Below, in pieces: positions 1 to 62,031 of a stretch of 62,031 bases of DNA. Numbering within the stretch: position 1 is the first letter of the stretch; every line of letters starts with the position of its first letter. The stretch is from Candidatus Magasanikiibacteriota bacterium. GTDB taxonomy: Bacteria > Patescibacteriota > Patescibacteriia > Magasanikbacterales > 2-02-FULL-50-9b. The notes under the pieces were generated by a model. It was not told the DNA's origin, did not search any database, and saw only the letters and a list, made by a program, of their open reading frames with translations. The stretch covers positions 1-62,031 of the forward strand of contig JAHFHU010000006.1 in the NCBI GenBank assembly GCA_023246755.1, read 5' to 3'. The position numbers and the translations under genes are program-made.

Positions 1-1299
1 TTGATAAACAACGATTCATTATTTACTTTAAAAACTCGATTTTTAAATTGGAACGTCGCAATCGAGGCGATTAAACAGCGCCCGTCATTCGGATGGGGTT
101 GGGGAAATTATCGAAGTGCGGTTGATAAAAATTTCGATTCGCGGTTGGCGCAGTACTCGTTTTATGAAACGAGAATCGATAAACCGCACAATGTATTTTT
201 GGAAATGTGGGCGACAACAGGGACGGTCGGGTTTGCGATTTATCTTGGTTTTCTCGCGAGCATATTTTATGCAATACGACGCGTGCAGGCGTCCGGCGCT
301 GTGAGTGCGCGGGGCGCGTGGGTCATCGGTGGTTTTTTTGTCGCGACGTCTATTCAGAATTTTTTTACCTTTGATACTCCGCAATCACTGTTAGTTTTTT
401 TTGTGGTGTGCGCTTTTGTTGCGACGCATGACCCGCACATAGTTTTTGAGTTTTCGGAAATAAAATTTTTGCAGCGTAGATTGCTTGCGGGTATTTTTTT
501 GATTCTGATGATACCGATCCTCATTTATGGTGGTTTGGGTGTCGCGCGCGCGGGATTTTATATTCAAGCAGGACAAGATGCGGCGATGGCACATGATATT
601 GATGCAGTTGATCGTTTGTACCGATCGGCGATGTCGGGGGTGCGCGGGCCTTATTATTTCGAAACGTGGCGATGGTTTGCGCAAGCGTTTCTGTATGATT
701 ATGCGGCAGGAACACGAAAAATTTCTGAGATGAATCCTGATCAATTGCGTCATTGGAATCAAGATGTCGATCAAATCGCGGCATCGCTCACAGAATATAC
801 TGCGCAGCATCCCACATCAGTTGATTGGCAAACGTTTGGTGGCAAAATCGCATACTACATTGCAATTGCGCGCGGCGAAGATCGTTATTTGGGTAGTGCT
901 GAACGTTTGTTTTTGCGTTCGTATGAACTATCTCCACGTCGGCAAGAGGCTCCGGTGCTGCTCGGCTATGTTTACGGTCTTAAAGGTAATACACCTGCAG
1001 CGATACAGTGGTATGAGATTGCAGCTACGCTGTCGGGAACTGATGAGAACAAGCGGCTGTTAAATTTTTTGCTTGGTGGTTTTATCAAAACAGGGGACGC
1101 AGCGAGTAGTGTCAAAATTCTTGAAATTGCGGTACGATATCAGCCGGACGCGGAGACCTTCGCGCAACTTGCTGCGGCGTATGCTGCCCAACATCGATAT
1201 TCAGAGGCCCAAACTGCTGTTGCTCGCGCCGTAGAGTTGGATGCATCATTCGCTCCAGACGCGCAAAAATTTCTCTCAACATTTCCATCGCATAAATAA
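1..1299 (+). CDS. O-antigen ligase-like (Wzy_C-type) membrane protein with C-terminal TPR-like repeats; 5' end lies outside the window
   Basis: Frame is open from the window edge to the stop at 1297-1299. The segment WGWGNY...KPHNVFLEMWATTG resembles the conserved loop of O-antigen ligase/polymerase-family proteins. Hydrophobic helices are followed by an Ala/Tyr/Leu-periodic C-terminal half. Same architecture as the next gene. Confidence 0.7.
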   Translation: MINNDSLFTLKTRFLNWNVAIEAIKQRPSFGWGWGNYRSAVDKNFDSRLAQYSFYETRIDKPHNVFLEMWATTGTVGFAIYLGFLASIFYAIRRVQASGAVSARGAWVIGGFFVATSIQNFFTFDTPQSLLVFFVVCAFVATHDPHIVFEFSEIKFLQRRLLAGIFLILMIPILIYGGLGVARAGFYIQAGQDAAMAHDIDAVDRLYRSAMSGVRGPYYFETWRWFAQAFLYDYAAGTRKISEMNPDQLRHWNQDVDQIAASLTEYTAQHPTSVDWQTFGGKIAYYIAIARGEDRYLGSAERLFLRSYELSPRRQEAPVLLGYVYGLKGNTPAAIQWYEIAATLSGTDENKRLLNFLLGGFIKTGDAASSVKILEIAVRYQPDAETFAQLAAAYAAQHRYSEAQTAVARAVELDASFAPDAQKFLSTFPSHK

Positions 1300-1301
1300 C
1301 T

Positions 1302-3554
1302 ATGGCTTCAACGAATGTAATGACATCAGACTCGGCACGCGAATATTTGGTTCAGATTTTGATTTATGCAGCGATGCTCACCCCGCTGATCGTTGTGTCG
1401 ACCAACACAATTTTTCCGTTTATTTTTCCAAAGGCCATTTTTTTTGAATCAATTGTCGGATTGCTCGCCGTGATTTTGGTTCCGATTTTGCTGAGCGTAT
1501 CCACCTATCGCATAAAAAATATTTACACGTATGTTTTTGGTGTGTATGCAATTATTCTTGTTTTGACCGGAATTTTTGCATTAAATCCAACCCGAGCATT
1601 TTGGAGTAACTTTGAGCGCATGACCGGAATTGTTTACATCCTCACCGCGATGGCATTCTCATATTTTGTCGCTGCTTTTTTTAAGGCACACCCAAAGCGT
1701 GTCCAATCATTTTTGTCTTACATCGTCGGACTGTCTGTTATCGTTGATTTTACTGGGCTCTATCAGCGAATCGACCCGTCATTTTTGATGAGTCAAAGTT
1801 CGCGTGTCGCGGGCACCTTTGGCAATCCGATTTATTTGGGTGGTTTCGCAGCGGAATGTATTCTCGTTTCTGCCTATTTGATCTATGTATATCGAACGTC
1901 ATCAATTAAATGGTGGTATGTTGGCGCGCTTGTCATCAATTTTATTGCACTATATTTAAGCGGTACGCGAAGTTCGGTGCTTGCGCTCGGTGTCGCCGGC
2001 GTCTTCATCGGAATTTTTTTGTCGAAACAATTTTTTCATCAACACAAAAAAAGGGTGATTTCGGCGTGGGCGATTATTGTTGTAGCGACAGCCGCTCTCT
2101 TTGGAGCGCACTACATTTTCCCGCAAACATTTGATGCGACATCGCTTTTATTTCGCTTCACGGATGTTCGATCAATTTTTGAGTCAACCGGTTCGACGCG
2201 TTTGATTGCATGGAAAATTGCGATCAAAGGATTTACCGTGCGTCCTTTTTTTGGATGGGGACCTGAAAATTTTGTGTATGTTTTCAATCAATATTATAAC
2301 GCAAAAATTCTGACGTTTGGTGTGTATGAAACATGGTTTGATCATGCGCACAACGCGTTTTTCGATGTGCTGGTCACGCAAGGCCTCATCGGGATTCTCG
2401 GCTATCTCGCGCAATACGCCGTCGTTTTATGGATGTGTTTTAAAACACGCGTCGCTTCAATTGAAGAAAAATTTTTATCCGTCGCACTCGCGTCGATTTT
2501 TGTCGTTCATTTTATTCACAATTTTTTTGTCTTTGATCATCCGGCGTCTTACATCATGTTTTATGCGTTTGTCGGTATCGTTGTCGCGCGATACACGTAT
2601 CGTAACCATCTCGCTGACGGCGCGCAACAACCGCAAAAGACCGTGCCGATCGCGTTGCCATCCTTATCAAGCACACGAAATTTATGCGTGATGGGTGGCA
2701 TTTTAGTGGTGACGGGAATGATGGTGATTCCTGCCATGCGTCAAAATTATTTAGATTATCAGGGTCAAGGCTTGGCATCCGTCGATCTTCAATTAAGTCA
2801 GGAAAATTTTCAACGCGCGCTCGACATTGACGGGCCGTTCACCGCAGATGTCGTTATGGATATTGGGCGTGTTGCACAACGAATTCCGGTGAATACAGGA
2901 AATGATGCAACGCCATTTTTGAACGTGCCTAACTTAAAACAGTTTTTTGATTTTGCAACGAATAAACTTGATAACCATCTCGTTCATGTCGATCCGTTTA
3001 ATGAAATGGTCGCCTTGATGGAAGCGCAACTTTTTATGAATGCGACGCAAGCGGGGGATCGACAAGCGGCGCAAAAATCAGACGCGGCGTATGTGCTTGC
3101 AACTCGTTTGAGTCCGGATCGACAACAAGTTGCGTATTCGTGGGCACGACTTAAGATGCTCATGCAAGATGCAAAAAGCGCTGAAAAAATTCTTGTCGAT
3201 TCGATTAATAAAGAACCGGCGATTCCGATTGGACATTGGTATCTCGCAATCACGCTACTCGATGTAGATCCGGAACGTGCTGCGCGCGAAATTGATGTGG
3301 CGGCGCAATATGGTTATGATATTCATTCACCTGCAAATCGTTTGTTGACGGCGGTCATATTTGGACGCGCCGGAAGAATTTCCGAAGCGGCGGATAATTT
3401 TGAGCGCGCGCTTGAAAATGCTTCAACAATTCCGTGGGATGAAGCCGCCGTTAAGCTCGCTGACGAAGTGTTTCAAAAAACAAATCGAACGACTCAGCGC
3501 GATTTGCTCCACGCAAAGTTTTCATCGCCGTTTCTGAAAACGACACATAAATAA
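1302..3554 (+). CDS. O-antigen ligase-like polytopic membrane protein fused to C-terminal TPR repeats
   Basis: 750-aa ORF with at least 10 hydrophobic helices. Contains GTRSSVLALGVAG, WGPENF and HAHNAFFDVLVTQGLIG motifs typical of the Wzy_C/O-antigen ligase family. The last ~250 aa are TPR-like. Starts 3 nt after the upstream stop. Confidence 0.75.
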   Translation: MASTNVMTSDSAREYLVQILIYAAMLTPLIVVSTNTIFPFIFPKAIFFESIVGLLAVILVPILLSVSTYRIKNIYTYVFGVYAIILVLTGIFALNPTRAFWSNFERMTGIVYILTAMAFSYFVAAFFKAHPKRVQSFLSYIVGLSVIVDFTGLYQRIDPSFLMSQSSRVAGTFGNPIYLGGFAAECILVSAYLIYVYRTSSIKWWYVGALVINFIALYLSGTRSSVLALGVAGVFIGIFLSKQFFHQHKKRVISAWAIIVVATAALFGAHYIFPQTFDATSLLFRFTDVRSIFESTGSTRLIAWKIAIKGFTVRPFFGWGPENFVYVFNQYYNAKILTFGVYETWFDHAHNAFFDVLVTQGLIGILGYLAQYAVVLWMCFKTRVASIEEKFLSVALASIFVVHFIHNFFVFDHPASYIMFYAFVGIVVARYTYRNHLADGAQQPQKTVPIALPSLSSTRNLCVMGGILVVTGMMVIPAMRQNYLDYQGQGLASVDLQLSQENFQRALDIDGPFTADVVMDIGRVAQRIPVNTGNDATPFLNVPNLKQFFDFATNKLDNHLVHVDPFNEMVALMEAQLFMNATQAGDRQAAQKSDAAYVLATRLSPDRQQVAYSWARLKMLMQDAKSAEKILVDSINKEPAIPIGHWYLAITLLDVDPERAAREIDVAAQYGYDIHSPANRLLTAVIFGRAGRISEAADNFERALENASTIPWDEAAVKLADEVFQKTNRTTQRDLLHAKFSSPFLKTTHK

Positions 3555-3560
3555 TTTTAC

Positions 3561-4727
3561 ATGCAACCCGATTCCCGCCCGCACATCATCGTTGTCACAA
3601 CTGCATTTACTCCATTTTTGGGTGGTGCTGAAATTGCGATGCAAGAAATTATTAAACGCCTCGGTTCGCAATTTCGTTTTACCGTTGTAACCGCGCGTTT
3701 GAAAAAAACAGTTCCGAAACATGATCAGTGGGCCGATGCGCGGGTGATCCGTGTTGGATGGGGCTGTGCATTTGATAAAATTTTTCTTATTTTTGCAACG
3801 CCGTTTATCGTGGCGCGACTTAAAAAAACGGAATCTGCGAAACTTGTGTGGGCGGTGATGGCAAGTTATGCGGGTGCTGGCGCGTATCTCGCGCGGATTT
3901 TTTCCGGTGTACCGTTTGTCCTTACGTTGCAGGAAGGTGACGATTTGAAAACCATAGAGCGGCGCGTTGGCCCCGCGATGCCGTTATTTCGAAAAATTTT
4001 TGTACACGCAGCGGGCATCCAAGTTATTGCCCCATTTCTTGCGGATTGGGCGAAGAAAATTGGCGCGCGCGCTAATCCAATCACCGTTCCAAACGGCGTA
4101 AATCCGGAATTATTTGCAATGAATTCAGAAGAGCGCGCTATCTATCGAAAAAAAATTCGGTCTGATCTTGCAATCCCGGAGCAGGCGCCGGTCGTTCTCA
4201 CTATTTCTCGACTCGTTCCAAAAAATGGCGTCGCAACTTTAATCGACGCGGTAGCCAAGACGCCGCATCATCACGCAATTATTATCGGCGACGGATCGTT
4301 GCGTTCTGAATTAGAGGCGCGTGCCACAACGGCAGGCGCTCGTGATCGTGTGCATTTTGTTGGATTTCAAGAACAAAACCAACTCTCTCGTTTTGCTGCA
4401 GCATCTGACATTTTTTCGCGACCTGCCGTGAGCGAAGGGCAAGGAATCGCATTTCTCGAAGCGATGTGTATGGGCTTGCCGATAATCGCAACGCGTGTTG
4501 GTGGAATTCCGAGTGTCATCATCGACGGCGAAAATGGAATTTTAATTGAACCAAACGATGCCGCTGCCCTCGCACAAACGCTACTTGCCTTGACGCCCGG
4601 AAATGAGCGGTGCGAACAGTTGGCATCTCATGGACGCGAGCATGTTAAAAAATATTCGTGGGACGTTTTGGTTCCGCGCATCGAACAGTGGCTGCAAACG
4701 TGTCTTGAACAGAGTTCTCAAATTTGA
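3561..4727 (+). CDS. GT-B fold glycosyltransferase, family 4-like
   Basis: C-terminal signature EGQGIAFLEAMCMGLPIIATRVGGIPSVIIDGENGILIEP is the typical GT4 nucleotide-sugar binding region. Confidence 0.85.
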   Translation: MQPDSRPHIIVVTTAFTPFLGGAEIAMQEIIKRLGSQFRFTVVTARLKKTVPKHDQWADARVIRVGWGCAFDKIFLIFATPFIVARLKKTESAKLVWAVMASYAGAGAYLARIFSGVPFVLTLQEGDDLKTIERRVGPAMPLFRKIFVHAAGIQVIAPFLADWAKKIGARANPITVPNGVNPELFAMNSEERAIYRKKIRSDLAIPEQAPVVLTISRLVPKNGVATLIDAVAKTPHHHAIIIGDGSLRSELEARATTAGARDRVHFVGFQEQNQLSRFAAASDIFSRPAVSEGQGIAFLEAMCMGLPIIATRVGGIPSVIIDGENGILIEPNDAAALAQTLLALTPGNERCEQLASHGREHVKKYSWDVLVPRIEQWLQTCLEQSSQI

Positions 4728-4773
4728 CATACGTCGTTTTGATTTGATATTCTTTTATTCACGTTATAATTAT

Positions 4774-5571
4774 ATGCAAAATAAATCTACGATCGGTGTT
4801 ATCGGCGCGGGCATGGTGGGCGGAGCGACAATTCGATATTTTGAATCAATTAAATCGCCCGTTGTTGTGTACGACCCTTTTAAAGGTTTTACCGACAAAA
4901 CTGTTTTGGAGCAAGCTGATTTTATATTTATTTGCGTGCCAACTCCTTACGAAGAGGCGAGCGGTGGTTTCAGTTTGACCTACGTGCGCGATGCGCTTTC
5001 GATCACGCCACACGGAAAAATCGTGGTGATTAAATCAACCGTTTTACCGGGAAGCACCGAGGCGCTTCAAAAAGAATATCCGGAGGTTAAAATTTTATTT
5101 AATCCGGAATTTTTGACCGAAGAGTCTGCGGATCAAGACATGCGATTTCCCGATCGTCAGGTTATCGGATACACAAAAGAAAGCTACGGTGTTTCGGCGG
5201 ATCTGATGCTGCTTTTGCCGCTCGCGCCCTTTGGTCGAATTATGCCGGCAACGGAAGCGGAAATGGTTAAGTATTACGCGAATACATGGTTTTCGACAAA
5301 AGTTGTTTTTGCAAACCAAATGTACGATGTGTGTGAAAAAATGGGAATCAATTACGATACGGTTAAAGAATCTGCGGCCGCGGATAAACGGATTGGCCGG
5401 TCGCATCTCGATATTTTTCACAAGGGTGCGCGCGGCTATGGCGGCAAATGTTTGCCGAAAGACACACGCGCGATGATTCAACTTGGCGAACGAATTGGTG
5501 CGCCGCAAGATTTGCTTAAAGCCGTTGAGCAAATCAACAACAAATTAACGGAAGATGGCACGAAAAAATAA
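4774..5571 (+). CDS. UDP-glucose/GDP-mannose dehydrogenase-family protein, short form (NAD-binding plus central domain only)
   Basis: Rossmann motif GVIGAGMVGG sits at the N-terminus and the catalytic-Cys motif is GGKCLPKD. ATG 4774 was chosen because the track ORF from 4603 overlaps the upstream GT gene. The product is only ~265 aa and stops 10 nt before the convergent gene. Confidence 0.75.
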   Translation: MQNKSTIGVIGAGMVGGATIRYFESIKSPVVVYDPFKGFTDKTVLEQADFIFICVPTPYEEASGGFSLTYVRDALSITPHGKIVVIKSTVLPGSTEALQKEYPEVKILFNPEFLTEESADQDMRFPDRQVIGYTKESYGVSADLMLLLPLAPFGRIMPATEAEMVKYYANTWFSTKVVFANQMYDVCEKMGINYDTVKESAAADKRIGRSHLDIFHKGARGYGGKCLPKDTRAMIQLGERIGAPQDLLKAVEQINNKLTEDGTKK

Positions 5572-5580
5572 CGTGCCGGT

Positions 5581-6954
5581 TTAGCGCCCTTTTCTGTAAA
5601 GCACGACGTGCAAGGTTTTGAGAATAACCGTTACGTCCAGCAACAGTGATCTGTTTTTGATGTAATACACGTCGTATTGAAATTTGGTGAGTTGTTGCTC
5701 AACGGTTTCAGCGTAGGGGTAGTTAATTTGCGCCCAACCGGTGAGGCCGGGTTTGATTAAATTGCGTATCGTGTAATACGGCATGTGTTTTTCAAATTGA
5801 TTAACAAATTCTGGTCGTTCGGGACGCGGCCCGATGATGCCCATTTCACCTTTTAAAACATTGATGACTTGGGGCAGTTCGTCGATGCGTAATCTGCGAA
5901 TGATGCGGCCCGCGCGTGTAACGCGGGGATCGCTTTCCGTCGTAATTTGCGCTCCCGTTAATTCTGCGCCACCGTCTTTTGTTAGGGCGTGCATCGTTCT
6001 AAATTTAATAACTTTGAAATGTTTGCCGCGTTTGCCGACGCGTTCCTGAAGATAAAATAAGGGGCCGGGCGATGTTGAACGAATGGCAAGTGCGATAAAT
6101 GGAGTGATGATTCCGAGAATGATGAGGCCTAAGATGCTTAAAATATAGTCGATGCCGCGCTGGATTGTTTCGTAGAGCGGCATGTGTGTTGGGCGAATAT
6201 TTTCGAAAAACCACGAGTCGTTCAGTGCGCTGAGTGACACGCGACCGGTTAATGATTCAAAAAAACTTGTTCCGGGAATCGTGTAAATGTTCCAAAATAA
6301 AAGCTCGTACAGCTCGGTATTAAGTCTTGACGATGTATCCGGCATCAAAGAAGGCACGGTTATCGTGTTGATGTGATATTCGGATGCGATCGCTCGAATT
6401 GGTTGTGATTCCGGGAATCGTTTGATATCGGGCGGAAGGATCCGGTCAGCGGGGGCGACGACGCCGACGATGTGATAACCAAGCTGCGGGTTTTTTTGCA
6501 ATTGTTCAAGCAGTTCGATAAGATCGTCCGTTGGGTTAATCGCAAGAACACGAATTCCACCGTGTGCGCGATTGCTGATGATGAAGCGCCACAGAATAAA
6601 AAAAGCCGCGAAAATAACACTTAAGATGAAGAGGTTGGTGCGTGGAGCGATTTGAAAATAGGGCACGAAGTAAAACAGTACTGCCGCGAGCCCGACCGAG
6701 ACAAGCCAACTCTCACTAAAACGCTTTAAAAAGGATTGTGAAACTTTTGTGTTGTAGAGATCGTATAAACCATTGACGTACATGACGACGAGCCAAACCA
6801 TGAAAATCATGGTCATGGGGATTGCGTGGAGTCGGAGCTGGAATTCAAAGTCTGCCAGTTTGTAACGAAATAACAGTGCACACACAAGCGCGGCGTATAA
6901 AATCGTCAAATCGCCGGTAAGAAGAAGTATTTGTCGTACTTTGACAGCGCGCAT
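5581..6954 (-). CDS. Polyprenyl-phosphate glycosyl-1-phosphate transferase (WbaP/bacterial sugar transferase family), priming enzyme
   Basis: N-terminal TM helices. The C-terminal domain carries SPGPLFYLQERVGKRGKHFKVIKFRTM and DELPQVINVLKGEMGIIGPRPERPEF. Confidence 0.9.
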   Translation of the reverse strand: MRAVKVRQILLLTGDLTILYAALVCALLFRYKLADFEFQLRLHAIPMTMIFMVWLVVMYVNGLYDLYNTKVSQSFLKRFSESWLVSVGLAAVLFYFVPYFQIAPRTNLFILSVIFAAFFILWRFIISNRAHGGIRVLAINPTDDLIELLEQLQKNPQLGYHIVGVVAPADRILPPDIKRFPESQPIRAIASEYHINTITVPSLMPDTSSRLNTELYELLFWNIYTIPGTSFFESLTGRVSLSALNDSWFFENIRPTHMPLYETIQRGIDYILSILGLIILGIITPFIALAIRSTSPGPLFYLQERVGKRGKHFKVIKFRTMHALTKDGGAELTGAQITTESDPRVTRAGRIIRRLRIDELPQVINVLKGEMGIIGPRPERPEFVNQFEKHMPYYTIRNLIKPGLTGWAQINYPYAETVEQQLTKFQYDVYYIKNRSLLLDVTVILKTLHVVLYRKGR

Positions 6955-6970
6955 AGTTTTTCGTTATAAT
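6941..6970 (+). promoter_or_regulatory. Sigma70-like promoter for the TPR gene (TTGACA-18 nt-TATAAT)
   Basis: TTGACA at 6941-6946 lies inside the first codons of the divergent gene. TATAAT is at 6965-6970 and the ATG at 7015. Confidence 0.6.
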
Positions 6971-6977
6971 TGTGCTT

Positions 6978-7006
6978 GTTATAACATAAAATCAGAAATA
7001 TTTCAA
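6978..7006 (-). promoter_or_regulatory. Sigma70-like promoter for the sugar-transferase gene (TTGAAA-17 nt-TATAAC on the minus strand)
   Basis: The reverse complement reads TTGAAAtatttctgattttatgtTATAAC. It faces the start codon at 6954 and is interleaved with the + strand promoter. Confidence 0.5.
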
Positions 7007-7014
7007 GTGATGCT

Positions 7015-7710
7015 ATGCAAGCTGAAAAAAAGCGTTTATTTCTTATACTTATCATCGGTATTTTGGTCTGCGCGGCAATCGCGTTTTTTGTTGCTCGTTC
7101 GCGGCCGGTAGCCGTGCCGGATCGTTCGGTTTTGAATGGAAAATCCGAGCTACAGTCGGCGTACGATCAGGCGCGCGAGTATACGGGGAAAATATCAAAA
7201 AATCCTCAAGAAGTTGTGAATTACGTCGTTGCGGGGAACGCGTGGAAGCTTATTGCGGATAGCGTCCGCGAACCAGTTTGGTACCGCCTGTCACTTGAGG
7301 TATACGATCAGGGCATCGCCGCAACGCAATCAAAAAATTCGTTGCTCTTAACAAACGCAGGACAGATTGCCGAAGAGCTCGGCGAGTTTGATAAAGCAAA
7401 AAAATACTATCAAATTTCGATTGATCTTGCGCCGGGCGATGCGAACTATCATCTTTTATATATCAAATTGTTGAAAAATAAATATCACGCGTCGGAGCAA
7501 GAGGTACTGCGGGCATATGACATTGCGATGTCTCGTGTCGTTGGGGGGGCTGACCTCGTATCAAGTCGGCTGCAATATTTGAAATCGATTGGTCGGTACC
7601 AAGACGCCATCGACGATCTTGAATTGCTCTACAAAAATAAAATAATTACTTCAGAGCAATATGCGGGTGAGCACGCTGAAATCGAACAGTTAAAATCCAC
7701 ACATAAATAA
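7015..7710 (+). CDS. Membrane-anchored TPR-repeat protein
   Basis: N-terminal hydrophobic anchor LFLILIIGILVCAAIAFFVA, followed by TPR-like repeats (e.g. AEELGEFDKAKKYYQISIDLAPGDANYH). Confidence 0.6.
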   Translation: MQAEKKRLFLILIIGILVCAAIAFFVARSRPVAVPDRSVLNGKSELQSAYDQAREYTGKISKNPQEVVNYVVAGNAWKLIADSVREPVWYRLSLEVYDQGIAATQSKNSLLLTNAGQIAEELGEFDKAKKYYQISIDLAPGDANYHLLYIKLLKNKYHASEQEVLRAYDIAMSRVVGGADLVSSRLQYLKSIGRYQDAIDDLELLYKNKIITSEQYAGEHAEIEQLKSTHK

Positions 7711-7711
7711 T

Positions 7712-9715
7712 TTGTTTGTGAAAAGAAAATTCTCGCACATTTTTGTTGCATGCACCGTTGTGGCCTCACTGCTTCTGACATCAGACGCGGTGTTTGCGAT
7801 GGTTACGAATGATCCGCAACTTAATTTAGTCGGTGGCGTTGAAACAATACAATTGCCGCAAGCATGGGATATTACCCAAGGTTCTTCGGACGTTGTCGTT
7901 GCAGTAATCGATGCGGGCGTCGATATTTCAAATCCAGATCTGATCAACAATATTTGGCTGAATCCGAACGAAAAATCTGACGCTGCTGATAATGACGGCA
8001 ATGGATTGGTTGATGATATTCATGGGTGGAATTTTGTCAAAAATAATGGCGATGTGCGCCCATCGCCCACGTCGGCAAATGCAAGTCGAATTGGGTTAAA
8101 CCATGGGAGTGTGATCGCGGGAATTATTGGTGCGGAAGGGAATAACGGAATCGGCGGCGCAGGGGTGAGTTGGCATGTGAAAATTATGCCGCTAAAAATT
8201 TTAGATGAACGCGGGGATGGCGATACGGATTTGGCGGTTAAAGCGATTGACTACGCGATTCAAAAAAAGGCAAATATTATTAATTTGAGTTTTGTGGGGC
8301 CAACGCCCAGTTTAGATTTTATTCAAGCGGTTCGACGCGCATACCGAGCGGGAATTTTGGTAGTTGCTGCTGCGGGAAATGCACCGGAAGGCGGAAGTGG
8401 AACAAATCTTAATTTTGTTCCGCAATATCCGGTTTGTTTTGACGATCCGCTTAAAGAAGAGAATTGGGTGCTCGGCGTTGCGGCGCTGACTGATCTGGGT
8501 GCGCTCGCGCCGTTTTCAAATTTTGGAAGTAAGTGCATCGATGTTGCGGCGCCCGGGTTTCGTTTGCCGTCGACAATGTTGTTTGATCCGCCATCGGGTA
8601 ACACGGAAATTTATGGCGGTGCGTGGTCCGGAACATCGGTTGCGGCGCCGTTTGTGAGTGGTGTTGCCGCGCTCATAAAAAGTATTCAACCGACGTGGGG
8701 GCCTGATGAAATTCGAAAAGCAATTCTTAATACGGTGGATCCAATTCCGGGCAACACGGATCACGCCGCAGGTTTGGGTTCGATAAACGCATTTAAAGCA
8801 GCGCAATATGCGAGGCAAGGTGGCGACGGTGGGTTGCCGGAAGGTTTTTATGTAGCCTCGGTTACGACGTCACGAGGAGTTGTCGCCCATATTTTGAACA
8901 CACAGTTTGATGAAATCAAAAATTTCATCGTGGGGCCTGCGCGCGCGGGTGAAATTCATGTCGTCACCGCGGATCTACACGCATCCGGCGTCGCGCAAAT
9001 TGTTGCAACGGTTCCTGATCGAAGAGGCTCGCTCGTTCGAATTTTTCAACGAGACGGAAAATTGCTGAAAGAATTTCGTCCATTTGGCACACGGGAGCGA
9101 GGCCCCTTGTCAATTGCAATACTCGACATCGACAGCGATGGTTTTGATGAACTCGTCGTTGCATCGAGCGCCCAGAAACGCGTGATGATTTTGAACGGGG
9201 ATGGTACGGTGCGGGGAAATATCATGATTCCTGAAACAAAAGGAGTCGTAACCGTTGCAGCACATCATTTTGTCGAGCGATCGATTATCACAACAGCTGT
9301 GCAGCAGGGCAAAGCGGTGATCGTTTATGAGTGGGACCCGATCGGAACGTATATTTCTGATTTTTCAACAACGCTTGATGCGCCAACACCGCTGTCGTTT
9401 GGCTTTACAAATGCAAACGGTGGTGTGGCACAAATGTATATTGCCCAACAGTCAGCATCTGGAGTTCATGTGCAGAACTTTTCTTTGCGTGGCGAGTTAC
9501 TCCAAAGTTTTGATGCGCGTCCATCCGCCGGACAATTATTTGGATTTGCGTTTGGGCGTGTGAATGCGGGAACTGATCCACATCTCGTGCTCGGGGTATC
9601 ACAAAATAACACTCCGCGATTTGAGGTTATGGATGCAGCGGGCGCATCTGCCCTTACGATTAAAAATAATAATTTGAAATCTCAAAAATTTATCAACCTA
9701 TATTTTGGAAAATAA
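7712..9715 (+). CDS. Secreted subtilisin-like (S8) serine protease with a C-terminal FG-GAP/beta-propeller-like region
   Basis: Signal-like N-terminus. Catalytic triad contexts are VAVIDAGVD (Asp), NHGSVIAGIIGA (His) and GTSVAAPFVSGVAAL (Ser). The C-terminal ~280 aa contains DIDSDGFDELVVAS-type FG-GAP motifs. TTG start at 7712; the exact start is uncertain. Confidence 0.85.
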   Translation: MFVKRKFSHIFVACTVVASLLLTSDAVFAMVTNDPQLNLVGGVETIQLPQAWDITQGSSDVVVAVIDAGVDISNPDLINNIWLNPNEKSDAADNDGNGLVDDIHGWNFVKNNGDVRPSPTSANASRIGLNHGSVIAGIIGAEGNNGIGGAGVSWHVKIMPLKILDERGDGDTDLAVKAIDYAIQKKANIINLSFVGPTPSLDFIQAVRRAYRAGILVVAAAGNAPEGGSGTNLNFVPQYPVCFDDPLKEENWVLGVAALTDLGALAPFSNFGSKCIDVAAPGFRLPSTMLFDPPSGNTEIYGGAWSGTSVAAPFVSGVAALIKSIQPTWGPDEIRKAILNTVDPIPGNTDHAAGLGSINAFKAAQYARQGGDGGLPEGFYVASVTTSRGVVAHILNTQFDEIKNFIVGPARAGEIHVVTADLHASGVAQIVATVPDRRGSLVRIFQRDGKLLKEFRPFGTRERGPLSIAILDIDSDGFDELVVASSAQKRVMILNGDGTVRGNIMIPETKGVVTVAAHHFVERSIITTAVQQGKAVIVYEWDPIGTYISDFSTTLDAPTPLSFGFTNANGGVAQMYIAQQSASGVHVQNFSLRGELLQSFDARPSAGQLFGFAFGRVNAGTDPHLVLGVSQNNTPRFEVMDAAGASALTIKNNNLKSQKFINLYFGK

Positions 9716-9721
9716 TTTTCT

Positions 9722-10738
9722 ATGGCAACATCATCTGAATTTCAAAAGAAGAATTCGATTGTAACGGGAGGCGCTGGTTTTATCGGATCGCATTTGTGTG
9801 AGGCGTTGCTCGAGGAGGGTCGTGTAATTTGTATCGATAATTTGAGTAATGCGGCGACGGATAATATTGAGCCGCTGTTGAGCAATCCGGATTTTGTTTT
9901 TTTAAAACACGATGTCACACAGCCGTTAAATCTTGAGGCGTTGCCCGAGCTTGAGCGATTTCGAATTGGTGTTCAGGGGGTGCAAGAAATTTTTCATCTC
10001 GCGTGTCCGATGAGCGTTCGAAATTTTCACGACAATCGAATTTTAATTTTGGATGCAAATAGTTCGGCTGTTAAAATGACGCTTGATTGGGCGGTGAAAT
10101 ATAAATCGCGCTACATTTTTGCGTCGAGCGGTTGTGTGTACGGTCCGCGTGTTGATGAAAAACCAGTCGTTGAAAAAAATGTGGGGCTCACCGATCACTT
10201 GTCCTATCGCGCGGCATACGACGAAGGTAAGCGCTTTGCGGAAACGGTTGCGGGGACGTACATGGATGCGCTCGGCGTTGATGTTCGAATCGCTCGAATT
10301 TTTCGCACGTACGGTCCGCGACTTAAAATGTACGATGCTCAGATGGTGACCGAGTTTGTTGCGAGCGCGCTTGACAATGCTCCACTCGTCATTTACGGTC
10401 AGGAGGGAATGAAAACGACGTTGCTGTATGTGGGTGACGCGGTTTCTGCTTTGCTCAAACTCGCAAAAGCACAGCCCGGAATTGGGCCGGTCAACATCGG
10501 AAGTCAGGAAGAATATTCGTTCGCGCAAATCGCCGAAAAAGTTCGCGAAATTGTTGGGGGGACGTCAACTATTGCGCATGAAGCGCCGCTCGAATTTTTG
10601 TCGGAACATGTTATTCCAGATATTTCATACGCAAAACAAGTTTTAGGATGGATGCCGCTCACTCGACTTGAAAATGGTTTGCAACACCTCACGGATTATG
10701 TGAGCGCAAATCGTCACAAGTTGACATATTCGCTATGA
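9722..10738 (+). CDS. NAD-dependent SDR epimerase/dehydratase, UDP-glucuronate decarboxylase (UXS)-like
   Basis: GGAGFIGSHLCEALL Rossmann motif. The YDEGKRFAE active-site YxxxK context is characteristic of UDP-xylose synthases. Confidence 0.8.
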   Translation: MATSSEFQKKNSIVTGGAGFIGSHLCEALLEEGRVICIDNLSNAATDNIEPLLSNPDFVFLKHDVTQPLNLEALPELERFRIGVQGVQEIFHLACPMSVRNFHDNRILILDANSSAVKMTLDWAVKYKSRYIFASSGCVYGPRVDEKPVVEKNVGLTDHLSYRAAYDEGKRFAETVAGTYMDALGVDVRIARIFRTYGPRLKMYDAQMVTEFVASALDNAPLVIYGQEGMKTTLLYVGDAVSALLKLAKAQPGIGPVNIGSQEEYSFAQIAEKVREIVGGTSTIAHEAPLEFLSEHVIPDISYAKQVLGWMPLTRLENGLQHLTDYVSANRHKLTYSL

Positions 10739-11391
10739 AAATTCTTGTCGTTGTACCCGCGTACAACGAGGCGAATGCAATCACCTCAGTTCTTGTTGCT
10801 CTGCGAAGTAACAAATACGATATTCTGGTTGTTGATGATGGTTCGAGCGATGCGACGGGAGATGTCGCACGTGCGCACGGCGTGAGCGTGGTTCGTCATC
10901 TGTTTAACCGCGGACTTGGTGCGGCGCTCCGAACCGGATTTGCGTATGCGGTGGACCATGATTACGATGCGGTCATCACACTTGATGCAGACGGACAACA
11001 CAGCCCCGTGGAAATCTCGCGATTTTGTGCTGCTCTTGATCGGGGTGCCGACGTTGTCATCGGCCAGCGTGAACGAAGCGCGATGCCGCTGATCCGACAA
11101 ATTTATACGGCGTGCGGGGCGCTCGTGACCAGTGGTTTGTTTGGCGGGCCGCTCATCGATTCGCAATCAGGTTTTCGTGCGCTTCGATGTAGCGTATTAA
11201 AAAAATTCAATCTCACAACTTCGCGCATGGAAATTTCGTCTGAAATTCTCGCCGAGGCACATCGTGTGGGCGCGTCCGTTGAGCAGGTGCCGATTTCTGT
11301 TAAATATACGCAGTACTCGATGAGCAAGGGGCAAGGTTTTTTTGAAGGCATGCGAACCATGTGGCGATTGTTGCTCAAAAGTTTTAGTTAA
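10735..11391 (+). CDS. GT-A fold glycosyltransferase, family 2 (polyprenyl-phosphate glycosyltransferase-like)
   Basis: VVVPAYNEANAI, VVDDGSSDAT and TLDADGQH motifs. The start overlaps the upstream stop (ATGA). Confidence 0.85.
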   Translation: MKILVVVPAYNEANAITSVLVALRSNKYDILVVDDGSSDATGDVARAHGVSVVRHLFNRGLGAALRTGFAYAVDHDYDAVITLDADGQHSPVEISRFCAALDRGADVVIGQRERSAMPLIRQIYTACGALVTSGLFGGPLIDSQSGFRALRCSVLKKFNLTTSRMEISSEILAEAHRVGASVEQVPISVKYTQYSMSKGQGFFEGMRTMWRLLLKSFS

Positions 11392-11414
11392 CGCGATTAA
11401 TCGAATACGCCGAT

Positions 11415-11768
11415 ATGTCACAACAACCATTGCTCATGCAGATTATATTGTCAGCGATCGCGCTTCTCGGTTTTGAGCGCGTGCTCAATCGTTTGCGTGC
11501 GCGGCAGCTCGGAATCGGCATTGTTGTTGTGTGGATTTTTGGCGGGATTATTTTTTTATTATTTGTGTGGCAGCCGAATTTGGCGACGAGTCTTTCACAA
11601 AAGCTCGGGATTGGGCGCGGTGTTGATGCAGCTGTTTATGTTTCTGTCGCGGTTTTATTTTACGCAATTCTTCGAATTTTTTTGCGTCTTGAGCGACAAG
11701 AGAATCATATCACGACGCTCGTGAGCGAAATTGCGTTGCTTCGAAACGAACGTGAGTCAAAAAAATAA
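11415..11768 (+). CDS. Small integral membrane protein (DUF2304-like, often paired with GT2)
   Basis: 117 aa with three hydrophobic helices and a charged C-terminal tail. It sits directly after a GT2 gene, as in the DUF2304 family. The family call comes from memory of that architecture only. Confidence 0.45.
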   Translation: MSQQPLLMQIILSAIALLGFERVLNRLRARQLGIGIVVVWIFGGIIFLLFVWQPNLATSLSQKLGIGRGVDAAVYVSVAVLFYAILRIFLRLERQENHITTLVSEIALLRNERESKK

Positions 11769-11777
11769 TATCGAGTT

Positions 11778-12884
11778 ATGCGTGTTGCATTTATTAGCGC
11801 GGTTTTTCCGCCAACGCAGGGCGGCATGTGTACCGTCGCTGGCGCGGAAGCACGTGCGATGAGCCGCTCGGGCACGCATCAGATTGAAATTTTTACTTTG
11901 CAAACAGACGATTCGCGGCAAAATTTAGTTATCGATCGATCATGTGATGCACCCGTTATTCGTCTGCGTGGTTTCCCGCGGATTTCTCTTAGTGGTTTTG
12001 TTCCACAGCTTTTATGGAAACTTCGAACATGTGATGTGGTTTATGCACATCTTCCCGCATACGGTTTCATGGAAGTTTTGATATTGTGGAAAATTTTTAC
12101 GCGTCGACGATTGGTAGTCACTCTCCATATGGATCCGGTTGGTACGGGATTTTTTAAATATATTTTTAAAATTGAGCGGATTGTTTTGCGAGCGCTACTT
12201 CGCGTGGCTGATCGAATTCGTGTTTCAACACAAAATTTTTCGCGCGAAAAAATTTTTAAAAATATCAAACGCGAAAAAATTTCTATTATTCCATTTGGTA
12301 TTGACCTCAAAAGATTTTATCCCGCAGCAAAACCAACAAACAAAAATATTTTTTTATTTGTGGGACGATTGAGTCGGACACATTATTTTAAGGGCGTTGA
12401 ATTATTACTCCGCGCATTTCACGTGATTGTGCAAAAAAATTTTGATGCGGAGCTCTGGATTGTTGGCGACGGAGATGAACGCGCGCAATACGAGCGTATC
12501 ACTGAAAAATTACATATTTCAAAAAAGGTGCGTTTTTTTGGAGCGGTTTCGGATGACGCATTGCCAGAAATTTATCGTCAGGCGCGTGTCATGGTTTTGC
12601 CTTCAACGGACAGCTCGGAAACGTTCGGTCTCGTGCTGCTTGAGGCGATGGCGTCGGGTGTGCCGGTGATTGCGAGCGATGTTCCGGGCGTTGATCAGCT
12701 CGTGGTGCGAGACGTGGTCGGAAAACTCATCGATCCCGGGAATGAACAAGAGTTGGTCGATGCGCTCGTTGACGCATGCACATTTCCCGAGGAGTGGTCA
12801 CACCGGGCGATCGCCGCTCGTCGCCACGCGGAACAATTCGGAGACTGGACAACCATTGCGAGTCGTGTGAGCGATCTGCTATAA
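11778..12884 (+). CDS. GT-B fold glycosyltransferase, family 4-like
   Basis: ETFGLVLLEAMASGVPVIASDVPGVDQLVVRDVVGKLIDP signature. Confidence 0.85.
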   Translation: MRVAFISAVFPPTQGGMCTVAGAEARAMSRSGTHQIEIFTLQTDDSRQNLVIDRSCDAPVIRLRGFPRISLSGFVPQLLWKLRTCDVVYAHLPAYGFMEVLILWKIFTRRRLVVTLHMDPVGTGFFKYIFKIERIVLRALLRVADRIRVSTQNFSREKIFKNIKREKISIIPFGIDLKRFYPAAKPTNKNIFLFVGRLSRTHYFKGVELLLRAFHVIVQKNFDAELWIVGDGDERAQYERITEKLHISKKVRFFGAVSDDALPEIYRQARVMVLPSTDSSETFGLVLLEAMASGVPVIASDVPGVDQLVVRDVVGKLIDPGNEQELVDALVDACTFPEEWSHRAIAARRHAEQFGDWTTIASRVSDLL

Positions 12885-13669
12885 TGCGACCCATCAGTCA
12901 TTTTTTTATACGTATGCAAGAACAGAATGAATCATCATGGATGAGTTCAGTGCCTCCCAAGACACTGTTCATCGGCGGAATCGTTGGGGGAGTTTTAGTC
13001 CTGTGCACCATCGGCTTCTTTATTTTACTCGGCATCACCCTCAAGGGCGGTTCGAGTGGATCAGTCGTATATCCACCAACAGACGCGCCGAGCGCGGGCA
13101 ATCCGAGTGCAGGGCAGCCCGCACCCGTTGGCAAGCCTGCTGCAGTTGGGTCAGACGATCACGTGATCGGAAGTGGAAAAGTTACAGTTATCGAATACTC
13201 TGATTTTCAATGTCCATTTTGTCAGCGATTTCATCCGACAATTCAGAAGCTCATCAGCGAATATAACGGTAAAGCACGCTTTGTTTTTCGTTCATTTCCA
13301 TTAAACTCAATTCATCCACACGCACAAAAAGCTGCTGAAGCTGCTGAATGTATTGCGAGTTTGAAAGGAAATGATGCGTTTTGGAAATATGCAGATTTGC
13401 TGTTTCAAAATCAAGATGCGCTCGGCGATGCGTTGTATGCGGATCTTGCGGTGAAAGTTGGTGTGAATAAATCAGCGCTTCAGGGTTGTTTGTCGAGTGG
13501 TAAGTTTACCGCAAAAGTTAAGGCATCGGAATCAGAAGGCGAGCAGGCGGGTGTTCAAGGAACTCCAGCGACCTTCGTTATTGCTGCGGATGGTTCAACC
13601 GAATTAATTGGCGGCGCACTTCCGTATGAGCAGGCAAAAGCATATATTGAGCGTGCTTTGCAGAAATAA
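12884..13669 (+). CDS. Membrane-anchored DsbA-family thiol:disulfide oxidoreductase
   Basis: TM anchor LFIGGIVGGVLVLCTIGFFILLGI. Thioredoxin-fold motif FQCPFCQRF with a DsbA-like helical insert. ATG 12884 overlaps the upstream TAA; ATG 12914 is an equally plausible start. Confidence 0.8.
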   Translation: MRPISHFFIRMQEQNESSWMSSVPPKTLFIGGIVGGVLVLCTIGFFILLGITLKGGSSGSVVYPPTDAPSAGNPSAGQPAPVGKPAAVGSDDHVIGSGKVTVIEYSDFQCPFCQRFHPTIQKLISEYNGKARFVFRSFPLNSIHPHAQKAAEAAECIASLKGNDAFWKYADLLFQNQDALGDALYADLAVKVGVNKSALQGCLSSGKFTAKVKASESEGEQAGVQGTPATFVIAADGSTELIGGALPYEQAKAYIERALQK

Positions 13670-13684
13670 GAATAGGCTAAATCT

Positions 13685-13969
13685 ATGAAAAAGAAATTTT
13701 TGAAAGGCGTTGCTCTCGGCGGATTGCTTGCAGGCATCGCTGTGTGGGCGCACACAACGCCAAAAGGACGGCAATCTAAAGCACTTGCGGAAGAAAAGTT
13801 AAAAACAATCTGGGGAAAACTCGAGAAAGAGTATCATGGGATTGACCCTGATAAGATTTCTGATATTAAGAAAGACGTTCGGGCCGCGCTTAAAACATGG
13901 AAAAGTTCGAAAGAGATTTCCGGTGATGTTAAGCGGGCGCTCGGGTGGGTTGCAAAAAAAATCTCGTAG
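13685..13969 (+). CDS. Small membrane-anchored protein, YtxH-like
   Basis: 94 aa. An N-terminal helix GVALGGLLAGIAVWA is followed by TPKGRQSK and a Lys/Glu-rich helical tail, similar to YtxH-family general stress proteins. Confidence 0.45.
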   Translation: MKKKFLKGVALGGLLAGIAVWAHTTPKGRQSKALAEEKLKTIWGKLEKEYHGIDPDKISDIKKDVRAALKTWKSSKEISGDVKRALGWVAKKIS

Positions 13970-13990
13970 GCGGTGACGAAAAATCAAAAG

Positions 13991-14025
13991 TTATCCGGAT
14001 ATCCACAAGGATAACCTGCGGATAA
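13991..14025. promoter_or_regulatory. Cluster of four DnaA-box-like TTATCC motifs
   Basis: TTATCCGGA (13991-13999), ATATCCACA (13999-14007), the reverse complement of 14006-14014 = TTATCCTTG, and the reverse complement of 14017-14025 = TTATCCGCA. The consensus is TTATCCACA. Confidence 0.3.
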
Positions 14026-14029
14026 GAAA

Positions 14030-14056
14030 CCCTTGCAAAGTGCAGGGGTTTTTGTT
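14030..14056 (+). terminator. Rho-independent terminator after the YtxH-like gene
   Basis: CCCTTGC-aaagt-GCAGGGG stem (7 bp including one G-U pair) followed by TTTTTGTT. Confidence 0.6.
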
Positions 14057-14300
14057 ACGGTGAGTGTGCTCCAAAACACTTTGCGTGTGCGCCAATGAAT
14101 GCGCCAAAACCAGAGGAGGGGAGTTGTTTGACAGCGTGAGGAGCGCTGCAGTATCGCCGAGGACGGTGCGCATGGAATTTTTGGCATGGGAGGGGGAACT
14201 CGCGCTGAAAATACCCTGGTGACAACTTAAAGTTGGGAGGGATTCTCGCATAAAATTAATACGTGCGGCCTCGGGACTGGAAAATCTCGGGGCTTTGCGT

Positions 14301-14306
14301 TATAAT
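14301..14306 (+). promoter_or_regulatory. -10 box (cgtTATAAT) placed 7 nt before ATG 14313; implies a leaderless or near-leaderless mRNA
   Basis: TATAAT at 14301-14306 and ATG at 14313. The same CGTTATAAT string occurs at 4762-4770 and 6962-6970. Confidence 0.4.
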
Positions 14307-14312
14307 TGCGCC

Positions 14313-15449
14313 ATGAAAATTTTGATGATCATCACCGAGGGGGATTTGGGTGGCGCGCAGCGGCACGTGCTTGATGTGTCGCGCGAATTACATCGGCGGG
14401 GTCATGACGTTCATATCGCCGTCGGAGGGGTTTTTTCTGAAATGGAGCGGGCAGCCACCGAACAGGTGCCCGCGATTCCTGTTGTGCGTCTACGTCATCT
14501 TGTTCGTTCGATTAATTTTGCGACGGACATTCGTGCTTTTTTTGAGATTTATCGTTTGGTTCGAAAAATGCGTCCGGACATCGTGCATTGTCATAGTTCG
14601 AAAGCGGGTGTTATTGGTTCCATTGCGGCGCGATGTGCGGGTGCGGGAGTCGTATATACGGCGCATGGCTTTGTTTTTCGTGAGGAATTGGGGTTGCATA
14701 CACGTTTTTTTTATGCGTGGATTGAACGATGTGCGAGTTTTTTTCGGCACAAAATCATTACCGTTTCACAAAGCGACGCGGATGCAGCGCGCACGCGTCG
14801 AATTGCTTCGTCAAAAAAAATACAGGTTATCCCGAACGGGATCGATCAGGCGCTCGCCTCCGAATTACTTGATCCATCCGAAGCGCGCCGTACAATAAGT
14901 TCGTGGTGCAGCGCTGATTTATCCAACGCAAAAATCGTTTTATCGATTGCAAATTTTTTTACGGTAAAAAATATTCCACTGCTCATTCATGCGTTTGAGT
15001 CGGTGATTCCGCGTGTGCCGGAGGCGCGGCTGGTTTTGATCGGTGATGGAGCTGAACGCGCTTTGTGTGAGCGAATCGTGAGTAAAAATGAGAAAATAAT
15101 CGATCGCGTTTTTTTTGTTGGCAAACACGCGGATGCATTTCGTGTTTTGCGCGGTGCCGATGTTCTGTGTTTGACATCAACAAAAGAAGGTATGCCGTAC
15201 GTTGTGCTCGAAGCGAAACTCGCGGGAACGCCGATTGTAGCGACGCGTGTTGGCGGAATTCCTGAAATGGGCGAGGGAGTTGGGCTTCGATTAGTTGTGC
15301 CGCACGCTCCTGAAATTTTTTCCGATGCGATCGTTGATGTGCTGCGTGAAGGAAAAAAAATGTCGGAGGGTGGTGCGCTGATGAAACCTGCGTTTACTTT
15401 GTCTGGAATGGTTGATGCAATCGAAGCTGTCTATCGATCTGTGCGTTAA
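14313..15449 (+). CDS. GT-B fold glycosyltransferase, family 4-like
   Basis: The N-terminus MKILMIITEGDLGGAQRHV and the segment EGMPYVVLEAKLAGTPIVATRVGGIPEM fit GT4. ATG 14313 is preferred over the track's TTG 14295. Confidence 0.85.
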   Translation: MKILMIITEGDLGGAQRHVLDVSRELHRRGHDVHIAVGGVFSEMERAATEQVPAIPVVRLRHLVRSINFATDIRAFFEIYRLVRKMRPDIVHCHSSKAGVIGSIAARCAGAGVVYTAHGFVFREELGLHTRFFYAWIERCASFFRHKIITVSQSDADAARTRRIASSKKIQVIPNGIDQALASELLDPSEARRTISSWCSADLSNAKIVLSIANFFTVKNIPLLIHAFESVIPRVPEARLVLIGDGAERALCERIVSKNEKIIDRVFFVGKHADAFRVLRGADVLCLTSTKEGMPYVVLEAKLAGTPIVATRVGGIPEMGEGVGLRLVVPHAPEIFSDAIVDVLREGKKMSEGGALMKPAFTLSGMVDAIEAVYRSVR

Positions 15450-16102
15450 TAAACTTCAAAATGGATGTTCGCGGGCTCGCAGTTTGCGGCAAGCAAAAGT
15501 GCGCGCACATCACGAACCATCTCTGGATTGCCGCACACATACCATGCGGCGTTTTTGTTTTCTGCGATGAGGGCGGGCAGGTGCGCGGTAACGCGGCCGA
15601 TGAGGCCTGTCCACGTTTGGTTTGGGCTTGGCTGCGAAAGCGTGATGTGCGTGTCTGGCGCGGGCGGGAGGTGCTCGGTCCAAAAAAGATCTGCTTCAGA
15701 GCGCACACCAAAGAGTGTTTGTGCGATGGCGCCGTTTTTTAAAAAACTGATGATGGGCGCGATGCCAGTTCCGCTTGCGATGAAAACGCGCGTTTCGTCG
15801 GCTGGATTAAGGGTGAACCGGCCGAGTGGCAGGCTGGCTTCAATCATGGCGCCACGTTCTGCGGATGCGAGGTATCCAGAAATATGACCGTCGTCAAAAT
15901 GTTTCATGAGAAAGGTGAGTTCTCGTGTGCCCGGCGTCCCAACAATTGAAAACGCGCGGGCGAATTTTTGTTCTGCGTGGGGCTGTTTGAGCATCACAAA
16001 TTGGCCGGGTATGAAATTAAGCGGCTCGTCGACGCTGAACGTGTAAGCCCGGATCGTTGGTGTGAGGTCGGATTTTTTGGTGAGGCGCAAAAACATATAC
16101 AC
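15446..16102 (-). CDS. Ferredoxin-NADP reductase-like FAD/NAD(P)-binding oxidoreductase
   Basis: RAFSIV (RxYS-type FAD motif), IASGTGIAPIISF (NAD(P)-binding) and YVCGNPEMV (C-terminal motif). Its stop codon shares the palindrome TTAA at 15446-15449 with the convergent GT gene. Confidence 0.8.
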   Translation of the reverse strand: MYMFLRLTKKSDLTPTIRAYTFSVDEPLNFIPGQFVMLKQPHAEQKFARAFSIVGTPGTRELTFLMKHFDDGHISGYLASAERGAMIEASLPLGRFTLNPADETRVFIASGTGIAPIISFLKNGAIAQTLFGVRSEADLFWTEHLPPAPDTHITLSQPSPNQTWTGLIGRVTAHLPALIAENKNAAWYVCGNPEMVRDVRALLLAANCEPANIHFEVY

Positions 16103-16125
16103 AATTTAACCACACTTGACAGATT

Positions 16126-16830
16126 TTGGAAACTATGGAACCTGTGTGGAATGTCGCTGCTGTTTGGCGACGTTTCCCCCAGAGGTGTTGTATGGCTCAT
16201 GAAGGTTTGGCAATTACGGTTCCGTCCTTGCGCATCGCGCCCGTGCGCGTCGGTGCAACGCGGGTGATCGACGTGCGCGCGGTGCATGCGCGGGTTTTGT
16301 GGGATTCTGGTTGGGGCCGCGGTGGCCGTTTTCAGAATTTCGCGGCATACCTCGCGACGATTCCACCGATCCCGCGTCCTCCCGTGGATGTTCGGTTTAA
16401 TCAGCTCGTGCTGGTTGATCGGTCGGTGCTGCTGACGGCTGCTTGTCGGTTGCTTGGTATTTCGTATGGCGGCGATGACTCGGTGTTTGATTTGTATGAT
16501 GGCGGTTGCGCATCGGCGCGTTTGCCCGAAGTGTATTGGATTTGGGTCCAGAGCGGCCGGGAAAATCGCGGGCTCACGCCGTACGAATGCGTGCACATGT
16601 TTGGAAATCGCGAAATGGGACTCACCGCGTTTGAAGGCGTGAGTTTTTTCGCGACGCACTCTGAACTTCTGAACCATCACGCGATTGATTTGGTTGCTTC
16701 GCGGCTTGGTTCATATCCCGCGTACAATGCATGCCTTTTGCTTGGCGACGATGGCGCCCCAACGCTTGGCGTTGCGGAGTACTGCGTTGGCGCAGCGCGC
16801 CGCGGCACTGCTTCACGGTTCGCGTACTAA
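16126..16830 (+). CDS. Hypothetical protein; markedly GC-rich orphan
   Basis: 234-aa ORF (alternative start ATG 16192) followed by a strong terminator. The amino-acid composition is protein-like, unlike the Arg/His-rich antisense ORF 15994-16680. I recognise no family. Confidence 0.5.
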   Translation: METMEPVWNVAAVWRRFPQRCCMAHEGLAITVPSLRIAPVRVGATRVIDVRAVHARVLWDSGWGRGGRFQNFAAYLATIPPIPRPPVDVRFNQLVLVDRSVLLTAACRLLGISYGGDDSVFDLYDGGCASARLPEVYWIWVQSGRENRGLTPYECVHMFGNREMGLTAFEGVSFFATHSELLNHHAIDLVASRLGSYPAYNACLLLGDDGAPTLGVAEYCVGAARRGTASRFAY

Positions 16831-16851
16831 CTCGCGCGGCCGAAGTTTGAT

Positions 16852-16895
16852 CGCTGCTTCGTGAAACTAACTTTTCACGAAGCAGCGGGTTTTTA
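16852..16895 (+). terminator. Rho-independent terminator
   Basis: Perfect 15-bp stem CGCTGCTTCGTGAAA / TTTCACGAAGCAGCG (16852-16866 and 16873-16887), 6-nt loop, then GGTTTTT. Confidence 0.85.
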
Positions 16896-16899
16896 ATTG

Positions 16900-16927
16900 T
16901 TGACAGCGAAAATCACTTTGCTATACT
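16900..16927 (+). promoter_or_regulatory. Sigma70-like promoter (TTGACA-16 nt-TATACT)
   Basis: TTGACA at 16900-16905 and TATACT at 16922-16927, upstream of ORF 16959. Confidence 0.6.
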
Positions 16928-16958
16928 CAAAATAATTATTCATATTTTTAAAATCACT

Positions 16959-17219
16959 ATGGGGGTGTTTTCAGATACAAAGATGGTCGTGGCGCCAGAG
17001 CCAACTAGCACGTTTGAGGCGTACATGATTCAGTTTGCGCAGCGCGCAACGGTGGAGTTCGTGAATTTGCATCAATCGATCGATGATCTTGCGGAATCGA
17101 TTGCATTTGTTGCAAGCACAATATTGACTAAGGAAGAATTTAGGAAATGTCTGAATTCCGCTAAGTCAGAATTACGAGAGGACATTGCTAATTCTGAACA
17201 TTACACCCCACATCGATGA
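16959..17219 (+). CDS. Hypothetical small protein (86 aa)
   Basis: The ORF is preceded by a near-consensus promoter. The sequence is acidic and predicted helical. No family recognised. Confidence 0.45.
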   Translation: MGVFSDTKMVVAPEPTSTFEAYMIQFAQRATVEFVNLHQSIDDLAESIAFVASTILTKEEFRKCLNSAKSELREDIANSEHYTPHR

Positions 17220-17245
17220 CAAAGTCATCACGCAAAACGCATACC

Positions 17246-17274
17246 TTGACAGTCTGAATTCCCCCTGCTAGTAT
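17246..17274 (+). promoter_or_regulatory. Sigma70-like promoter of the Fe-S operon (TTGACA-17 nt-TAGTAT)
   Basis: TTGACA at 17246-17251 and TAGTAT at 17269-17274. Confidence 0.6.
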
Positions 17275-17275
17275 T

Positions 17276-17296
17276 TGCATACCTCGACGGTATGCA
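17276..17296. promoter_or_regulatory. Perfect palindrome TGCATACC-tcgac-GGTATGCA; candidate Rrf2 operator
   Basis: Two 8-bp arms at 17276-17283 and 17289-17296. The site lies between the -10 box and ATG 17300 of the Rrf2 gene. Confidence 0.5.
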
Positions 17297-17299
17297 TTT

Positions 17300-17716
17300 A
17301 TGGCAATGACCCTCAACCGCCAAACAGACTATGCGCTGCAGTTTCTGTCTGCGCTGGCTCGCCTCCAAACAGGCGAGAGTTTGGCGCTCTCAATTTTTGC
17401 CAAAAAAGGGCGCGTTTCTTTTCTTTTTATGCAGCGGATTAGCGCAAAACTTCGCGCGGCGGGTTTGGTGAAGGCAGAAAAAGGCCGCAAAGGCGGGTAT
17501 CAGCTAGCGCGGGCAGCAGCTACGATCACCGTGCTCGACGTTTCGCGCGCGCTCGAGGGCGACATGGCCGTGGTGCCGTGCCTCAAATCCGGCGACACCT
17601 CGTGCCCACACGCAGCCGTGTGCATGACGCGCACGAATTTTCACACCATCAACGCGTATATCCAACAATATCTCAAAACAATTTCCATTCAAGAATTAAT
17701 TGGCCCTGCCGTATGA
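17300..17716 (+). CDS. Rrf2-family transcriptional regulator (IscR/NsrR-like, three-Cys cluster)
   Basis: The N-terminal winged-HTH segment MTLNRQTDYALQFLSALA is typical of Rrf2. The Cys cluster is VPCLKSGDTSCPHAAVC. Confidence 0.85.
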   Translation: MAMTLNRQTDYALQFLSALARLQTGESLALSIFAKKGRVSFLFMQRISAKLRAAGLVKAEKGRKGGYQLARAAATITVLDVSRALEGDMAVVPCLKSGDTSCPHAAVCMTRTNFHTINAYIQQYLKTISIQELIGPAV

Positions 17717-19017
17717 AATTACCTGACATTCCAAAACGCATCGTTTATTTAGATCACGCGGCAACAACACCAACGGATGCGCGCGTTGTTGAGGCGATGC
17801 TGCCCTATTTTACGGAAAATTTTGGAAATCCGAGCGGATTGTATGCCACCGCGCGCGAAGGGGCAGACGCGCTCTCGGGTGCGCGCGAGCGTATTGCGAA
17901 AATTTTGAATTGCGGGCCGAGCGAAATTATTTTTACGGGCGGCGGAACAGAAAGTGATAACCTTGCGCTGTTTGGCGTTGCACGAAAATATGGCGCAAAT
18001 CCAAAGTGGGGAAAACACATTATCACGTCGCAGATTGAACATCACGCGGTGCTCCTTCCGACCGAAGTTTTGAAAAAAGAAGGTTTTGAAATTACCGAAG
18101 TTGGGGTGAATTCTGATGGCGAAGTTTCGGTCGATGCGGTTATCGCGGCGATCAAAAAAGAAACGGTTTTGATTTCGATCATGTACGCGAACAATGAAGT
18201 CGGGACGATTGAGCCGATTGCGGAAATCGGTCGCGCGCTTGCTAAATGGAAAAAAGAGAATGGCCGCGGTCCAACCGAACCGCCATTTTTCCACACCGAC
18301 GCGTGCCAAGCGGCCGGTGCGCTTTCGCTTGACATCGCGCAGCTCCACGTTGACCTCATGACGCTGAACGGCAGCAAAATTTATGGGCCAAAAGGCGTTG
18401 GATTATTGTATTGCCGGCGCGGCGTTGGACTTTTGCCGCACATTGTTGGTGGCGGTCAAGAAAACCGAATGCGCAGCGGCACGGAAAATGTGCCGGCGAT
18501 TGTCGGGCTCGCGTGTGCGCTCGAACTCGTGAGCGAACATCGCGATGCGGAAAATGCGCGCCTTGCCGAGCTGCGCGATTATTTGTGGCGCGAAATTCAG
18601 GCGCGTGTGCCAAAAGTTGTTTTGAACGGACACCCAAGCAATCGTTTGCCGAACAATTTGAATTTTACGGTTTTGGATATTGAAGGCGAGGCAGCGCTTT
18701 TGTATCTCGACGAGTACGGCATCGCGATTTCGACCGGCTCGGCATGTACGTCGACGTCGCTCGACCCATCGCACGTGATTCTCGCGATGGGTAAGCCGTA
18801 CGAATATGCACACGGCTCGCTCCGTTTTACTTTGGGACATTCAACAACGCGCGAAGATATTGATCATGTGCTTACGGTATTGCCGCCCGTGGTTGCACTG
18901 CTCCGCTCAATCTCGCCGATTAATTTGTCGCTCGATCAAAAACAAGATGATATCGCGATGCGCGGCGCGTTCGTGACTGATGGCACGCCGCATTGGATGC
19001 AGAAGTCATCTAAATAA
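17713..19017 (+). CDS. nifS: Cysteine desulfurase (NifS/IscS class, PLP-dependent)
   Basis: YLDHAATTP at the N-terminus, PLP-Lys context NGSKIYGPKGVG, and active-site loop STGSACTS. ATG 17713 overlaps the Rrf2 stop (ATGA). Confidence 0.9.
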   Translation: MKLPDIPKRIVYLDHAATTPTDARVVEAMLPYFTENFGNPSGLYATAREGADALSGARERIAKILNCGPSEIIFTGGGTESDNLALFGVARKYGANPKWGKHIITSQIEHHAVLLPTEVLKKEGFEITEVGVNSDGEVSVDAVIAAIKKETVLISIMYANNEVGTIEPIAEIGRALAKWKKENGRGPTEPPFFHTDACQAAGALSLDIAQLHVDLMTLNGSKIYGPKGVGLLYCRRGVGLLPHIVGGGQENRMRSGTENVPAIVGLACALELVSEHRDAENARLAELRDYLWREIQARVPKVVLNGHPSNRLPNNLNFTVLDIEGEAALLYLDEYGIAISTGSACTSTSLDPSHVILAMGKPYEYAHGSLRFTLGHSTTREDIDHVLTVLPPVVALLRSISPINLSLDQKQDDIAMRGAFVTDGTPHWMQKSSK

Positions 19018-19029
19018 TCCGTTTATGGC

Positions 19030-19134
19030 TCAAATATTTAAAATTTCGGCTGCAACAAACTCAAGACTCAGCGTAATAGTCCCGCTATTCCTTCTCCTCT
19101 TTCATTTGTTTCGCTCAAAATTTTAAATATTTGA
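19030..19134. repeat. 17-bp perfect inverted repeat pair flanking a 71-bp spacer in the nifS-nifU intergenic region
   Basis: Arm 1 TCAAATATTTAAAATTT (19030-19046) is the exact reverse complement of arm 2 AAATTTTAAATATTTGA (19118-19134). Confidence 0.8.
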
Positions 19135-19176
19135 CTCACAAGTGATTATCTAGATGACTTCATAAAAAATAATTAT

Positions 19177-19860
19177 ATGGATGATACAAACGCAACACCA
19201 ATTTCAACAAGCGACATGCAAAGTTCAGATGTCGTGAATCCGCACACCAAACAAAAGTGGGCATATTCGGCGATCGTGAAAGAACATTTTTTTCATCCGA
19301 AAAATTTATTGCTCGAAGAACCGGTTGAAGGGCAGTTTGATGCGCGCGGTACGGTGGGTTCGCCAGCATGCGGAGACGTTATGGACATCTGGATCAAAGT
19401 CGATAAAAATTCTGATCGCGTGACTGAATTAAAATGGAAAACATTTGGATGCGGCAGTGCGATTGCAGCAACATCAATGTTTTCAGAAATGGTTACGGAA
19501 AATGGCGGCGCAAAAATTGAAGATGCGCTTAAAATCAAACCACAAGATATTATGGAACGCCTCGGCGGTCTTCCAAATCGGAAAATTCATTGCAGCGTTT
19601 TGGCCGACAAAGCATTTCGCAAAGCCGTGAACAATTATTTTCATGCAACCGGCCAGCACAGCCGCGTGGAAGTTGAAGGCGCGCGTGTGGTTGATGCGCG
19701 CATGAACATCACGGACAAAGACATCGAAGAAGCGGTGCTCGAAGGCGCGCAAACACTCGAAGATGTGCAGAAAAAATTAAAAGTTGGCGTCGGTGATCCA
19801 GAGTCGATTCCGGAAATCGAACAGCTCATCCGATTTTACAGCGAGAAGTATTACGGGTAA
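19177..19860 (+). CDS. nifU: NifU/IscU-type Fe-S cluster scaffold with a C-terminal BFD-like extension lacking Cys
   Basis: Three scaffold Cys contexts: GSPACGD, FGCGSAIA and KIHCSVLA. The C-terminal ~70 aa (ITDKDIEEAVLEGAQTLEDVQKKLKVG) resembles a BFD-like domain but contains no cysteines. Confidence 0.85.
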   Translation: MDDTNATPISTSDMQSSDVVNPHTKQKWAYSAIVKEHFFHPKNLLLEEPVEGQFDARGTVGSPACGDVMDIWIKVDKNSDRVTELKWKTFGCGSAIAATSMFSEMVTENGGAKIEDALKIKPQDIMERLGGLPNRKIHCSVLADKAFRKAVNNYFHATGQHSRVEVEGARVVDARMNITDKDIEEAVLEGAQTLEDVQKKLKVGVGDPESIPEIEQLIRFYSEKYYG

Positions 19861-19890
19861 ACTGAATGCATACGAAATAATCAGATCATT

Positions 19891-20220
19891 ATGCTCGAAC
19901 AACCATTGTCTGACGCTGAAATTTTATTTCAAAAACGTTTGAATTCGTGTGGCCCGTCAATTCGAACACGACTTGCAGAGTTCGTACGGATGACACGCGA
20001 GTGGAACGAGGGCACTGGTAAGCGTGACAAAGAAGTTTCAATGAAATACGGAAGGGCGGGAATTGAGGATCTATTAACAACCGACCGCTATACGATCAGC
20101 GCAATTGCCATTTCAGATTTTGAAGGGGGAAAACCTGAAGTGCGTGTTACGATCGATGGTGGAGTTGAAATGATTATCCAGGGCGCGAGCGCGCAGCAAA
20201 TTATTGACCTGACAAAATAA
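19891..20220 (+). CDS. Hypothetical protein (109 aa) embedded in the Fe-S operon
   Basis: The ORF is tightly packed between nifU and the ferredoxin gene. No family recognised. Confidence 0.5.
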   Translation: MLEQPLSDAEILFQKRLNSCGPSIRTRLAEFVRMTREWNEGTGKRDKEVSMKYGRAGIEDLLTTDRYTISAIAISDFEGGKPEVRVTIDGGVEMIIQGASAQQIIDLTK

Positions 20221-20221
20221 T

Positions 20222-20458
20222 ATGGAAGAACCTCCAAAGAAAAAAATCGCAAAAATTATTGTTGATCGCGACGCGTGCATCGGCGCGGCGAGCTGTGTTG
20301 CTGTTGCGGGCCGCACGTATTACATGGACGATGAAAATAAAGCAGTCGTAATCGAGCCATGGGGTGATGACGATGAAATGGTACTGCTTTCAGCGCAAGC
20401 GTGTCCGACGCTCGCGATCAAGCTTATTGACGAAGACGGCAATCAGATTTATCCGTAA
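20222..20458 (+). CDS. Small single-cluster ferredoxin
   Basis: DRDACIGAASCVAVAG ... ACP pattern (CxxxxxC...CP), typical of 7-8 kDa [3Fe-4S]/[4Fe-4S] ferredoxins. Confidence 0.75.
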   Translation: MEEPPKKKIAKIIVDRDACIGAASCVAVAGRTYYMDDENKAVVIEPWGDDDEMVLLSAQACPTLAIKLIDEDGNQIYP

Positions 20459-20546
20459 ATTGATTGAGTTTCTATCTGCGACGAACAACTTATGCTCGAT
20501 CGTATGCAACAGCTATTTAAAATAGCGGATGACATGATGAAATTTA

Positions 20547-20574
20547 TTGACTAACTCCGTCATTTGTTTAATAC
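20547..20574 (+). promoter_or_regulatory. Possible promoter (TTGACT-16 nt-TAATAC)
   Basis: TTGACT at 20547-20552 and TAATAC at 20569-20574, upstream of ATG 20584. Confidence 0.35.
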
Positions 20575-20583
20575 TGAACACAT

Positions 20584-22200
20584 ATGAAAAGTTCTTTTGT
20601 AAAATTTGTTTTTATAAACGTGAGCTGTGTTTTATTAGCTCTTCCGCTCACCTCATTTGCGGCAGCGCCGGAACAGATGGTTTACAAGAAAAATTTATTA
20701 GAGATGCCTTCATATTCAGTTGATCTGGCAACTGTTGGAACACACAGCCCGCGAACGAAGTTACTGCTTGCGGGTGCACAGGTGAATAGTGGACGTGTAG
20801 CCGCGCTTTTTGCGCGTGTGCCTTTAGCTTCTGTCGATGCAGCTGTACAGCAAACTAAAAAAGAGTTTGAAAAAGTTTTCGCAAAACATCCTGATATTAT
20901 AAAGAAAACCACGGATGAAATTCTAGCGTCGTTATCTGATAAAAGTGTCACAGAGACAGAAAGTAAGTACAGGGCCTTCAGTGATGACATAGAGCAAAAT
21001 AAATTTTTTGATAAGCCGGTGAATCCTATCAGCACACTTACTCAAAGCAAGGGCGTTACCTTTGCTTTTGCGATATGGCCAGTGAATAATCCGAATAATA
21101 TTAAGATTGTGGAAGTCGCGGATGCCGTAGAACTTGATCCAATATTGGTTGAACAGTTTATAGGTTCACGGATGAAGAAAAATTCGATGCCGCTTCAGCC
21201 TCCTATTAGGTGGTCACTCGGCCCCTCATATTTGTTGTGGTCGGTTCGTCAAACAATTGATGGTGAACCACTTGATAGGACTCGGGCGGTTTCATTGCGC
21301 CGCTATACATTTGCAACAGAGAAAGCAGAGATCTTGTGGACGAATGACACGGCGATAGCTTGGGTAGGTGGCGAGGAATATCGTGATATTGATGAATTTG
21401 TATCTCACTACAATGCAATCGAACTAACCGCGCTTCATCGAGAAAATAACAATAAGGGCACCATACACTTTGTTCCACTTCGATGGAGTGAATCAAAAAA
21501 CAAAATTGTTGATGTATCTGATGGTTTTAAAAAGCTCAAGTCGTCGTACTATTATTCAAAATACGATGCAATTTTTGGTTCGCATTATATCATTTTACCG
21601 GTACTTCGTGGCAATAAATACAGTCACGCAGTAGTGTATGATACACAAACAGGTAAAGATAGTATTTTGCGTGTTCCGGGTGTTAAAGAATTGTTGTTTC
21701 CATCTGCGTGCCAATTTTACGGTGAGTCGTTGACATGTCAATTACTTGGTACAAAAGTCGGCACGCAGCAAATTATTGTTTACGATATGAAATCAAAAAG
21801 GACACAAGAATTTTCCGCGCCAATACGAAGTTTGCTTCCTGCGGAGAATGAAAAAACAGAATTGATATATCGATTTTATGATGATCAAGTCTCACAAAGC
21901 CAAACGGGTATTTTTGATGTGAGTACAAAAAAAATGTATAAAATTCAAACATCCTCTCCGTTATCACCGGTTGCTGGTTTCGATTCTACTGATTATGTAG
22001 GTTACACCGCTGGGTATTTTGTGAATGTCTCACAAAAAAGTGCGACTAATTATAAGCCAATTACTGAGTGGAAGGAACCACCTAGAACTATATCGATTCA
22101 AGATATGTATGTTGGCATGATTTATTTGAATGATCAAAATAATTTCGAAGCATTGTTCGCAAGTAATCCCGTTATCTCGGTTTATAAATTACAAAAATAA
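20584..22200 (+). CDS. Secreted hypothetical protein (538 aa), AT-rich
   Basis: Signal peptide FINVSCVLLALPLTSFAAAP. No recognisable catalytic motif. Visibly lower GC than its neighbours. Confidence 0.6.
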   Translation: MKSSFVKFVFINVSCVLLALPLTSFAAAPEQMVYKKNLLEMPSYSVDLATVGTHSPRTKLLLAGAQVNSGRVAALFARVPLASVDAAVQQTKKEFEKVFAKHPDIIKKTTDEILASLSDKSVTETESKYRAFSDDIEQNKFFDKPVNPISTLTQSKGVTFAFAIWPVNNPNNIKIVEVADAVELDPILVEQFIGSRMKKNSMPLQPPIRWSLGPSYLLWSVRQTIDGEPLDRTRAVSLRRYTFATEKAEILWTNDTAIAWVGGEEYRDIDEFVSHYNAIELTALHRENNNKGTIHFVPLRWSESKNKIVDVSDGFKKLKSSYYYSKYDAIFGSHYIILPVLRGNKYSHAVVYDTQTGKDSILRVPGVKELLFPSACQFYGESLTCQLLGTKVGTQQIIVYDMKSKRTQEFSAPIRSLLPAENEKTELIYRFYDDQVSQSQTGIFDVSTKKMYKIQTSSPLSPVAGFDSTDYVGYTAGYFVNVSQKSATNYKPITEWKEPPRTISIQDMYVGMIYLNDQNNFEALFASNPVISVYKLQK

Positions 22201-22210
22201 TCGTGATTTA

Positions 22211-22238
22211 TTGCGCTTTATGTTTGTTGTGCTATAAT
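22211..22238 (+). promoter_or_regulatory. Promoter with an extended -10 element (TTGCGC-16 nt-TGcTATAAT)
   Basis: TTGCGC at 22211-22216, TG at 22230-22231 and TATAAT at 22233-22238. ATG at 22258. Confidence 0.55.
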
Positions 22239-22257
22239 TTGGCATCAAATTTCTGTA

Positions 22258-22926
22258 ATGAAACTCTTCATCGTCGCAACGCCCATCGGAAATCTCCAAG
22301 ACCTCACGGCGCGCGCACGTGAAACTTTATCGTCAGTGCCGCTCGTCTTCGCCGAAGATACACGCGTGACAGCAAAACTTCTCGCGCACATCGGTGCAAC
22401 GCCGCGTGTCGTTGCGCTCCACCACCACACCGAAGGCGCAGCGCTCGAACGTGCGATTAAAGAATTGGAAAAGGCCGACGAAGCCGCGCTCGTCTCCGAC
22501 GCCGGCACACCTGGAATTTCAGATCCGGGTAATCAATTCATCCGCGTGCTGCTTGATCGCGGTGTTGACATCGCAATCGTCCCAATCCCGGGTGCATCAA
22601 GCATCACCGCGGCGCTTTCCATTTGTGGCTTTGCAACGGACCGATTTCGCGTACTCGGATTTGCTCCACATAAAAATAAACGCAACAAATTTTTTGATGA
22701 GGTTGCGGCGACTGCGGAGACCATCGTACTTCTCGAAGCGGTGCATCGCATCAAAAAAACGTTGACCGACATCGCGCGCGTCGTGCCGACACGCAAGCTC
22801 GTGGTCGCGCGAGAGCTTACAAAAATTTACGAAACAGTGTATCGTGGAACTGCGGCCGAGATCATAAAAAAACTCGCGCCCGCAGAAACAAAAGGGGAGT
22901 TTGTTATCATTATTTCACCACAATAA
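22258..22926 (+). CDS. rsmI: 16S rRNA (cytidine1402-2'-O)-methyltransferase RsmI
   Basis: ATPIGNLQDLTARA, FAEDTRVT, VSDAGTPGISDPG, PIPGASS, RELTKIYE and KGEFVIII match the RsmI/tetrapyrrole-methylase fold signature. Confidence 0.9.
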   Translation: MKLFIVATPIGNLQDLTARARETLSSVPLVFAEDTRVTAKLLAHIGATPRVVALHHHTEGAALERAIKELEKADEAALVSDAGTPGISDPGNQFIRVLLDRGVDIAIVPIPGASSITAALSICGFATDRFRVLGFAPHKNKRNKFFDEVAATAETIVLLEAVHRIKKTLTDIARVVPTRKLVVARELTKIYETVYRGTAAEIIKKLAPAETKGEFVIIISPQ

Positions 22927-22927
22927 T

Positions 22928-23125
22928 ATGGCAGATGCACATGGCGCCGGTCACGGCGGAGCGCATAAGAAAAAACCAGCGGGCGGCGGCGGTCACGGCG
23001 CGGGGGGGCACGGAAGCTCCGAAGGCCCCTCGGGTTGGGTGCTCGTTGTTGGCGCAATCATCGCGGTTGTGATGATGTATCTTTTTTATAGCGGCTCAAT
23101 TGGTCCGACAGAAATAAATTATTAG
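22928..23125 (+). CDS. Small His/Gly-rich single-pass membrane protein (65 aa)
   Basis: MADAHGAGHGGAHKKKPAGGGGHGAGGHGSSEGPSG followed by the TM helix WVLVVGAIIAVVMMYLFY. Wedged between rsmI (2-nt gap) and metG (2-nt gap). Confidence 0.5.
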   Translation: MADAHGAGHGGAHKKKPAGGGGHGAGGHGSSEGPSGWVLVVGAIIAVVMMYLFYSGSIGPTEINY

Positions 23126-23127
23126 GT

Positions 23128-24645
23128 ATGTCAACGCGTGATGATCACTATTACATAACGACGCCAATTTATTATGTGAATGCGGCCGCGCATATCGGCC
23201 ATGCGTACACCTCGATTGCGGCTGATGTTATGGCGCGATTTCAACGACTTGTCGGCCTGCAAGTTAATTTTTTAACGGGCACTGATGAGCATGGACAGAA
23301 AATCGCCCGCGCGGCTGAGGCAAAAAATGTTGGACCGCAAACATTTGTTGATGAAGTTTCTCAAACATTTCGTGATTTGCACGCGGGACTTAACGTGAGC
23401 GTCACAGATTTTATTCGCACGAGCGAGCCGCGCCACATCAAAGGTGCGCAAAAATTTTGGGAGGCGGCTGCAGCACGTGGAGATATTTATAAAAAATCTT
23501 ACGAGGGTTTGTATTGTGTAAACTGCGAACAGTTTTATATTGAAAAAGATCTCGACGAGGGTGGGCTTTGTCCAATTCATCGAAAAGCGCCGGAGCTTTT
23601 AAGTGAAGAAAATTATTTTTTTAGACTTTCAAAATACACGGACGCGATCAAAAAATATTTTGATGCGCATCCAAATTTTGTGTTCCCGCACAATCGTCAA
23701 AAAGAAATGCAACAAATTTTAGACGACGGCCTTGAAGATATTTCGATTTCGCGCGATGCAAAAAAATTGTCGTGGGGAATTCCCGTTCCCGGGGATGATG
23801 CGCAAGTCATGTATGTATGGTTTGATGCGCTTACCAATTATGTAACTGCAATTGGCTACGGCGACGCGGACGAAAAAATGTTTGATGCGTGGTGGCCTGC
23901 GAATGCGCACGTGATGGCAAAAGAAATCAATCGGTTTCATTCGCTTTTGTGGCCGGCGATGCTGATGAGCGCGGGTCTCGCACTTCCGAAACAAATTGTG
24001 GTGCATGGATGGCTGACCGTCGACGGGCAAAAAATGTCAAAGTCGATCGGCAATGTGGTGAATCCAATCGACGTCATCGAAAAATATGGAATCGATGCCT
24101 TTCGGTTTTTTTTATTTCGTGAAATGCCCTTTGGCGCCGATGGAGATTTTTCAAATCTGAAACTCGAACAGCGTTATCGAAGCGATCTCGGCAATGATCT
24201 CGGAAATTTGCTCATGCGCACGATTGCGATGTCGGAAAAATTTTGTGATGGTCGCGTCCCGCTCGAAACAACGGGCGACCACCAAGAATTTTGGGATCGC
24301 TATCGTGAACATATGTCGCGCTGGGAATTTCAGCGCGCGCTTGAAATTATCTGGGACTATGTGCGCGGGCTCAATCAATTGATCGACCGCGAAAAACCGT
24401 GGACCGCACACAAAGAAGGTCGCAGCGAGGATGTTGCGCGGACGCTCTACACGTTGCTTGAGGGTTTGCGCCAGATCGCAATTGCCGTGCAGCCCTTCAT
24501 GCCCGCGACGTCTGAAAAAATGTTGGAAGCGCTTGGATTTGATTTTTTTGATCCAAAGTTTGATAATTTGATGGAGTGGGGGCTTTTAAAATCTGGCGGG
24601 CCGCTGACACCCGCGCCTCCGCTGTTTCCGCAATTAACCGTATGA
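23128..24645 (+). CDS. metG: Methionyl-tRNA synthetase
   Basis: HIGH-type motif AAAHIGHAYT. KMSKS is present as QKMSKSIGN. Zn-knuckle CVNCEQF...CPIH. Confidence 0.92.
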   Translation: MSTRDDHYYITTPIYYVNAAAHIGHAYTSIAADVMARFQRLVGLQVNFLTGTDEHGQKIARAAEAKNVGPQTFVDEVSQTFRDLHAGLNVSVTDFIRTSEPRHIKGAQKFWEAAAARGDIYKKSYEGLYCVNCEQFYIEKDLDEGGLCPIHRKAPELLSEENYFFRLSKYTDAIKKYFDAHPNFVFPHNRQKEMQQILDDGLEDISISRDAKKLSWGIPVPGDDAQVMYVWFDALTNYVTAIGYGDADEKMFDAWWPANAHVMAKEINRFHSLLWPAMLMSAGLALPKQIVVHGWLTVDGQKMSKSIGNVVNPIDVIEKYGIDAFRFFLFREMPFGADGDFSNLKLEQRYRSDLGNDLGNLLMRTIAMSEKFCDGRVPLETTGDHQEFWDRYREHMSRWEFQRALEIIWDYVRGLNQLIDREKPWTAHKEGRSEDVARTLYTLLEGLRQIAIAVQPFMPATSEKMLEALGFDFFDPKFDNLMEWGLLKSGGPLTPAPPLFPQLTV

Positions 24646-25157
24646 GCGCCGTCGATCTCGTCTTGCTCGCGTACCTTTTTATTCACACCCTGACCGGTCT
24701 TAAACGCGGTCTTATTCATGTCGTCGGATCTCTCATCGGCATGTTTTTCGGCGCGTACATCGCGCTTAACCACAGTTCTGCGCTTGTTGCGTGGTTCGCA
24801 AAAATTTCTGGTTTTAATATAGAGCAACTCGGTAAATGGGTGACCTTTTTAATTATTTTCGTTGTCATCTCACAGCTTGTCGGCTTACTATTTTGGATCG
24901 CAGAACGATCGCTCGGATTTCTTGTGCGTCTGCCCGGCATCAATTCAATCAACCATATTCTTGGTGGCATCCTCGCGTTTTTTGAAGGCGCGTTCATCGT
25001 CGGTCTTGCGATTTATTACGCGAAATATCTTCCGGTGCCACAACTTTCACACGCAATCACTGCGTCGAAATTCGCGCCGTGGTTTGTCAAAACATCACAA
25101 ATTTTTCTCCCGCTCATTCCGGATGCGATTAAAAAAGTGATGGTTGGAATTTTATGA
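24642..25157 (+). CDS. cvpA: CvpA-family membrane protein
   Basis: The N-terminus VDLVLLAYLFIHTLTGLKRGLIHVVGSLIG and four TM helices are typical of CvpA. ATG 24642 overlaps the metG stop. Confidence 0.75.
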   Translation: MSAVDLVLLAYLFIHTLTGLKRGLIHVVGSLIGMFFGAYIALNHSSALVAWFAKISGFNIEQLGKWVTFLIIFVVISQLVGLLFWIAERSLGFLVRLPGINSINHILGGILAFFEGAFIVGLAIYYAKYLPVPQLSHAITASKFAPWFVKTSQIFLPLIPDAIKKVMVGIL

Positions 25158-26002
25158 CACCGTTCACACTTGTTGATACCCACAGCCATCTGCATTTTAG
25201 TGATTTCAAAAACGACATCGACGCGGTGCTCGATCGCGCACGCGCTGCGGGTGTCGCGCTCATCGTCGTTGGGACGTTGCAAAAAACAAGCACCGAAGCA
25301 GTTGTATTCGCTCAAGCGCATGAGCACATTTGGGCAGCGATCGGTCTGCATCCCAATAATATTCACGAAATTCATCCGAACGAAGATGAGGGGTCGGGCT
25401 CTGAAAATTTTGATTACGAATTTTACAAAAATCTCGCGCGCAACGATAAAGTTGTTGCAATCGGCGAAACGGGAATGGATTTTTTTCGAATCCCCGACGG
25501 GCTCGATCGTACGATGGTGATCGCAGACCAAGAGAAAATTTTTCGCCGACATCTCGATCTCTGTGATGAACTAAACAAGCCGGTCATCATCCATTGTCGC
25601 GATGCGCACGATGAGGTGATCGCTGTTCTCACCGAATATATTACAGCCGGAAAATTAGCGCGGCGCGGCGTGCTCCATTGTTTCACCGGCTCAGCCGAAC
25701 AGGGCGCGCGCTATGTTTCGCTCGGCATGTACATTTCAATTCCGGGCATCATCACGTTTCCTCCAAAAAAATCAGAACACGAAAACTCACTCAACGCCGT
25801 TGTTCGCACGATTCCGCGTGATCGACTGCTCGTTGAAACAGACTGTCCGTATCTTACACCCGTTCCGCATCGCGGTGAGCGCAACGAATCCGCGTATGTC
25901 ATCCACACCGTGCAAAAAATCGCTGAAATTTTGAACGCATCGTTCGAGGAAATCGCCCGGGAAACATCGCAAAATGCTCGCGCCCTTTTTCAAATTGAAT
26001 AA
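25154..26002 (+). CDS. tatD: TatD-family metal-dependent hydrolase (DNase)
   Basis: VDTHSHL, AIGETGMDF, IIHCRDA, LHCFTG and ETDCPYL motifs. Confidence 0.9.
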   Translation: MTPFTLVDTHSHLHFSDFKNDIDAVLDRARAAGVALIVVGTLQKTSTEAVVFAQAHEHIWAAIGLHPNNIHEIHPNEDEGSGSENFDYEFYKNLARNDKVVAIGETGMDFFRIPDGLDRTMVIADQEKIFRRHLDLCDELNKPVIIHCRDAHDEVIAVLTEYITAGKLARRGVLHCFTGSAEQGARYVSLGMYISIPGIITFPPKKSEHENSLNAVVRTIPRDRLLVETDCPYLTPVPHRGERNESAYVIHTVQKIAEILNASFEEIARETSQNARALFQIE

Positions 26003-26005
26003 CGC

Positions 26006-26034
26006 TTGACCACGATCTAAATTTCCTGTATCCT
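26006..26034 (+). promoter_or_regulatory. Candidate atp operon promoter (TTGACC-17 nt-TATCCT)
   Basis: TTGACC at 26006-26011 and TATCCT at 26029-26034. ATG at 26046. Confidence 0.5.
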
Positions 26035-26045
26035 TTACCCGTTGT

Positions 26046-26315
26046 ATGTCATTTTCTGAAGACGAACGTCGCTCATATCTGCTCGGCTTCAAAATCATGG
26101 GAGATTTTGGCGCCGCAATTGCCGTGCCGGTCATCATCTTTGTTCTTATCGGCAAATTGTTGCAACAAAAATTTGGTTTCGCGCCATTTGGTATAATAGG
26201 GGGGTTCCTCATCGCGGCAGCAATTAGCTTTTTTTCGATTCGTCGAAAAATTCGCTGGTATGACGCGGAATATAAATCTCTCAAAACACCCCAATCAGTT
26301 TTTAAGAAAAAGTAA
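26046..26315 (+). CDS. atpZ: AtpZ/AtpI-like small membrane protein
   Basis: 89 aa with two TM helices (GDFGAAIAVPVIIFVLIG, GIIGGFLIAAAISFF). First gene of the atp operon. Confidence 0.65.
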   Translation: MSFSEDERRSYLLGFKIMGDFGAAIAVPVIIFVLIGKLLQQKFGFAPFGIIGGFLIAAAISFFSIRRKIRWYDAEYKSLKTPQSVFKKK

Positions 26316-26317
26316 CT

Positions 26318-27118
26318 ATGGTCCCGCTCGCTGCTGAACCAATCGCACATTTTGGATCGCTCACGATCACCAACTCAATGATCAACGCATGGATCGTTGG
26401 GATCGTTTTGATAATTGGCGCGGCAATAATTCGTTTCACGATAAAACAAAAGCCGGGAAAATTTCAGAACGCTGCCGAAATGCTCTGTGAATTTTTTCTC
26501 AAAACAATGGATAGCGTGACACACGATCGCGTGCGCAGCAAAAAATTTTTCCCGCTCGTCACCACACTTTTTTTGTTCATCCTGCTCAACAATTGGCTCG
26601 GACAAATTCCGGGAACCGGCACGTTTGGTGTGTGGAAATTAATTCATAATGAGCTTGAGTTGGTGCCTGTGCTCCGACCTGCTACCTCTGATCTCAACCT
26701 CACACTCGCGCTCGGCATCTTTTCAATTTTGTGCACACATCTTGTCGGAATCACCACGCTGGGATTTTTTCGTCACGCAGGAAAATTTTTCCAGATCGGA
26801 GGAATCCTTAAATCATTGAAAAAAGGCCCACTCGGAATTTTTACCGCATTGATCGAATTTGGCGCCGGCCTCATCGAGGCTGCGGGCGAAATTGCGCGGG
26901 CCATCTCGCTTTCTTTGCGTTTATTTGGTAACATCTTTGCGGGTGAGGTTTTGATGACCGTGATGCTCGGGCTCGCGGCATATGCCGTGCCACTCCCGTT
27001 TCAAGCGCTCGAACTGCTTGTTGGCGTGATTCAGGCGACCGTTTTCGCCATGCTGATTCTCGTTTTTTTGACGCTCGCAACCGAACCGCCACACGGCGAA
27101 CATGCCGAGAACCATTGA
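26318..27118 (+). CDS. atpB: F-type ATP synthase Fo subunit a
   Basis: Conserved SLSLRLFGNIFAGEVLM with the essential Arg. Polytopic. Confidence 0.92.
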   Translation: MVPLAAEPIAHFGSLTITNSMINAWIVGIVLIIGAAIIRFTIKQKPGKFQNAAEMLCEFFLKTMDSVTHDRVRSKKFFPLVTTLFLFILLNNWLGQIPGTGTFGVWKLIHNELELVPVLRPATSDLNLTLALGIFSILCTHLVGITTLGFFRHAGKFFQIGGILKSLKKGPLGIFTALIEFGAGLIEAAGEIARAISLSLRLFGNIFAGEVLMTVMLGLAAYAVPLPFQALELLVGVIQATVFAMLILVFLTLATEPPHGEHAENH

Positions 27119-27176
27119 TGATTCCATTGCGTTTCGCTCCACACGTCGTCGAGGAGCGGGTCGCTGAGATTCATTC

Positions 27177-27410
27177 ATGAAACATCTATCTATGGATGCA
27201 GAAGCAGTCAGAATATTTACAAAGGGTATTACCATCGCAATCGGTGGTATGTTTCCTGCGTGGGCAGTTGGTAACATCGTCGGTAAGGCGATGGAAGCAA
27301 TTGGCCGCAATCCAGAGGCAAGCGACAAAATTTTTGTCCCGATGCTTTTGGGTGCAGCGTTCGCTGAAGCTATTGCGATTTACGCATTGGTTGTCGTGTT
27401 CGTGCTCTAA
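27177..27410 (+). CDS. atpE: F-type ATP synthase Fo subunit c
   Basis: GRNPEA loop and the ion-binding helix LGAAFAEAIAIYALVV. Confidence 0.92.
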   Translation: MKHLSMDAEAVRIFTKGITIAIGGMFPAWAVGNIVGKAMEAIGRNPEASDKIFVPMLLGAAFAEAIAIYALVVVFVL

Positions 27411-27417
27411 CTAAAAA

Positions 27418-27464
27418 CTTTTCGGGTGCGCGATGCGTGTTTAATCAATTCGCGCCCCGAAAAG
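27418..27464 (+). promoter_or_regulatory. Strong mRNA stem-loop between atpE and atpF (no U-tract)
   Basis: CTTTTCGGGtGCGCGA (27418-27433) pairs with TCGCGCCCCGAAAAG (27450-27464). This gives 15 bp with one bulged T and a 16-nt loop. Confidence 0.6.
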
Positions 27465-27483
27465 ATGAGGTTCCTTTATTTCT

Positions 27484-28035
27484 ATGGCATCTCTTTCGGT
27501 CAATTCAGAAACAGGCGTGCCTGAAGCGGCGCCACACGGTATCGTTGACACACTTGGTCTCAAAACCGATGTGTTCATCGCGCAACTCGTCAACTTTCTC
27601 ATCATTCTTTTTGTTTTGTGGCGTTGGGCATACAAACCAATTCTCAAAGTTCTCGAAGATCGTGAAATTCGGGTCAAAAAAGGTCTTGAGGACGCCGAAG
27701 CTGCTGGAACACGTCTTGCAGAAATTGAAAAAGAGCATGCGGCCGTATTGCGCACCGCGCGTGATGAGGCTGCGCAGGTCATCAAAGATGCGCACGGCAT
27801 CGGCGAGCAAAAACGTGAAGAGTTGCTTGCCAAATCGCGAGAGGAAATCGGCAAACTCGTGACGGATGCAAGAAAAAAGATCGCGGAAGAGCGCGAGCAG
27901 GCAGCGCAGGATCTTAAAAAAGAGATCAGCGCGCTTGTCGTCACGACCGCGGAAATGGTTTTGCGTGAAAAAATTGATGGTAAAAAGGATGCAGAGCTCA
28001 TGGAGAAGAGCGTAAAGAAGGTAAAGAAAACATAA
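27484..28035 (+). CDS. atpF: F-type ATP synthase Fo subunit b
   Basis: Single N-terminal TM helix (FIAQLVNFLIILFVLW) and a long charged coiled coil. Its position in the operon supports the call. Confidence 0.85.
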   Translation: MASLSVNSETGVPEAAPHGIVDTLGLKTDVFIAQLVNFLIILFVLWRWAYKPILKVLEDREIRVKKGLEDAEAAGTRLAEIEKEHAAVLRTARDEAAQVIKDAHGIGEQKREELLAKSREEIGKLVTDARKKIAEEREQAAQDLKKEISALVVTTAEMVLREKIDGKKDAELMEKSVKKVKKT

Positions 28036-28053
28036 AATTACAGAACCGGAGAA

Positions 28054-28437
28054 TTGAGTATGAAACGGTTGACTGCGCGTCAATGGGCAACAGCACTTGT
28101 TGAACTGACACACGAAAAAAAAGAAACAGAAATCGGGCACAACATTAAAAAGTTCGTGCAGCTTTTGCGTGTGCGACGTGCGGGTCGTCAGCTCGGAAAT
28201 ATCGGCCGCATTTACGGCGAATTGATCGATGCGCGACAGGGAGTTGCGCGCGTTGCAACAACCGCGGCACGTGAATTGCCGGCGAGCGTCAAACGAGAAT
28301 TAGAAAATTTGGCAACCGACGTGATCATTGATCACACAATCGATCCGCATGTTATCGGCGGCATGCGTATTCAGATGGATGGTGTGATCATTGATGGCAC
28401 GGTCGCCACTCGACTGAAAAAAATCTATGAAAGTTAA
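28054..28437 (+). CDS. atpH: F-type ATP synthase F1 subunit delta (OSCP), short 127-aa form
   Basis: The C-terminal segment [34 protein letters not shown] matches the delta-subunit signature. GGAG lies 8 nt upstream of the ATG. Confidence 0.8.
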
Positions 28438-29932
28438 CATGCGCGATTACGTCATTGAAACATTAACCAAGCAGGTGCAGTCGCTTACCGACGAACCTGA
28501 AGTTGCTGAAGTTGGAACCGTGATTGAAGTCGGCGACGGCATCGCAAAAATTGCGGGCCTGCGTTTGTGTCAATCATCGGAAATGTTGGAATTTTCCGGC
28601 GGCACGATTGGCGTAGCCCTCAACCTTGAAGAGGACGTCGTCGGCGCCGTGATTTTGGGCGACTACAAACATATCAAAGAAGGGGACACGGTCAAGCGCA
28701 CGAAAAAAATCCTGTCAATTCCAGTTGGGCCCGCGTTTATCGGGCGTGTTATCGATCCGCTCGGCAATCCGATTGATGGAAAAGGCCCGATCAAATCCGC
28801 AGCGATTTATCCAATTGAAAAAATTGCGCCCGGCGTTTTGGCGCGTCAACCGGTTGAGCAACCGGTACAGACCGGCATCAAAGCGATTGACGCGATGATT
28901 CCGATCGGTCGCGGCCAGCGCGAGCTCATTATCGGCGATCGTCAAACCGGAAAAACTGCAGTCGCGATTGACACGATTATCAATCAGGCCGGACAAAACA
29001 TGTTTTGTATCTACGTCGCGATTGGCCAAAAAGAATCGAAGGTCGCGCGGCTCGTTGCGAAGCTCGAAGAAAAAGGCGCGATGGAGTATTCGATCGTGGT
29101 CGTTGCGGGTGCGTCGAGTTCGGCGGCGCTTCAATACATCGCGCCGTTCGCGGGCGCTGCGCTGGGTGAATATTTCATGGACAACAAACAGCACGCACTC
29201 GTTGTTTACGATGATCTGTCGAAACACGCGTGGGCATATCGCGAAATTTCGCTGTTGCTTCGTCGTCCACCGGGTCGCGAAGCATATCCGGGCGATGTTT
29301 TTTATCTTCACTCACGCTTGCTTGAGCGCGCGGCGAAATTGTCGGACGCAAATGGTGGAGGCTCGCTCACCGCACTTCCGATTATCGAAACACAAGCGGG
29401 CGATGTGTCCGCGTACATTCCAACCAACGTGATTTCGATCACCGACGGTCAGATTTTTCTCGAGTCGGATTTGTTTTACAAAGGTATTCGACCGGCTTTA
29501 AACGTCGGAATTTCGGTTTCGCGTGTCGGCGGCGCGGCGCAAATTAAAGCGATGAAGAAAGTTTCCGGAAAAATTCGCCTTGACCTTGCGCAGTTTCGCG
29601 AGCTCGAAGCGTTCGCGCAATTTGCATCTGATCTTGACGAAACAACGCGCAAACAAATTGAGCGTGGCCGTCGCACCGTCGAAGTTTTGAAGCAACCGCA
29701 ATATGCGCCGCTTTCGGTTGAACACCAAATCATCGCGATTTACGCGGTTACCAACGGATATTTTGATGCGACACCGGCCGATGTTGTGCAGGAAGCTGAA
29801 ATCGCGCTGCATATTTTTGTTGACAAAAATTATGTTGACCTCATCGACATGTTGACCAAGGAAAAAGCGTTGACCGAACCGGTCGAGACCCGCCTCAAAG
29901 ATGCGCTTACTGCGTTTTTTGCCTCTCGCTAA
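28427..29932 (+). CDS. atpA: F-type ATP synthase F1 subunit alpha
   Basis: Walker [29 protein letters not shown] and ITDGQIFLE. Alternative start ATG 28439. Confidence 0.95.
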
Positions 29933-29938
29933 TTTTCT

Positions 29939-30904
29939 ATGGCACTTTCCGGACGACTCATTCGCTCGCGCATCAAATCGGTGAAGAACACCAAAAAAAT
30001 CACCAAAGCCATGGAACTTGTGTCCGCGGCTAAAATGCGTCGGAGTGTCGCGGGTGCGCTCCAGTCGCGCCAATATGCGAAATATGCGTGGGAGTTGTTA
30101 TTGCGTCTCAAAAAAAGTGGTGATCGTGATTTTGCGGCGGAACACCCGCTGCTCATAGCGCGGCCGGTCAAAAAAATTCTCATCATCGCGGTGACGTCGA
30201 ATCGTGGGCTCGCCGGTGCGTTCAATTCAAATGTGATTAAAAAAGCGGTTGAGCAAATTCGTAATCCAGCGCAGATCGGGCGCTCACGTGTGGGTGCGAA
30301 GTGGGTTGAGGCCGCGACGCCTACGCCAAAAATGGATTTTGTTATTGTTGGCAAACGGGGCGAGGCCGTGATTCGTAAATTTACCAAAAATATCGTGGCG
30401 AGTTTCATCGATTTTCCGGATGTGCCGCGCGTTGCAGATGCCGCGCCGCTTGTTACGTTCGCGATCGAAAGTTATCGGAAGGGCGAATATGACAAGGTGG
30501 CGCTCGTGTATACTGATTTTGTTTCGGCGCTGGTGCAAAAAGCAAAAATTCGACAAATTCTGCCCGTGTCCGAAGTTGATTTAGAGAAAACATTATTTCC
30601 CGAAGCAGAATCGCAAACGCCGGATCAGACGGACGCGTTCGACGTTGGAGCTGCAGCGTTTGAACCGTCCATCGAGGAAATAATTAATGTAGCTGTGACG
30701 CGGCTGATTGAATCGCAAGTGTTTCAGGCGGTTCTTGAGTCGTCGGCATCCGAGCATTCCGCGCGCATGATGGCGATGCGGCAGGCGACGGATGCGGCGA
30801 CCGAGATGATCGACACCCTGACCCTTGTGTTTAATCAGGCGCGCCAAGCAAGCATCACGCGCGAGATCTCCGAGATTTCGGCGGGCAAGGCGGCGCTGGA
30901 ATAA
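29939..30904 (+). CDS. atpG: F-type ATP synthase F1 subunit gamma
   Basis: N-terminal RIKSVKNTKKITKAMELVSAAKMRR and C-terminal ARQASITREISEI signatures. Confidence 0.92.
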   Translation: MALSGRLIRSRIKSVKNTKKITKAMELVSAAKMRRSVAGALQSRQYAKYAWELLLRLKKSGDRDFAAEHPLLIARPVKKILIIAVTSNRGLAGAFNSNVIKKAVEQIRNPAQIGRSRVGAKWVEAATPTPKMDFVIVGKRGEAVIRKFTKNIVASFIDFPDVPRVADAAPLVTFAIESYRKGEYDKVALVYTDFVSALVQKAKIRQILPVSEVDLEKTLFPEAESQTPDQTDAFDVGAAAFEPSIEEIINVAVTRLIESQVFQAVLESSASEHSARMMAMRQATDAATEMIDTLTLVFNQARQASITREISEISAGKAALE

Positions 30905-30988
30905 AAAAAACGAGCCCCATCTTTTTTGCATGCACCGGTTGGGTGAATGAAGAAAGTGAGGACTCGGTTGAGGTTGAGTGATGGGCCA

Positions 30989-31294
30989 CTACCACGGGCA
31001 GGTGCGTGCGGTTATTTCCGCGGGGCACTGTCCTGTGGGGATGTTGCGGCCCCACGTTGGCGAGTAATCGCAACAGGTCGGGCGATAGTACCCTGGCCGA
31101 AGGTCAGCCGGAACGTACGTTTGGTACGTCGGCTGGTAAATCGGCGGGCCACGGTGATAGACTAACATCTGTGGCCGAGAAATCGGCCCGATCGGAATGC
31201 CCATGAAGCCAGCGCGGCCCCCGAAGCATGCCGAGCAACATCCAGAGGTTGCGAGAGAAACGAGCAGCACGATGATGAAAAAAAGACGAGACAT
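30989..31294 (-). CDS. Small Cys/Pro/Tyr-rich lipoprotein (101 aa), antisense-oriented inside the atp operon
   Basis: Lipobox LVSLATSGC after a hydrophobic signal. The minus strand reads aaGGAGctaacaaATG, a canonical Shine-Dalgarno site. The gene is GC-rich and its mature part is rich in P, Y, C and G. Confidence 0.65.
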   Translation of the reverse strand: MSRLFFIIVLLVSLATSGCCSACFGGRAGFMGIPIGPISRPQMLVYHRGPPIYQPTYQTYVPADLRPGYYRPTCCDYSPTWGRNIPTGQCPAEITARTCPW

Positions 31295-31402
31295 TTGTTA
31301 GCTCCTTTGAAAAAGATCGTTGTGCTGACGCCATTTCGCACGTTGCGAGACGGTGATCAGCAAAAAACTATAGCATAAATCGACGTAATTGTCAAGGCCT
31401 GA

Positions 31403-32788
<1,386 letters not shown>

Positions 32789-32793
32789 TTTCT

Positions 32794-33225
32794 ATGTTGC
32801 ACGTTTCGCTCATCACGCCAGAAAAAGTTCACTTTCAGGGTGACGCAGATGCGGTGACGATCCCGACGACGAGCGGGCAGATTCAGATTTTTGCGGGTCA
32901 CATGCCGCTCGTGACAATTTTGGCTGCCGGTGAACTGAAGATTATTGCTGGCGGTGAAACAAAATTTCTTGCGGTGTCCGCCGGCTACATCGAAGTTCGA
33001 CCGGGCAATAAAGTTGTGGTGCTCGCCAATAGCGCGGAAATTGCAACTGAAATTGATGTGGATCGCGCGGAAGCGGCGCGCGAGCGTGCGCGCGAGTTGC
33101 TCAAGGGCAAGATTGCGTCTGAAGAAGAATATGCGGCGGTTATGGCGATGATCCAAAAAGAGTGGGCCCGGGTGAATATCGGGCGCAAACATCTTTCGCA
33201 TCGGAGGCCATCGATTGGTGTTTAA
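32794..33225 (+). CDS. atpC: F-type ATP synthase F1 subunit epsilon
   Basis: An N-terminal beta-sandwich (ITPEKVHFQGDADAVTIPTTSGQIQIFAGHMPLVT) and a C-terminal helical hairpin. Confidence 0.88.
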   Translation: MLHVSLITPEKVHFQGDADAVTIPTTSGQIQIFAGHMPLVTILAAGELKIIAGGETKFLAVSAGYIEVRPGNKVVVLANSAEIATEIDVDRAEAARERARELLKGKIASEEEYAAVMAMIQKEWARVNIGRKHLSHRRPSIGV

Positions 33226-33282
33226 ATAAACACATTATTTCACTCCGCATACCGCTGTTCGGGGCATCGACTCTGACTGGAC

Positions 33283-34605
33283 TTAAAATTTACTTTCGTG
33301 AATAACGACTTCTATCTCGGCACCGAGTTCATGCCGAAGTTGTTCTTCAATTGCTTTCTTGAAATGTTCAAGAAACGCACAATTAAACGGACCATAAGTT
33401 CCGCTACGTCCTTTAAATACAACTTGCAAACGTTCATTTTCAAGCGGGTTAATCTCCACTTCTCCGCCTGCACATAAGGATTCAGTTACATTTCCAATAC
33501 GTTGTGCGAGCTGTTTATGTTCAAAAAAATTTTGCGTGTTGCTCCAAGCGATAGTAGCGCGACGCTCGCCATCTCTGAGAGCGATAATAAATTTGTTTGA
33601 GATCTCGTATGATTTCGCGTCTCTATCTTTTTTGCTGAGGTACCCGAGTGAATAAAATTGTGGTGGCGCCTCAAAAGCATCTATGAGTCGTTGTATCGTT
33701 TTTGTAACGACAGAGCGTGATTCTTGTGGAAGAACGGCTTGACTAAGCTCTGAGGAAGCAACGAGTAGCGTGGCTTTACTGCGTATGAATTTTATTACTC
33801 GCAGAGCGTCATCTACGGTCACGACATGCAATAAAATGTCTGTAAGCGATTCATCCGGTTCTTTTATGAGATAATCTTCCAAACCATCTAAACCAAATAT
33901 ACCATCGGCAACAAGACGGGTGAACGCTTCTCGGTCACGCTTTAACAGTTCGATTCCAATATCCCTTCTTAGCATGGCATAGCTACCATAGGCAGACATT
34001 ATTTTTTCTGCTTCTTCGCTTGGATTTTGTTTAAGCCATGCGGTAATTTTTTCAAAAAGATATATTTTTTCTGGGATATATTTCGTTGTAGAAATAAGGG
34101 TCACTGCTCGGTCTATCTCATTTTTGTCTATTAAGATTTGGTAGATTTTTTTTCGTATTTCGTTGTCTTCAAGAGAGTAAAGCAGATGGTTACTATCCGA
34201 AAATTTTTTATCAAGGAGTGCGAAGATGAGTACATCAAGATCGTCACGAGGTATCTTATCAAGCATGATAGATTGGCGGGCCTTAGAGTACTGGCCCGAA
34301 AGGTAGAGGCTACTGAGTGCACCCAAAATTTTTTGTGGCTGCTCTTTTCCCTGAATGTCTGCAATGTCCAAGCGCTGACGTAATGCTTCAACTAAATCAG
34401 CTTGTGCTTTGTAATCCTTGGCTTGTTTTGCTGCATCAAGTTGAAGAAGGACGTCTTCTTCGCTGCGCCCATCAGCGCTCACCATTTCCACGACGTTTTT
34501 CAGTGCGCAATCGTAAAGTAACGCGATCGCGTCGTGAGCATCCATGTTCTTCGTTTTAGTTGCGTTTTCTTGTGGTAGAGGATCGCTTATAAAATGTCTT
34601 GTCAT
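33283..34605 (-). CDS. Hypothetical protein (440 aa), AT-rich orphan
   Basis: Long clean ORF. Mostly helical N-terminal ~330 aa and a mixed C-terminal ~100 aa (…GRSGTYGPFNCAFLEHF…). No motif recognised. Confidence 0.6.
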   Translation of the reverse strand: MTRHFISDPLPQENATKTKNMDAHDAIALLYDCALKNVVEMVSADGRSEEDVLLQLDAAKQAKDYKAQADLVEALRQRLDIADIQGKEQPQKILGALSSLYLSGQYSKARQSIMLDKIPRDDLDVLIFALLDKKFSDSNHLLYSLEDNEIRKKIYQILIDKNEIDRAVTLISTTKYIPEKIYLFEKITAWLKQNPSEEAEKIMSAYGSYAMLRRDIGIELLKRDREAFTRLVADGIFGLDGLEDYLIKEPDESLTDILLHVVTVDDALRVIKFIRSKATLLVASSELSQAVLPQESRSVVTKTIQRLIDAFEAPPQFYSLGYLSKKDRDAKSYEISNKFIIALRDGERRATIAWSNTQNFFEHKQLAQRIGNVTESLCAGGEVEINPLENERLQVVFKGRSGTYGPFNCAFLEHFKKAIEEQLRHELGAEIEVVIHESKF

Positions 34606-34616
34606 ACCCTTATTTA

Positions 34617-35510
34617 TTAATTGATTTTATTTTTCTTGAAAAGAATCGCGTGTTTCATGCTGAGCCTCTCGAATTTGCTGTCATCGCACTCTTCACGTTG
34701 ATCAGTCAAAACATAGCCACCCTCCGCAAGATTTTCAGTAACATTTTGGTCATCAAAGAGCTTTATTCCCGTTGTTCGAAAACCCAGCAGCATTGTTATG
34801 GGTTTATCCATGCGAAAACGCGCTGGCCTTTTGTGGTCATCTGGCGGTGTATAGTTTGGAGCAAACGTGCCTTCTCTGTTTTTAAAGCGTTGCGCAATCT
34901 CTGGCTGAATGAGAATCAACATTTCGCCAGGAATATCTTCACCTGCTATTATTTTGTCGAGCGTTCCGTCTTTTTCATATGCTTCTAGCTCGGCTATGTA
35001 AGCGAGCCGATTTTTCTCATCAGTCTCTGCAGATGGGGCGACATGTTCATACGTTTCTTCCGAGCCGTAGATTTCCGGATAAAATTCAACACGAACCGTT
35101 TCATCTCCGTGACCAAAGTCAAAGGCGAACTCAAGACCGATCGTTGCTTCTCGTGGTTGTTCGTCCGTAATAGAGTTGATAATCTCGGTAACTTTTTCTT
35201 TGTTTTTGTTGTTAGCAAAAATAGGATCAACCATTATGATATGCCGTGCCCCAAGTGATAAAGGGTAGGCGATATCCGTTCCACTCGCGACATATACCAC
35301 CGCACCTTCGATCAGTTTCTTTTCATCCAATAGTAGCTGTTCTCGCACCTCGATCGCGATGTCTTGTTTATGTTCGATAGCTATTTTTTGATCTAAGGAA
35401 AGGGAGTTAATGTTGTTCGCGGCACGTCGCAGGTCATTTGAAGGAAACAGCGAATTAATTTTTTCAGCTATTAATTTTGAGTAGTCTAACTCTGGTTTTT
35501 CGTACGGCAT
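34617..35510 (-). CDS. Hypothetical protein (297 aa) with a possible Rossmann/methyltransferase-like core
   Basis: AVVYVASGTDIAYPLSLGARHIIMVD resembles motif I plus the acidic end of strand 2 in class I SAM-dependent methyltransferases. The family is not recognised. Ends 11 nt upstream of the 440-aa gene. Confidence 0.55.
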   Translation of the reverse strand: MPYEKPELDYSKLIAEKINSLFPSNDLRRAANNINSLSLDQKIAIEHKQDIAIEVREQLLLDEKKLIEGAVVYVASGTDIAYPLSLGARHIIMVDPIFANNKNKEKVTEIINSITDEQPREATIGLEFAFDFGHGDETVRVEFYPEIYGSEETYEHVAPSAETDEKNRLAYIAELEAYEKDGTLDKIIAGEDIPGEMLILIQPEIAQRFKNREGTFAPNYTPPDDHKRPARFRMDKPITMLLGFRTTGIKLFDDQNVTENLAEGGYVLTDQREECDDSKFERLSMKHAILFKKNKIN

Positions 35511-35562
35511 AAAAAATGAAATCTATTTTTCAGATCACGTCCGAGCTTGGACAATATTTTGT

Positions 35563-35571
35563 ATTTTACCA
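35563..35571 (-). promoter_or_regulatory. Possible extended -10 promoter (TGgTAAAAT on the minus strand) for the orphan two-gene module
   Basis: The reverse complement of 35563-35571 reads TGGTAAAAT, ~50 nt upstream of the start codon at 35510. Confidence 0.3.
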
Positions 35572-35585
35572 CACAACACGGAGAG

Positions 35586-35633
35586 CAAAAAGTGGAGCGG
35601 CCAAGCGCCCGAAATCGCGCTGGTTTTGTCCAC
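35586..35633 (-). terminator. Terminator-like two-tier hairpin followed by a T-run on the minus strand
   Basis: The minus strand reads GTGGAcaaaaCCAGCGCgatttcggGCGCtTGGccgcTCCAC followed by TTTTT. Confidence 0.4.
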
Positions 35634-35728
35634 CCTCGCGCCACTCCGAATGTTCAAGCTACCTGATATTGACAGTCGGATCTTAATCGTGGTATGTATA
35701 CGTCTTCGAGCGAACAAGGAGAAGTGCA

Positions 35729-35941
35729 ATGGCAAACAAAGAAGTTGAGTGGGTCCACAACTGCCGGAAAAAGCCAGACAAAGCGTTGTTCCAGGACATT
35801 GAGTGGAAAGGTGGTGTATGGAGCGTGACTGAGCTTCGAGGCAGCATCTTCATCGTTTCCGTGCCGATTCGAGTCATCAGGAATGGTAGGTGCCCGTGGC
35901 GTAAACTTAAGTTGCCGACTCCAGAAAGTGGAGCTGTCTGA
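35729..35941 (+). CDS. Hypothetical small protein (70 aa)
   Basis: Canonical Shine-Dalgarno site aaGGAGaagtgcaATG, followed by a terminator. Trp/Lys/Arg-rich. No family recognised. Confidence 0.5.
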   Translation: MANKEVEWVHNCRKKPDKALFQDIEWKGGVWSVTELRGSIFIVSVPIRVIRNGRCPWRKLKLPTPESGAV

Positions 35942-35978
35942 ACTGCGGGAAAATTTCTATCGCCGTCTAAATCTTTAG

Positions 35979-36016
35979 CCCCTGTTCAACAACCTGTTGA
36001 GTGGGGTTCTTTTTTT
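35979..36016 (+). terminator. Rho-independent terminator
   Basis: CCCCtgtTCAAC-aacct-GTTGAgtGGGG stem followed by TTCTTTTTTT. Confidence 0.55.
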
Positions 36017-36023
36017 GATATGA

Positions 36024-36659
36024 TCATCGGATTCCTGAAGCGTGCGGAAGATTTGCGCGTGGTCGTATAAATTTTTCGTATGTCCTTGTTTGAATGAGTT
36101 GGTGTAATAATGCACCCTCACTCACATCGCCATCGAGAATTTCATCGGCAAATCGTGCGCCGTGGCTTCCGTGCATTTCAAAAATCGGCACAACGACATC
36201 GTAAAAATACGCATCGTCCATTTCGGGCCATCGATTTTTTTTGCGTGCGTATTGTTGCTCGACCGAAACCGTTAAGTAAAATTTCGCATCAAATAAATTT
36301 CGAATGCGCGGATCGTAATAGAGTAAATATCCTTCGACAAAAATGATCGGCGTTGGCGTGATGAGTTCGGTGCCCGATTGAACGCCGGACTTTTTTTCGT
36401 AAACGGGGAATTCTGTTGGCGCACCGGAGCGAAGTTTGAGCAACGCGGCATGCAGCATATCCCACTCAATATTTTCGGGACTTTCTCGATTGACCCAGCG
36501 TTTATACGAGGGGAATGTTTCGTAGGGCTTAAAAAAACCATCCAAGCGAATGTGGGTTACGTGGGGATTTTCATCTTTTATCGCACGCACGAGCGTTGTT
36601 TTGCCTGCGCCCGACGGCCCCGCAAGTCCGATGAAAATTGGTGGTTGTTCGGGTGGCAT
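36024..36659 (-). CDS. P-loop nucleoside kinase, uridine kinase/PRK-family-like
   Basis: Walker A GLAGPSGAGKTT near the N-terminus, with a uridine-kinase-like layout (FVEGYLLYYDP). The start at 36659 was chosen because the upstream part of the 518-aa track ORF is antisense to the helicase gene. Confidence 0.7.
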   Translation of the reverse strand: MPPEQPPIFIGLAGPSGAGKTTLVRAIKDENPHVTHIRLDGFFKPYETFPSYKRWVNRESPENIEWDMLHAALLKLRSGAPTEFPVYEKKSGVQSGTELITPTPIIFVEGYLLYYDPRIRNLFDAKFYLTVSVEQQYARKKNRWPEMDDAYFYDVVVPIFEMHGSHGARFADEILDGDVSEGALLHQLIQTRTYEKFIRPRANLPHASGIR

Positions 36660-36692
36660 AGTTGCTTTATTTCTAAAGTATAACACAGATTC

Positions 36693-39650
36693 ATGATAGA
36701 ATATCACAATATGGATACATCCGCGCTTAACGAAAATCAAAAAAAGGCGGTCATGCATGGCGCGGGGCCGCTGATGATTATCGCGGGTGCGGGTACGGGT
36801 AAGACGAATGTAATTACGCATCGCATCGCGTGGCTCATCGAACAAAAATTGGCGCGGCCGAGTGAAATTATTGCGCTGACGTTCACGGAAAAAGCAGCGC
36901 ACGAGATGACGGATCGGCTCGAGCGATTGATCGGACATCAGGCGATTGAGGTGACGGCGTCGACGTTTCACGGATTTTGTCAGCAACTCATTGCGCGCTA
37001 TGGTTTGGAAATCGGGGTGACGCCGGGCGCGCCGCTGTTGTCCGAGGTCGAGCTGTGGCTTTTGATGAATCGTGAGTTTGAGCGGTTTAGTTTTTTGAAA
37101 TATTATCGGCCGCATGGCAATCCGACGAAATTTTTGCGCGCGCTCATCAAACATATTTTGCGCGCGAAGGATGAAAATATTTCGGTCGACCAGTATCGAG
37201 CATTTGCGGAAAATTTTCGGCTGAATTTGGATGGCGCGGACGTGGTTGCGGGGGATGATGCGACGCGGTGGGATGAGCTTGCGGAAAGTTACGCGACGTA
37301 TCAAACGATTATGCGTGAGTGCGGTGTAATGGATTTTGGAGATTTGATGCTTGAAGCAAACCGATTGGTTGCGGAGCGCCCCAGTGTGCGCGCGCGGGTG
37401 CAGGCGCGATACAAATATATTGTTGTCGACGAATTTCAGGATACGAACATGGCGCAGTATGATTTGGTGCGCGCGCTCCTCGGCCCCGAACAGAATATCA
37501 CTGTAGTTGGCGATGATGATCAGGCGATTTATAAATTTCGTGGCGCAAGCGTTGATAATATTCTGCAATTTCGAAATCATTTTCCCGCACGCACAGAAGT
37601 TTTTTTAACAGAAAATTATCGATCGCATCAGGAAATTTTGGATGCAGCATACGGACTCATTCAGTTTAATAATCCGAACCGATTAGAAGTTGACGCGGCG
37701 ACGGGCGAGTCTTCAGGCGCGAAAAAATTGCGTGCGTTTAAGTCGTCAGGCGGCGAGGTACAGGCGCATCAATTTGCGACCGGCATCAAAGAAGCAAAAT
37801 GGGTTGCGGCGAAAATTCAGTTGCTCATCGAGAGCGGCGCTCAGGCGAATCAGATCGCAGTTTTGGCGCGTGGATCGGCGCATCTTGAAGAAACGGCACA
37901 GCAACTGTTGCGGATGCGCGTGCCGTTTGTGATTGCACAGACGGATGGGCTTTTGCGCACGCGCGTTGCGATTGATGTGTTGTCGCTGATTCGTGTCGCG
38001 CTTGATCGAACGAATAACAGCGCGTGGTATCACGTGGCGATTTCGCGTATCTCGCGCGTACCGCCGAACGATCTGATTGAAACGATTGCGCATGCGCGGC
38101 GAAAAAATTTACAACTTTCAAAAGCGCTCCTCAGCGAATTTGCGCCGGACATGAGCGATGAGGGTCGTGCGGCACTTGGCGAGCTTGCGAATCATGTTCG
38201 GCTTGAGCCAGAATTTTTGCGCGCGAATCGTGCGAGTGCGATTGCATATCAGCTGCTTGAGCAGACCGGATATTTTAAAACGCTCGTGCGCGAAATTGAG
38301 GCGGGGAGTGAGACCGCGCTGACCGACATGGGGCTCATCAATCAATTGCTCGAATTTATGGCGGAGTGGGAAGTGCAACATGCGAGCGCAACACCGTTTG
38401 ATTTTTTGGCGGATTGCGAGCGGTTGCTTGAGCTCGGCGAAGAGGGGCAGCAAGCGCTTGACACGGGCGCGATGGATGCGGTGCAGATGTTGACAATTCA
38501 CGCGTCAAAAGGTTTGGAGTTTGACGCGGTGTTTGTAGTTTCCGCGATCGAAGGTCGGTTTCCGGGAATCGAGCGCGCAAATGGAATTGAGTTGCCGGCG
38601 GAATTGGTGCGTGAAAAAAATTCTGACGATCATCACACCGAAGAAGAGCGTCGGCTCGCGTATGTTGCGTTTACCCGCGCGAAGCAAAAATTATTTATTT
38701 CGTGCGCTGAAAAATATTCAAGCGCGGAAAATGCGCGAGCACGCAAGCCATCGCGATTTATCGCGGAGGCGGGATGCGAGATTATGTCGGTCGACGCCGA
38801 GTCGGGCGACGAAGAAATTGATGCGGCGGCTGCAGATGAACTCCCGATTAAAATCGCGGCCGATAAAAAAGATTCGTTCAGCTTCACGCAACTCCAATCG
38901 TTTGAAACGTGTCCGTATCAATATTGGTTCGCGCATGTTTTAAAATTGCCGACCAAGACAAAGTGGACCATGAATTTTGGGCGATCGCTTCATGCAGCGC
39001 TTCAGCAATGGTATGAACTTTTGCGTGAAGGCGCGAGTGCACAGCAAGTTTCGTTATTTGAAATTACTGCGACACCGGATGTGGCGAGTGTGCCCGATGT
39101 TGCAAAATTTATCGACATTTTATCGCGCGTGTGGATTTCGGATGGGTATCCATCGCGAAAATTTGAGGATGAAAAACGTGCTGAGGCCGAAGGAATGCTC
39201 CGACAGTATTACAAACAACACAGTGGCCGATGGACGACGCCGGCATGTATCGAGCAACGATTTCGGGTGGTGATTGGCGGCGAGACACTGACCGGTTCGA
39301 TTGATCGGCTTGACATTTTGCCGAGCGGCGAAGTCGAAATTATCGATTATAAAACGGGCGCGCCAAAAACCGCGGACGATTTAAAATTTGATTCGAAACA
39401 ACAACTGTTGCTCTACCAGCTTGCGGCCGAGCGACAATTTAAGATGAAGCCGACGTTGCTGTCATATTATTATCTGCAAAATAATGAGAAGGCGAGTTTC
39501 GTTGCGAAAGAAAAAGATCTTGAAAAAATTGAAACGTTCGTCGGCGAGACGGTGGCCGAAATTCGACAGAGTAAATTTGCTGCAAAGCCGTCGCAATTTG
39601 CGTGTGGCAACTGTGATTTTAAGGAAATTTGTCCGTATCGACAATTATAG
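36693..39650 (+). CDS. UvrD/PcrA-like superfamily 1 helicase fused to a C-terminal PD-(D/E)XK Cas4/AddB-type nuclease with a four-Cys cluster
   Basis: LNENQKKAV, Walker A AGAGTGKT and motif II VVDEFQDTN. The C-terminal domain has FETCPYQYWF, GSIDRLD...EIIDYKTG, QLLLYQLA and CGNCDFKEICPY. Alternative start ATG 36711. Confidence 0.85.
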   Translation: MIEYHNMDTSALNENQKKAVMHGAGPLMIIAGAGTGKTNVITHRIAWLIEQKLARPSEIIALTFTEKAAHEMTDRLERLIGHQAIEVTASTFHGFCQQLIARYGLEIGVTPGAPLLSEVELWLLMNREFERFSFLKYYRPHGNPTKFLRALIKHILRAKDENISVDQYRAFAENFRLNLDGADVVAGDDATRWDELAESYATYQTIMRECGVMDFGDLMLEANRLVAERPSVRARVQARYKYIVVDEFQDTNMAQYDLVRALLGPEQNITVVGDDDQAIYKFRGASVDNILQFRNHFPARTEVFLTENYRSHQEILDAAYGLIQFNNPNRLEVDAATGESSGAKKLRAFKSSGGEVQAHQFATGIKEAKWVAAKIQLLIESGAQANQIAVLARGSAHLEETAQQLLRMRVPFVIAQTDGLLRTRVAIDVLSLIRVALDRTNNSAWYHVAISRISRVPPNDLIETIAHARRKNLQLSKALLSEFAPDMSDEGRAALGELANHVRLEPEFLRANRASAIAYQLLEQTGYFKTLVREIEAGSETALTDMGLINQLLEFMAEWEVQHASATPFDFLADCERLLELGEEGQQALDTGAMDAVQMLTIHASKGLEFDAVFVVSAIEGRFPGIERANGIELPAELVREKNSDDHHTEEERRLAYVAFTRAKQKLFISCAEKYSSAENARARKPSRFIAEAGCEIMSVDAESGDEEIDAAAADELPIKIAADKKDSFSFTQLQSFETCPYQYWFAHVLKLPTKTKWTMNFGRSLHAALQQWYELLREGASAQQVSLFEITATPDVASVPDVAKFIDILSRVWISDGYPSRKFEDEKRAEAEGMLRQYYKQHSGRWTTPACIEQRFRVVIGGETLTGSIDRLDILPSGEVEIIDYKTGAPKTADDLKFDSKQQLLLYQLAAERQFKMKPTLLSYYYLQNNEKASFVAKEKDLEKIETFVGETVAEIRQSKFAAKPSQFACGNCDFKEICPYRQL

Positions 39651-39658
39651 TAATAATT

Positions 39659-40549
39659 ATGAAAGAAAAATGGAATTTAAAGATAACAACGCAGGGCGAT
39701 AGCTTGCCGGAAGATGATGAAAAAAGATCGGTCGAATTTTTACATGAGCATGTGTTGCAAAGGACACAGGAACACCCGTTTATTGAATTTGAAAAGACTG
39801 AGGAAGAGGTGAAAATAATTCAGGAAATGAACGACGTCTACTCTTCAATTTTTTTGAAATTTGGTTTAGAAGATCAGAGGATTAGCCTTTCTGATGTGCA
39901 CGTTGTGGATGAAAATTCTTTCAAGAGTGTCAGGGGCATCAATATAGGCGGTACTACGAGGGGCACTCAAATTTACGTTCCACGAATAGAAGGTGCTCCT
40001 GTAGCCAAACACACATTATCTCATGAAATGGCTCATGCGTTTGCTTTTAGTCGTAAAAGTTTTCTTGCACAAATTGAAATCACCAATAAACAAAAACAAT
40101 ATAATTATTCAGATGAGCAAGATAAGAGAACGGGCTATCATTTTGTAGCTGATGGCATAAATCAGTTTTTGGGTTTAAATGAGTGTGTTACCGAATATAT
40201 TGGCTCAGTAGTGCACGAAGCTATCAAACACAAAATCAATTTGGTCACCACAAATCTCAAAGAACTTCCGATAGATATCACGGCGTATATTCCAGCATAT
40301 ATCCTGCTTGAATTTTTGGTGAAGCGATATAGTCAAAAGGATAATGACGAAAACGAGATTTGGGACGAAATTGCTAGAGGGTATTTCACCGGCGACATGC
40401 GCTGGGTTAATAAGCTGAAGATAGTACATCCTGAAATTGCTCGTATTTTGCGTGATATGGGCAAGACTGACAAGGCGGCGCTTCACGCGGCTGAGGAACT
40501 TGATCTGAAAGATGCGATTGAAGCAATGAAATTCTATTTTGAGGTGTAA
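39659..40549 (+). CDS. Hypothetical HExxH protein (putative Zn-metallopeptidase), AT-rich
   Basis: TLSHEMAHAFAF, with a downstream NECVTEY as a possible third ligand. ATG 39659 lies 9 nt after the helicase stop. Confidence 0.55.
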   Translation: MKEKWNLKITTQGDSLPEDDEKRSVEFLHEHVLQRTQEHPFIEFEKTEEEVKIIQEMNDVYSSIFLKFGLEDQRISLSDVHVVDENSFKSVRGINIGGTTRGTQIYVPRIEGAPVAKHTLSHEMAHAFAFSRKSFLAQIEITNKQKQYNYSDEQDKRTGYHFVADGINQFLGLNECVTEYIGSVVHEAIKHKINLVTTNLKELPIDITAYIPAYILLEFLVKRYSQKDNDENEIWDEIARGYFTGDMRWVNKLKIVHPEIARILRDMGKTDKAALHAAEELDLKDAIEAMKFYFEV

Positions 40550-40699
40550 AAATGATTTTGGCGTCCCTTACTAAATAATCCCCAGTATTTAGTTTGTGTT
40601 CAAGCGCGCGGCACCCCATTTTATGCGACCTTGCTTTATTTTTGTAGTCGTGCAGTTCGCCACTTGCTAATTCCACCAACATTTGCGAAAATAAGCCAT

Positions 40700-40987
40700 A
40701 TGGAAGATCTTAAGGGAATGATCAAAAGTCGGGTCAATGTGTCGGGCGTGACAGCTTCGGTCGCTGCAGCGCTCGTCGTTGAGTCTGCGCAAAAAGTTTT
40801 TGATGAATTCTTTGGGTTGGAGCCGCAGTTGGTGCGTGTCTTGTATCTGAAAAATCGGACGCTGACGGTTTCGGTGAGTGGTGCGCCGGTCGCACAGGAG
40901 GTCAAAAAAAACGAAACGCAGTTGCTTGAAAAAATTCGCATCGCGACCGCTGACCCAACAATTGAGCGTATTCGTTATCTTTTGTAA
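40700..40987 (+). CDS. DUF721/DciA-like small protein
   Basis: 95 aa. The pattern VAAALVVESAQKVFDEFFG...VRVLYLKNRTLTVSVSGAPVAQEVK matches the DUF721 layout (…L.v.v.s..wa.el…). Confidence 0.5.
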   Translation: MEDLKGMIKSRVNVSGVTASVAAALVVESAQKVFDEFFGLEPQLVRVLYLKNRTLTVSVSGAPVAQEVKKNETQLLEKIRIATADPTIERIRYLL

Positions 40988-40989
40988 CT

Positions 40990-41370
40990 ATGTCGCTCCG
41001 TGGCTTTTTGTGTATCGTCGCATTTTCTGACGCATGTTGCTGGGCTGCATGGTGGCTTTTGTTGTCAATGACAGCGCCGGATGCCGGGCTCATGATCGTC
41101 GCGCTTTTTTACGCAAGTTTATTGCTCGCACTTGTCGGTTTATTTGTCGTTGTCGGTTTTGCGATTCGAGTTTTTATTTTGAAACGCGATGAGGTCGTCC
41201 ATTTATATGTGAAGCGAACATTTCGCCAAGCATTTTTACTTGGTTTACTTTTGATCATCGCGCTCTGGCTTGCACATCACACATGGCTTCGGTGGTGGGT
41301 TTTGTCTGTGGTTGTTGCGGCGCTCGGCATGTGGGAACATTTTTTTCTAACGGGCGAAGAATCTTATTGA
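40990..41370 (+). CDS. Hypothetical membrane protein (126 aa, 4 TM)
   Basis: Hydrophobic helices. Starts 2 nt after the upstream stop. Confidence 0.5.
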   Translation: MSLRGFLCIVAFSDACCWAAWWLLLSMTAPDAGLMIVALFYASLLLALVGLFVVVGFAIRVFILKRDEVVHLYVKRTFRQAFLLGLLLIIALWLAHHTWLRWWVLSVVVAALGMWEHFFLTGEESY

Positions 41371-41377
41371 AATTAAT

Positions 41378-42625
41378 ATGCGATTTTCAGAACAACTGAT
41401 CAAAACAACCAAAGAAATTCCGAGTGGCGAGCAAAGTCGTAACGCTGAGTTGTTGATCCGCGGCGGGTTTATCGATAAAACCATGGCGGGCGTGTATACG
41501 TTGTTGCCCATGGGGCTTAAAGTTTTGAACCACATCGTTCGCATCATCCGAGAGGAAATGGAATCGCTCGGCGCAGAAGAAATTTTTATGCCGGCGCTCC
41601 AGCCGAAAGAATTGTGGGATGCGACGGGTCGTTGGGATACGATGGATGTTTTGTATCGTGTACACTCACCGGACGGTTCCCATGAGTTTGGTCTCGGACC
41701 CACGCACGAAGAGGTGGTGACGCCACTTGTGAAAAAATTTATTTTGTCATATCGCGATTTGCCGCGCGCAGTTTTTCAGATTCAAACAAAATTTCGATTT
41801 GAGGCGCGTGCAAAATCGGGAATTTTACGTGGTCGCGAATTCATGATGAAAGATTTGTACAGTTTTCATGCAACCGAAACAGATCTGCTCGCCTATTACG
41901 AACGCGCGGCTGCTGCATATTTTCGCGTGTACGAACGCCTCGGGTTGACCGCGCTCAAAGTGCGCGCGAGCGGCGGCGCATTTTCTGATTTCTCGCATGA
42001 GTTTCAGGTCATCGCGGACTGCGGCGAAGATTTGATTTATCATTGTGATGCGTGTGAGTTTGCCGAGAATAAAGAAATCGCAACGTGCGTTGAAGGTGCT
42101 CCATGTCCGACGTGTGCGGCGGGCACGATTCGCGTTTCAAAAGCGGTTGAAGTTGGAAATATTTTTCCACTCTACAACAAATTTTCGGATGCGTTTAATT
42201 TCGCAATAAAAAATCAGGATGGGACGGATCAAAAAGTTTTGATGGGTTGCTACGGAATCGGTTGCACGCGGCTTATGGGTACCATTGCGGAAGTTTTGTC
42301 CGATGAAAACGGTCTCGTGTGGCCTCAACAAATCGCGCCATATCAAATTCATTTGATTCAGCTCGGCGCAGACGATACGGTTGCAGAAGCAGCAAAGGAT
42401 ATTTACGAAAAATTACAGAGTAAGGGCGTTGCGGTTTTGTTTGATGATCGAACGGATGTAAAGGCGGGTGAAAAATTTGCGGATGCGGACTTGATTGGAA
42501 TTCCACGACGCGTCGTTGTATCAACAAAAACTATTCAAGCAGCATCCGTTGAGCTGAAATATCGCGCGACGGGTGAAACATCGCTCATCCCAGTTCAGCA
42601 ATTTCTGGATGAGCCGTATGTTTAA
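41378..42625 (+). CDS. proS: Prolyl-tRNA synthetase, bacterial-type core without the INS editing domain (415 aa)
   Basis: NAELLIRGGFI, GLGPTHEEVVT, FQIQTKFRFEARAKSGILRGREFMMKDLYSFH (class II motif 2) and a C-terminal anticodon-binding domain. A CDACEF...CPTC knuckle precedes motif 3. Confidence 0.88.
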   Translation: MRFSEQLIKTTKEIPSGEQSRNAELLIRGGFIDKTMAGVYTLLPMGLKVLNHIVRIIREEMESLGAEEIFMPALQPKELWDATGRWDTMDVLYRVHSPDGSHEFGLGPTHEEVVTPLVKKFILSYRDLPRAVFQIQTKFRFEARAKSGILRGREFMMKDLYSFHATETDLLAYYERAAAAYFRVYERLGLTALKVRASGGAFSDFSHEFQVIADCGEDLIYHCDACEFAENKEIATCVEGAPCPTCAAGTIRVSKAVEVGNIFPLYNKFSDAFNFAIKNQDGTDQKVLMGCYGIGCTRLMGTIAEVLSDENGLVWPQQIAPYQIHLIQLGADDTVAEAAKDIYEKLQSKGVAVLFDDRTDVKAGEKFADADLIGIPRRVVVSTKTIQAASVELKYRATGETSLIPVQQFLDEPYV

Positions 42626-43673
42626 AAAATTTTTTAGACAATTCAGCAAAGATGTCGGACTTGATTTGGGTTCATCAAATACACGTGTCTATGTAAAAGA
42701 CAAAGGTATCGTTGTTGATGAGCCGTCCGTCGTTGCATTGAATTCAAAAACAGATCAGATCATCGCGGTCGGTCGCACGGCGCGCGATATGGTGGGGAAA
42801 ACACCGGCGCATATTACAACGTCGCGGCCATTGCTTCGTGGAATTATTTCTGATTACGAAGTTGCGGAAAAAATGATCAAATATTTTATTGATAAGGTGC
42901 ACGAGGACGGGGTGAATTTAGTTCCGCGTCCGCGCATCGTTGTTGCGGCGCCGCTCGAAATCACCGAGGTTGAACGTAAGGCGGTTGAAGACGCTGCGTA
43001 TGCGGCGGGTGCGAGTGAGGTGCATGTCATTGAAAATCCGATGGCAGCGGCGTTTGGTGTGCGCTTGCCGGTTGAGGATGCTGTTGGAACGATGATTGTG
43101 AGTGTTGGCGGTGGCGTAACTGAAGTCGCGGTGATTTCTTTGGGAGGTGTGGTGACGTGGCGTTCCATCCCAATTGCCGGCGAAGAAATGGATCATAATA
43201 TTGTGCATTATTGTCGCGAAGTTTTTAACTTGCTGATTGGTGAGCGGCAAGCAGAAGAGGTTAAAATTAAATTGGGTTCGGCTGAAGAGCTCGGGACATC
43301 AGAACAGATGGCGGTGCGTGGTCGTGATTTGTTGACGGGTTTGCCGCGTGAAGTTATCGTCACGGATACGCATATTCGCGAGGCGATTCAACGTTCGATT
43401 AAAGTTATTATTGATGCAGTCAAAGCAACGCTCGAGGTTACGCCCCCAGAACTTGTTGCGGATATTCATGAGCGGGGAATTGTGATGGTTGGCGGAGGCT
43501 CACAATTACGTGGGCTTGATCGTGCGTTGTCGAAGGCCGCAGAAATTCCTGTGCGCGTTGCGGATGATCCAACGACTGCGGTTGTTCGCGGAACCGGCCT
43601 GCTGCTTGAGCATCATGCGGTGCTTCGCGAAGTTGAACTGCCGTCTGCGCGTCTGCAAGAAAAAGTTGGATAG
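42618..43673 (+). CDS. mreB: Rod shape-determining protein MreB
   Basis: DLGSSNTRVY, the actin-fold phosphate motifs, and GGGSQLRGLD. Confidence 0.93.
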   Translation: MFKKFFRQFSKDVGLDLGSSNTRVYVKDKGIVVDEPSVVALNSKTDQIIAVGRTARDMVGKTPAHITTSRPLLRGIISDYEVAEKMIKYFIDKVHEDGVNLVPRPRIVVAAPLEITEVERKAVEDAAYAAGASEVHVIENPMAAAFGVRLPVEDAVGTMIVSVGGGVTEVAVISLGGVVTWRSIPIAGEEMDHNIVHYCREVFNLLIGERQAEEVKIKLGSAEELGTSEQMAVRGRDLLTGLPREVIVTDTHIREAIQRSIKVIIDAVKATLEVTPPELVADIHERGIVMVGGGSQLRGLDRALSKAAEIPVRVADDPTTAVVRGTGLLLEHHAVLREVELPSARLQEKVG

Positions 43674-43685
43674 GTGTAAAACTGT

Positions 43686-44477
43686 ATGAGATTTCGTTCG
43701 ACGAAACATCTGTATTGGTATATCGCAGGTGCATTTCTAATCGCGGCGCTTCATTTTTTTGGAGTTCTTACATCGTTTGAACGATCTGTGCGCGTGATTG
43801 CGGATAAGCCAATCACTTTTTTCTTTGGCCGAATGCAGCGCGCATCGTTTTTGTTGCATGAGTGGCGCGACACGCAACACGCCGCGGATGTATTGCCGGA
43901 AACGATTCGCGACCGTGATCTTTTGAAAACACGAATCGCATTGGTCGAAGCTGAAAATGCGGCGTTGCGACGGGAATTGCAATATCCAGAACGGAAACAG
44001 TGGCTCACCATTGGAGCCGAAGTAATTTCAAAAACAACAGACATCGCGCGTCAAGTTTTGATCATCAATCGTGGTGGTGACGATGGAATTAAAGAGCATC
44101 AGATCGTGTTTACCGAGCAGGGTGTGTTAGTTGGAGAAATTATTTCAGCCGAACGATCGCGCGCAACCGTTCGTTTGATCAATGATCGAGAGAGTCGTGT
44201 TGGTGTGTTGCTTGCAAAAAATTCTCACGCGAGTGGGATTGTTGAGGGTGGGTATGGATTGGGATTGCGACTCAATTTAATTCCACCACAAGAAGTTGTT
44301 GAGCAGGGTGATACCGTTGTGACCAATGATACCTCTGAATTTATGCCGCGTGGCTTGATCATCGGTCGTGCGGTTGCAGTTGGACGTGAAATTTATGAGC
44401 CGTTTCAACACGCGCTGATAGAATCGGCAATCGCGTTTGACGAAATCCATCACGTTTCAATTATTTTAAACAAATGA
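43686..44477 (+). CDS. mreC: Rod shape-determining protein MreC
   Basis: N-terminal TM helix, a coiled coil (LVEAENAALRREL) and a beta-barrel domain (VVTNDTSEFMPRGLIIG). Lies after mreB. Confidence 0.8.
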   Translation: MRFRSTKHLYWYIAGAFLIAALHFFGVLTSFERSVRVIADKPITFFFGRMQRASFLLHEWRDTQHAADVLPETIRDRDLLKTRIALVEAENAALRRELQYPERKQWLTIGAEVISKTTDIARQVLIINRGGDDGIKEHQIVFTEQGVLVGEIISAERSRATVRLINDRESRVGVLLAKNSHASGIVEGGYGLGLRLNLIPPQEVVEQGDTVVTNDTSEFMPRGLIIGRAVAVGREIYEPFQHALIESAIAFDEIHHVSIILNK

Positions 44478-45010
44478 ACTTTCTTCGCGCGCTATTTATT
44501 TTTTTTGGAGGCATCGCGACCGGAATTTTTTATGTTGGTTTTATTGCATCGTTATCATTTCCGTATTCGGAGTTTCCGCTCATTCCCGTTTTAATTTCGC
44601 TCGCATTCGTTTTACGGGTGCGCCCAACATTTTTTTGGTTTTTACTGACGATCGTATCGGTTATCGATTTATATCGTGTCGCCGGTTTTGGAGTTGGCAT
44701 CATCAGTCTCGGCATTCTTGTATTTTTGATCGATCGAATCCTGCGTGATTTATTTTCGCACCGTTCATTTATGGGGTGTGTCGTAATTTCCGTGCTTGTT
44801 GGTATCGTATGGAATGTGTGCAACGAAGTATTGAGCGCGGCGAGCTCGTTGATAAACGGACATGCGATGCAAATATTTTCTGTGGGATTTTTTTGGGCGA
44901 TGTGTGTTCAAACGATTTTAACTGCAGTGATCGTCGGTGTTTTATATGCATTTGTGCCACGCTGGTGGCGTGAGCGATCTCCAACATTGATTAGTGGGCG
45001 CGGCATATGA
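44474..45010 (+). CDS. mreD: Rod shape-determining protein MreD (polytopic membrane protein)
   Basis: 178 aa with about 5 TM helices. Translationally coupled after mreC. Confidence 0.65.
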   Translation: MNFLRALFIFFGGIATGIFYVGFIASLSFPYSEFPLIPVLISLAFVLRVRPTFFWFLLTIVSVIDLYRVAGFGVGIISLGILVFLIDRILRDLFSHRSFMGCVVISVLVGIVWNVCNEVLSAASSLINGHAMQIFSVGFFWAMCVQTILTAVIVGVLYAFVPRWWRERSPTLISGRGI

Positions 45011-46944
45011 AATTTTTTGAGCAAAAATTAATGGTTCATCGGCGATCGCGCTGGGTTGAAGACGCGGCGCCTGACATCGGAATCGTTGCGGACTCCGGTG
45101 TAAATTTTATCGGCACCGCAATTGGTCGCGGACGGATTATTTTTTTTGCACTCGTGAGCTTGTTCGCGCTTGGATGTATTTTGGCGCGTATTATTCAGCT
45201 GCAATTGGTACAAGGCTCTGAGTGGCAGACAATTGCAGAGCACAACCGGTTGCGCGAGCAACCAATTCCTGCGGAGCGCGGGATAATTTTTGATCGAAAT
45301 TTAGTTCCCCTTGTTTCGAATGTTCCGAATTTTCGGTTGACCATTCGTTCACAGGATTTACCGCGCGACGCGACTGCGCGTGAAGAACAGATTCGTACAT
45401 TGGGTGAAACAATTCAAGTCCCGGGTGAAAAAATTGATCAAATTCTTGAGGCGTTTGGAAAATATCGTTATGCGAGCGTCGTGCTTAAGGAACCGATAAC
45501 GTATGACGAAGCGGTAAATGTTTATCTTAAAAGCGCTGCGTTTCCGAGTCTAACCATCGAACGAAGCGCGAAACGATTGTATATTGCGGGTGTCCCGGGC
45601 AAACAAGAGTCGTTGCCCCAGAGCATGTCGCATATTTTGGGGTATCTCGGGCGAATTTCTCCGGATGAACTCGAGTCGCGTCGTTTAAGCGAACATTATT
45701 TTCCGAGTGACAGCATCGGCAAAACGGGTGTTGAAAGTATTTATGAATCAGTTTTGCGCGGAACGTCGGGTGAGCGCGGAGCAGAAGTTGATGCGCATGG
45801 CGCTGAGCGGCGGACAATTTCGGTCACCGATCCATCTCCCGGTGACTCCGTTGTTTTGACGATTGATCTCGAAGTTCAAAAGCATCTGGAATCTGCACTT
45901 GCGCACGGTCTTGCGATTGGAGGAAAAAAACGTGGTGCCGCTATTGCGGTTGATCCGCGTGATGGATCGATTCTCGGAATGGTTTCGCTGCCGATGTATG
46001 ATAATAATATTTTTGCTGACTCCATCAGCGTGAAAAATTATTCTGAAATTTTGAATAATCCAGATCAGCCATTACTCAATCGTGTTGTTGCCGGACAATT
46101 TCCATCCGGTTCCACCATGAAACCATTTTACGCGGCGGCTGCGTTGCAAGAAGGAATTGTCACGCCGACGTCGACCATTTTGAGTACGGGTGGAATTAAA
46201 GTGGGTAGTCATTTTTTTCCGGATTGGAAAACGGGAGGCCATGGGGTGACGGATGTGTATAAAGCGATCGCGGAGTCCGTTAATACGTATTTTTATATCA
46301 TCGGTGGTGGGTATGGCGATCGAGCGGGATTGGGGCCGGAACGCATGAAAAAATATTTGGAATATTTTGGATTTGGTCGTTCGACAAACAGCGCAATGAC
46401 CGGCGAGGCGAGCGGCTTTATTCAGAGCCCTGATTGGAAACAGGAACATAAAGGCGAGCAATGGTATCCGGGTGACACATATAATTTGTCGATCGGCGAA
46501 GGTGATATTTTGGTGACACCGATTCAGCTCGCGATGGGAATTTCTGCAATTGCAAATGGAGGCACGCTCTGGAAGCCGCGCCTCGTCGCCTATCAAATTG
46601 CGCCGGATGGTTCTGAAAAAATTCCTGCGATCGAGCCGGCGTCAAAAATTCCGATTGAACCGCGCTGGCTTGCGGTGGTTCGCGATGGTATGCGTCGAAC
46701 GGTTTTATCAGGGTCAGCTCGCAGCTTGCAACAGGTGAGCGGACTTGCGATCGCGGGAAAAACAGGAACCGCGCAGTGGTCAACAACGAAACAGCCGCAC
46801 GCGTGGTTTACATCGTTTGCTCCCGTCGACGCACCAGAGATTGTCACTGTTTTTTTGGTTGAAGAGGGTGTTGAGGGTTCAGCGGTTTCGGTTCCTGCCG
46901 CGAAAGATTTTTATACGTGGTGGGCAGGGTACGTAAAAAAATGA
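45007..46944 (+). CDS. mrdA: Penicillin-binding protein 2 (class B transpeptidase)
   Basis: SGSTMKP (SxxK), ESVN (SxN) and KTGTAQ (KTG). Follows mreBCD. Confidence 0.88.
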   Translation: MKFFEQKLMVHRRSRWVEDAAPDIGIVADSGVNFIGTAIGRGRIIFFALVSLFALGCILARIIQLQLVQGSEWQTIAEHNRLREQPIPAERGIIFDRNLVPLVSNVPNFRLTIRSQDLPRDATAREEQIRTLGETIQVPGEKIDQILEAFGKYRYASVVLKEPITYDEAVNVYLKSAAFPSLTIERSAKRLYIAGVPGKQESLPQSMSHILGYLGRISPDELESRRLSEHYFPSDSIGKTGVESIYESVLRGTSGERGAEVDAHGAERRTISVTDPSPGDSVVLTIDLEVQKHLESALAHGLAIGGKKRGAAIAVDPRDGSILGMVSLPMYDNNIFADSISVKNYSEILNNPDQPLLNRVVAGQFPSGSTMKPFYAAAALQEGIVTPTSTILSTGGIKVGSHFFPDWKTGGHGVTDVYKAIAESVNTYFYIIGGGYGDRAGLGPERMKKYLEYFGFGRSTNSAMTGEASGFIQSPDWKQEHKGEQWYPGDTYNLSIGEGDILVTPIQLAMGISAIANGGTLWKPRLVAYQIAPDGSEKIPAIEPASKIPIEPRWLAVVRDGMRRTVLSGSARSLQQVSGLAIAGKTGTAQWSTTKQPHAWFTSFAPVDAPEIVTVFLVEEGVEGSAVSVPAAKDFYTWWAGYVKK

Positions 46945-46965
46945 TTTTGTTGTTTCAATGCTCTG

Positions 46966-47038
46966 TCGGGCTGGCGGGATTTGAACCCACGACCTCATCG
47001 TCCCGAACGATGCGCGCTACCAACTGCGCTACAGCCCG
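46966..47038 (-). tRNA. tRNA-Pro (anticodon CGG), CCA not encoded
   Basis: The hand-folded 73-nt cloverleaf is CGGGCTG-TA-GCGC-AGTTGGTA-GCGC-G-CATCG-TTCGGGA-CGATG-AGGTC-GTGGG-TTCAAAT-CCCGC-CAGCCCG-A. G37 is present, as is typical for tRNA-Pro. Confidence 0.9.
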
Positions 47039-47056
47039 TCAGAAAATTGAAAGCTC
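47020..47056. repeat. Direct repeat copy 1 (37 bp: tRNA-Pro nt 1-19 plus 18 nt of its 5' leader)
   Basis: Identical to 47160-47196: ccaactgcgctacagcccgtcagaaaattgaaagctc. Confidence 0.95.
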
Positions 47057-47159
47057 CGGAGATTTTCCTGTGTTATATCCTTTGCGCTTCCGGGGTCTCA
47101 CAGCGCTCGACCCGCCCTCACGGAAAAATGATAAACAAATCATTTTTCTCCGTTCGTGC

Positions 47160-47196
47160 CCAACTGCGCTACAGCCCGTCAGAAAATTGAAAGCTC
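47160..47196. repeat. Direct repeat copy 2 (orphan 5' tRNA-Pro fragment plus leader)
   Basis: Perfect 37/37 match to 47020-47056 with a 140-bp period. Confidence 0.95.
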
Positions 47197-47200
47197 TGAA

Positions 47201-47229
47201 ATTGTAACGCATGGCAATAACCATGTCAA
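47201..47229 (-). promoter_or_regulatory. Near-consensus promoter on the minus strand (TTGACA-17 nt-TACAAT) reading toward the tRNA-Pro locus
   Basis: The reverse complement reads TTGACAtggttattgccatgcgtTACAAT. The predicted transcription start falls at the upstream end of repeat copy 2. Confidence 0.55.
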
Positions 47230-47249
47230 CGTGATATAGTTTATCGCGT

Positions 47250-49028
47250 ATGTCTGTTCGACCCGTTAACACAGACCAGTTTGCTGTACGTGTTCGGAAG
47301 ATGGGAATTTTATGGTTATGTGCAGGCGCAATTTTGATTGCGCGTCTTTTTTATATTCAGATCATTCAACACGACAAATACGTTCAGCAAGCTGCGGGCA
47401 CGCGAAACGTGAGTCAAACAATTAAGGCAGCGCGCGGCGAAATTTTTGGGCATGACGCGCGTGATGCTAAAACAACGCTGTTTCCGCTCGCGCTTAACCG
47501 CGATCAGTTGCTGCTCATCAGCGACAATCGAAAAATTGATGAGCCAGATCGAGTTGCGGCGCTCATTGCAACATCGACGGCGATGAGTTCGGAGGACGCG
47601 CAGTTGCTCGCGCAAAAACTTTCGCAAAAAAATCGGGCGTATCAACTATTGATCAAAGATGTGCGGCCCGAAATTGCTGATACGCTCACGGAAGAATTTA
47701 AAGCGAATGCGATTCGCGGACTATATTTTGATCGCGAGCCGGCGCGTCTGTATCCCGAGCGTGAACTTTTTTCACAGGTGACTGGTTTTGTGGGGCGCAA
47801 CGATCAAGGTGAATCGATTGGTCGTTACGGGCTCGAAGCTTTTTTTGATACGCAACTTCGGGGAACAAACGGGTATGTTAAAACTGAAAAAGATCCGTTT
47901 GGTGGGTGGATTCCCGTCGCAACAAGCGATTTTACGGAGGCGCATAACGGAGAAGATCTCATCGTGACGATCGATCGCACCATTCAATTGAAATTGTGCG
48001 AAGCGCTCGCGGGAGGCGTAACGAAATACTCTGCTCGGAGCGCGAGCGGAATTATCATGGATCCAAAAAATGGACAAATTTTTGGTATGTGTAACGTTCC
48101 AAATTTTGATGCAAATGCATATCAAAAAGTTTCGGATGCAAAATTATTTAACAATGATACGATTTTTTCGCCATTCGAACCCGGATCTGTTTTTAAATTG
48201 GTGACGATGGCGTCGGCGCTCGATGCAGGTGTGGTTACTCCGCAAACAACGTATGTTGACGGAGGGTCCGTTAAGCGCGACGGATTCACAATTCGAAACG
48301 CCGGAGATAAATCATGGGGACGCCAAACGATGACCGGTGTGATTAAAGAATCGATCAACACCGGAACGATTTTTGCCGCAGATGCGCTCGGGAAAGATTT
48401 GTTCAAGGGGTACGTTGAAAAATTTGGGTTTGGAAAAAAAACAGGCGTCGAATTAAAAGTTGAGGAGTCGGGGAATGTGAAATCATTGGCAAAGTCAGGG
48501 ACGGTTTTTCTCGCGACTGATTCATTTGGTCAGGGTCTCACCACAACCGCACTTCAATTAGTTCAGGCATACGCGGCGGTTGCAAATGGTGGTTTGATGA
48601 TGAAGCCGACGATTGTGTATGCGTGGCGGAATGCGGCGGGCATTTCTACGTTAGAACAGCCGCACGAAGTTCGACAGGTCATCGGAAAAAAAGCAGCGGA
48701 CGAGATGACTGAGATGTTGCGTATTGCAGTTGAAGAAGGGCATGGTCGGCTCGCGCGCGTGCCCGGGCATACGATTGTCGGCAAAACGGGAACCGCGCAG
48801 ATCGCCGGCGCACACGGAAAATATACCGAAGATTACAACCATACGTTTATTGGATTTGCGCCGATGTTCAATCCGCGTTTTGTTATGCTCATAAAATTTG
48901 AAGCGCCGCACGCAAAATATGCCGAGAGCACGGCGGTGCCAACATTTGGCGAAGTTGCGAAGTTTTTGCTAGAGTACTTGGGTGTCCGTCCGGATAAGCC
49001 GATTGAGGCACTTGATAAAAAAATATGA
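47250..49028 (+). CDS. ftsI: Class B penicillin-binding protein, FtsI/PBP3-like
   Basis: N-terminal TM anchor, PGSVFKL (SxxK), SINTG (SxN) and KTGTAQ. Followed by murC. Confidence 0.85.
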   Translation: MSVRPVNTDQFAVRVRKMGILWLCAGAILIARLFYIQIIQHDKYVQQAAGTRNVSQTIKAARGEIFGHDARDAKTTLFPLALNRDQLLLISDNRKIDEPDRVAALIATSTAMSSEDAQLLAQKLSQKNRAYQLLIKDVRPEIADTLTEEFKANAIRGLYFDREPARLYPERELFSQVTGFVGRNDQGESIGRYGLEAFFDTQLRGTNGYVKTEKDPFGGWIPVATSDFTEAHNGEDLIVTIDRTIQLKLCEALAGGVTKYSARSASGIIMDPKNGQIFGMCNVPNFDANAYQKVSDAKLFNNDTIFSPFEPGSVFKLVTMASALDAGVVTPQTTYVDGGSVKRDGFTIRNAGDKSWGRQTMTGVIKESINTGTIFAADALGKDLFKGYVEKFGFGKKTGVELKVEESGNVKSLAKSGTVFLATDSFGQGLTTTALQLVQAYAAVANGGLMMKPTIVYAWRNAAGISTLEQPHEVRQVIGKKAADEMTEMLRIAVEEGHGRLARVPGHTIVGKTGTAQIAGAHGKYTEDYNHTFIGFAPMFNPRFVMLIKFEAPHAKYAESTAVPTFGEVAKFLLEYLGVRPDKPIEALDKKI

Positions 49029-50398
49029 ATTTTTTAGATGCGCGTCGCGTACATGTGATTGGAATAGGTGGAATTGGAACTTCAGGGCTTGCAAAAATTT
49101 TGGCGCACCGTGGCGTCATGGTTTCGGGATCTGATGCGGACGCGTCGGTTGTAACGGATGAGGTACGCGCTGCTCACATTTCTGTTTCAATTGGGCACGC
49201 AGCGGAAAATATCACCGCTGATATCGAAGCGATTGTTTATTCCGGCGCGGTTCCGACGGACAATGTTGAGCGTCTCGCCGCAGATGAACGCGGCATCCCG
49301 TCGTTTTCATATTCAGAGGCGTTAGGTGAGCTGACCAAACAATATCGCACCATCGCGGTTTCGGGCACGCATGGAAAAAGCACGACCACCGCGATGCTCG
49401 CGTGTATTTTGCGTGCGGCAGGTTTGGATCCGCTGGTGCTCGTTGGAACGCGGGTGCCGAATTTTGAACAAGGGAATGTTTTTTTGGGGCGCGGTGAAAT
49501 TTTTGTGGTTGAAGCGTGCGAACACGAAGCGCAGATGATGAACTTACATCCGGAAAAAATTATTATTACGAATCTTGAGCCGGATCATTTGGATTTTTAC
49601 GGAACGTATGCGGCGTATCAAGAAACATTTCATCAGTATGTTTCGCGCATTGCTCCTGAAAATTGTGTCGTGAATTTTGACAACTTAGATGCACGCGCAC
49701 TGTTTTCTGCCGATCCACTGCGACGGACGCACCTGTTTGGATTGCAGGGCGGTGAACTGCGGTGTGTCGGGCGTCGAAGTGCGGACGGCGTGCAATATGC
49801 GGCATTGACCGGTGATGTTGAGCTCAAATTGCGAATTCCGGGTGCGTTTAATGTGATGAACGCGATGGCTGCGATTTTGATGGCTGAGCAATGTGGCGTT
49901 GAACGTGCGTTTGCGGCGCGGGCGCTGTTTGAATATCCGGGTTCATGGCGACGGTTTGAACGCGTCGGACAGGTGAATGGCGCAGAGGTAATTTCGGATT
50001 ATGGGCATCATCCAACCGCCATCAATGAAACGCTTAAGGCGACACGCGAATTTTTTCCCCGTAAGCGCGTGGTGTTGGTGTATCAACCGCACCAACATCA
50101 TCGAACTAAAGCGTTGTATGCGGAATTTATCGATGCGCTCGTGGAGCCGGACGCGTTAATTTTGAATGAGGTGTATCATGTGCGTGGGCGCGAGCACGCG
50201 GATGACGCGAGTGCGACGAGCGCGAATTTGATGCAAGAAGTTTCGGCGCGGCGCGGCGCGGAAAAACAACATTGGTATGCGGCGACGCTTGATGAGGTTG
50301 CGTCGTTGGTCAAACAACACGCGAAGTCGGACGATGTGGTGGTGATTATGGGCGCGGGTGACATTTATAAAATTTCGAAAGACCTATGCTCGACATAA
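49025..50398 (+). CDS. murC: UDP-N-acetylmuramate--L-alanine ligase
   Basis: HVIGIGGIGTSGLAKIL, AVSGTHGKSTTTAML and the Mur ligase C-terminal domain. Confidence 0.92.
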   Translation: MNFLDARRVHVIGIGGIGTSGLAKILAHRGVMVSGSDADASVVTDEVRAAHISVSIGHAAENITADIEAIVYSGAVPTDNVERLAADERGIPSFSYSEALGELTKQYRTIAVSGTHGKSTTTAMLACILRAAGLDPLVLVGTRVPNFEQGNVFLGRGEIFVVEACEHEAQMMNLHPEKIIITNLEPDHLDFYGTYAAYQETFHQYVSRIAPENCVVNFDNLDARALFSADPLRRTHLFGLQGGELRCVGRRSADGVQYAALTGDVELKLRIPGAFNVMNAMAAILMAEQCGVERAFAARALFEYPGSWRRFERVGQVNGAEVISDYGHHPTAINETLKATREFFPRKRVVLVYQPHQHHRTKALYAEFIDALVEPDALILNEVYHVRGREHADDASATSANLMQEVSARRGAEKQHWYAATLDEVASLVKQHAKSDDVVVIMGAGDIYKISKDLCST

Positions 50399-51317
50399 AA
50401 GAAGACGTTTCGCTCGCAGAATTCTCGACGTTTCATGTAGGTGGCGCTGCAAAATTCGCGGTTGCCGTTCAAACGACGGACGATTTAACAGAAGCAATTG
50501 CTTTTGCAGCCGCGAAAAAAATTTCGTGGCGCGTGCTTGGCGGCGCAAGTAATTTGTTGGTGAACGATGACGGATACAAAGGACTCATTATTTGGTATCG
50601 CAATAAAGATCTCGTGATCGATGCGGAGCTCGGATTTATCGAAGTCGGTGCGGGCGCGATCACCGCAGTTGTTGCCGGCGCATGCGCGCGCGCGGGTTTG
50701 ACCGGGTTTGAATGGGCAGCTGGCGTCCCGGGACAATAGGCGGCGCGATTTACGGCAACGCGGGCGCGTCAAATGGCGAGATGAAAGATTGTGTGACGAG
50801 CGTGCAGGTTTTTGAAAAAGGAAAAATTAAAACGTACGATGCGGCGGCATGTACATTTGGTTATCGCGATTCTATTTTTAAAAAGCAGCCCGCGAGCGTG
50901 ATTATCGGGGCTACGATTAAACTCGCACGTGCCGAAGATTCAGCGGCGCCGCTTGAAAAAATTAAAGAAGTCTTGCGCTATCGGCAAGAAACGCAACCAA
51001 AAGGCGTTGCGTCATCCGGGTGTGTGTTCAAAAATTGTGAGCCAACGGAGGCGGAAATCGTTGTGCTGCGCGCGAAAAAAGTTCCGGATGAATTTTTGCG
51101 CGCGCGTCGCGTGCCGGCGGGATGGCTTATTGAACACGCGAATCTTAAAGGTCATATAATCGGCACCGCGCGCGTGTCCGAGGTGCATGGAAATTTTATC
51201 GTGACCACGGGCGTGGGTTCGAGAGCTGCTGATATATTAGCGCTCATTGCACACATAAAACAGGCGGTGCGTGATCAGTTCGGGGTTGACATTGTGGAGG
51301 AAATCTCGATTGTCTAA
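50386..51317 (+). pseudogene. murB: UDP-N-acetylenolpyruvoylglucosamine reductase (murB) disrupted by a 1-nt frameshift near 50731-50735
   Basis: The N-terminal FAD-binding part (FHVGGAAKF...GGASNLLV...FEWAAGVPG) stops at TAG 50737-50739. The continuation TIGGAIYGNAGA...SGCVFKN...AGWLIE...HGNFIV lies in the -1 frame. Confidence 0.85.
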
Positions 51318-51338
51318 CACGCGGGATCTTTGTATACT
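51310..51338 (+). promoter_or_regulatory. Candidate promoter (TTGTCT-17 nt-TATACT) overlapping the murB stop
   Basis: TTGTCT at 51310-51315 and TATACT at 51333-51338. ATG at 51369. Confidence 0.45.
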
Positions 51339-51368
51339 AGAGACATATCAGTAACTAACAAAAATTAT

Positions 51369-51848
51369 ATGGATTCAGCCGAAATAACTCAGCAAGAAGC
51401 GGCAGTTCCGGTGCCACAGCCACCGAAGATGGAAATTGTGGGCGCGGGCGTTGGCGTTCGTTTTGTCGCGCTTTTCATCGATGGTGTGATTCTCACCGCG
51501 ATGTTTTTTGTGTACGTTGCATTTTTGAGTCTCTTAAGCGGTGGTGGATTCAGTACTTCTTTGCAAGGTGCGTCCGCCAGCTTTTATTTTTTGATTGTCG
51601 CAAGTTATTTTGTACTACTTGAGTGGAAACAAGGAGCGACGATTGGGAAGAAAGCGATGAAATTGCACGTTGAAAAAATCGATGGTTCACCGGTGACGAT
51701 CGGCACGTCACTCGCGCGCAATGTGATGCGGATCATCGACGGAATGTTTGGATATTTGGTCGGTGCAATTGCGATTTGGTCATCACATCGGCACCAACGG
51801 CTCGGGGATATGGTTGCGGGAACAATCGTGCGTTCGTTGAAACATTAA
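51369..51848 (+). CDS. RDD-family membrane protein
   Basis: VRFVALFIDGVIL, then TM helices, then HQRLGDMVAGTIV, as is typical of the RDD domain. ATG 51369 is preferred over the track's TTG 51330. Confidence 0.7.
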   Translation: MDSAEITQQEAAVPVPQPPKMEIVGAGVGVRFVALFIDGVILTAMFFVYVAFLSLLSGGGFSTSLQGASASFYFLIVASYFVLLEWKQGATIGKKAMKLHVEKIDGSPVTIGTSLARNVMRIIDGMFGYLVGAIAIWSSHRHQRLGDMVAGTIVRSLKH

Positions 51849-51859
51849 ATTTATTTTTT

Positions 51860-52171
51860 ATGATGTTACATATTCATGGGTCGGGTTTATCGCTCACAGC
51901 CGCCTTGAAAGAAATGGCCGAGGAAAAATTTGGTCGTTTGAATCGGTTGCTTACGCGATTTGACGACAGCGATTTATTGATGGACATCGAACTCTCAAAA
52001 ACAACCGCGCATCACAACAAGGGTAAAATTTTTCGCGTTGAAATTAATTTGCCGATTGGACGGCATCAGGTTTTTTGTGCAGCTGAGTGCGATGATCTCT
52101 ACGAGGCGATGGATCATTGCGTGACAACTGCCAAACGCCAGCTCACGAAACTCAAGGAAAAGGGCGCATAA
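51860..52171 (+). CDS. hpf: Ribosome hibernation promoting factor / RaiA (short form)
   Basis: 103 aa. The layout LTAALKEMAEEKFGRL...FRVEINLPIGRHQVFCAAECDDLYEAMDHCVTTAKRQLTKLKEK fits the sigma-54 modulation/S30EA family. Confidence 0.8.
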   Translation: MMLHIHGSGLSLTAALKEMAEEKFGRLNRLLTRFDDSDLLMDIELSKTTAHHNKGKIFRVEINLPIGRHQVFCAAECDDLYEAMDHCVTTAKRQLTKLKEKGA

Positions 52172-52219
52172 TGGGACTTGAATAATTCTGAATTACCGGC
52201 TATAGTGATAGCCAATCTT

Positions 52220-54982
52220 ATGTCATTTTTTACGAAAATTTTTGGCGATCCGAATCAGAAAGTATTGAATGCATTCCGGCCGCTGGTTACTGAAATCAAT
52301 GAATTCGCGGATTCTTGCGCGGCATTGTCCGGCGAGCAACTCAAAGAAAAAACAGTCGAATTTCGGGCGCGCCTTGCGGCCGGTGAAACGCTTGATGATA
52401 TTTTACCCGAATCATTTGCAACGGTTCGCGAAGTTGCGAAGCGCACGATTGGTCAGTTTCACTATGATGTGCAGCTCATGGGCGGCATTGTTTTGCATCG
52501 GGGGCAGATCGCTGAAATGCGAACGGGTGAAGGGAAAACGTTGACCGGAACGTTGCCAACGTATCTACATGCGCTGGATGGCCGTGGTGTGCATGTGATC
52601 ACCGTCAATGATTATTTGGCGAAACGTGATGCGGTGTGGATGGGGCAAATTTTTCATGCGCTCGGTTTGACCGTCGGCATTATTCAACAACAGATGACAT
52701 CGTATGTGTACGATCCGAATTATCGTGTCGTGCAGCGCGTGACGAGTGAGGGCGTGACTGATCAGGGAACAGCCGCAGATGTTGAGCGCGACGAGACCGG
52801 CTCATTTCATGTTGAGATGGATTATCTGCGTCCGTGTGAACGGCGCGAGGCGTATGCCGCCGACATCACGTATGGCACGAATAACGAATTTGGTTTTGAT
52901 TATTTGCGCGATAACATGGTGTATTCAGCGCGTGAAATGGTGCAGCGTGGGCTTGCCTATACAATCATCGACGAAGTTGATTCAATTTTGATTGATGAGG
53001 CGCGAACGCCTTTGATTATCAGCGCACCTGCCGAAGAATCGAGTGACACATATGCGCGGTGTGCGGGGATTGCACGTCAGCTTAAAATAAAAGAGCATTT
53101 TATCGTTGACGAAAAACAACGCACGGTAACGTTGACTGATATTGGTATCGCGCATTGTGAGACGCTGCTCGGCGTTGAAAATTTGTATATCGAGGGCGGA
53201 CATCGATTGGTGCACCATGTTGATTCGGCTTTGCGCGCGGAAGTTTTGTACAAACGCGACAAGGATTATGTCGTGAAGGATGGCGAAATTTTAATCGTCG
53301 ATGAATTTACGGGTCGGTTGATGCACGGTCGTCGCTATTCGGAAGGTTTGCATCAGGCGATTGAAGCGAAAGAGGGTGTGCCGGTTCAGCGCGAAAGTCA
53401 GACGCTCGCGACGATTACGTTCCAAAACTTTTTTCGTTTGTACGATCGCATCGCGGGCATGACCGGAACTGCGGTGACCGAAGCTGAAGAGTTTGGAAAA
53501 ATTTATAAGCTTGAGGTTGTCGTGATTCCGCCGAACAAAATTTCGCAGCGTGTTGATTTGGGCGACCAAATTTATCGAACCGAGGCGGGAAAATTTGCGG
53601 CTGTTGTTCGTGAAGTTCGAGCGCGCAATGAAAAAGGTCAGCCGGTTTTGATCGGCACGATTTCGATTGAGAAAAATGAGATGTTGTCACACCTGCTTGA
53701 GCTTGAAGGAATTCCGCATCAGATTTTGAATGCGAAAAATCATGAGCGGGAAGGTGAAATTGTTGCGCAGGCCGGGCGGCGTGGCGCGGTGACACTTGCG
53801 ACAAATATGGCGGGCCGTGGCGTTGATATTATTTTGGGTGGAAATCCGGTGAACGCAGACGACCAAACGCACGTTCGCACCGCGGGTGGGTTGCTCGTGA
53901 TCGGAACGGAGCGGCATGAATCACGTCGTATTGATAATCAGCTTCGCGGGCGCGCAGGCCGGCAAGGCGATCCGGGTTCGACGCAGTTTTATATTTCGAC
54001 TGAAGATGATCTGATGCGTATTTTTGGTTCTGACCGGATGAAAAATTTGATGACACGTTTGAATGTGCCGGATGATATGCCGATCGAGCATGCGCTCATC
54101 ACGAAGTCGCTCGAGACCGCGCAGAAAAAAGTTGAGGGACACAATTTTGATATTCGTAAGCATCTGCTTGAATATGATGATGTGCTCAATCGTCATCGTG
54201 AGGTGATCTACAAAAAGCGGCGTGATATTTTGGAGGCGAGTGAAGCCGACGATGGGTCCGGGCTTGAGCGCGTGATCGCGCTCGTTGACGAAATGCTTGA
54301 AGCTGAAGTTGAGAGTTTGGTTTTTCAAGCAACCGAAGTTGCGGGAGGCATGGATATTGACGTTGACGGATTGCGTCGTGCGCTCGCAACATTGTTACAG
54401 ACGGACAATACAACCGTTGAGAAATTTTTGTTGCCGATTGAAACGGCAGATCAAAAAGATGTTGTGCAATTGCGCACGGAATTGATTGAGCCGCTTGTTG
54501 CACATGCCCAAGCGCGGTTGCGCGACGTCGCCGCTCGCATGGATGATTCCGCATCTGCGCTTCAAACATTGTCGAGTGTGATGCTCCGCGCGCTCGACGC
54601 GCTGTGGATCGAACATTTGGAAGCGCTCAATTATCTGCGCACCGGAATTGGTTTGCGCGGTTATGGCCAACGTGATCCGCTCGTTGAATATAAGCGTGAG
54701 TCGTATCGGTTGTTTCAGGAGTTGCTCGCGTATGTGCAGAAGGATGTGGTGTATGCGGTGCTCGCGATCGAAACCGCGATGCGCACGATGCCGGGACTTA
54801 TGGAGCGTCAAGGAATTATTTTGTCCGGCGCGGCGAAAACGCAAACAGCGCCCGCGGTTCATGACGGCGAAATTGTAACGGGGCACGCAGAAACCGTTAC
54901 CATCAATGGCGAAAAAGTGGGGCGCAATGATGTCTGCCCGTGCGGATCGGGAAAGAAATATAAAAAATGTCACGGCATGTAA
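52220..54982 (+). CDS. secA: Preprotein translocase ATPase SecA
   Basis: IAEMRTGEGKTL, VTVNDYLA and IIDEVDSILIDEARTPLIIS, plus the C-terminal Zn motif CPCGSGKKYKKCHG. ATG 52220 is preferred over the track's TTG 52178. Confidence 0.95.
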   Translation: MSFFTKIFGDPNQKVLNAFRPLVTEINEFADSCAALSGEQLKEKTVEFRARLAAGETLDDILPESFATVREVAKRTIGQFHYDVQLMGGIVLHRGQIAEMRTGEGKTLTGTLPTYLHALDGRGVHVITVNDYLAKRDAVWMGQIFHALGLTVGIIQQQMTSYVYDPNYRVVQRVTSEGVTDQGTAADVERDETGSFHVEMDYLRPCERREAYAADITYGTNNEFGFDYLRDNMVYSAREMVQRGLAYTIIDEVDSILIDEARTPLIISAPAEESSDTYARCAGIARQLKIKEHFIVDEKQRTVTLTDIGIAHCETLLGVENLYIEGGHRLVHHVDSALRAEVLYKRDKDYVVKDGEILIVDEFTGRLMHGRRYSEGLHQAIEAKEGVPVQRESQTLATITFQNFFRLYDRIAGMTGTAVTEAEEFGKIYKLEVVVIPPNKISQRVDLGDQIYRTEAGKFAAVVREVRARNEKGQPVLIGTISIEKNEMLSHLLELEGIPHQILNAKNHEREGEIVAQAGRRGAVTLATNMAGRGVDIILGGNPVNADDQTHVRTAGGLLVIGTERHESRRIDNQLRGRAGRQGDPGSTQFYISTEDDLMRIFGSDRMKNLMTRLNVPDDMPIEHALITKSLETAQKKVEGHNFDIRKHLLEYDDVLNRHREVIYKKRRDILEASEADDGSGLERVIALVDEMLEAEVESLVFQATEVAGGMDIDVDGLRRALATLLQTDNTTVEKFLLPIETADQKDVVQLRTELIEPLVAHAQARLRDVAARMDDSASALQTLSSVMLRALDALWIEHLEALNYLRTGIGLRGYGQRDPLVEYKRESYRLFQELLAYVQKDVVYAVLAIETAMRTMPGLMERQGIILSGAAKTQTAPAVHDGEIVTGHAETVTINGEKVGRNDVCPCGSGKKYKKCHGM

Positions 54983-55119
54983 TTAAATCTCTATTCGAGC
55001 GCACGCGTTAATTTTCCCAGCGGAAAATTCCGCTCTCTCTCGGCGTTGCTCGTCACGCCACAGACGTGACACCGGCCCGCAACGCCTGCGAGAGACGCTC
55101 TCACAGAGGATTTAATTAC
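54979..55119. repeat. 141-bp imperfect composite palindrome (MITE-like or structured RNA) immediately after secA
   Basis: The outer arm GTAATTAAATCTCT (54979-54992) pairs with AGAGGATTTAATTAC (55105-55119). Inner pairings are GGCGTTGC/GCAACGCC, GTCACG/CGTGAC (55053-55070) and a side hairpin AGCGG/CCGCT. Confidence 0.6.
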
Positions 55120-55127
55120 AGGATTTC

Positions 55128-55155
55128 TTGCTTTAAGCTAATGCGTAGTTATAAA
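55128..55155 (+). promoter_or_regulatory. Candidate promoter of the nucleotide-centric cluster (TTGCTT-16 nt-TATAAA)
   Basis: TTGCTT at 55128-55133 and TATAAA at 55150-55155, 13 nt before ATG 55168. Confidence 0.45.
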
Positions 55156-55167
55156 TTTTTCAAAAGT

Positions 55168-55446
55168 ATGAAAACAAAAGAAGACATAATCAATCAAATG
55201 CGTGCAGAGGGTTTTTTAATTATTAATGAATATAATGATGCACCAAGTGAAGAGTTTCCTGATCATGATCATGAAGGAGATCAGTTTTTAGTCGTGCTTA
55301 GTGGTTCGATCACGATAACAATGGATGGAAAAGTTTCTATTTTGCTGCCCGGCGATGAAATGTTTTTTCCTGCGCATGTAATACACAGTGCAAAAGTTGG
55401 GCCGGAAGGTTGTTTGTATATTGATGGGGAACGATCAAATGAGTGA
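55168..55446 (+). CDS. Cupin-domain protein (~92 aa)
   Basis: Cupin motif 1 is PDHDHEGDQFLVVLSG and motif 2 is GDEMFFPAHVIHSA. ATG 55141 is an alternative start but lies inside the putative promoter. Confidence 0.7.
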   Translation: MKTKEDIINQMRAEGFLIINEYNDAPSEEFPDHDHEGDQFLVVLSGSITITMDGKVSILLPGDEMFFPAHVIHSAKVGPEGCLYIDGERSNE

Positions 55447-55460
55447 CTATAAATCATGAT

Positions 55461-55514
55461 ATGTGTCCGCGTGGTTCAGGAAAAAAATATAAAAATTGTC
55501 ACGGTTCAAATTAA
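55461..55514 (+). other. 17-codon mini-ORF MCPRGSGKKYKNCHGSN; a SEC-C motif relic resembling the 3' end of secA
   Basis: 34 of 42 nt are identical to secA codons CPCGSGKKYKKCHG (54935-54976). The second Zn-ligand Cys is replaced by Arg. Confidence 0.5.
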
Positions 55515-55518
55515 AAAT

Positions 55519-55905
55519 ATGTCTCAAACATCTAAGCTCGTCGCTTCAGCACTCATCATTAAAGGTGATACTATTTTGTTAGTTCAAAATCAAAAAAATC
55601 CAAAGAAAGGTTGCTATGGATTTCCGGGCGGCGTTGTTAAGCTTGCAAATCCGATCAAAGCACTTGAGGAAATGGTTTCTACTGACACGGGTTGTAAATT
55701 TAGTGGCGAATTTTTCACGTATAACTATCGCGATGAAGAATTTCCCGTCGCTACACTATTTTTTATTGGGACAACCAAAAGCAAGCCACAAAGTCTCGGT
55801 ATAAATATTGTTGATGCGAAATTTTTCCCCATCGAAGAAGCGCTTACAATGGATTTGGCGCATGAGCATAATGCGATTTTGGAGCAGTACGTGGCGACGT
55901 GCTAA
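55519..55905 (+). CDS. Nudix-fold protein with a degenerate Nudix box
   Basis: The N-terminal region ASALIIKGDTILLVQNQ...YGFPGG is typical of Nudix proteins. The box reads GGVVKLANPIKALEEMVSTDTGC and lacks the REx2EE catalytic core. Confidence 0.65.
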   Translation: MSQTSKLVASALIIKGDTILLVQNQKNPKKGCYGFPGGVVKLANPIKALEEMVSTDTGCKFSGEFFTYNYRDEEFPVATLFFIGTTKSKPQSLGINIVDAKFFPIEEALTMDLAHEHNAILEQYVATC

Positions 55906-55906
55906 T

Positions 55907-56287
55907 ATGAAAATCGCAATTTGTGGCAGCATGAAATTTTCTGCCGACATGCTTGAGACAAAAATCGCGCTCGAAGCATTGGGCCACGAGGTGACGGTGC
56001 CAAAGGGGGTGTTTATGGATAGTGAAAATGCGCAGTTGAAAATTGAACATGATTATATCCGACATTATCATGGAAAAATTTCTGAGGCTGATGCAATTTT
56101 AGTTTTGAATAAAACAAAAAATGGTGTTGAAAATTATATCGGTGGAAATACCTTGATGGAACTTGGTTTCGCGCATGTGATGAATAAAAAAATTTATTTG
56201 ATGCATCCGATTCCGCAGATGGGATACACGGATGAAATTATTGCGGTGGAGCCGTTTGTGTTGCATGGTGATTTCTCGTTACTATGA
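55907..56287 (+). CDS. Nucleoside 2-deoxyribosyltransferase-like (flavodoxin-like fold) protein
   Basis: MKIAICGSMKF..., later ADAILVLN...GGNTLMELGFAHVMNKKIYLM. This is the pattern of the NDT-like/Nuc_deoxyri_tr2-type family as I recall it. Confidence 0.5.
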   Translation: MKIAICGSMKFSADMLETKIALEALGHEVTVPKGVFMDSENAQLKIEHDYIRHYHGKISEADAILVLNKTKNGVENYIGGNTLMELGFAHVMNKKIYLMHPIPQMGYTDEIIAVEPFVLHGDFSLL

Positions 56288-56709
56288 GCGAACCGATTGG
56301 ATTTTACGAAGGCCGCTTCTACATGCTCTCAAATTTCAGCGCACATCAGGTTGTGTATGAGGGCGTGCGATATGCGACGTCGGAGCATGCGTATCAAGCT
56401 GCAAAATTTTCGGATTTGGTGCAGCGCGAAAAAATTATGCAGGCGCCCAGTGCTTTTTTAGCTCGCGAGTACGGGCAGTCGCTCGACGGCCGCGTGGAAT
56501 CATTTGATAAAATCGGTGTTATCAAAAATATCATGCGCGAAAAAATGGTGCAGCATGACGATGTGCGCGAAGCGCTTCGAGCAACAGGCGACGCGGAAAT
56601 TTTAAAAAATCATCCGGACGATGACGGATTTTGGGGAATGGGCCCTGATGGCAGCGGACAAAACAACATGGGAAAAATTTGGATGGAACTGCGCGCAGAA
56701 ATTATATGA
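56284..56709 (+). CDS. NADAR (DUF1768, YbiA-like) family protein
   Basis: FYMLSNFSAHQVVYEGVRYATSEHAYQAAKF and DDDGFWGMGPDGSGQNNMGKIWMELR are hallmark NADAR motifs. ATGA overlap with the upstream gene. Confidence 0.8.
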   Translation: MSEPIGFYEGRFYMLSNFSAHQVVYEGVRYATSEHAYQAAKFSDLVQREKIMQAPSAFLAREYGQSLDGRVESFDKIGVIKNIMREKMVQHDDVREALRATGDAEILKNHPDDDGFWGMGPDGSGQNNMGKIWMELRAEII

Positions 56710-57281
56710 AATTGATTCTTGGCTCTTCGTCAAAATTTCGCCGCAGTGTAATGGACGAATTGGGTGTGCACTACGAAGTTGTTGTGCCAGATATAGATGA
56801 AAAAGCAATTCGTTCGAATGACCCCGATGAATTGGTGCTTGCAATTGCAAATGCAAAGGCGGATGCGGTGGTGGCGCGCGTGCAGGAACCTGCATTCGTG
56901 ATAACATCCGATCAGGTCGTAGTGTGGAATGGACAGATACGCGAAAAGGCGGAATCAATTGAGCAGGCGAAGGAATTTATTCGATCGTACAGCGAACATT
57001 CGGCGGTGGTTGTGAATGGCATGACGGTCACGAACACAGAAACCGGAAAGCGCGTGCACAGTGTTGAGGCGATGCACGTGTGGTATATGCCAATACCAGA
57101 AGATATTATTGACCTGATCGCATCTGAGCCGGATACAATGTTGTCAGCTGGCGCACTCCGATTCGAATCGTCAATCTGGCAAAAATTTATGATTCACACC
57201 GATGGATCGGCCGATCACGCGATGGGGTTGCCAAAAAAACAATTGTTTGATTTGTTTAAACAACACGGACTTGACTTATAA
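56706..57281 (+). CDS. maf: Maf-family nucleoside triphosphate pyrophosphatase
   Basis: MKLILGSSSKFRRSVMDELG...PDIDEK is the typical Maf N-terminus. ATGA overlap with the NADAR gene. Confidence 0.8.
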   Translation: MKLILGSSSKFRRSVMDELGVHYEVVVPDIDEKAIRSNDPDELVLAIANAKADAVVARVQEPAFVITSDQVVVWNGQIREKAESIEQAKEFIRSYSEHSAVVVNGMTVTNTETGKRVHSVEAMHVWYMPIPEDIIDLIASEPDTMLSAGALRFESSIWQKFMIHTDGSADHAMGLPKKQLFDLFKQHGLDL

Positions 57282-57335
57282 AAGTTGCCTTCTCTCACAA
57301 AGAAGCGTAAACTTCGTTATAGTTTTACCATAAAT

Positions 57336-58253
57336 ATGCTTAGTGAAAAATCAGCTTTTTTTTCAAATCTACCATATGCAATATATGTCGAAGCGAATGG
57401 TGACCCAACTGGAACTTGTTGTTTGTTTATTCCCGGTGGTTACCATACAGGTTTTTGTTACACTAAAACACCTGATGGGCGTGACGGATGGGGAAAGATC
57501 GCAGCAAATTATGGGTATCATTCATTGATTACTGATGTGCCCGGAACAGGGAGGTCAGGCGGGGTTCCATTTGAAAAAATTAACAGTCAATTTATTGTTG
57601 ACGCCTATGTTGATTTAATCAACAAAATTGACCAGAAGGTTATTATTTTTGTCCACTCGCTTTCCGGAAGTATTGGTTTTAAGATTGCGGAGACGATACC
57701 AAACAAAGTTAGTCATTTAGTTGCTGTTGAGCCAAGCATGTTTGGTAACATTCAGGAGGTGCTTATCCCTAAAACAGAAACGGATGAGATGGTGTGTGTC
57801 AACTTTCATGGTTTGGAATTTAAACTTGATATGACCAAAGCCGCTCCTGCTTCGCAGCAAGTAATTGATAGATTTACAACAAAAAACGATTCGACTAAAT
57901 TATTATTTCCGAAGTATTCAGAACAGCACTTAGATCAGTATGCGGCCTCGCTGCAAAATCAGCATCCGCGGCTTCTTTATGAGCTTTTTAATATAAGAGA
58001 GTCAAAATTAAAAATTGAAAATTTTGGTTCTCTTAAGTGTATCCAGTTTCTTGTCTTGACGTCACCCGATGATCCGTTACATAAAGAAGATGATATAAAA
58101 ATAGTCACAAAACTTCGCGAAGAAGGTTGTAATGTGGAACACTGGAACAAAGGAGCGCATGGAACAGAGGGTAACACTCACATGATGATGATTGAAAAAA
58201 ATAATGAAAATATATTCATTGAGATTAATAAATGGATTTTAAATAATAAATAA
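57336..58253 (+). CDS. Alpha/beta-fold hydrolase
   Basis: The nucleophile elbow VHSLSGSIGF comes after a beta-strand, and a C-terminal His is present (GNTHMMM). ATG 57336 is preferred over the track's TTG 57285. Confidence 0.65.
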   Translation: MLSEKSAFFSNLPYAIYVEANGDPTGTCCLFIPGGYHTGFCYTKTPDGRDGWGKIAANYGYHSLITDVPGTGRSGGVPFEKINSQFIVDAYVDLINKIDQKVIIFVHSLSGSIGFKIAETIPNKVSHLVAVEPSMFGNIQEVLIPKTETDEMVCVNFHGLEFKLDMTKAAPASQQVIDRFTTKNDSTKLLFPKYSEQHLDQYAASLQNQHPRLLYELFNIRESKLKIENFGSLKCIQFLVLTSPDDPLHKEDDIKIVTKLREEGCNVEHWNKGAHGTEGNTHMMMIEKNNENIFIEINKWILNNK

Positions 58254-58254
58254 T

Positions 58255-58986
58255 ATGAGTAACAAATTTCCGGATCAGAATCAACCATCACACGAAAGTC
58301 TTTATGGTGGAAAACACAAAGGTGATACATGGACACTCAGTGAAAATTTTGATAAGAACCCGAGGGGTGCAGCGATTCAATTTATTAGAAATAAATTTTC
58401 TGGACCAATTTCAGTTCTCGACATTGGTTGTGGTAAAGGTGTAAACACCATGTGGGTTGCAAAAGATGACGTACAAAGTAATTGGGTTGGTGTTGACGCG
58501 GTAGCCCCAGATAAGATTGGTATCCAAATACCAGTAGAAAACAAAAATGTGGCATTCGTTCAGGGTGATTTTCTTCATGATGATTCGCTTTCCGCAAAGA
58601 ACTTGGAGTTGCAACAACAATTTGAAATTGTTGTTGATCAAGGTGCGGCATTTGTTGAGATTGACGATGAAGTGGTGATGAGTAAATATCTCGCTAAAAT
58701 AGCGAGATATTTGAAAACAGGGGGTTACTTTATTGCACTAACAGTGGAGGGTAAACACGGGACGACGATTTGGCCTGATGGTAGAAAACGGGTTTTTCAT
58801 GACTTAAGTGATTTTGAAAAAGTACCGTTTTCAGAATACTTTGAAGTGGAAAAAGTTACGGGTAACTTTGGTTATAGTTATTTACCCGAAGATGCAGCCT
58901 TACCACATGTAAAAAATCCAATGGGAGCAAAAACAGGTGATGAAAGACAAGTTGTTATGGTACATATTTTTTTCAAGAAAAAATAA
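58255..58986 (+). CDS. Class I SAM-dependent methyltransferase
   Basis: Motif I is VLDIGCGKGVN. The acidic post-I residue and motif II (FEIVVDQGA) are present. Confidence 0.75.
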   Translation: MSNKFPDQNQPSHESLYGGKHKGDTWTLSENFDKNPRGAAIQFIRNKFSGPISVLDIGCGKGVNTMWVAKDDVQSNWVGVDAVAPDKIGIQIPVENKNVAFVQGDFLHDDSLSAKNLELQQQFEIVVDQGAAFVEIDDEVVMSKYLAKIARYLKTGGYFIALTVEGKHGTTIWPDGRKRVFHDLSDFEKVPFSEYFEVEKVTGNFGYSYLPEDAALPHVKNPMGAKTGDERQVVMVHIFFKKK

Positions 58987-59061
58987 GCGAGTCAGCATTA
59001 TTGTGTTTCAACCGTGCGCGATGTTGTTATCTGCATTTAGATTTAAATTTTTGATTGGATT

Positions 59062-59325
59062 ATGAATTTAAATAATCATGAACCGCTTGCATGGTCCGAA
59101 GCCGCCGGTTCGTTACAGCCTGGCCGATACCAACATTACAAAGGTGGAATTTATGAAGTTCTTGGCGGCGCGCGTCACAGCGAGACGTTGGAAGAATTAG
59201 TCGTGTACAAACATGACGGCGAATTGTGGGTGCGGCCGCTCACTATGTTTTTGGAAACAGTAGAGTATAATGGCGTTCGACTCGCGAGATTCACTTTTAT
59301 CGGAACAAATTATGTCACCCCATGA
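59062..59325 (+). CDS. DUF1653-domain protein
   Basis: YQHYKGGIYEVLGGARHSETLEELVVYKHDGELWVRPLTMF matches the DUF1653 signature. Confidence 0.75.
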   Translation: MNLNNHEPLAWSEAAGSLQPGRYQHYKGGIYEVLGGARHSETLEELVVYKHDGELWVRPLTMFLETVEYNGVRLARFTFIGTNYVTP

Positions 59326-59683
59326 ATACATCCAGAATGCGCTACGCACCGAAACAAAACAGTACCGTTTTTCGACAACCGACGAAGTTACACCGCGCAT
59401 CGAGCATGCGGTGATGGGGCTCGTGACTGAAGCGGGCGAGTGTATGGACGCGCTCAAGAAAGCAAAAATCTATGGTAAGCAGCTTGATAAAGTTAATTTG
59501 ATGGAAGAGGCGGGGGATATTATGTGGTATCTCGCAATTTTGGCCGACGAACTTGGCGTTTCGTTTGAAGATATGTGGGAAAAAAATATCGCGAAATTGC
59601 GCGTACGGTTTCCAGAAAAATATACGAATGAATTGGCTGATAATCACGACATCATAGCCGAGCGTGCTGCGCTGGAGCAATAA
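59312..59683 (+). CDS. MazG-like all-alpha nucleotide pyrophosphohydrolase
   Basis: GLVTEAGECMDALKK and MEEAGDIMWYLAILADELG provide the EExxE/D metal-binding helices. Overlaps the DUF1653 gene by 14 nt. Confidence 0.75.
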   Translation: MSPHEYIQNALRTETKQYRFSTTDEVTPRIEHAVMGLVTEAGECMDALKKAKIYGKQLDKVNLMEEAGDIMWYLAILADELGVSFEDMWEKNIAKLRVRFPEKYTNELADNHDIIAERAALEQ

Positions 59684-59684
59684 T

Positions 59685-60278
59685 ATGATGCATGATATTG
59701 ATTTGCTTTTTGAAGTTGGCGCGTATCGTCATGTGAAGCGCATGTGGATGCAGCATTTTCACGACGGCATCATGGAAAATGATGCGGAGCACTCATTTCG
59801 AGTAATTTGGATCGCGCTCACGCTCGCACGTAACGAAAAAGTTGATGTCGATTACAAAAAACTCATGACGATGGCACTGATTCATGATATTCCCGAAATT
59901 CGCTGTGGCGATCAGAGTATCGTACAAAAACTTTACGTGACGTGCGATGAGGACGCGGCGTTGAAGGATATGCTGGGTGAAACGTCGCTCAAAGATTTTA
60001 TCGAGGTGTACCAAGAATACAAGTTGCGCGACTGTATTGAAGCTCAAATTGTGAAAGATGCGGACAATCTCGAGGTAGATTTTGAACTTGCCGAGCGCGC
60101 CGCAACAGGTTCTGATCTGGCCCGCATGTGGATCAAGGAGCAGCGGCCGCAGGTTCGCGAAAAATTATACACAGATTCAGCACGGCGCATGTTCGATGAA
60201 TTGGTTGCAAACGGTAACCCGCATCAATGGATGCTTCGTAAGAATAAGTTTACCGAAAACCCGAATCATTCGGAGTAG
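59685..60278 (+). CDS. HD-domain phosphohydrolase, YfbR-like 5'-deoxynucleotidase family
   Basis: ENDAEHSFRV (His), LIHDIPEIRCGD (HD...D) and KDADNLE. Starts 2 nt after the MazG-like stop. Confidence 0.75.
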   Translation: MMHDIDLLFEVGAYRHVKRMWMQHFHDGIMENDAEHSFRVIWIALTLARNEKVDVDYKKLMTMALIHDIPEIRCGDQSIVQKLYVTCDEDAALKDMLGETSLKDFIEVYQEYKLRDCIEAQIVKDADNLEVDFELAERAATGSDLARMWIKEQRPQVREKLYTDSARRMFDELVANGNPHQWMLRKNKFTENPNHSE

Positions 60279-60297
60279 TTGTCCACCGTTTGCAGGC

Positions 60298-60326
60298 TTG
60301 CCTTTGGCGCGTGCTTCTGATAATAT
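60298..60326 (+). promoter_or_regulatory. Candidate secD promoter (TTGCCT-17 nt-TAATAT)
   Basis: TTGCCT at 60298-60303 and TAATAT at 60321-60326. ATG at 60351. Confidence 0.45.
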
Positions 60327-60350
60327 TGAGCCACTTTCTAAACGATTGGT

Positions 60351-62031
60351 ATGAAACTACGAACACAAAACACGGAAATTCATCGTTCAAACGTACGAAA
60401 TGGTCTCATCGCCGTTGCGATTATCGCGCTTCTTGCGGCGGGATATAGTTACCCACACGTTTATAATAAGTTTTCTGATACGGTTCACGCAAAAATTGGT
60501 GTACCGCTCGGTCACATGGGTTCGGGCCCATTTCGTTTGGGGCTTGATTTACGGGGTGGTGCGTACCTCATGTACGATGTTGATACGTCGAGTGTGACGG
60601 ATTCTGAAAAAGCGTCGGCGGTTGAGGGCGCACGCGATGTCATTGAGCGTCGGGTGAATGCGTTTGGTGTTGGTGAGCCTGTTGTTCAGACAACAAAAGT
60701 TCGTGATACGTGGCGTGTTCTTGTCGAGTTGCCCGATGTGCATGATGTCAAGGCGGCAATTGACCAGATTGGCGCGACACCAATTTTAGAATTTCGTGAT
60801 AAAGCGGTCGGCGAAAATAAATTGACGCCGGATCAGGAAAAGCAAATTCTTGAACAGAATAAGAAAGCAGGGGAAAGCGCGCGTGTTGCTGTGCAGGATC
60901 TTAAAAAAGAACCTTCGTTTGAGGATTTTTTCAAGAAAAATAGTGGAAAAGATTTTGGTGATGTGAACCAAAAGGACGTGCCGGAGCTTTATCAATGGGC
61001 TGCGGGAGCAAAACAAGGAGCAATTTCAGATGTTGTTGATGCAAAACACGGTTATTTTATCGTTGAGCGTGGCGCGGAAAAGAAGAGTCCTGTTGCGCAG
61101 GCGCGTCATATTTTAATTTGTTGGAAGGGCGCGACGCAGTGTAATGGTACGATCTCAAAAGAGGACGCATTGCAAAAAGCAAAAAATTTGTTGTTGAAGG
61201 TGACGCCGCTGAATTTTGCTGATATCGCAAAAACAGATTCAACCGAGCCCGGAGCTGCACAAAGCGGCGGTGATCTCGGAGAAATTCGAGCGGGTCAACT
61301 CGTTAAGCCATTTGAAAACGTTTTATTTGGCATGAAAGTTGGGCAAATTACGGGGCCGGTTGAAACAGAATTTGGATATCACGTGATCTATAAAATCGCG
61401 GAACAACAAGAAAGTTCGTTTGCGCTTCGTGGGTTTGTATTTCCGAAAAAAACTGCGCAAGATTTTTTGCTCGGTGGAGAGTGGAAAGCGACGGGACTTT
61501 CAGGCAAACAACTCGAACGGGCAACGGTTGAATTTGATTCAAAAATCGGTGAACCCAATGTAACGCTTCAGTTTAACGCGGAAGGTAAACAATTATTTGC
61601 GGACATTACAAAGCGCAATGTCAATCAGCAAGTTGGAATTTTTCTCGATGGACAGGTGATTAGTCAGCCAACGGTTCGCGAACCTATTCTTGATGGACGC
61701 GCGGTTATTTCCGGCAATTTTACAATTGATGCGGCAAAAAAATTAGCAGAACGTTTAAATGCAGGTGCATTGCCATTGCCGATTAAATTAGTAAGTCAGA
61801 CAACGGTTGGTGCGACGCTTGGCGCGAAATCTTTGTCCGATAGTGCCCGCGCAGGCCTTATCGGCTTTGCGTTGGTTTTGGTTTTTCTCATCGCGTTATA
61901 TCGGTTGCCTGGCGTGCTTGCGGGGATTGCACTCGTTGTGTATTGCGCGATCGTTCTTGCGGTGTTCAAATTTATTCCGGTCACGTTGACGCTTGCGGGA
62001 ATCGCTGGTTTCATTCTTTCGATTGGAATGG
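60351..62031 (+). CDS. secD: Protein translocase subunit SecD with a parvulin (PpiC-type) PPIase domain inserted in the periplasmic P1 region; 3' end lies outside the window
   Basis: I translated this myself because it is absent from the ORF track; the frame is open to the window end. SecD signatures are RLGLDLRGGAYLMYDVD, ERRVNAFGVGEPVVQ, IGATPILEFR, VGIFLDGQVISQPTVREPILDGRAVISGNFT and LNAGALPLPI. The parvulin signature spans ARHILI...GGDLGEI...FGYHVIYK (about 61101-61394). Confidence 0.85.
   Translation, partial: MKLRTQNTEIHRSNVRNGLIAVAIIALLAAGYSYPHVYNKFSDTVHAKIGVPLGHMGSGPFRLGLDLRGGAYLMYDVDTSSVTDSEKASAVEGARDVIERRVNAFGVGEPVVQTTKVRDTWRVLVELPDVHDVKAAIDQIGATPILEFRDKAVGENKLTPDQEKQILEQNKKAGESARVAVQDLKKEPSFEDFFKKNSGKDFGDVNQKDVPELYQWAAGAKQGAISDVVDAKHGYFIVERGAEKKSPVAQARHILICWKGATQCNGTISKEDALQKAKNLLLKVTPLNFADIAKTDSTEPGAAQSGGDLGEIRAGQLVKPFENVLFGMKVGQITGPVETEFGYHVIYKIAEQQESSFALRGFVFPKKTAQDFLLGGEWKATGLSGKQLERATVEFDSKIGEPNVTLQFNAEGKQLFADITKRNVNQQVGIFLDGQVISQPTVREPILDGRAVISGNFTIDAAKKLAERLNAGALPLPIKLVSQTTVGATLGAKSLSDSARAGLIGFALVLVFLIALYRLPGVLAGIALVVYCAIVLAVFKFIPVTLTLAGIAGFILSIGM

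What the first reader, a model, noticed from the sequence alone, without database searches (positions are those of the whole stretch)
55168..60278. Co-directional nucleotide-centric gene cluster between secA and secD: best candidate for an undescribed system
Seen: ten ORFs plus a micro-ORF all lie on the + strand, with coupled or abutting junctions. There are ATGA overlaps at 56284 and 56706, a 14-nt overlap at 59312, and 1-nt gaps at 55905/55907, 58253/58255 and 59683/59685. The run begins after a promoter-like TTGCTT-16-TATAAA and ends before secD's own promoter. The region is visibly AT-richer than secA and secD. Order: cupin, SEC-C relic, Nudix fold with degenerate box, nucleoside 2-deoxyribosyltransferase-like, NADAR/DUF1768, Maf, alpha/beta hydrolase, class I SAM methyltransferase, DUF1653, MazG-like, HD (YfbR-like). 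Established: Nudix, MazG and Maf enzymes cleave canonical or modified (d)NTPs. YfbR-type HD enzymes dephosphorylate dNMPs. NDT-family enzymes swap or hydrolyse nucleobases and include CMP hydrolases in nucleoside-antibiotic pathways. NADAR proteins act as N-glycosidases (YbiA) or remove ADP-ribose from guanine bases. Inference: six or seven enzymes that attack different bonds of a nucleotide, plus tailoring-type enzymes (methyltransferase, hydrolase, cupin), in one transcription unit is not a known housekeeping operon. Hypotheses: (i) a salvage and sanitation line that converts scavenged, possibly modified host or phage nucleotides into usable bases in an organism lacking de novo synthesis; (ii) biosynthesis or detoxification of a modified nucleoside metabolite; (iii) a nucleotide-depletion or signal-degrading conflict (anti-phage or counter-defence) module.
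Basis: partly seen in the sequence, partly recalled or inferred. Interest (0 to 1): 0.75.

Follow-up and report, generated by a model that had tools for sequence, protein, structure and literature searches.

The report
Variable nucleotide-cleaning gene array after secA
Between secA and secD, this candidate-phyla-radiation bacterium carries a tightly packed, changeable row of small enzymes that most likely break down abnormal nucleotides and recycle them, while three of the ten genes are unrelated later insertions, so this is a new arrangement of known enzymes rather than a new kind of system.

Summary
Ten + strand genes and a 17-codon micro-ORF sit at the stated coordinates with the stated junctions. 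Every family assignment survives HMM or fold tests.

- In seven related genomes (SecA 70-85% identical), the secA-secD interval holds between 1 and about 15 genes.
- A backbone recurs in a largely fixed order: degenerate Nudix, NDT-like, (NADAR), Maf, DUF1653, MazG, HD.
- The "tailoring" genes are not part of this backbone. The cupin is unique to this genome. It lies in a 529-nt insertion flanked by a 49-nt duplicate of the secA tail.
- The hydrolase and methyltransferase form a separate two-gene cassette. The same pair occurs elsewhere in non-nucleotide contexts.
- In 158 distant Patescibacteria and DPANN loci, NDT-like genes have Maf, Nudix/NADAR and HD neighbours far more often within 3 kb than further out (50 vs 9 hits, p = 6e-12).

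Best reading: a modular, probably co-transcribed array of independently acting enzymes that clean the nucleotide pool and feed salvage, in a presumed scavenger. Reading (i) is favoured. The defence and biosynthesis readings have little support.

Novelty: new variant of a known kind. Interest: about 0.4.

The parts
54927..54975 (+). Last codons of secA (SEC-C zinc motif). This is copy 1 of a 49-nt direct repeat.
   Evidence: the repeat finder family D1; sequence read.
54988..55143 (+). GC-rich structured spacer after the secA stop. It is 98% identical to the spacer in relative L086, although the flanking secA DNA is only about 74% identical. It is part of the 529-nt insertion.
   Evidence: identity; RNA fold -56 kcal/mol, z -3.35; no Rfam match.
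55168..55446 (+). Cupin_2 protein (alternative start 55198). Specific to this genome and not part of the conserved backbone.
   Evidence: Pfam 9e-12; absent from all related intervals; GC 0.376.
55456..55514 (+). Relic of an older secA tail (micro-ORF 55461-55514, CPC changed to CPR). This is copy 2 of the 49-nt repeat. It abuts Nudix just as the intact secA tail does in L005 and L093.
55519..55905 (+). Nudix-fold protein with a degenerate Nudix box (EEMVSTDTG in place of REUxEExG). Backbone member.
   Evidence: PF00293 22.2 bits vs cut-off 21.1; PDB matches are NrtR- and NadM-type Nudix proteins; orthologues 70-95% identical keep the degenerate box; small family, 69 clusters.
55907..56287 (+). 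Protein of the nucleoside 2-deoxyribosyltransferase / DNPH1 fold, predicted to be an N-glycosidase or transferase. It belongs to a family found predominantly in CPR and DPANN. Backbone member.
   Evidence: 561 homologues; 19 of 40 match PF05014; pLDDT 94 model matches DNPH1, BcmB and NDTs; E85 in the YIGGNTLME motif is invariant.
56284..56709 (+). YbiA-like NADAR N-glycosidase. Backbone member in some relatives; fused to Nudix in L087/L088; decayed in L086.
   Evidence: PF08719 1e-21; TIGR02464 70.3 bits vs cut-off 73.7; PDB 2b3w YbiA 2e-18.
56706..57281 (+). Maf nucleotide pyrophosphatase of the YceF subtype. Backbone member.
   Evidence: PF02545 3e-36. It has the S9-R12-E32-K51-D69-K81 signature plus F11-Q70-E154, read from the alignment to YceF against the motifs defined in PMC3899018.
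57336..58253 (+). Alpha/beta hydrolase (alternative start 57285). First gene of an inserted two-gene cassette.
   Evidence: Only 10 homologues; the same pair with the methyltransferase occurs in L172-L175 in other contexts; GC 0.369.
58255..58986 (+). Class I SAM methyltransferase. Second gene of the inserted cassette.
   Evidence: Pfam; 60-74% identical partners next to the hydrolase homologues.
59062..59325 (+). DUF1653 protein of unknown function. It recurs in the array and overlaps the next hydrolase gene.
   Evidence: PF07866 2e-23; PDB 3be3, an uncharacterised protein; present in L088, L093, the P0156 locus and L132.
59312..59683 (+). Single-domain MazG-type all-alpha NTP pyrophosphohydrolase. 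The most persistent member of the interval.
   Evidence: PF03819; phrog_229 3e-37; nearest PDB entries 2q73 and 2q5z; present in 7 of 8 intervals; 63%-identical phage homologues.
59685..60278 (+). HD_3 phosphohydrolase of the YfbR/HDDC2/OxsA type, predicted to be a 5'-(deoxy)nucleotidase. Backbone member.
   Evidence: PF13023 8e-20; PDB 1xx7, AF1432 and HDDC2, with the H...HD...D motifs aligned; 87% identical in L088 and L093.

Best explanation
The interval is a lineage-conserved but plastic array of small enzymes. Each probably acts on its own to clean the nucleotide pool and feed salvage. The array sits directly downstream of secA in a Patescibacteria (CPR) genome and is probably co-transcribed.

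Inferred flow, from the known chemistry of the families (no activity was tested here):
- The YceF-type Maf and the single-domain MazG cut modified or non-canonical NTPs and dNTPs to monophosphates.
- The YfbR/HDDC2-type HD enzyme removes the 5'-phosphate.
- The DNPH1/NDT-fold protein and the YbiA-type NADAR protein cleave or exchange the N-glycosidic bond. This releases bases and sugar phosphates for re-use.
- The degenerate Nudix protein and DUF1653 are conserved partners of unknown role. They may bind ligands or confer specificity.

Members are gained, lost and exchanged one at a time.

The cupin gene and the hydrolase-methyltransferase cassette are later, unrelated insertions into the same permissive site.
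For: Shown:
- Family and fold assignments hold.
- Catalytic signatures are intact in Maf (S-R-E-K-D-K plus the YceF-type F-Q-E), in HD, in MazG (EExxE/EExxD, aligned to 2q73), and in the NDT-like protein (invariant Glu).
- The same gene order recurs between secA and secD in relatives with 70-85% SecA identity. Additional nucleotide enzymes appear there: NTPase_I-T, an adenylate-kinase-like AAA_17/18 protein, HD_4 and UMPH-1.
- Orthologue identities track SecA, which indicates vertical inheritance of the backbone.
- Overlapping or abutting junctions are conserved in L088. They are commoner inside the cluster than elsewhere in the window (7/9 vs 16/50).
- In 158 distant NDT-like loci, nucleotide-family neighbours are concentrated within 3 kb: 50 hits against 9 in the larger 3-10 kb zone (p = 6e-12). 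By family: Maf 15:0, Nudix/NADAR 24:2, HD 7:1.
- secA-linked NDT arrays also occur in distant Patescibacteria (L028, L035, L083, L132, L133).

Established knowledge:
- CPR bacteria commonly lack complete nucleotide synthesis (PMC9698310).
- Salvage does not proofread nucleotide chemistry. Protection then depends on sanitising enzymes, including all-alpha NTP pyrophosphatases, ITPases and Nudix hydrolases (PMC12887539).
- Maf enzymes prefer modified NTPs, and the YceF type prefers m7GTP (PMC3899018).
Against: - No enzyme activity, substrate or transcript was tested.
- The window cannot show whether this genome lacks de novo purine and pyrimidine synthesis.
- The Nudix box is degenerate, so that member may not be a hydrolase at all.
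- DUF1653 has no known function.
- The array also accepts non-nucleotide genes: an SDR, a C39-like peptidase, HopA1, LMWPc, the cupin and the hydrolase-methyltransferase pair.
- The array can shrink to MazG alone (L178). The clustering may therefore partly reflect a permissive insertion site rather than pathway logic.
- The neighbourhood counts used single-sequence phmmer searches on crude ORFs. This misses distant MazG and Nudix relatives.
Confidence: 0.6

Rival explanations
1. Permissive insertion hot spot. The site downstream of secA simply tolerates small co-directional genes and accumulates them. The nucleotide theme then reflects the accessory gene pool of CPR genomes, not functional coupling.
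For: - Content varies from 1 to about 15 genes.
- Non-nucleotide insertions are present: cupin, hydrolase-methyltransferase, SDR, C39-like peptidase, HopA1 and LMWPc.
- There are relics of a secA tail and of NADAR.
- The window and L086 share a near-identical spacer and a 95%-identical Nudix despite only 75% SecA identity. This points to recombination in this interval.
Against: - Backbone families keep largely the same order across genomes.
- NDT-like genes at unrelated loci in distant Patescibacteria and DPANN also attract Maf, Nudix/NADAR and HD neighbours within 3 kb (50 vs 9 hits, p = 6e-12). A site effect cannot explain this.
- This reading is compatible with the best explanation rather than exclusive of it.
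Confidence: 0.2
2. NAD/ADP-ribose sub-module. The Nudix and NADAR members process ADP-ribose or NAD-derived metabolites, rather than general nucleotide pools.
For: - NADAR and Nudix are fused into one protein in L087/L088 and L133.
- The best Nudix matches are NrtR- and NadM-type ADP-ribose-binding Nudix proteins, though the matches are weak.
- The NADAR family is linked to ADP-ribose derivatives in the literature (PMC9503650).
Against: - The NADAR protein is nearest to YbiA and the riboflavin-intermediate N-glycosidase model.
- No ADP-ribosyltransferase, sirtuin, Macro or NAD-salvage gene is in the array.
- The window's Nudix box is degenerate.
- This reading explains at most two of the seven backbone genes.
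Confidence: 0.1
3. Conflict module. The array depletes nucleotides or degrades signalling nucleotides, either in anti-phage defence or in counter-defence.
For: - There are weak domain-level hits to PADLOC candidates (PDC-S07 1e-4, PDC-M42C 4e-5, mad2 3e-10) and to the NADAR anti-phage model.
- MazG has 63%-identical homologues in large phage contigs, inside a replication module.
- NADAR has many phage relatives at 34-43% identity.
Against: - All defence-library scores are far below family cut-offs, for example 44.8 bits against 240.
- There is no sensor, effector or toxin partner.
- The backbone is inherited vertically between housekeeping genes.
- HD, Maf, DUF1653 and the NDT-like protein have no close viral relatives.
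- Members are individually dispensable across relatives.
Confidence: 0.06
4. Biosynthesis or detoxification of a modified nucleoside metabolite. An NDT/BcmB-like glycosidase would act together with tailoring enzymes (methyltransferase, hydrolase, cupin).
For: - The fold search ranks the CMP N-glycosidase BcmB among the top matches.
- The HD protein's best PDB match is deposited as an 'oxetanocin-like protein'.
- A methyltransferase, a hydrolase and a cupin are physically present.
Against: - The three tailoring genes are absent from every related interval.
- The hydrolase-methyltransferase pair travels as its own cassette in non-nucleotide contexts.
- The cupin lies in a separate insertion.
- No core biosynthetic enzyme is present.
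Confidence: 0.03

Closest known systems
House-cleaning (nucleotide-pool sanitising) enzymes: Maf (YhdE/YceF), MazG-type all-alpha NTP pyrophosphatases, Nudix hydrolases, ITPases
   Same: The same protein families are present, with intact catalytic signatures in Maf and MazG. Relatives add an NTPase_I-T protein. The proposed role is the one described for these families (PMC3899018; PMC12887539).
   Different: In model organisms these genes are scattered and single, as far as I know. Here five to ten of them form one compact array of variable content at a fixed chromosomal site. The Nudix member lacks the catalytic box.
DNPH1/Rcl, BcmB/MilB and nucleoside 2-deoxyribosyltransferases (NDT superfamily)
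   Same: The predicted fold matches (Foldseek probability 1.0, TM 0.5-0.65). There is an invariant Glu in a G-G-N-x-x-x-E motif at the place of the nucleophile. Half of the family members match PF05014.
   Different: There is no sequence-level match to any solved structure. The protein is shorter (126 aa). It lacks the N-terminal Tyr of classical NDTs, which I read from the sequence and from my own knowledge of NDTs. The family is found predominantly in CPR and DPANN. Whether it is a hydrolase or a transferase, and whether it acts on nucleosides or nucleotides, is unknown.
E. coli YfbR / human HDDC2 / OxsA-type HD phosphohydrolases
   Same: HD_3 and YfbR-like Pfam matches, with the H...HD...D motifs aligned to 1xx7 and HDDC2.
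   Different: It scores far below the YfbR equivalog cut-off (23.5 vs 122 bits), so it is a relative and not an orthologue.
E. coli YbiA (NADAR; N-glycosidase of riboflavin intermediates)
   Same: Best solved relative, 2b3w at 2e-18, aligned over the full length. TIGR02464 scores 70.3 bits.
   Different: The score is just under the curated cut-off of 73.7. In a relative the domain is fused to an intact Nudix domain, which points to other substrates.
Mobile and phage single-domain MazG genes. PDB 2q73 and 2q5z are, from my memory, the integron-cassette iMazG; the entries are deposited only as 'hypothetical protein'.
   Same: These are the nearest solved structures. It is a small stand-alone MazG, and 63%-identical copies sit in a phage replication module.
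   Different: Here the gene is chromosomal, syntenic and vertically inherited. No attC-like repeats separate the genes.

Membership tests
Maf (PF02545), YceF subfamily | S-R-E-K-D-K signature motif, plus aromatic-Q-E subfamily residues (PMC3899018) | tested here: met
   S9, R12, E32, K51, D69, K81 and F11, Q70, E154, read from the alignment to YceF 4jhc against the motif definition. Pfam 125 bits vs cut-off 27.
Maf | Nucleotide pyrophosphatase activity with a preference for modified NTPs | not testable with these tools
   Needs an enzyme assay.
MazG-type all-alpha NTP pyrophosphohydrolase (PF03819) | Pfam score above the gathering cut-off, and acidic EExxE / EExxD metal-binding motifs | tested here: met
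   34.9 bits vs cut-off 22. TEAGE and EEAGD align with EEVGE and EELYD of 2q73. phrog_229 3e-37.
HD_3 / YfbR-like 5'-deoxynucleotidase | HD-domain H...HD...D metal ligands | tested here: met
   aEHSfrv, lIHDipE and vKDADnle align with 1xx7. PF13023 71.9 bits vs cut-off 22.5.
YfbR equivalog (NF003009) | Score above NCBIfam's curated cut-off | tested here: not met
   23.5 bits vs cut-off 122.
NADAR (PF08719) | Pfam score above the gathering cut-off | tested here: met
   78.3 bits vs cut-off 35.1. Aligned to YbiA over residues 12-140.
Riboflavin-intermediate N-glycosidase (TIGR02464, YbiA type) | Score above the curated cut-off | tested here: inconclusive
   70.3 bits vs cut-off 73.7.
NADAR anti-phage protein DS32_2 (NF053876) | Score above the curated cut-off | tested here: not met
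   44.8 bits vs cut-off 240.
Nudix hydrolase | Nudix fold (PF00293) | tested here: met
   22.2 bits vs cut-off 21.1, a marginal pass. PDB Nudix matches down to 4e-4.
Nudix hydrolase | Catalytic Nudix box GX5EX7REUXEEXGU | tested here: not met
   The window has GGVVKLA-NPIKALEEMVSTDTGC. The canonical domain in L088 has GKVESGERVADAARRELFEETGI. Wider relatives keep only KEVxxDxG.
Nucleoside 2-deoxyribosyltransferase superfamily (PF05014; DNPH1, BcmB) | Profile match of the protein itself | tested here: not met
   No Pfam or NCBIfam hit. No PDB sequence hit, even with a 40-sequence profile.
Nucleoside 2-deoxyribosyltransferase superfamily | Fold, conserved nucleophile Glu, and family-level profile match | tested here: met
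   The pLDDT 94 model has DNPH1, BcmB and NDTs as top hits. E85 is invariant in 40 sequences. 19 of 40 homologues match PF05014.
DUF1653 (PF07866) | Pfam score above the gathering cut-off | tested here: met
   83 bits vs cut-off 23.5. PDB 3be3 7e-6.
Known anti-phage defence systems (PADLOC-DB v2) | Strong matches to the component proteins of one system | tested here: not met
   Only weak single-domain hits to four unrelated models.
Conserved operon or gene cluster | The same genes in the same order in related genomes | tested here: inconclusive
   Seven of the ten genes recur in order in subsets of seven related genomes. Three never do. Content ranges from 1 to about 15 genes.
Conserved operon or gene cluster | Co-transcription | not testable with these tools
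   Only indirect evidence: tight junctions, and no promoter or terminator signal above chance.
Integron-like cassette array | Repeated recombination sites between the genes | tested here: not met
   No inter-gene repeat family was found. The only long repeat is the duplicated secA tail.

The most novel reading that the evidence does not exclude
The array is a dedicated, co-regulated 'nucleotide quarantine' toolkit of host-dependent ultra-small bacteria and archaea. It is built around a CPR/DPANN-specific glycosidase of the DNPH1/NDT fold. Its membership is tuned, by gain, loss and exchange of single genes (including exchange with phages), to the modified nucleotides that the organism scavenges. 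DUF1653 and the catalytically degenerate Nudix protein would be new specificity or regulatory partners.
Probability: 0.18. Interest if true: 0.6.

Novelty: new variant of a known kind. Interest (0 to 1): 0.4.

Why it matters
CPR bacteria and DPANN archaea commonly lack complete nucleotide synthesis, so many must live on scavenged nucleotides (PMC9698310). Salvage does not check nucleotide chemistry, so such cells should depend heavily on enzymes that destroy modified or damaged nucleotides (PMC12887539).

This locus gives that idea a concrete, testable form.
- It is a compact set of seven candidate enzymes and partners with predictable substrates.
- It is conserved at one chromosomal site.
- A CPR/DPANN-specific member of the DNPH1/NDT fold is statistically linked to Maf, Nudix/NADAR and HD enzymes across both radiations.
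- It offers first functional context for DUF1653 and for a small family of degenerate Nudix proteins.

It does not reveal a new kind of molecular system.

Tried and rejected
- **Promoter and terminator scans of 54500-60900.** Counts were at chance level (promoters 12 vs 13.7 +/- 3.6; terminators 10 vs 6.5 +/- 2.5). No transcription-unit boundary could be confirmed.
- **Rfam.** At gathering thresholds over the whole window, only tRNA-Pro was found. A permissive scan of 54850-55300 found nothing.
- **PADLOC.** Only weak domain-level hits, so rejected as evidence of defence.
- **PDB sequence searches for the NDT-like protein.** Tried with the single sequence and with a 40-sequence profile; only chance hits. 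Structure prediction and fold search settled the question instead.
- **Viral-contig scans.** No relatives were found for the NDT-like, HD, DUF1653 or Maf proteins. A scan with a 33-nt core of the conserved spacer found nothing.
- **Cluster-member look-up for organism names.** No names were returned. The taxonomy therefore rests on SecA neighbours, which are about 60% identical to Magasanikbacteria, Parcubacteria and other Patescibacteria.
- **Literature searches.** I searched for the cluster, for DUF1653 and for deoxyribosyltransferases in CPR. No description of this arrangement was found.
- **Covariation test on the 156-nt spacer.** Only two near-identical copies are available, so the test was uninformative. 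Spacers after secA in other relatives are GC-rich hairpins but are not alignable to it.
- **Integron-like cassette array.** Considered and rejected, because there are no repeats between the genes.
- **Whether the hydrolase-methyltransferase cassette in L172 comes from the same organism as L091.** They share a sample, but this cannot be shown.

Full report
**1. Observation**

- ATGA overlaps at 56284-56287 and 56706-56709
- a 14-nt overlap at 59312-59325
- single-base gaps at 55906, 58254 and 59684

The micro-ORF at 55461-55514 reads MCPRGSGKKYKNCHGSN*. It is a damaged copy of the SEC-C end of secA (CPCGSGKKYKKCHGM*, ending at 54982).

The interval is AT-richer than its flanks: 0.418 GC against 0.475 for the window and 0.50 for secA. 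The dip is confined to cupin, Nudix, NDT-like, hydrolase and methyltransferase (0.37-0.41). NADAR, Maf, DUF1653, MazG and HD are at 0.47-0.49.

Two supporting arguments are weaker than stated.
- Nearly the whole window is coded on the + strand: about 60 of 73 crude ORFs.
- The TTGCTT-N16-TATAAA motif at 55129-55156 does not pass a sigma-70 consensus scan. Promoter-like and terminator-like sites are at chance frequency.

Tight junctions are commoner inside the cluster (7 of 9) than elsewhere in the window (16 of 50), but they are a general trait of this genome.

**2. Family assignments**

Pfam, NCBIfam and PHROGs support these assignments:
- Cupin_2
- a marginal NUDIX match
- NADAR
- Maf
- an alpha/beta hydrolase
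- a class I methyltransferase
- DUF1653
- MazG
- HD_3 (YfbR-like)

The third gene has no profile hit of its own and no sequence relative in the PDB. Other evidence places it in the NDT superfamily.
- Its 561 homologues are predominantly from Patescibacteria and DPANN archaea.
- 19 of 40 homologues match PF05014.
- An AlphaFold model (pLDDT 94) finds DNPH1, the CMP N-glycosidase BcmB and nucleoside 2-deoxyribosyltransferases as its best structural matches.
- Glu85, in the motif YIGGNTLME, is invariant.

Details for the other members:
- **Maf.** It carries the full S-R-E-K-D-K signature and the aromatic-Q-E residues that define the YceF subfamily. I read these from the alignment to YceF against the definitions in PMC3899018. 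That paper associates the YceF subfamily with m7GTP.
- **MazG.** Its nearest solved relatives are 2q73 and 2q5z. From memory these are the integron-cassette iMazG; the entries are deposited only as 'hypothetical protein'.
- **HD.** It aligns with 1xx7, AF1432 and human HDDC2, with the metal ligands in place.
- **NADAR.** It aligns with E. coli YbiA over its full length.
- **Nudix.** It lacks the catalytic box. Its orthologues are 70-95% identical and share the same degenerate sequence, so it is maintained, probably for something other than canonical hydrolysis. The wider family is small, 69 clusters among 1.84 billion representatives, and is itself semi-degenerate.

**3. Organism**

SecA has about 20 close relatives (70-85% identical). 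Identity then drops to about 60%, with proteins labelled Magasanikbacteria, Parcubacteria, Kaiserbacteria and Patescibacteria. The window therefore comes from a Patescibacteria (CPR) lineage without a named close relative.

The local context is shared with its relatives: PBP, Mur ligase, MurB, RDD, hibernation factor, SecA, then the array, then SecD and SecF.

**4. Synteny: the decisive test**

The secA-to-secD interval in related genomes, with SecA identity to the window in brackets:

| Genome | Genes between secA and secD |
|---|---|
| window / L001 | cupin, secA-tail relic, Nudix*, NDT, NADAR, Maf, hydrolase, methyltransferase, DUF1653, MazG, HD_3 |
| L005 (84%) | Nudix*, NDT, Maf, MazG |
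| L002-L004 (72%) | Nudix*, NDT, MazG |
| L086 (75%) | Nudix*, SDR, NDT, 403-aa unknown, NADAR remnants, Maf |
| L087-L090 (85%) | NTPase_I-T, adenylate-kinase-like AAA_17/18, 105-aa unknown, NDT, NADAR-Nudix fusion, Maf, DUF1653, HD_4, MazG, HD_3 |
| L091/L093 (83%) | Nudix*, Nudix, NDT, Maf, two unknowns, DUF1653, C39-like peptidase, UMPH-1, LMWPc, further unknowns, HopA1, MazG, HD_3 |
| P0156 locus (70%) | 222-aa unknown, DUF1653, AAA_17/18, 105-aa unknown, SDR, Nudix, Maf, Nudix, short MazG |
| L178 (71%) | MazG only |

Nudix* marks the degenerate-box form.

A backbone thus recurs in a largely conserved order: Nudix*, NDT, (NADAR), Maf, DUF1653, MazG, HD_3. Its orthologue identities track SecA. 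It gains and loses members, and relatives add yet more nucleotide enzymes.

The cupin, hydrolase and methyltransferase have no counterpart in any related interval.

**5. The three 'tailoring' genes are separate insertions**

*Hydrolase and methyltransferase.* The hydrolase has only ten homologues in 5.8 billion clusters. In L172/L173 and L174/L175 its homologues are again followed, 1-2 nt later, by homologues of the methyltransferase (60-74% identical). The surroundings there are glycoside hydrolases, a metallo-beta-lactamase-fold protein and transporters, not nucleotide enzymes. The pair is therefore a self-contained, low-GC cassette. In the window it landed between Maf and DUF1653. L093 carries a different insertion at the same junction.

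*Cupin.* It lies in a 529-nt insertion bounded by a 49-nt direct repeat of the secA tail (54927-54975 and 55456-55504). The downstream copy abuts Nudix exactly as the intact secA tail does in L005 and L093. It is therefore the old end of secA, now decaying.

**6. Wider linkage**

I took 158 loci holding distant (42-55% identical) NDT-like genes from GTDB species genomes and JGI metagenomes. In these, hits to the other array families fall overwhelmingly within 3 kb of the NDT-like gene: 50 hits in 0.71 Mb, against 9 hits in the 1.01 Mb lying 3-10 kb away (binomial p = 6e-12). By family the inner:outer counts are Maf 15:0, Nudix/NADAR 24:2, HD 7:1 and a second NDT-like gene 20:0.

Several distant Patescibacteria also place the NDT-like gene just downstream of secA:
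- L035: secA, NDT, Nudix, secD
- L132: secA, DUF1653, NDT, Nudix
- also L028, L083 and L133

The association is therefore older and broader than this clade. It is not only a property of one insertion site.

These counts used single-sequence phmmer searches on crude ORFs, so they understate the linkage for divergent families.

**7. Mechanism**

*Shown:* folds, motifs, conserved order, tight junctions and statistical linkage.

*Inferred from the established chemistry of the families:*
- Maf and MazG convert modified or non-canonical (d)NTPs to monophosphates.
- The HD enzyme dephosphorylates (d)NMPs.
- The DNPH1/NDT-fold and NADAR proteins cleave or exchange N-glycosidic bonds, releasing bases and sugar phosphates.
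- Relatives add an ITPase-type NTPase, a pyrimidine 5'-nucleotidase and a nucleotide kinase.

This matches the logic that salvage does not proofread nucleotides and must be backed by sanitising enzymes (PMC12887539). It also fits a group of organisms that commonly lacks complete nucleotide synthesis (PMC9698310).

Because membership varies gene by gene, the enzymes most likely act independently on a shared pool rather than as an obligate pathway or complex.

I put this reading at about 0.6. The role of the degenerate Nudix and DUF1653 proteins is open.

**8. Rivals**

- **Pure insertion hot spot (0.2).** It explains the variability and the non-nucleotide passengers. It does not explain the conserved order or the linkage at unrelated loci.
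- **NAD/ADP-ribose sub-function for NADAR plus Nudix (0.1).** The fusion in L087/L088 and the NrtR/NadM-like Nudix matches suggest it. It covers only two genes.
- **Defence or counter-defence (0.06).** It rests on sub-threshold library hits and on phage relatives of MazG and NADAR. Synteny, vertical inheritance and the dispensability of single members argue against it.
- **Modified-nucleoside biosynthesis (0.03).** It loses its tailoring enzymes.

**9. Comparison and novelty**

Each component belongs to, or resembles, a known house-cleaning or salvage family. I searched the literature for Patescibacteria with Maf or MazG, for DUF1653, for deoxyribosyltransferases in CPR, and for house-cleaning clusters. 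None of these searches found a description of this arrangement.

I rate it a new variant of a known kind: a compact, modular, site-anchored array of known enzyme types with two uncharacterised conserved partners. It is useful and testable, but not very surprising. Interest: 0.4.

Noticed in passing
window 54988-55143 (and L086 2751-2906): The 156-nt GC-rich spacer after the secA stop is 98% identical between the window and L086, although the adjoining secA DNA is only about 74% identical. It folds stably (-56 kcal/mol, z -3.35), has no Rfam match, and is single-copy in all the sequence held. In L086 it is flanked by TGTCATGG...TGTCACGG, as if it had been inserted into the last secA codons and supplied a new stop. 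Whether it is a structured RNA, a terminator or a small mobile element is undecided.
   Followed up: partly
window 54927-54975 and 55456-55504: A 49-nt direct repeat (82% identical) of the secA SEC-C tail brackets a 529-nt insertion that carries the spacer and the cupin gene. The downstream copy is a decaying relic with CPC changed to CPR.
   Followed up: yes
L086 5685-5795 vs window 56302-56379 and 56581-56619: L086 keeps two short remnants of the NADAR gene, 83-90% identical, between a 403-aa unknown gene and Maf. This looks like gene loss caught in progress.
   Followed up: partly
window 55497-55905 vs L086 2905-3313: The Nudix gene is 91% identical in DNA and 95% in protein to L086, while SecA is 75% and SecD 69% identical. 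This suggests a recombination tract between lineages inside this interval.
   Followed up: partly
L180-L184 (IMG/VR contigs up to 177 kb), match at 6001-6378: 63%-identical MazG homologues sit in a phage replication module that also holds family B polymerase, a RecA/UvsX-like protein, DnaB and a gp32-like SSB. This indicates exchange of this MazG type between large phages and this bacterial group.
   Followed up: partly
L172 8001-9652, L173 3844-5495, L174 3587-5255, L175 238-1906: The alpha/beta hydrolase plus methyltransferase pair is a conserved, low-GC, two-gene cassette of unknown function with very few homologues (10 clusters). It is found in varied contexts.
   Followed up: partly
L087 10351-11211, L088 744-1604, L133 4065-4943: NADAR and a canonical Nudix domain are fused in one 286-aa protein in some relatives.
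   Followed up: no
L087 9098-9962; P0156 locus (no DNA held; genes at 13768-14617): An adenylate-kinase-like AAA_17/18 gene followed by a 105-aa protein recurs as a pair in two related arrays. The 105-aa protein has only a faint P-II-like match, E = 0.0035. In L092 (608-934) a homologue of the 105-aa gene alone follows the NDT-like gene on a short contig.
   Followed up: no
window 50386-51317: murB is split into two overlapping ORFs by a frameshift near 50727-50735. Relatives have one 308-309-aa MurB. This could be an assembly error or a real disruption.
   Followed up: partly
window 60351-62031: SecD carries an inserted PpiC-type peptidyl-prolyl isomerase domain at residues 246-350. The same is seen in all relatives examined.
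   Followed up: no
window 1-62031: There is a strong gene-strand bias (about 60 of 73 crude ORFs on the + strand). GC skew is positive in every 500-nt window over the profiled stretch 48000-62031.
   Followed up: no
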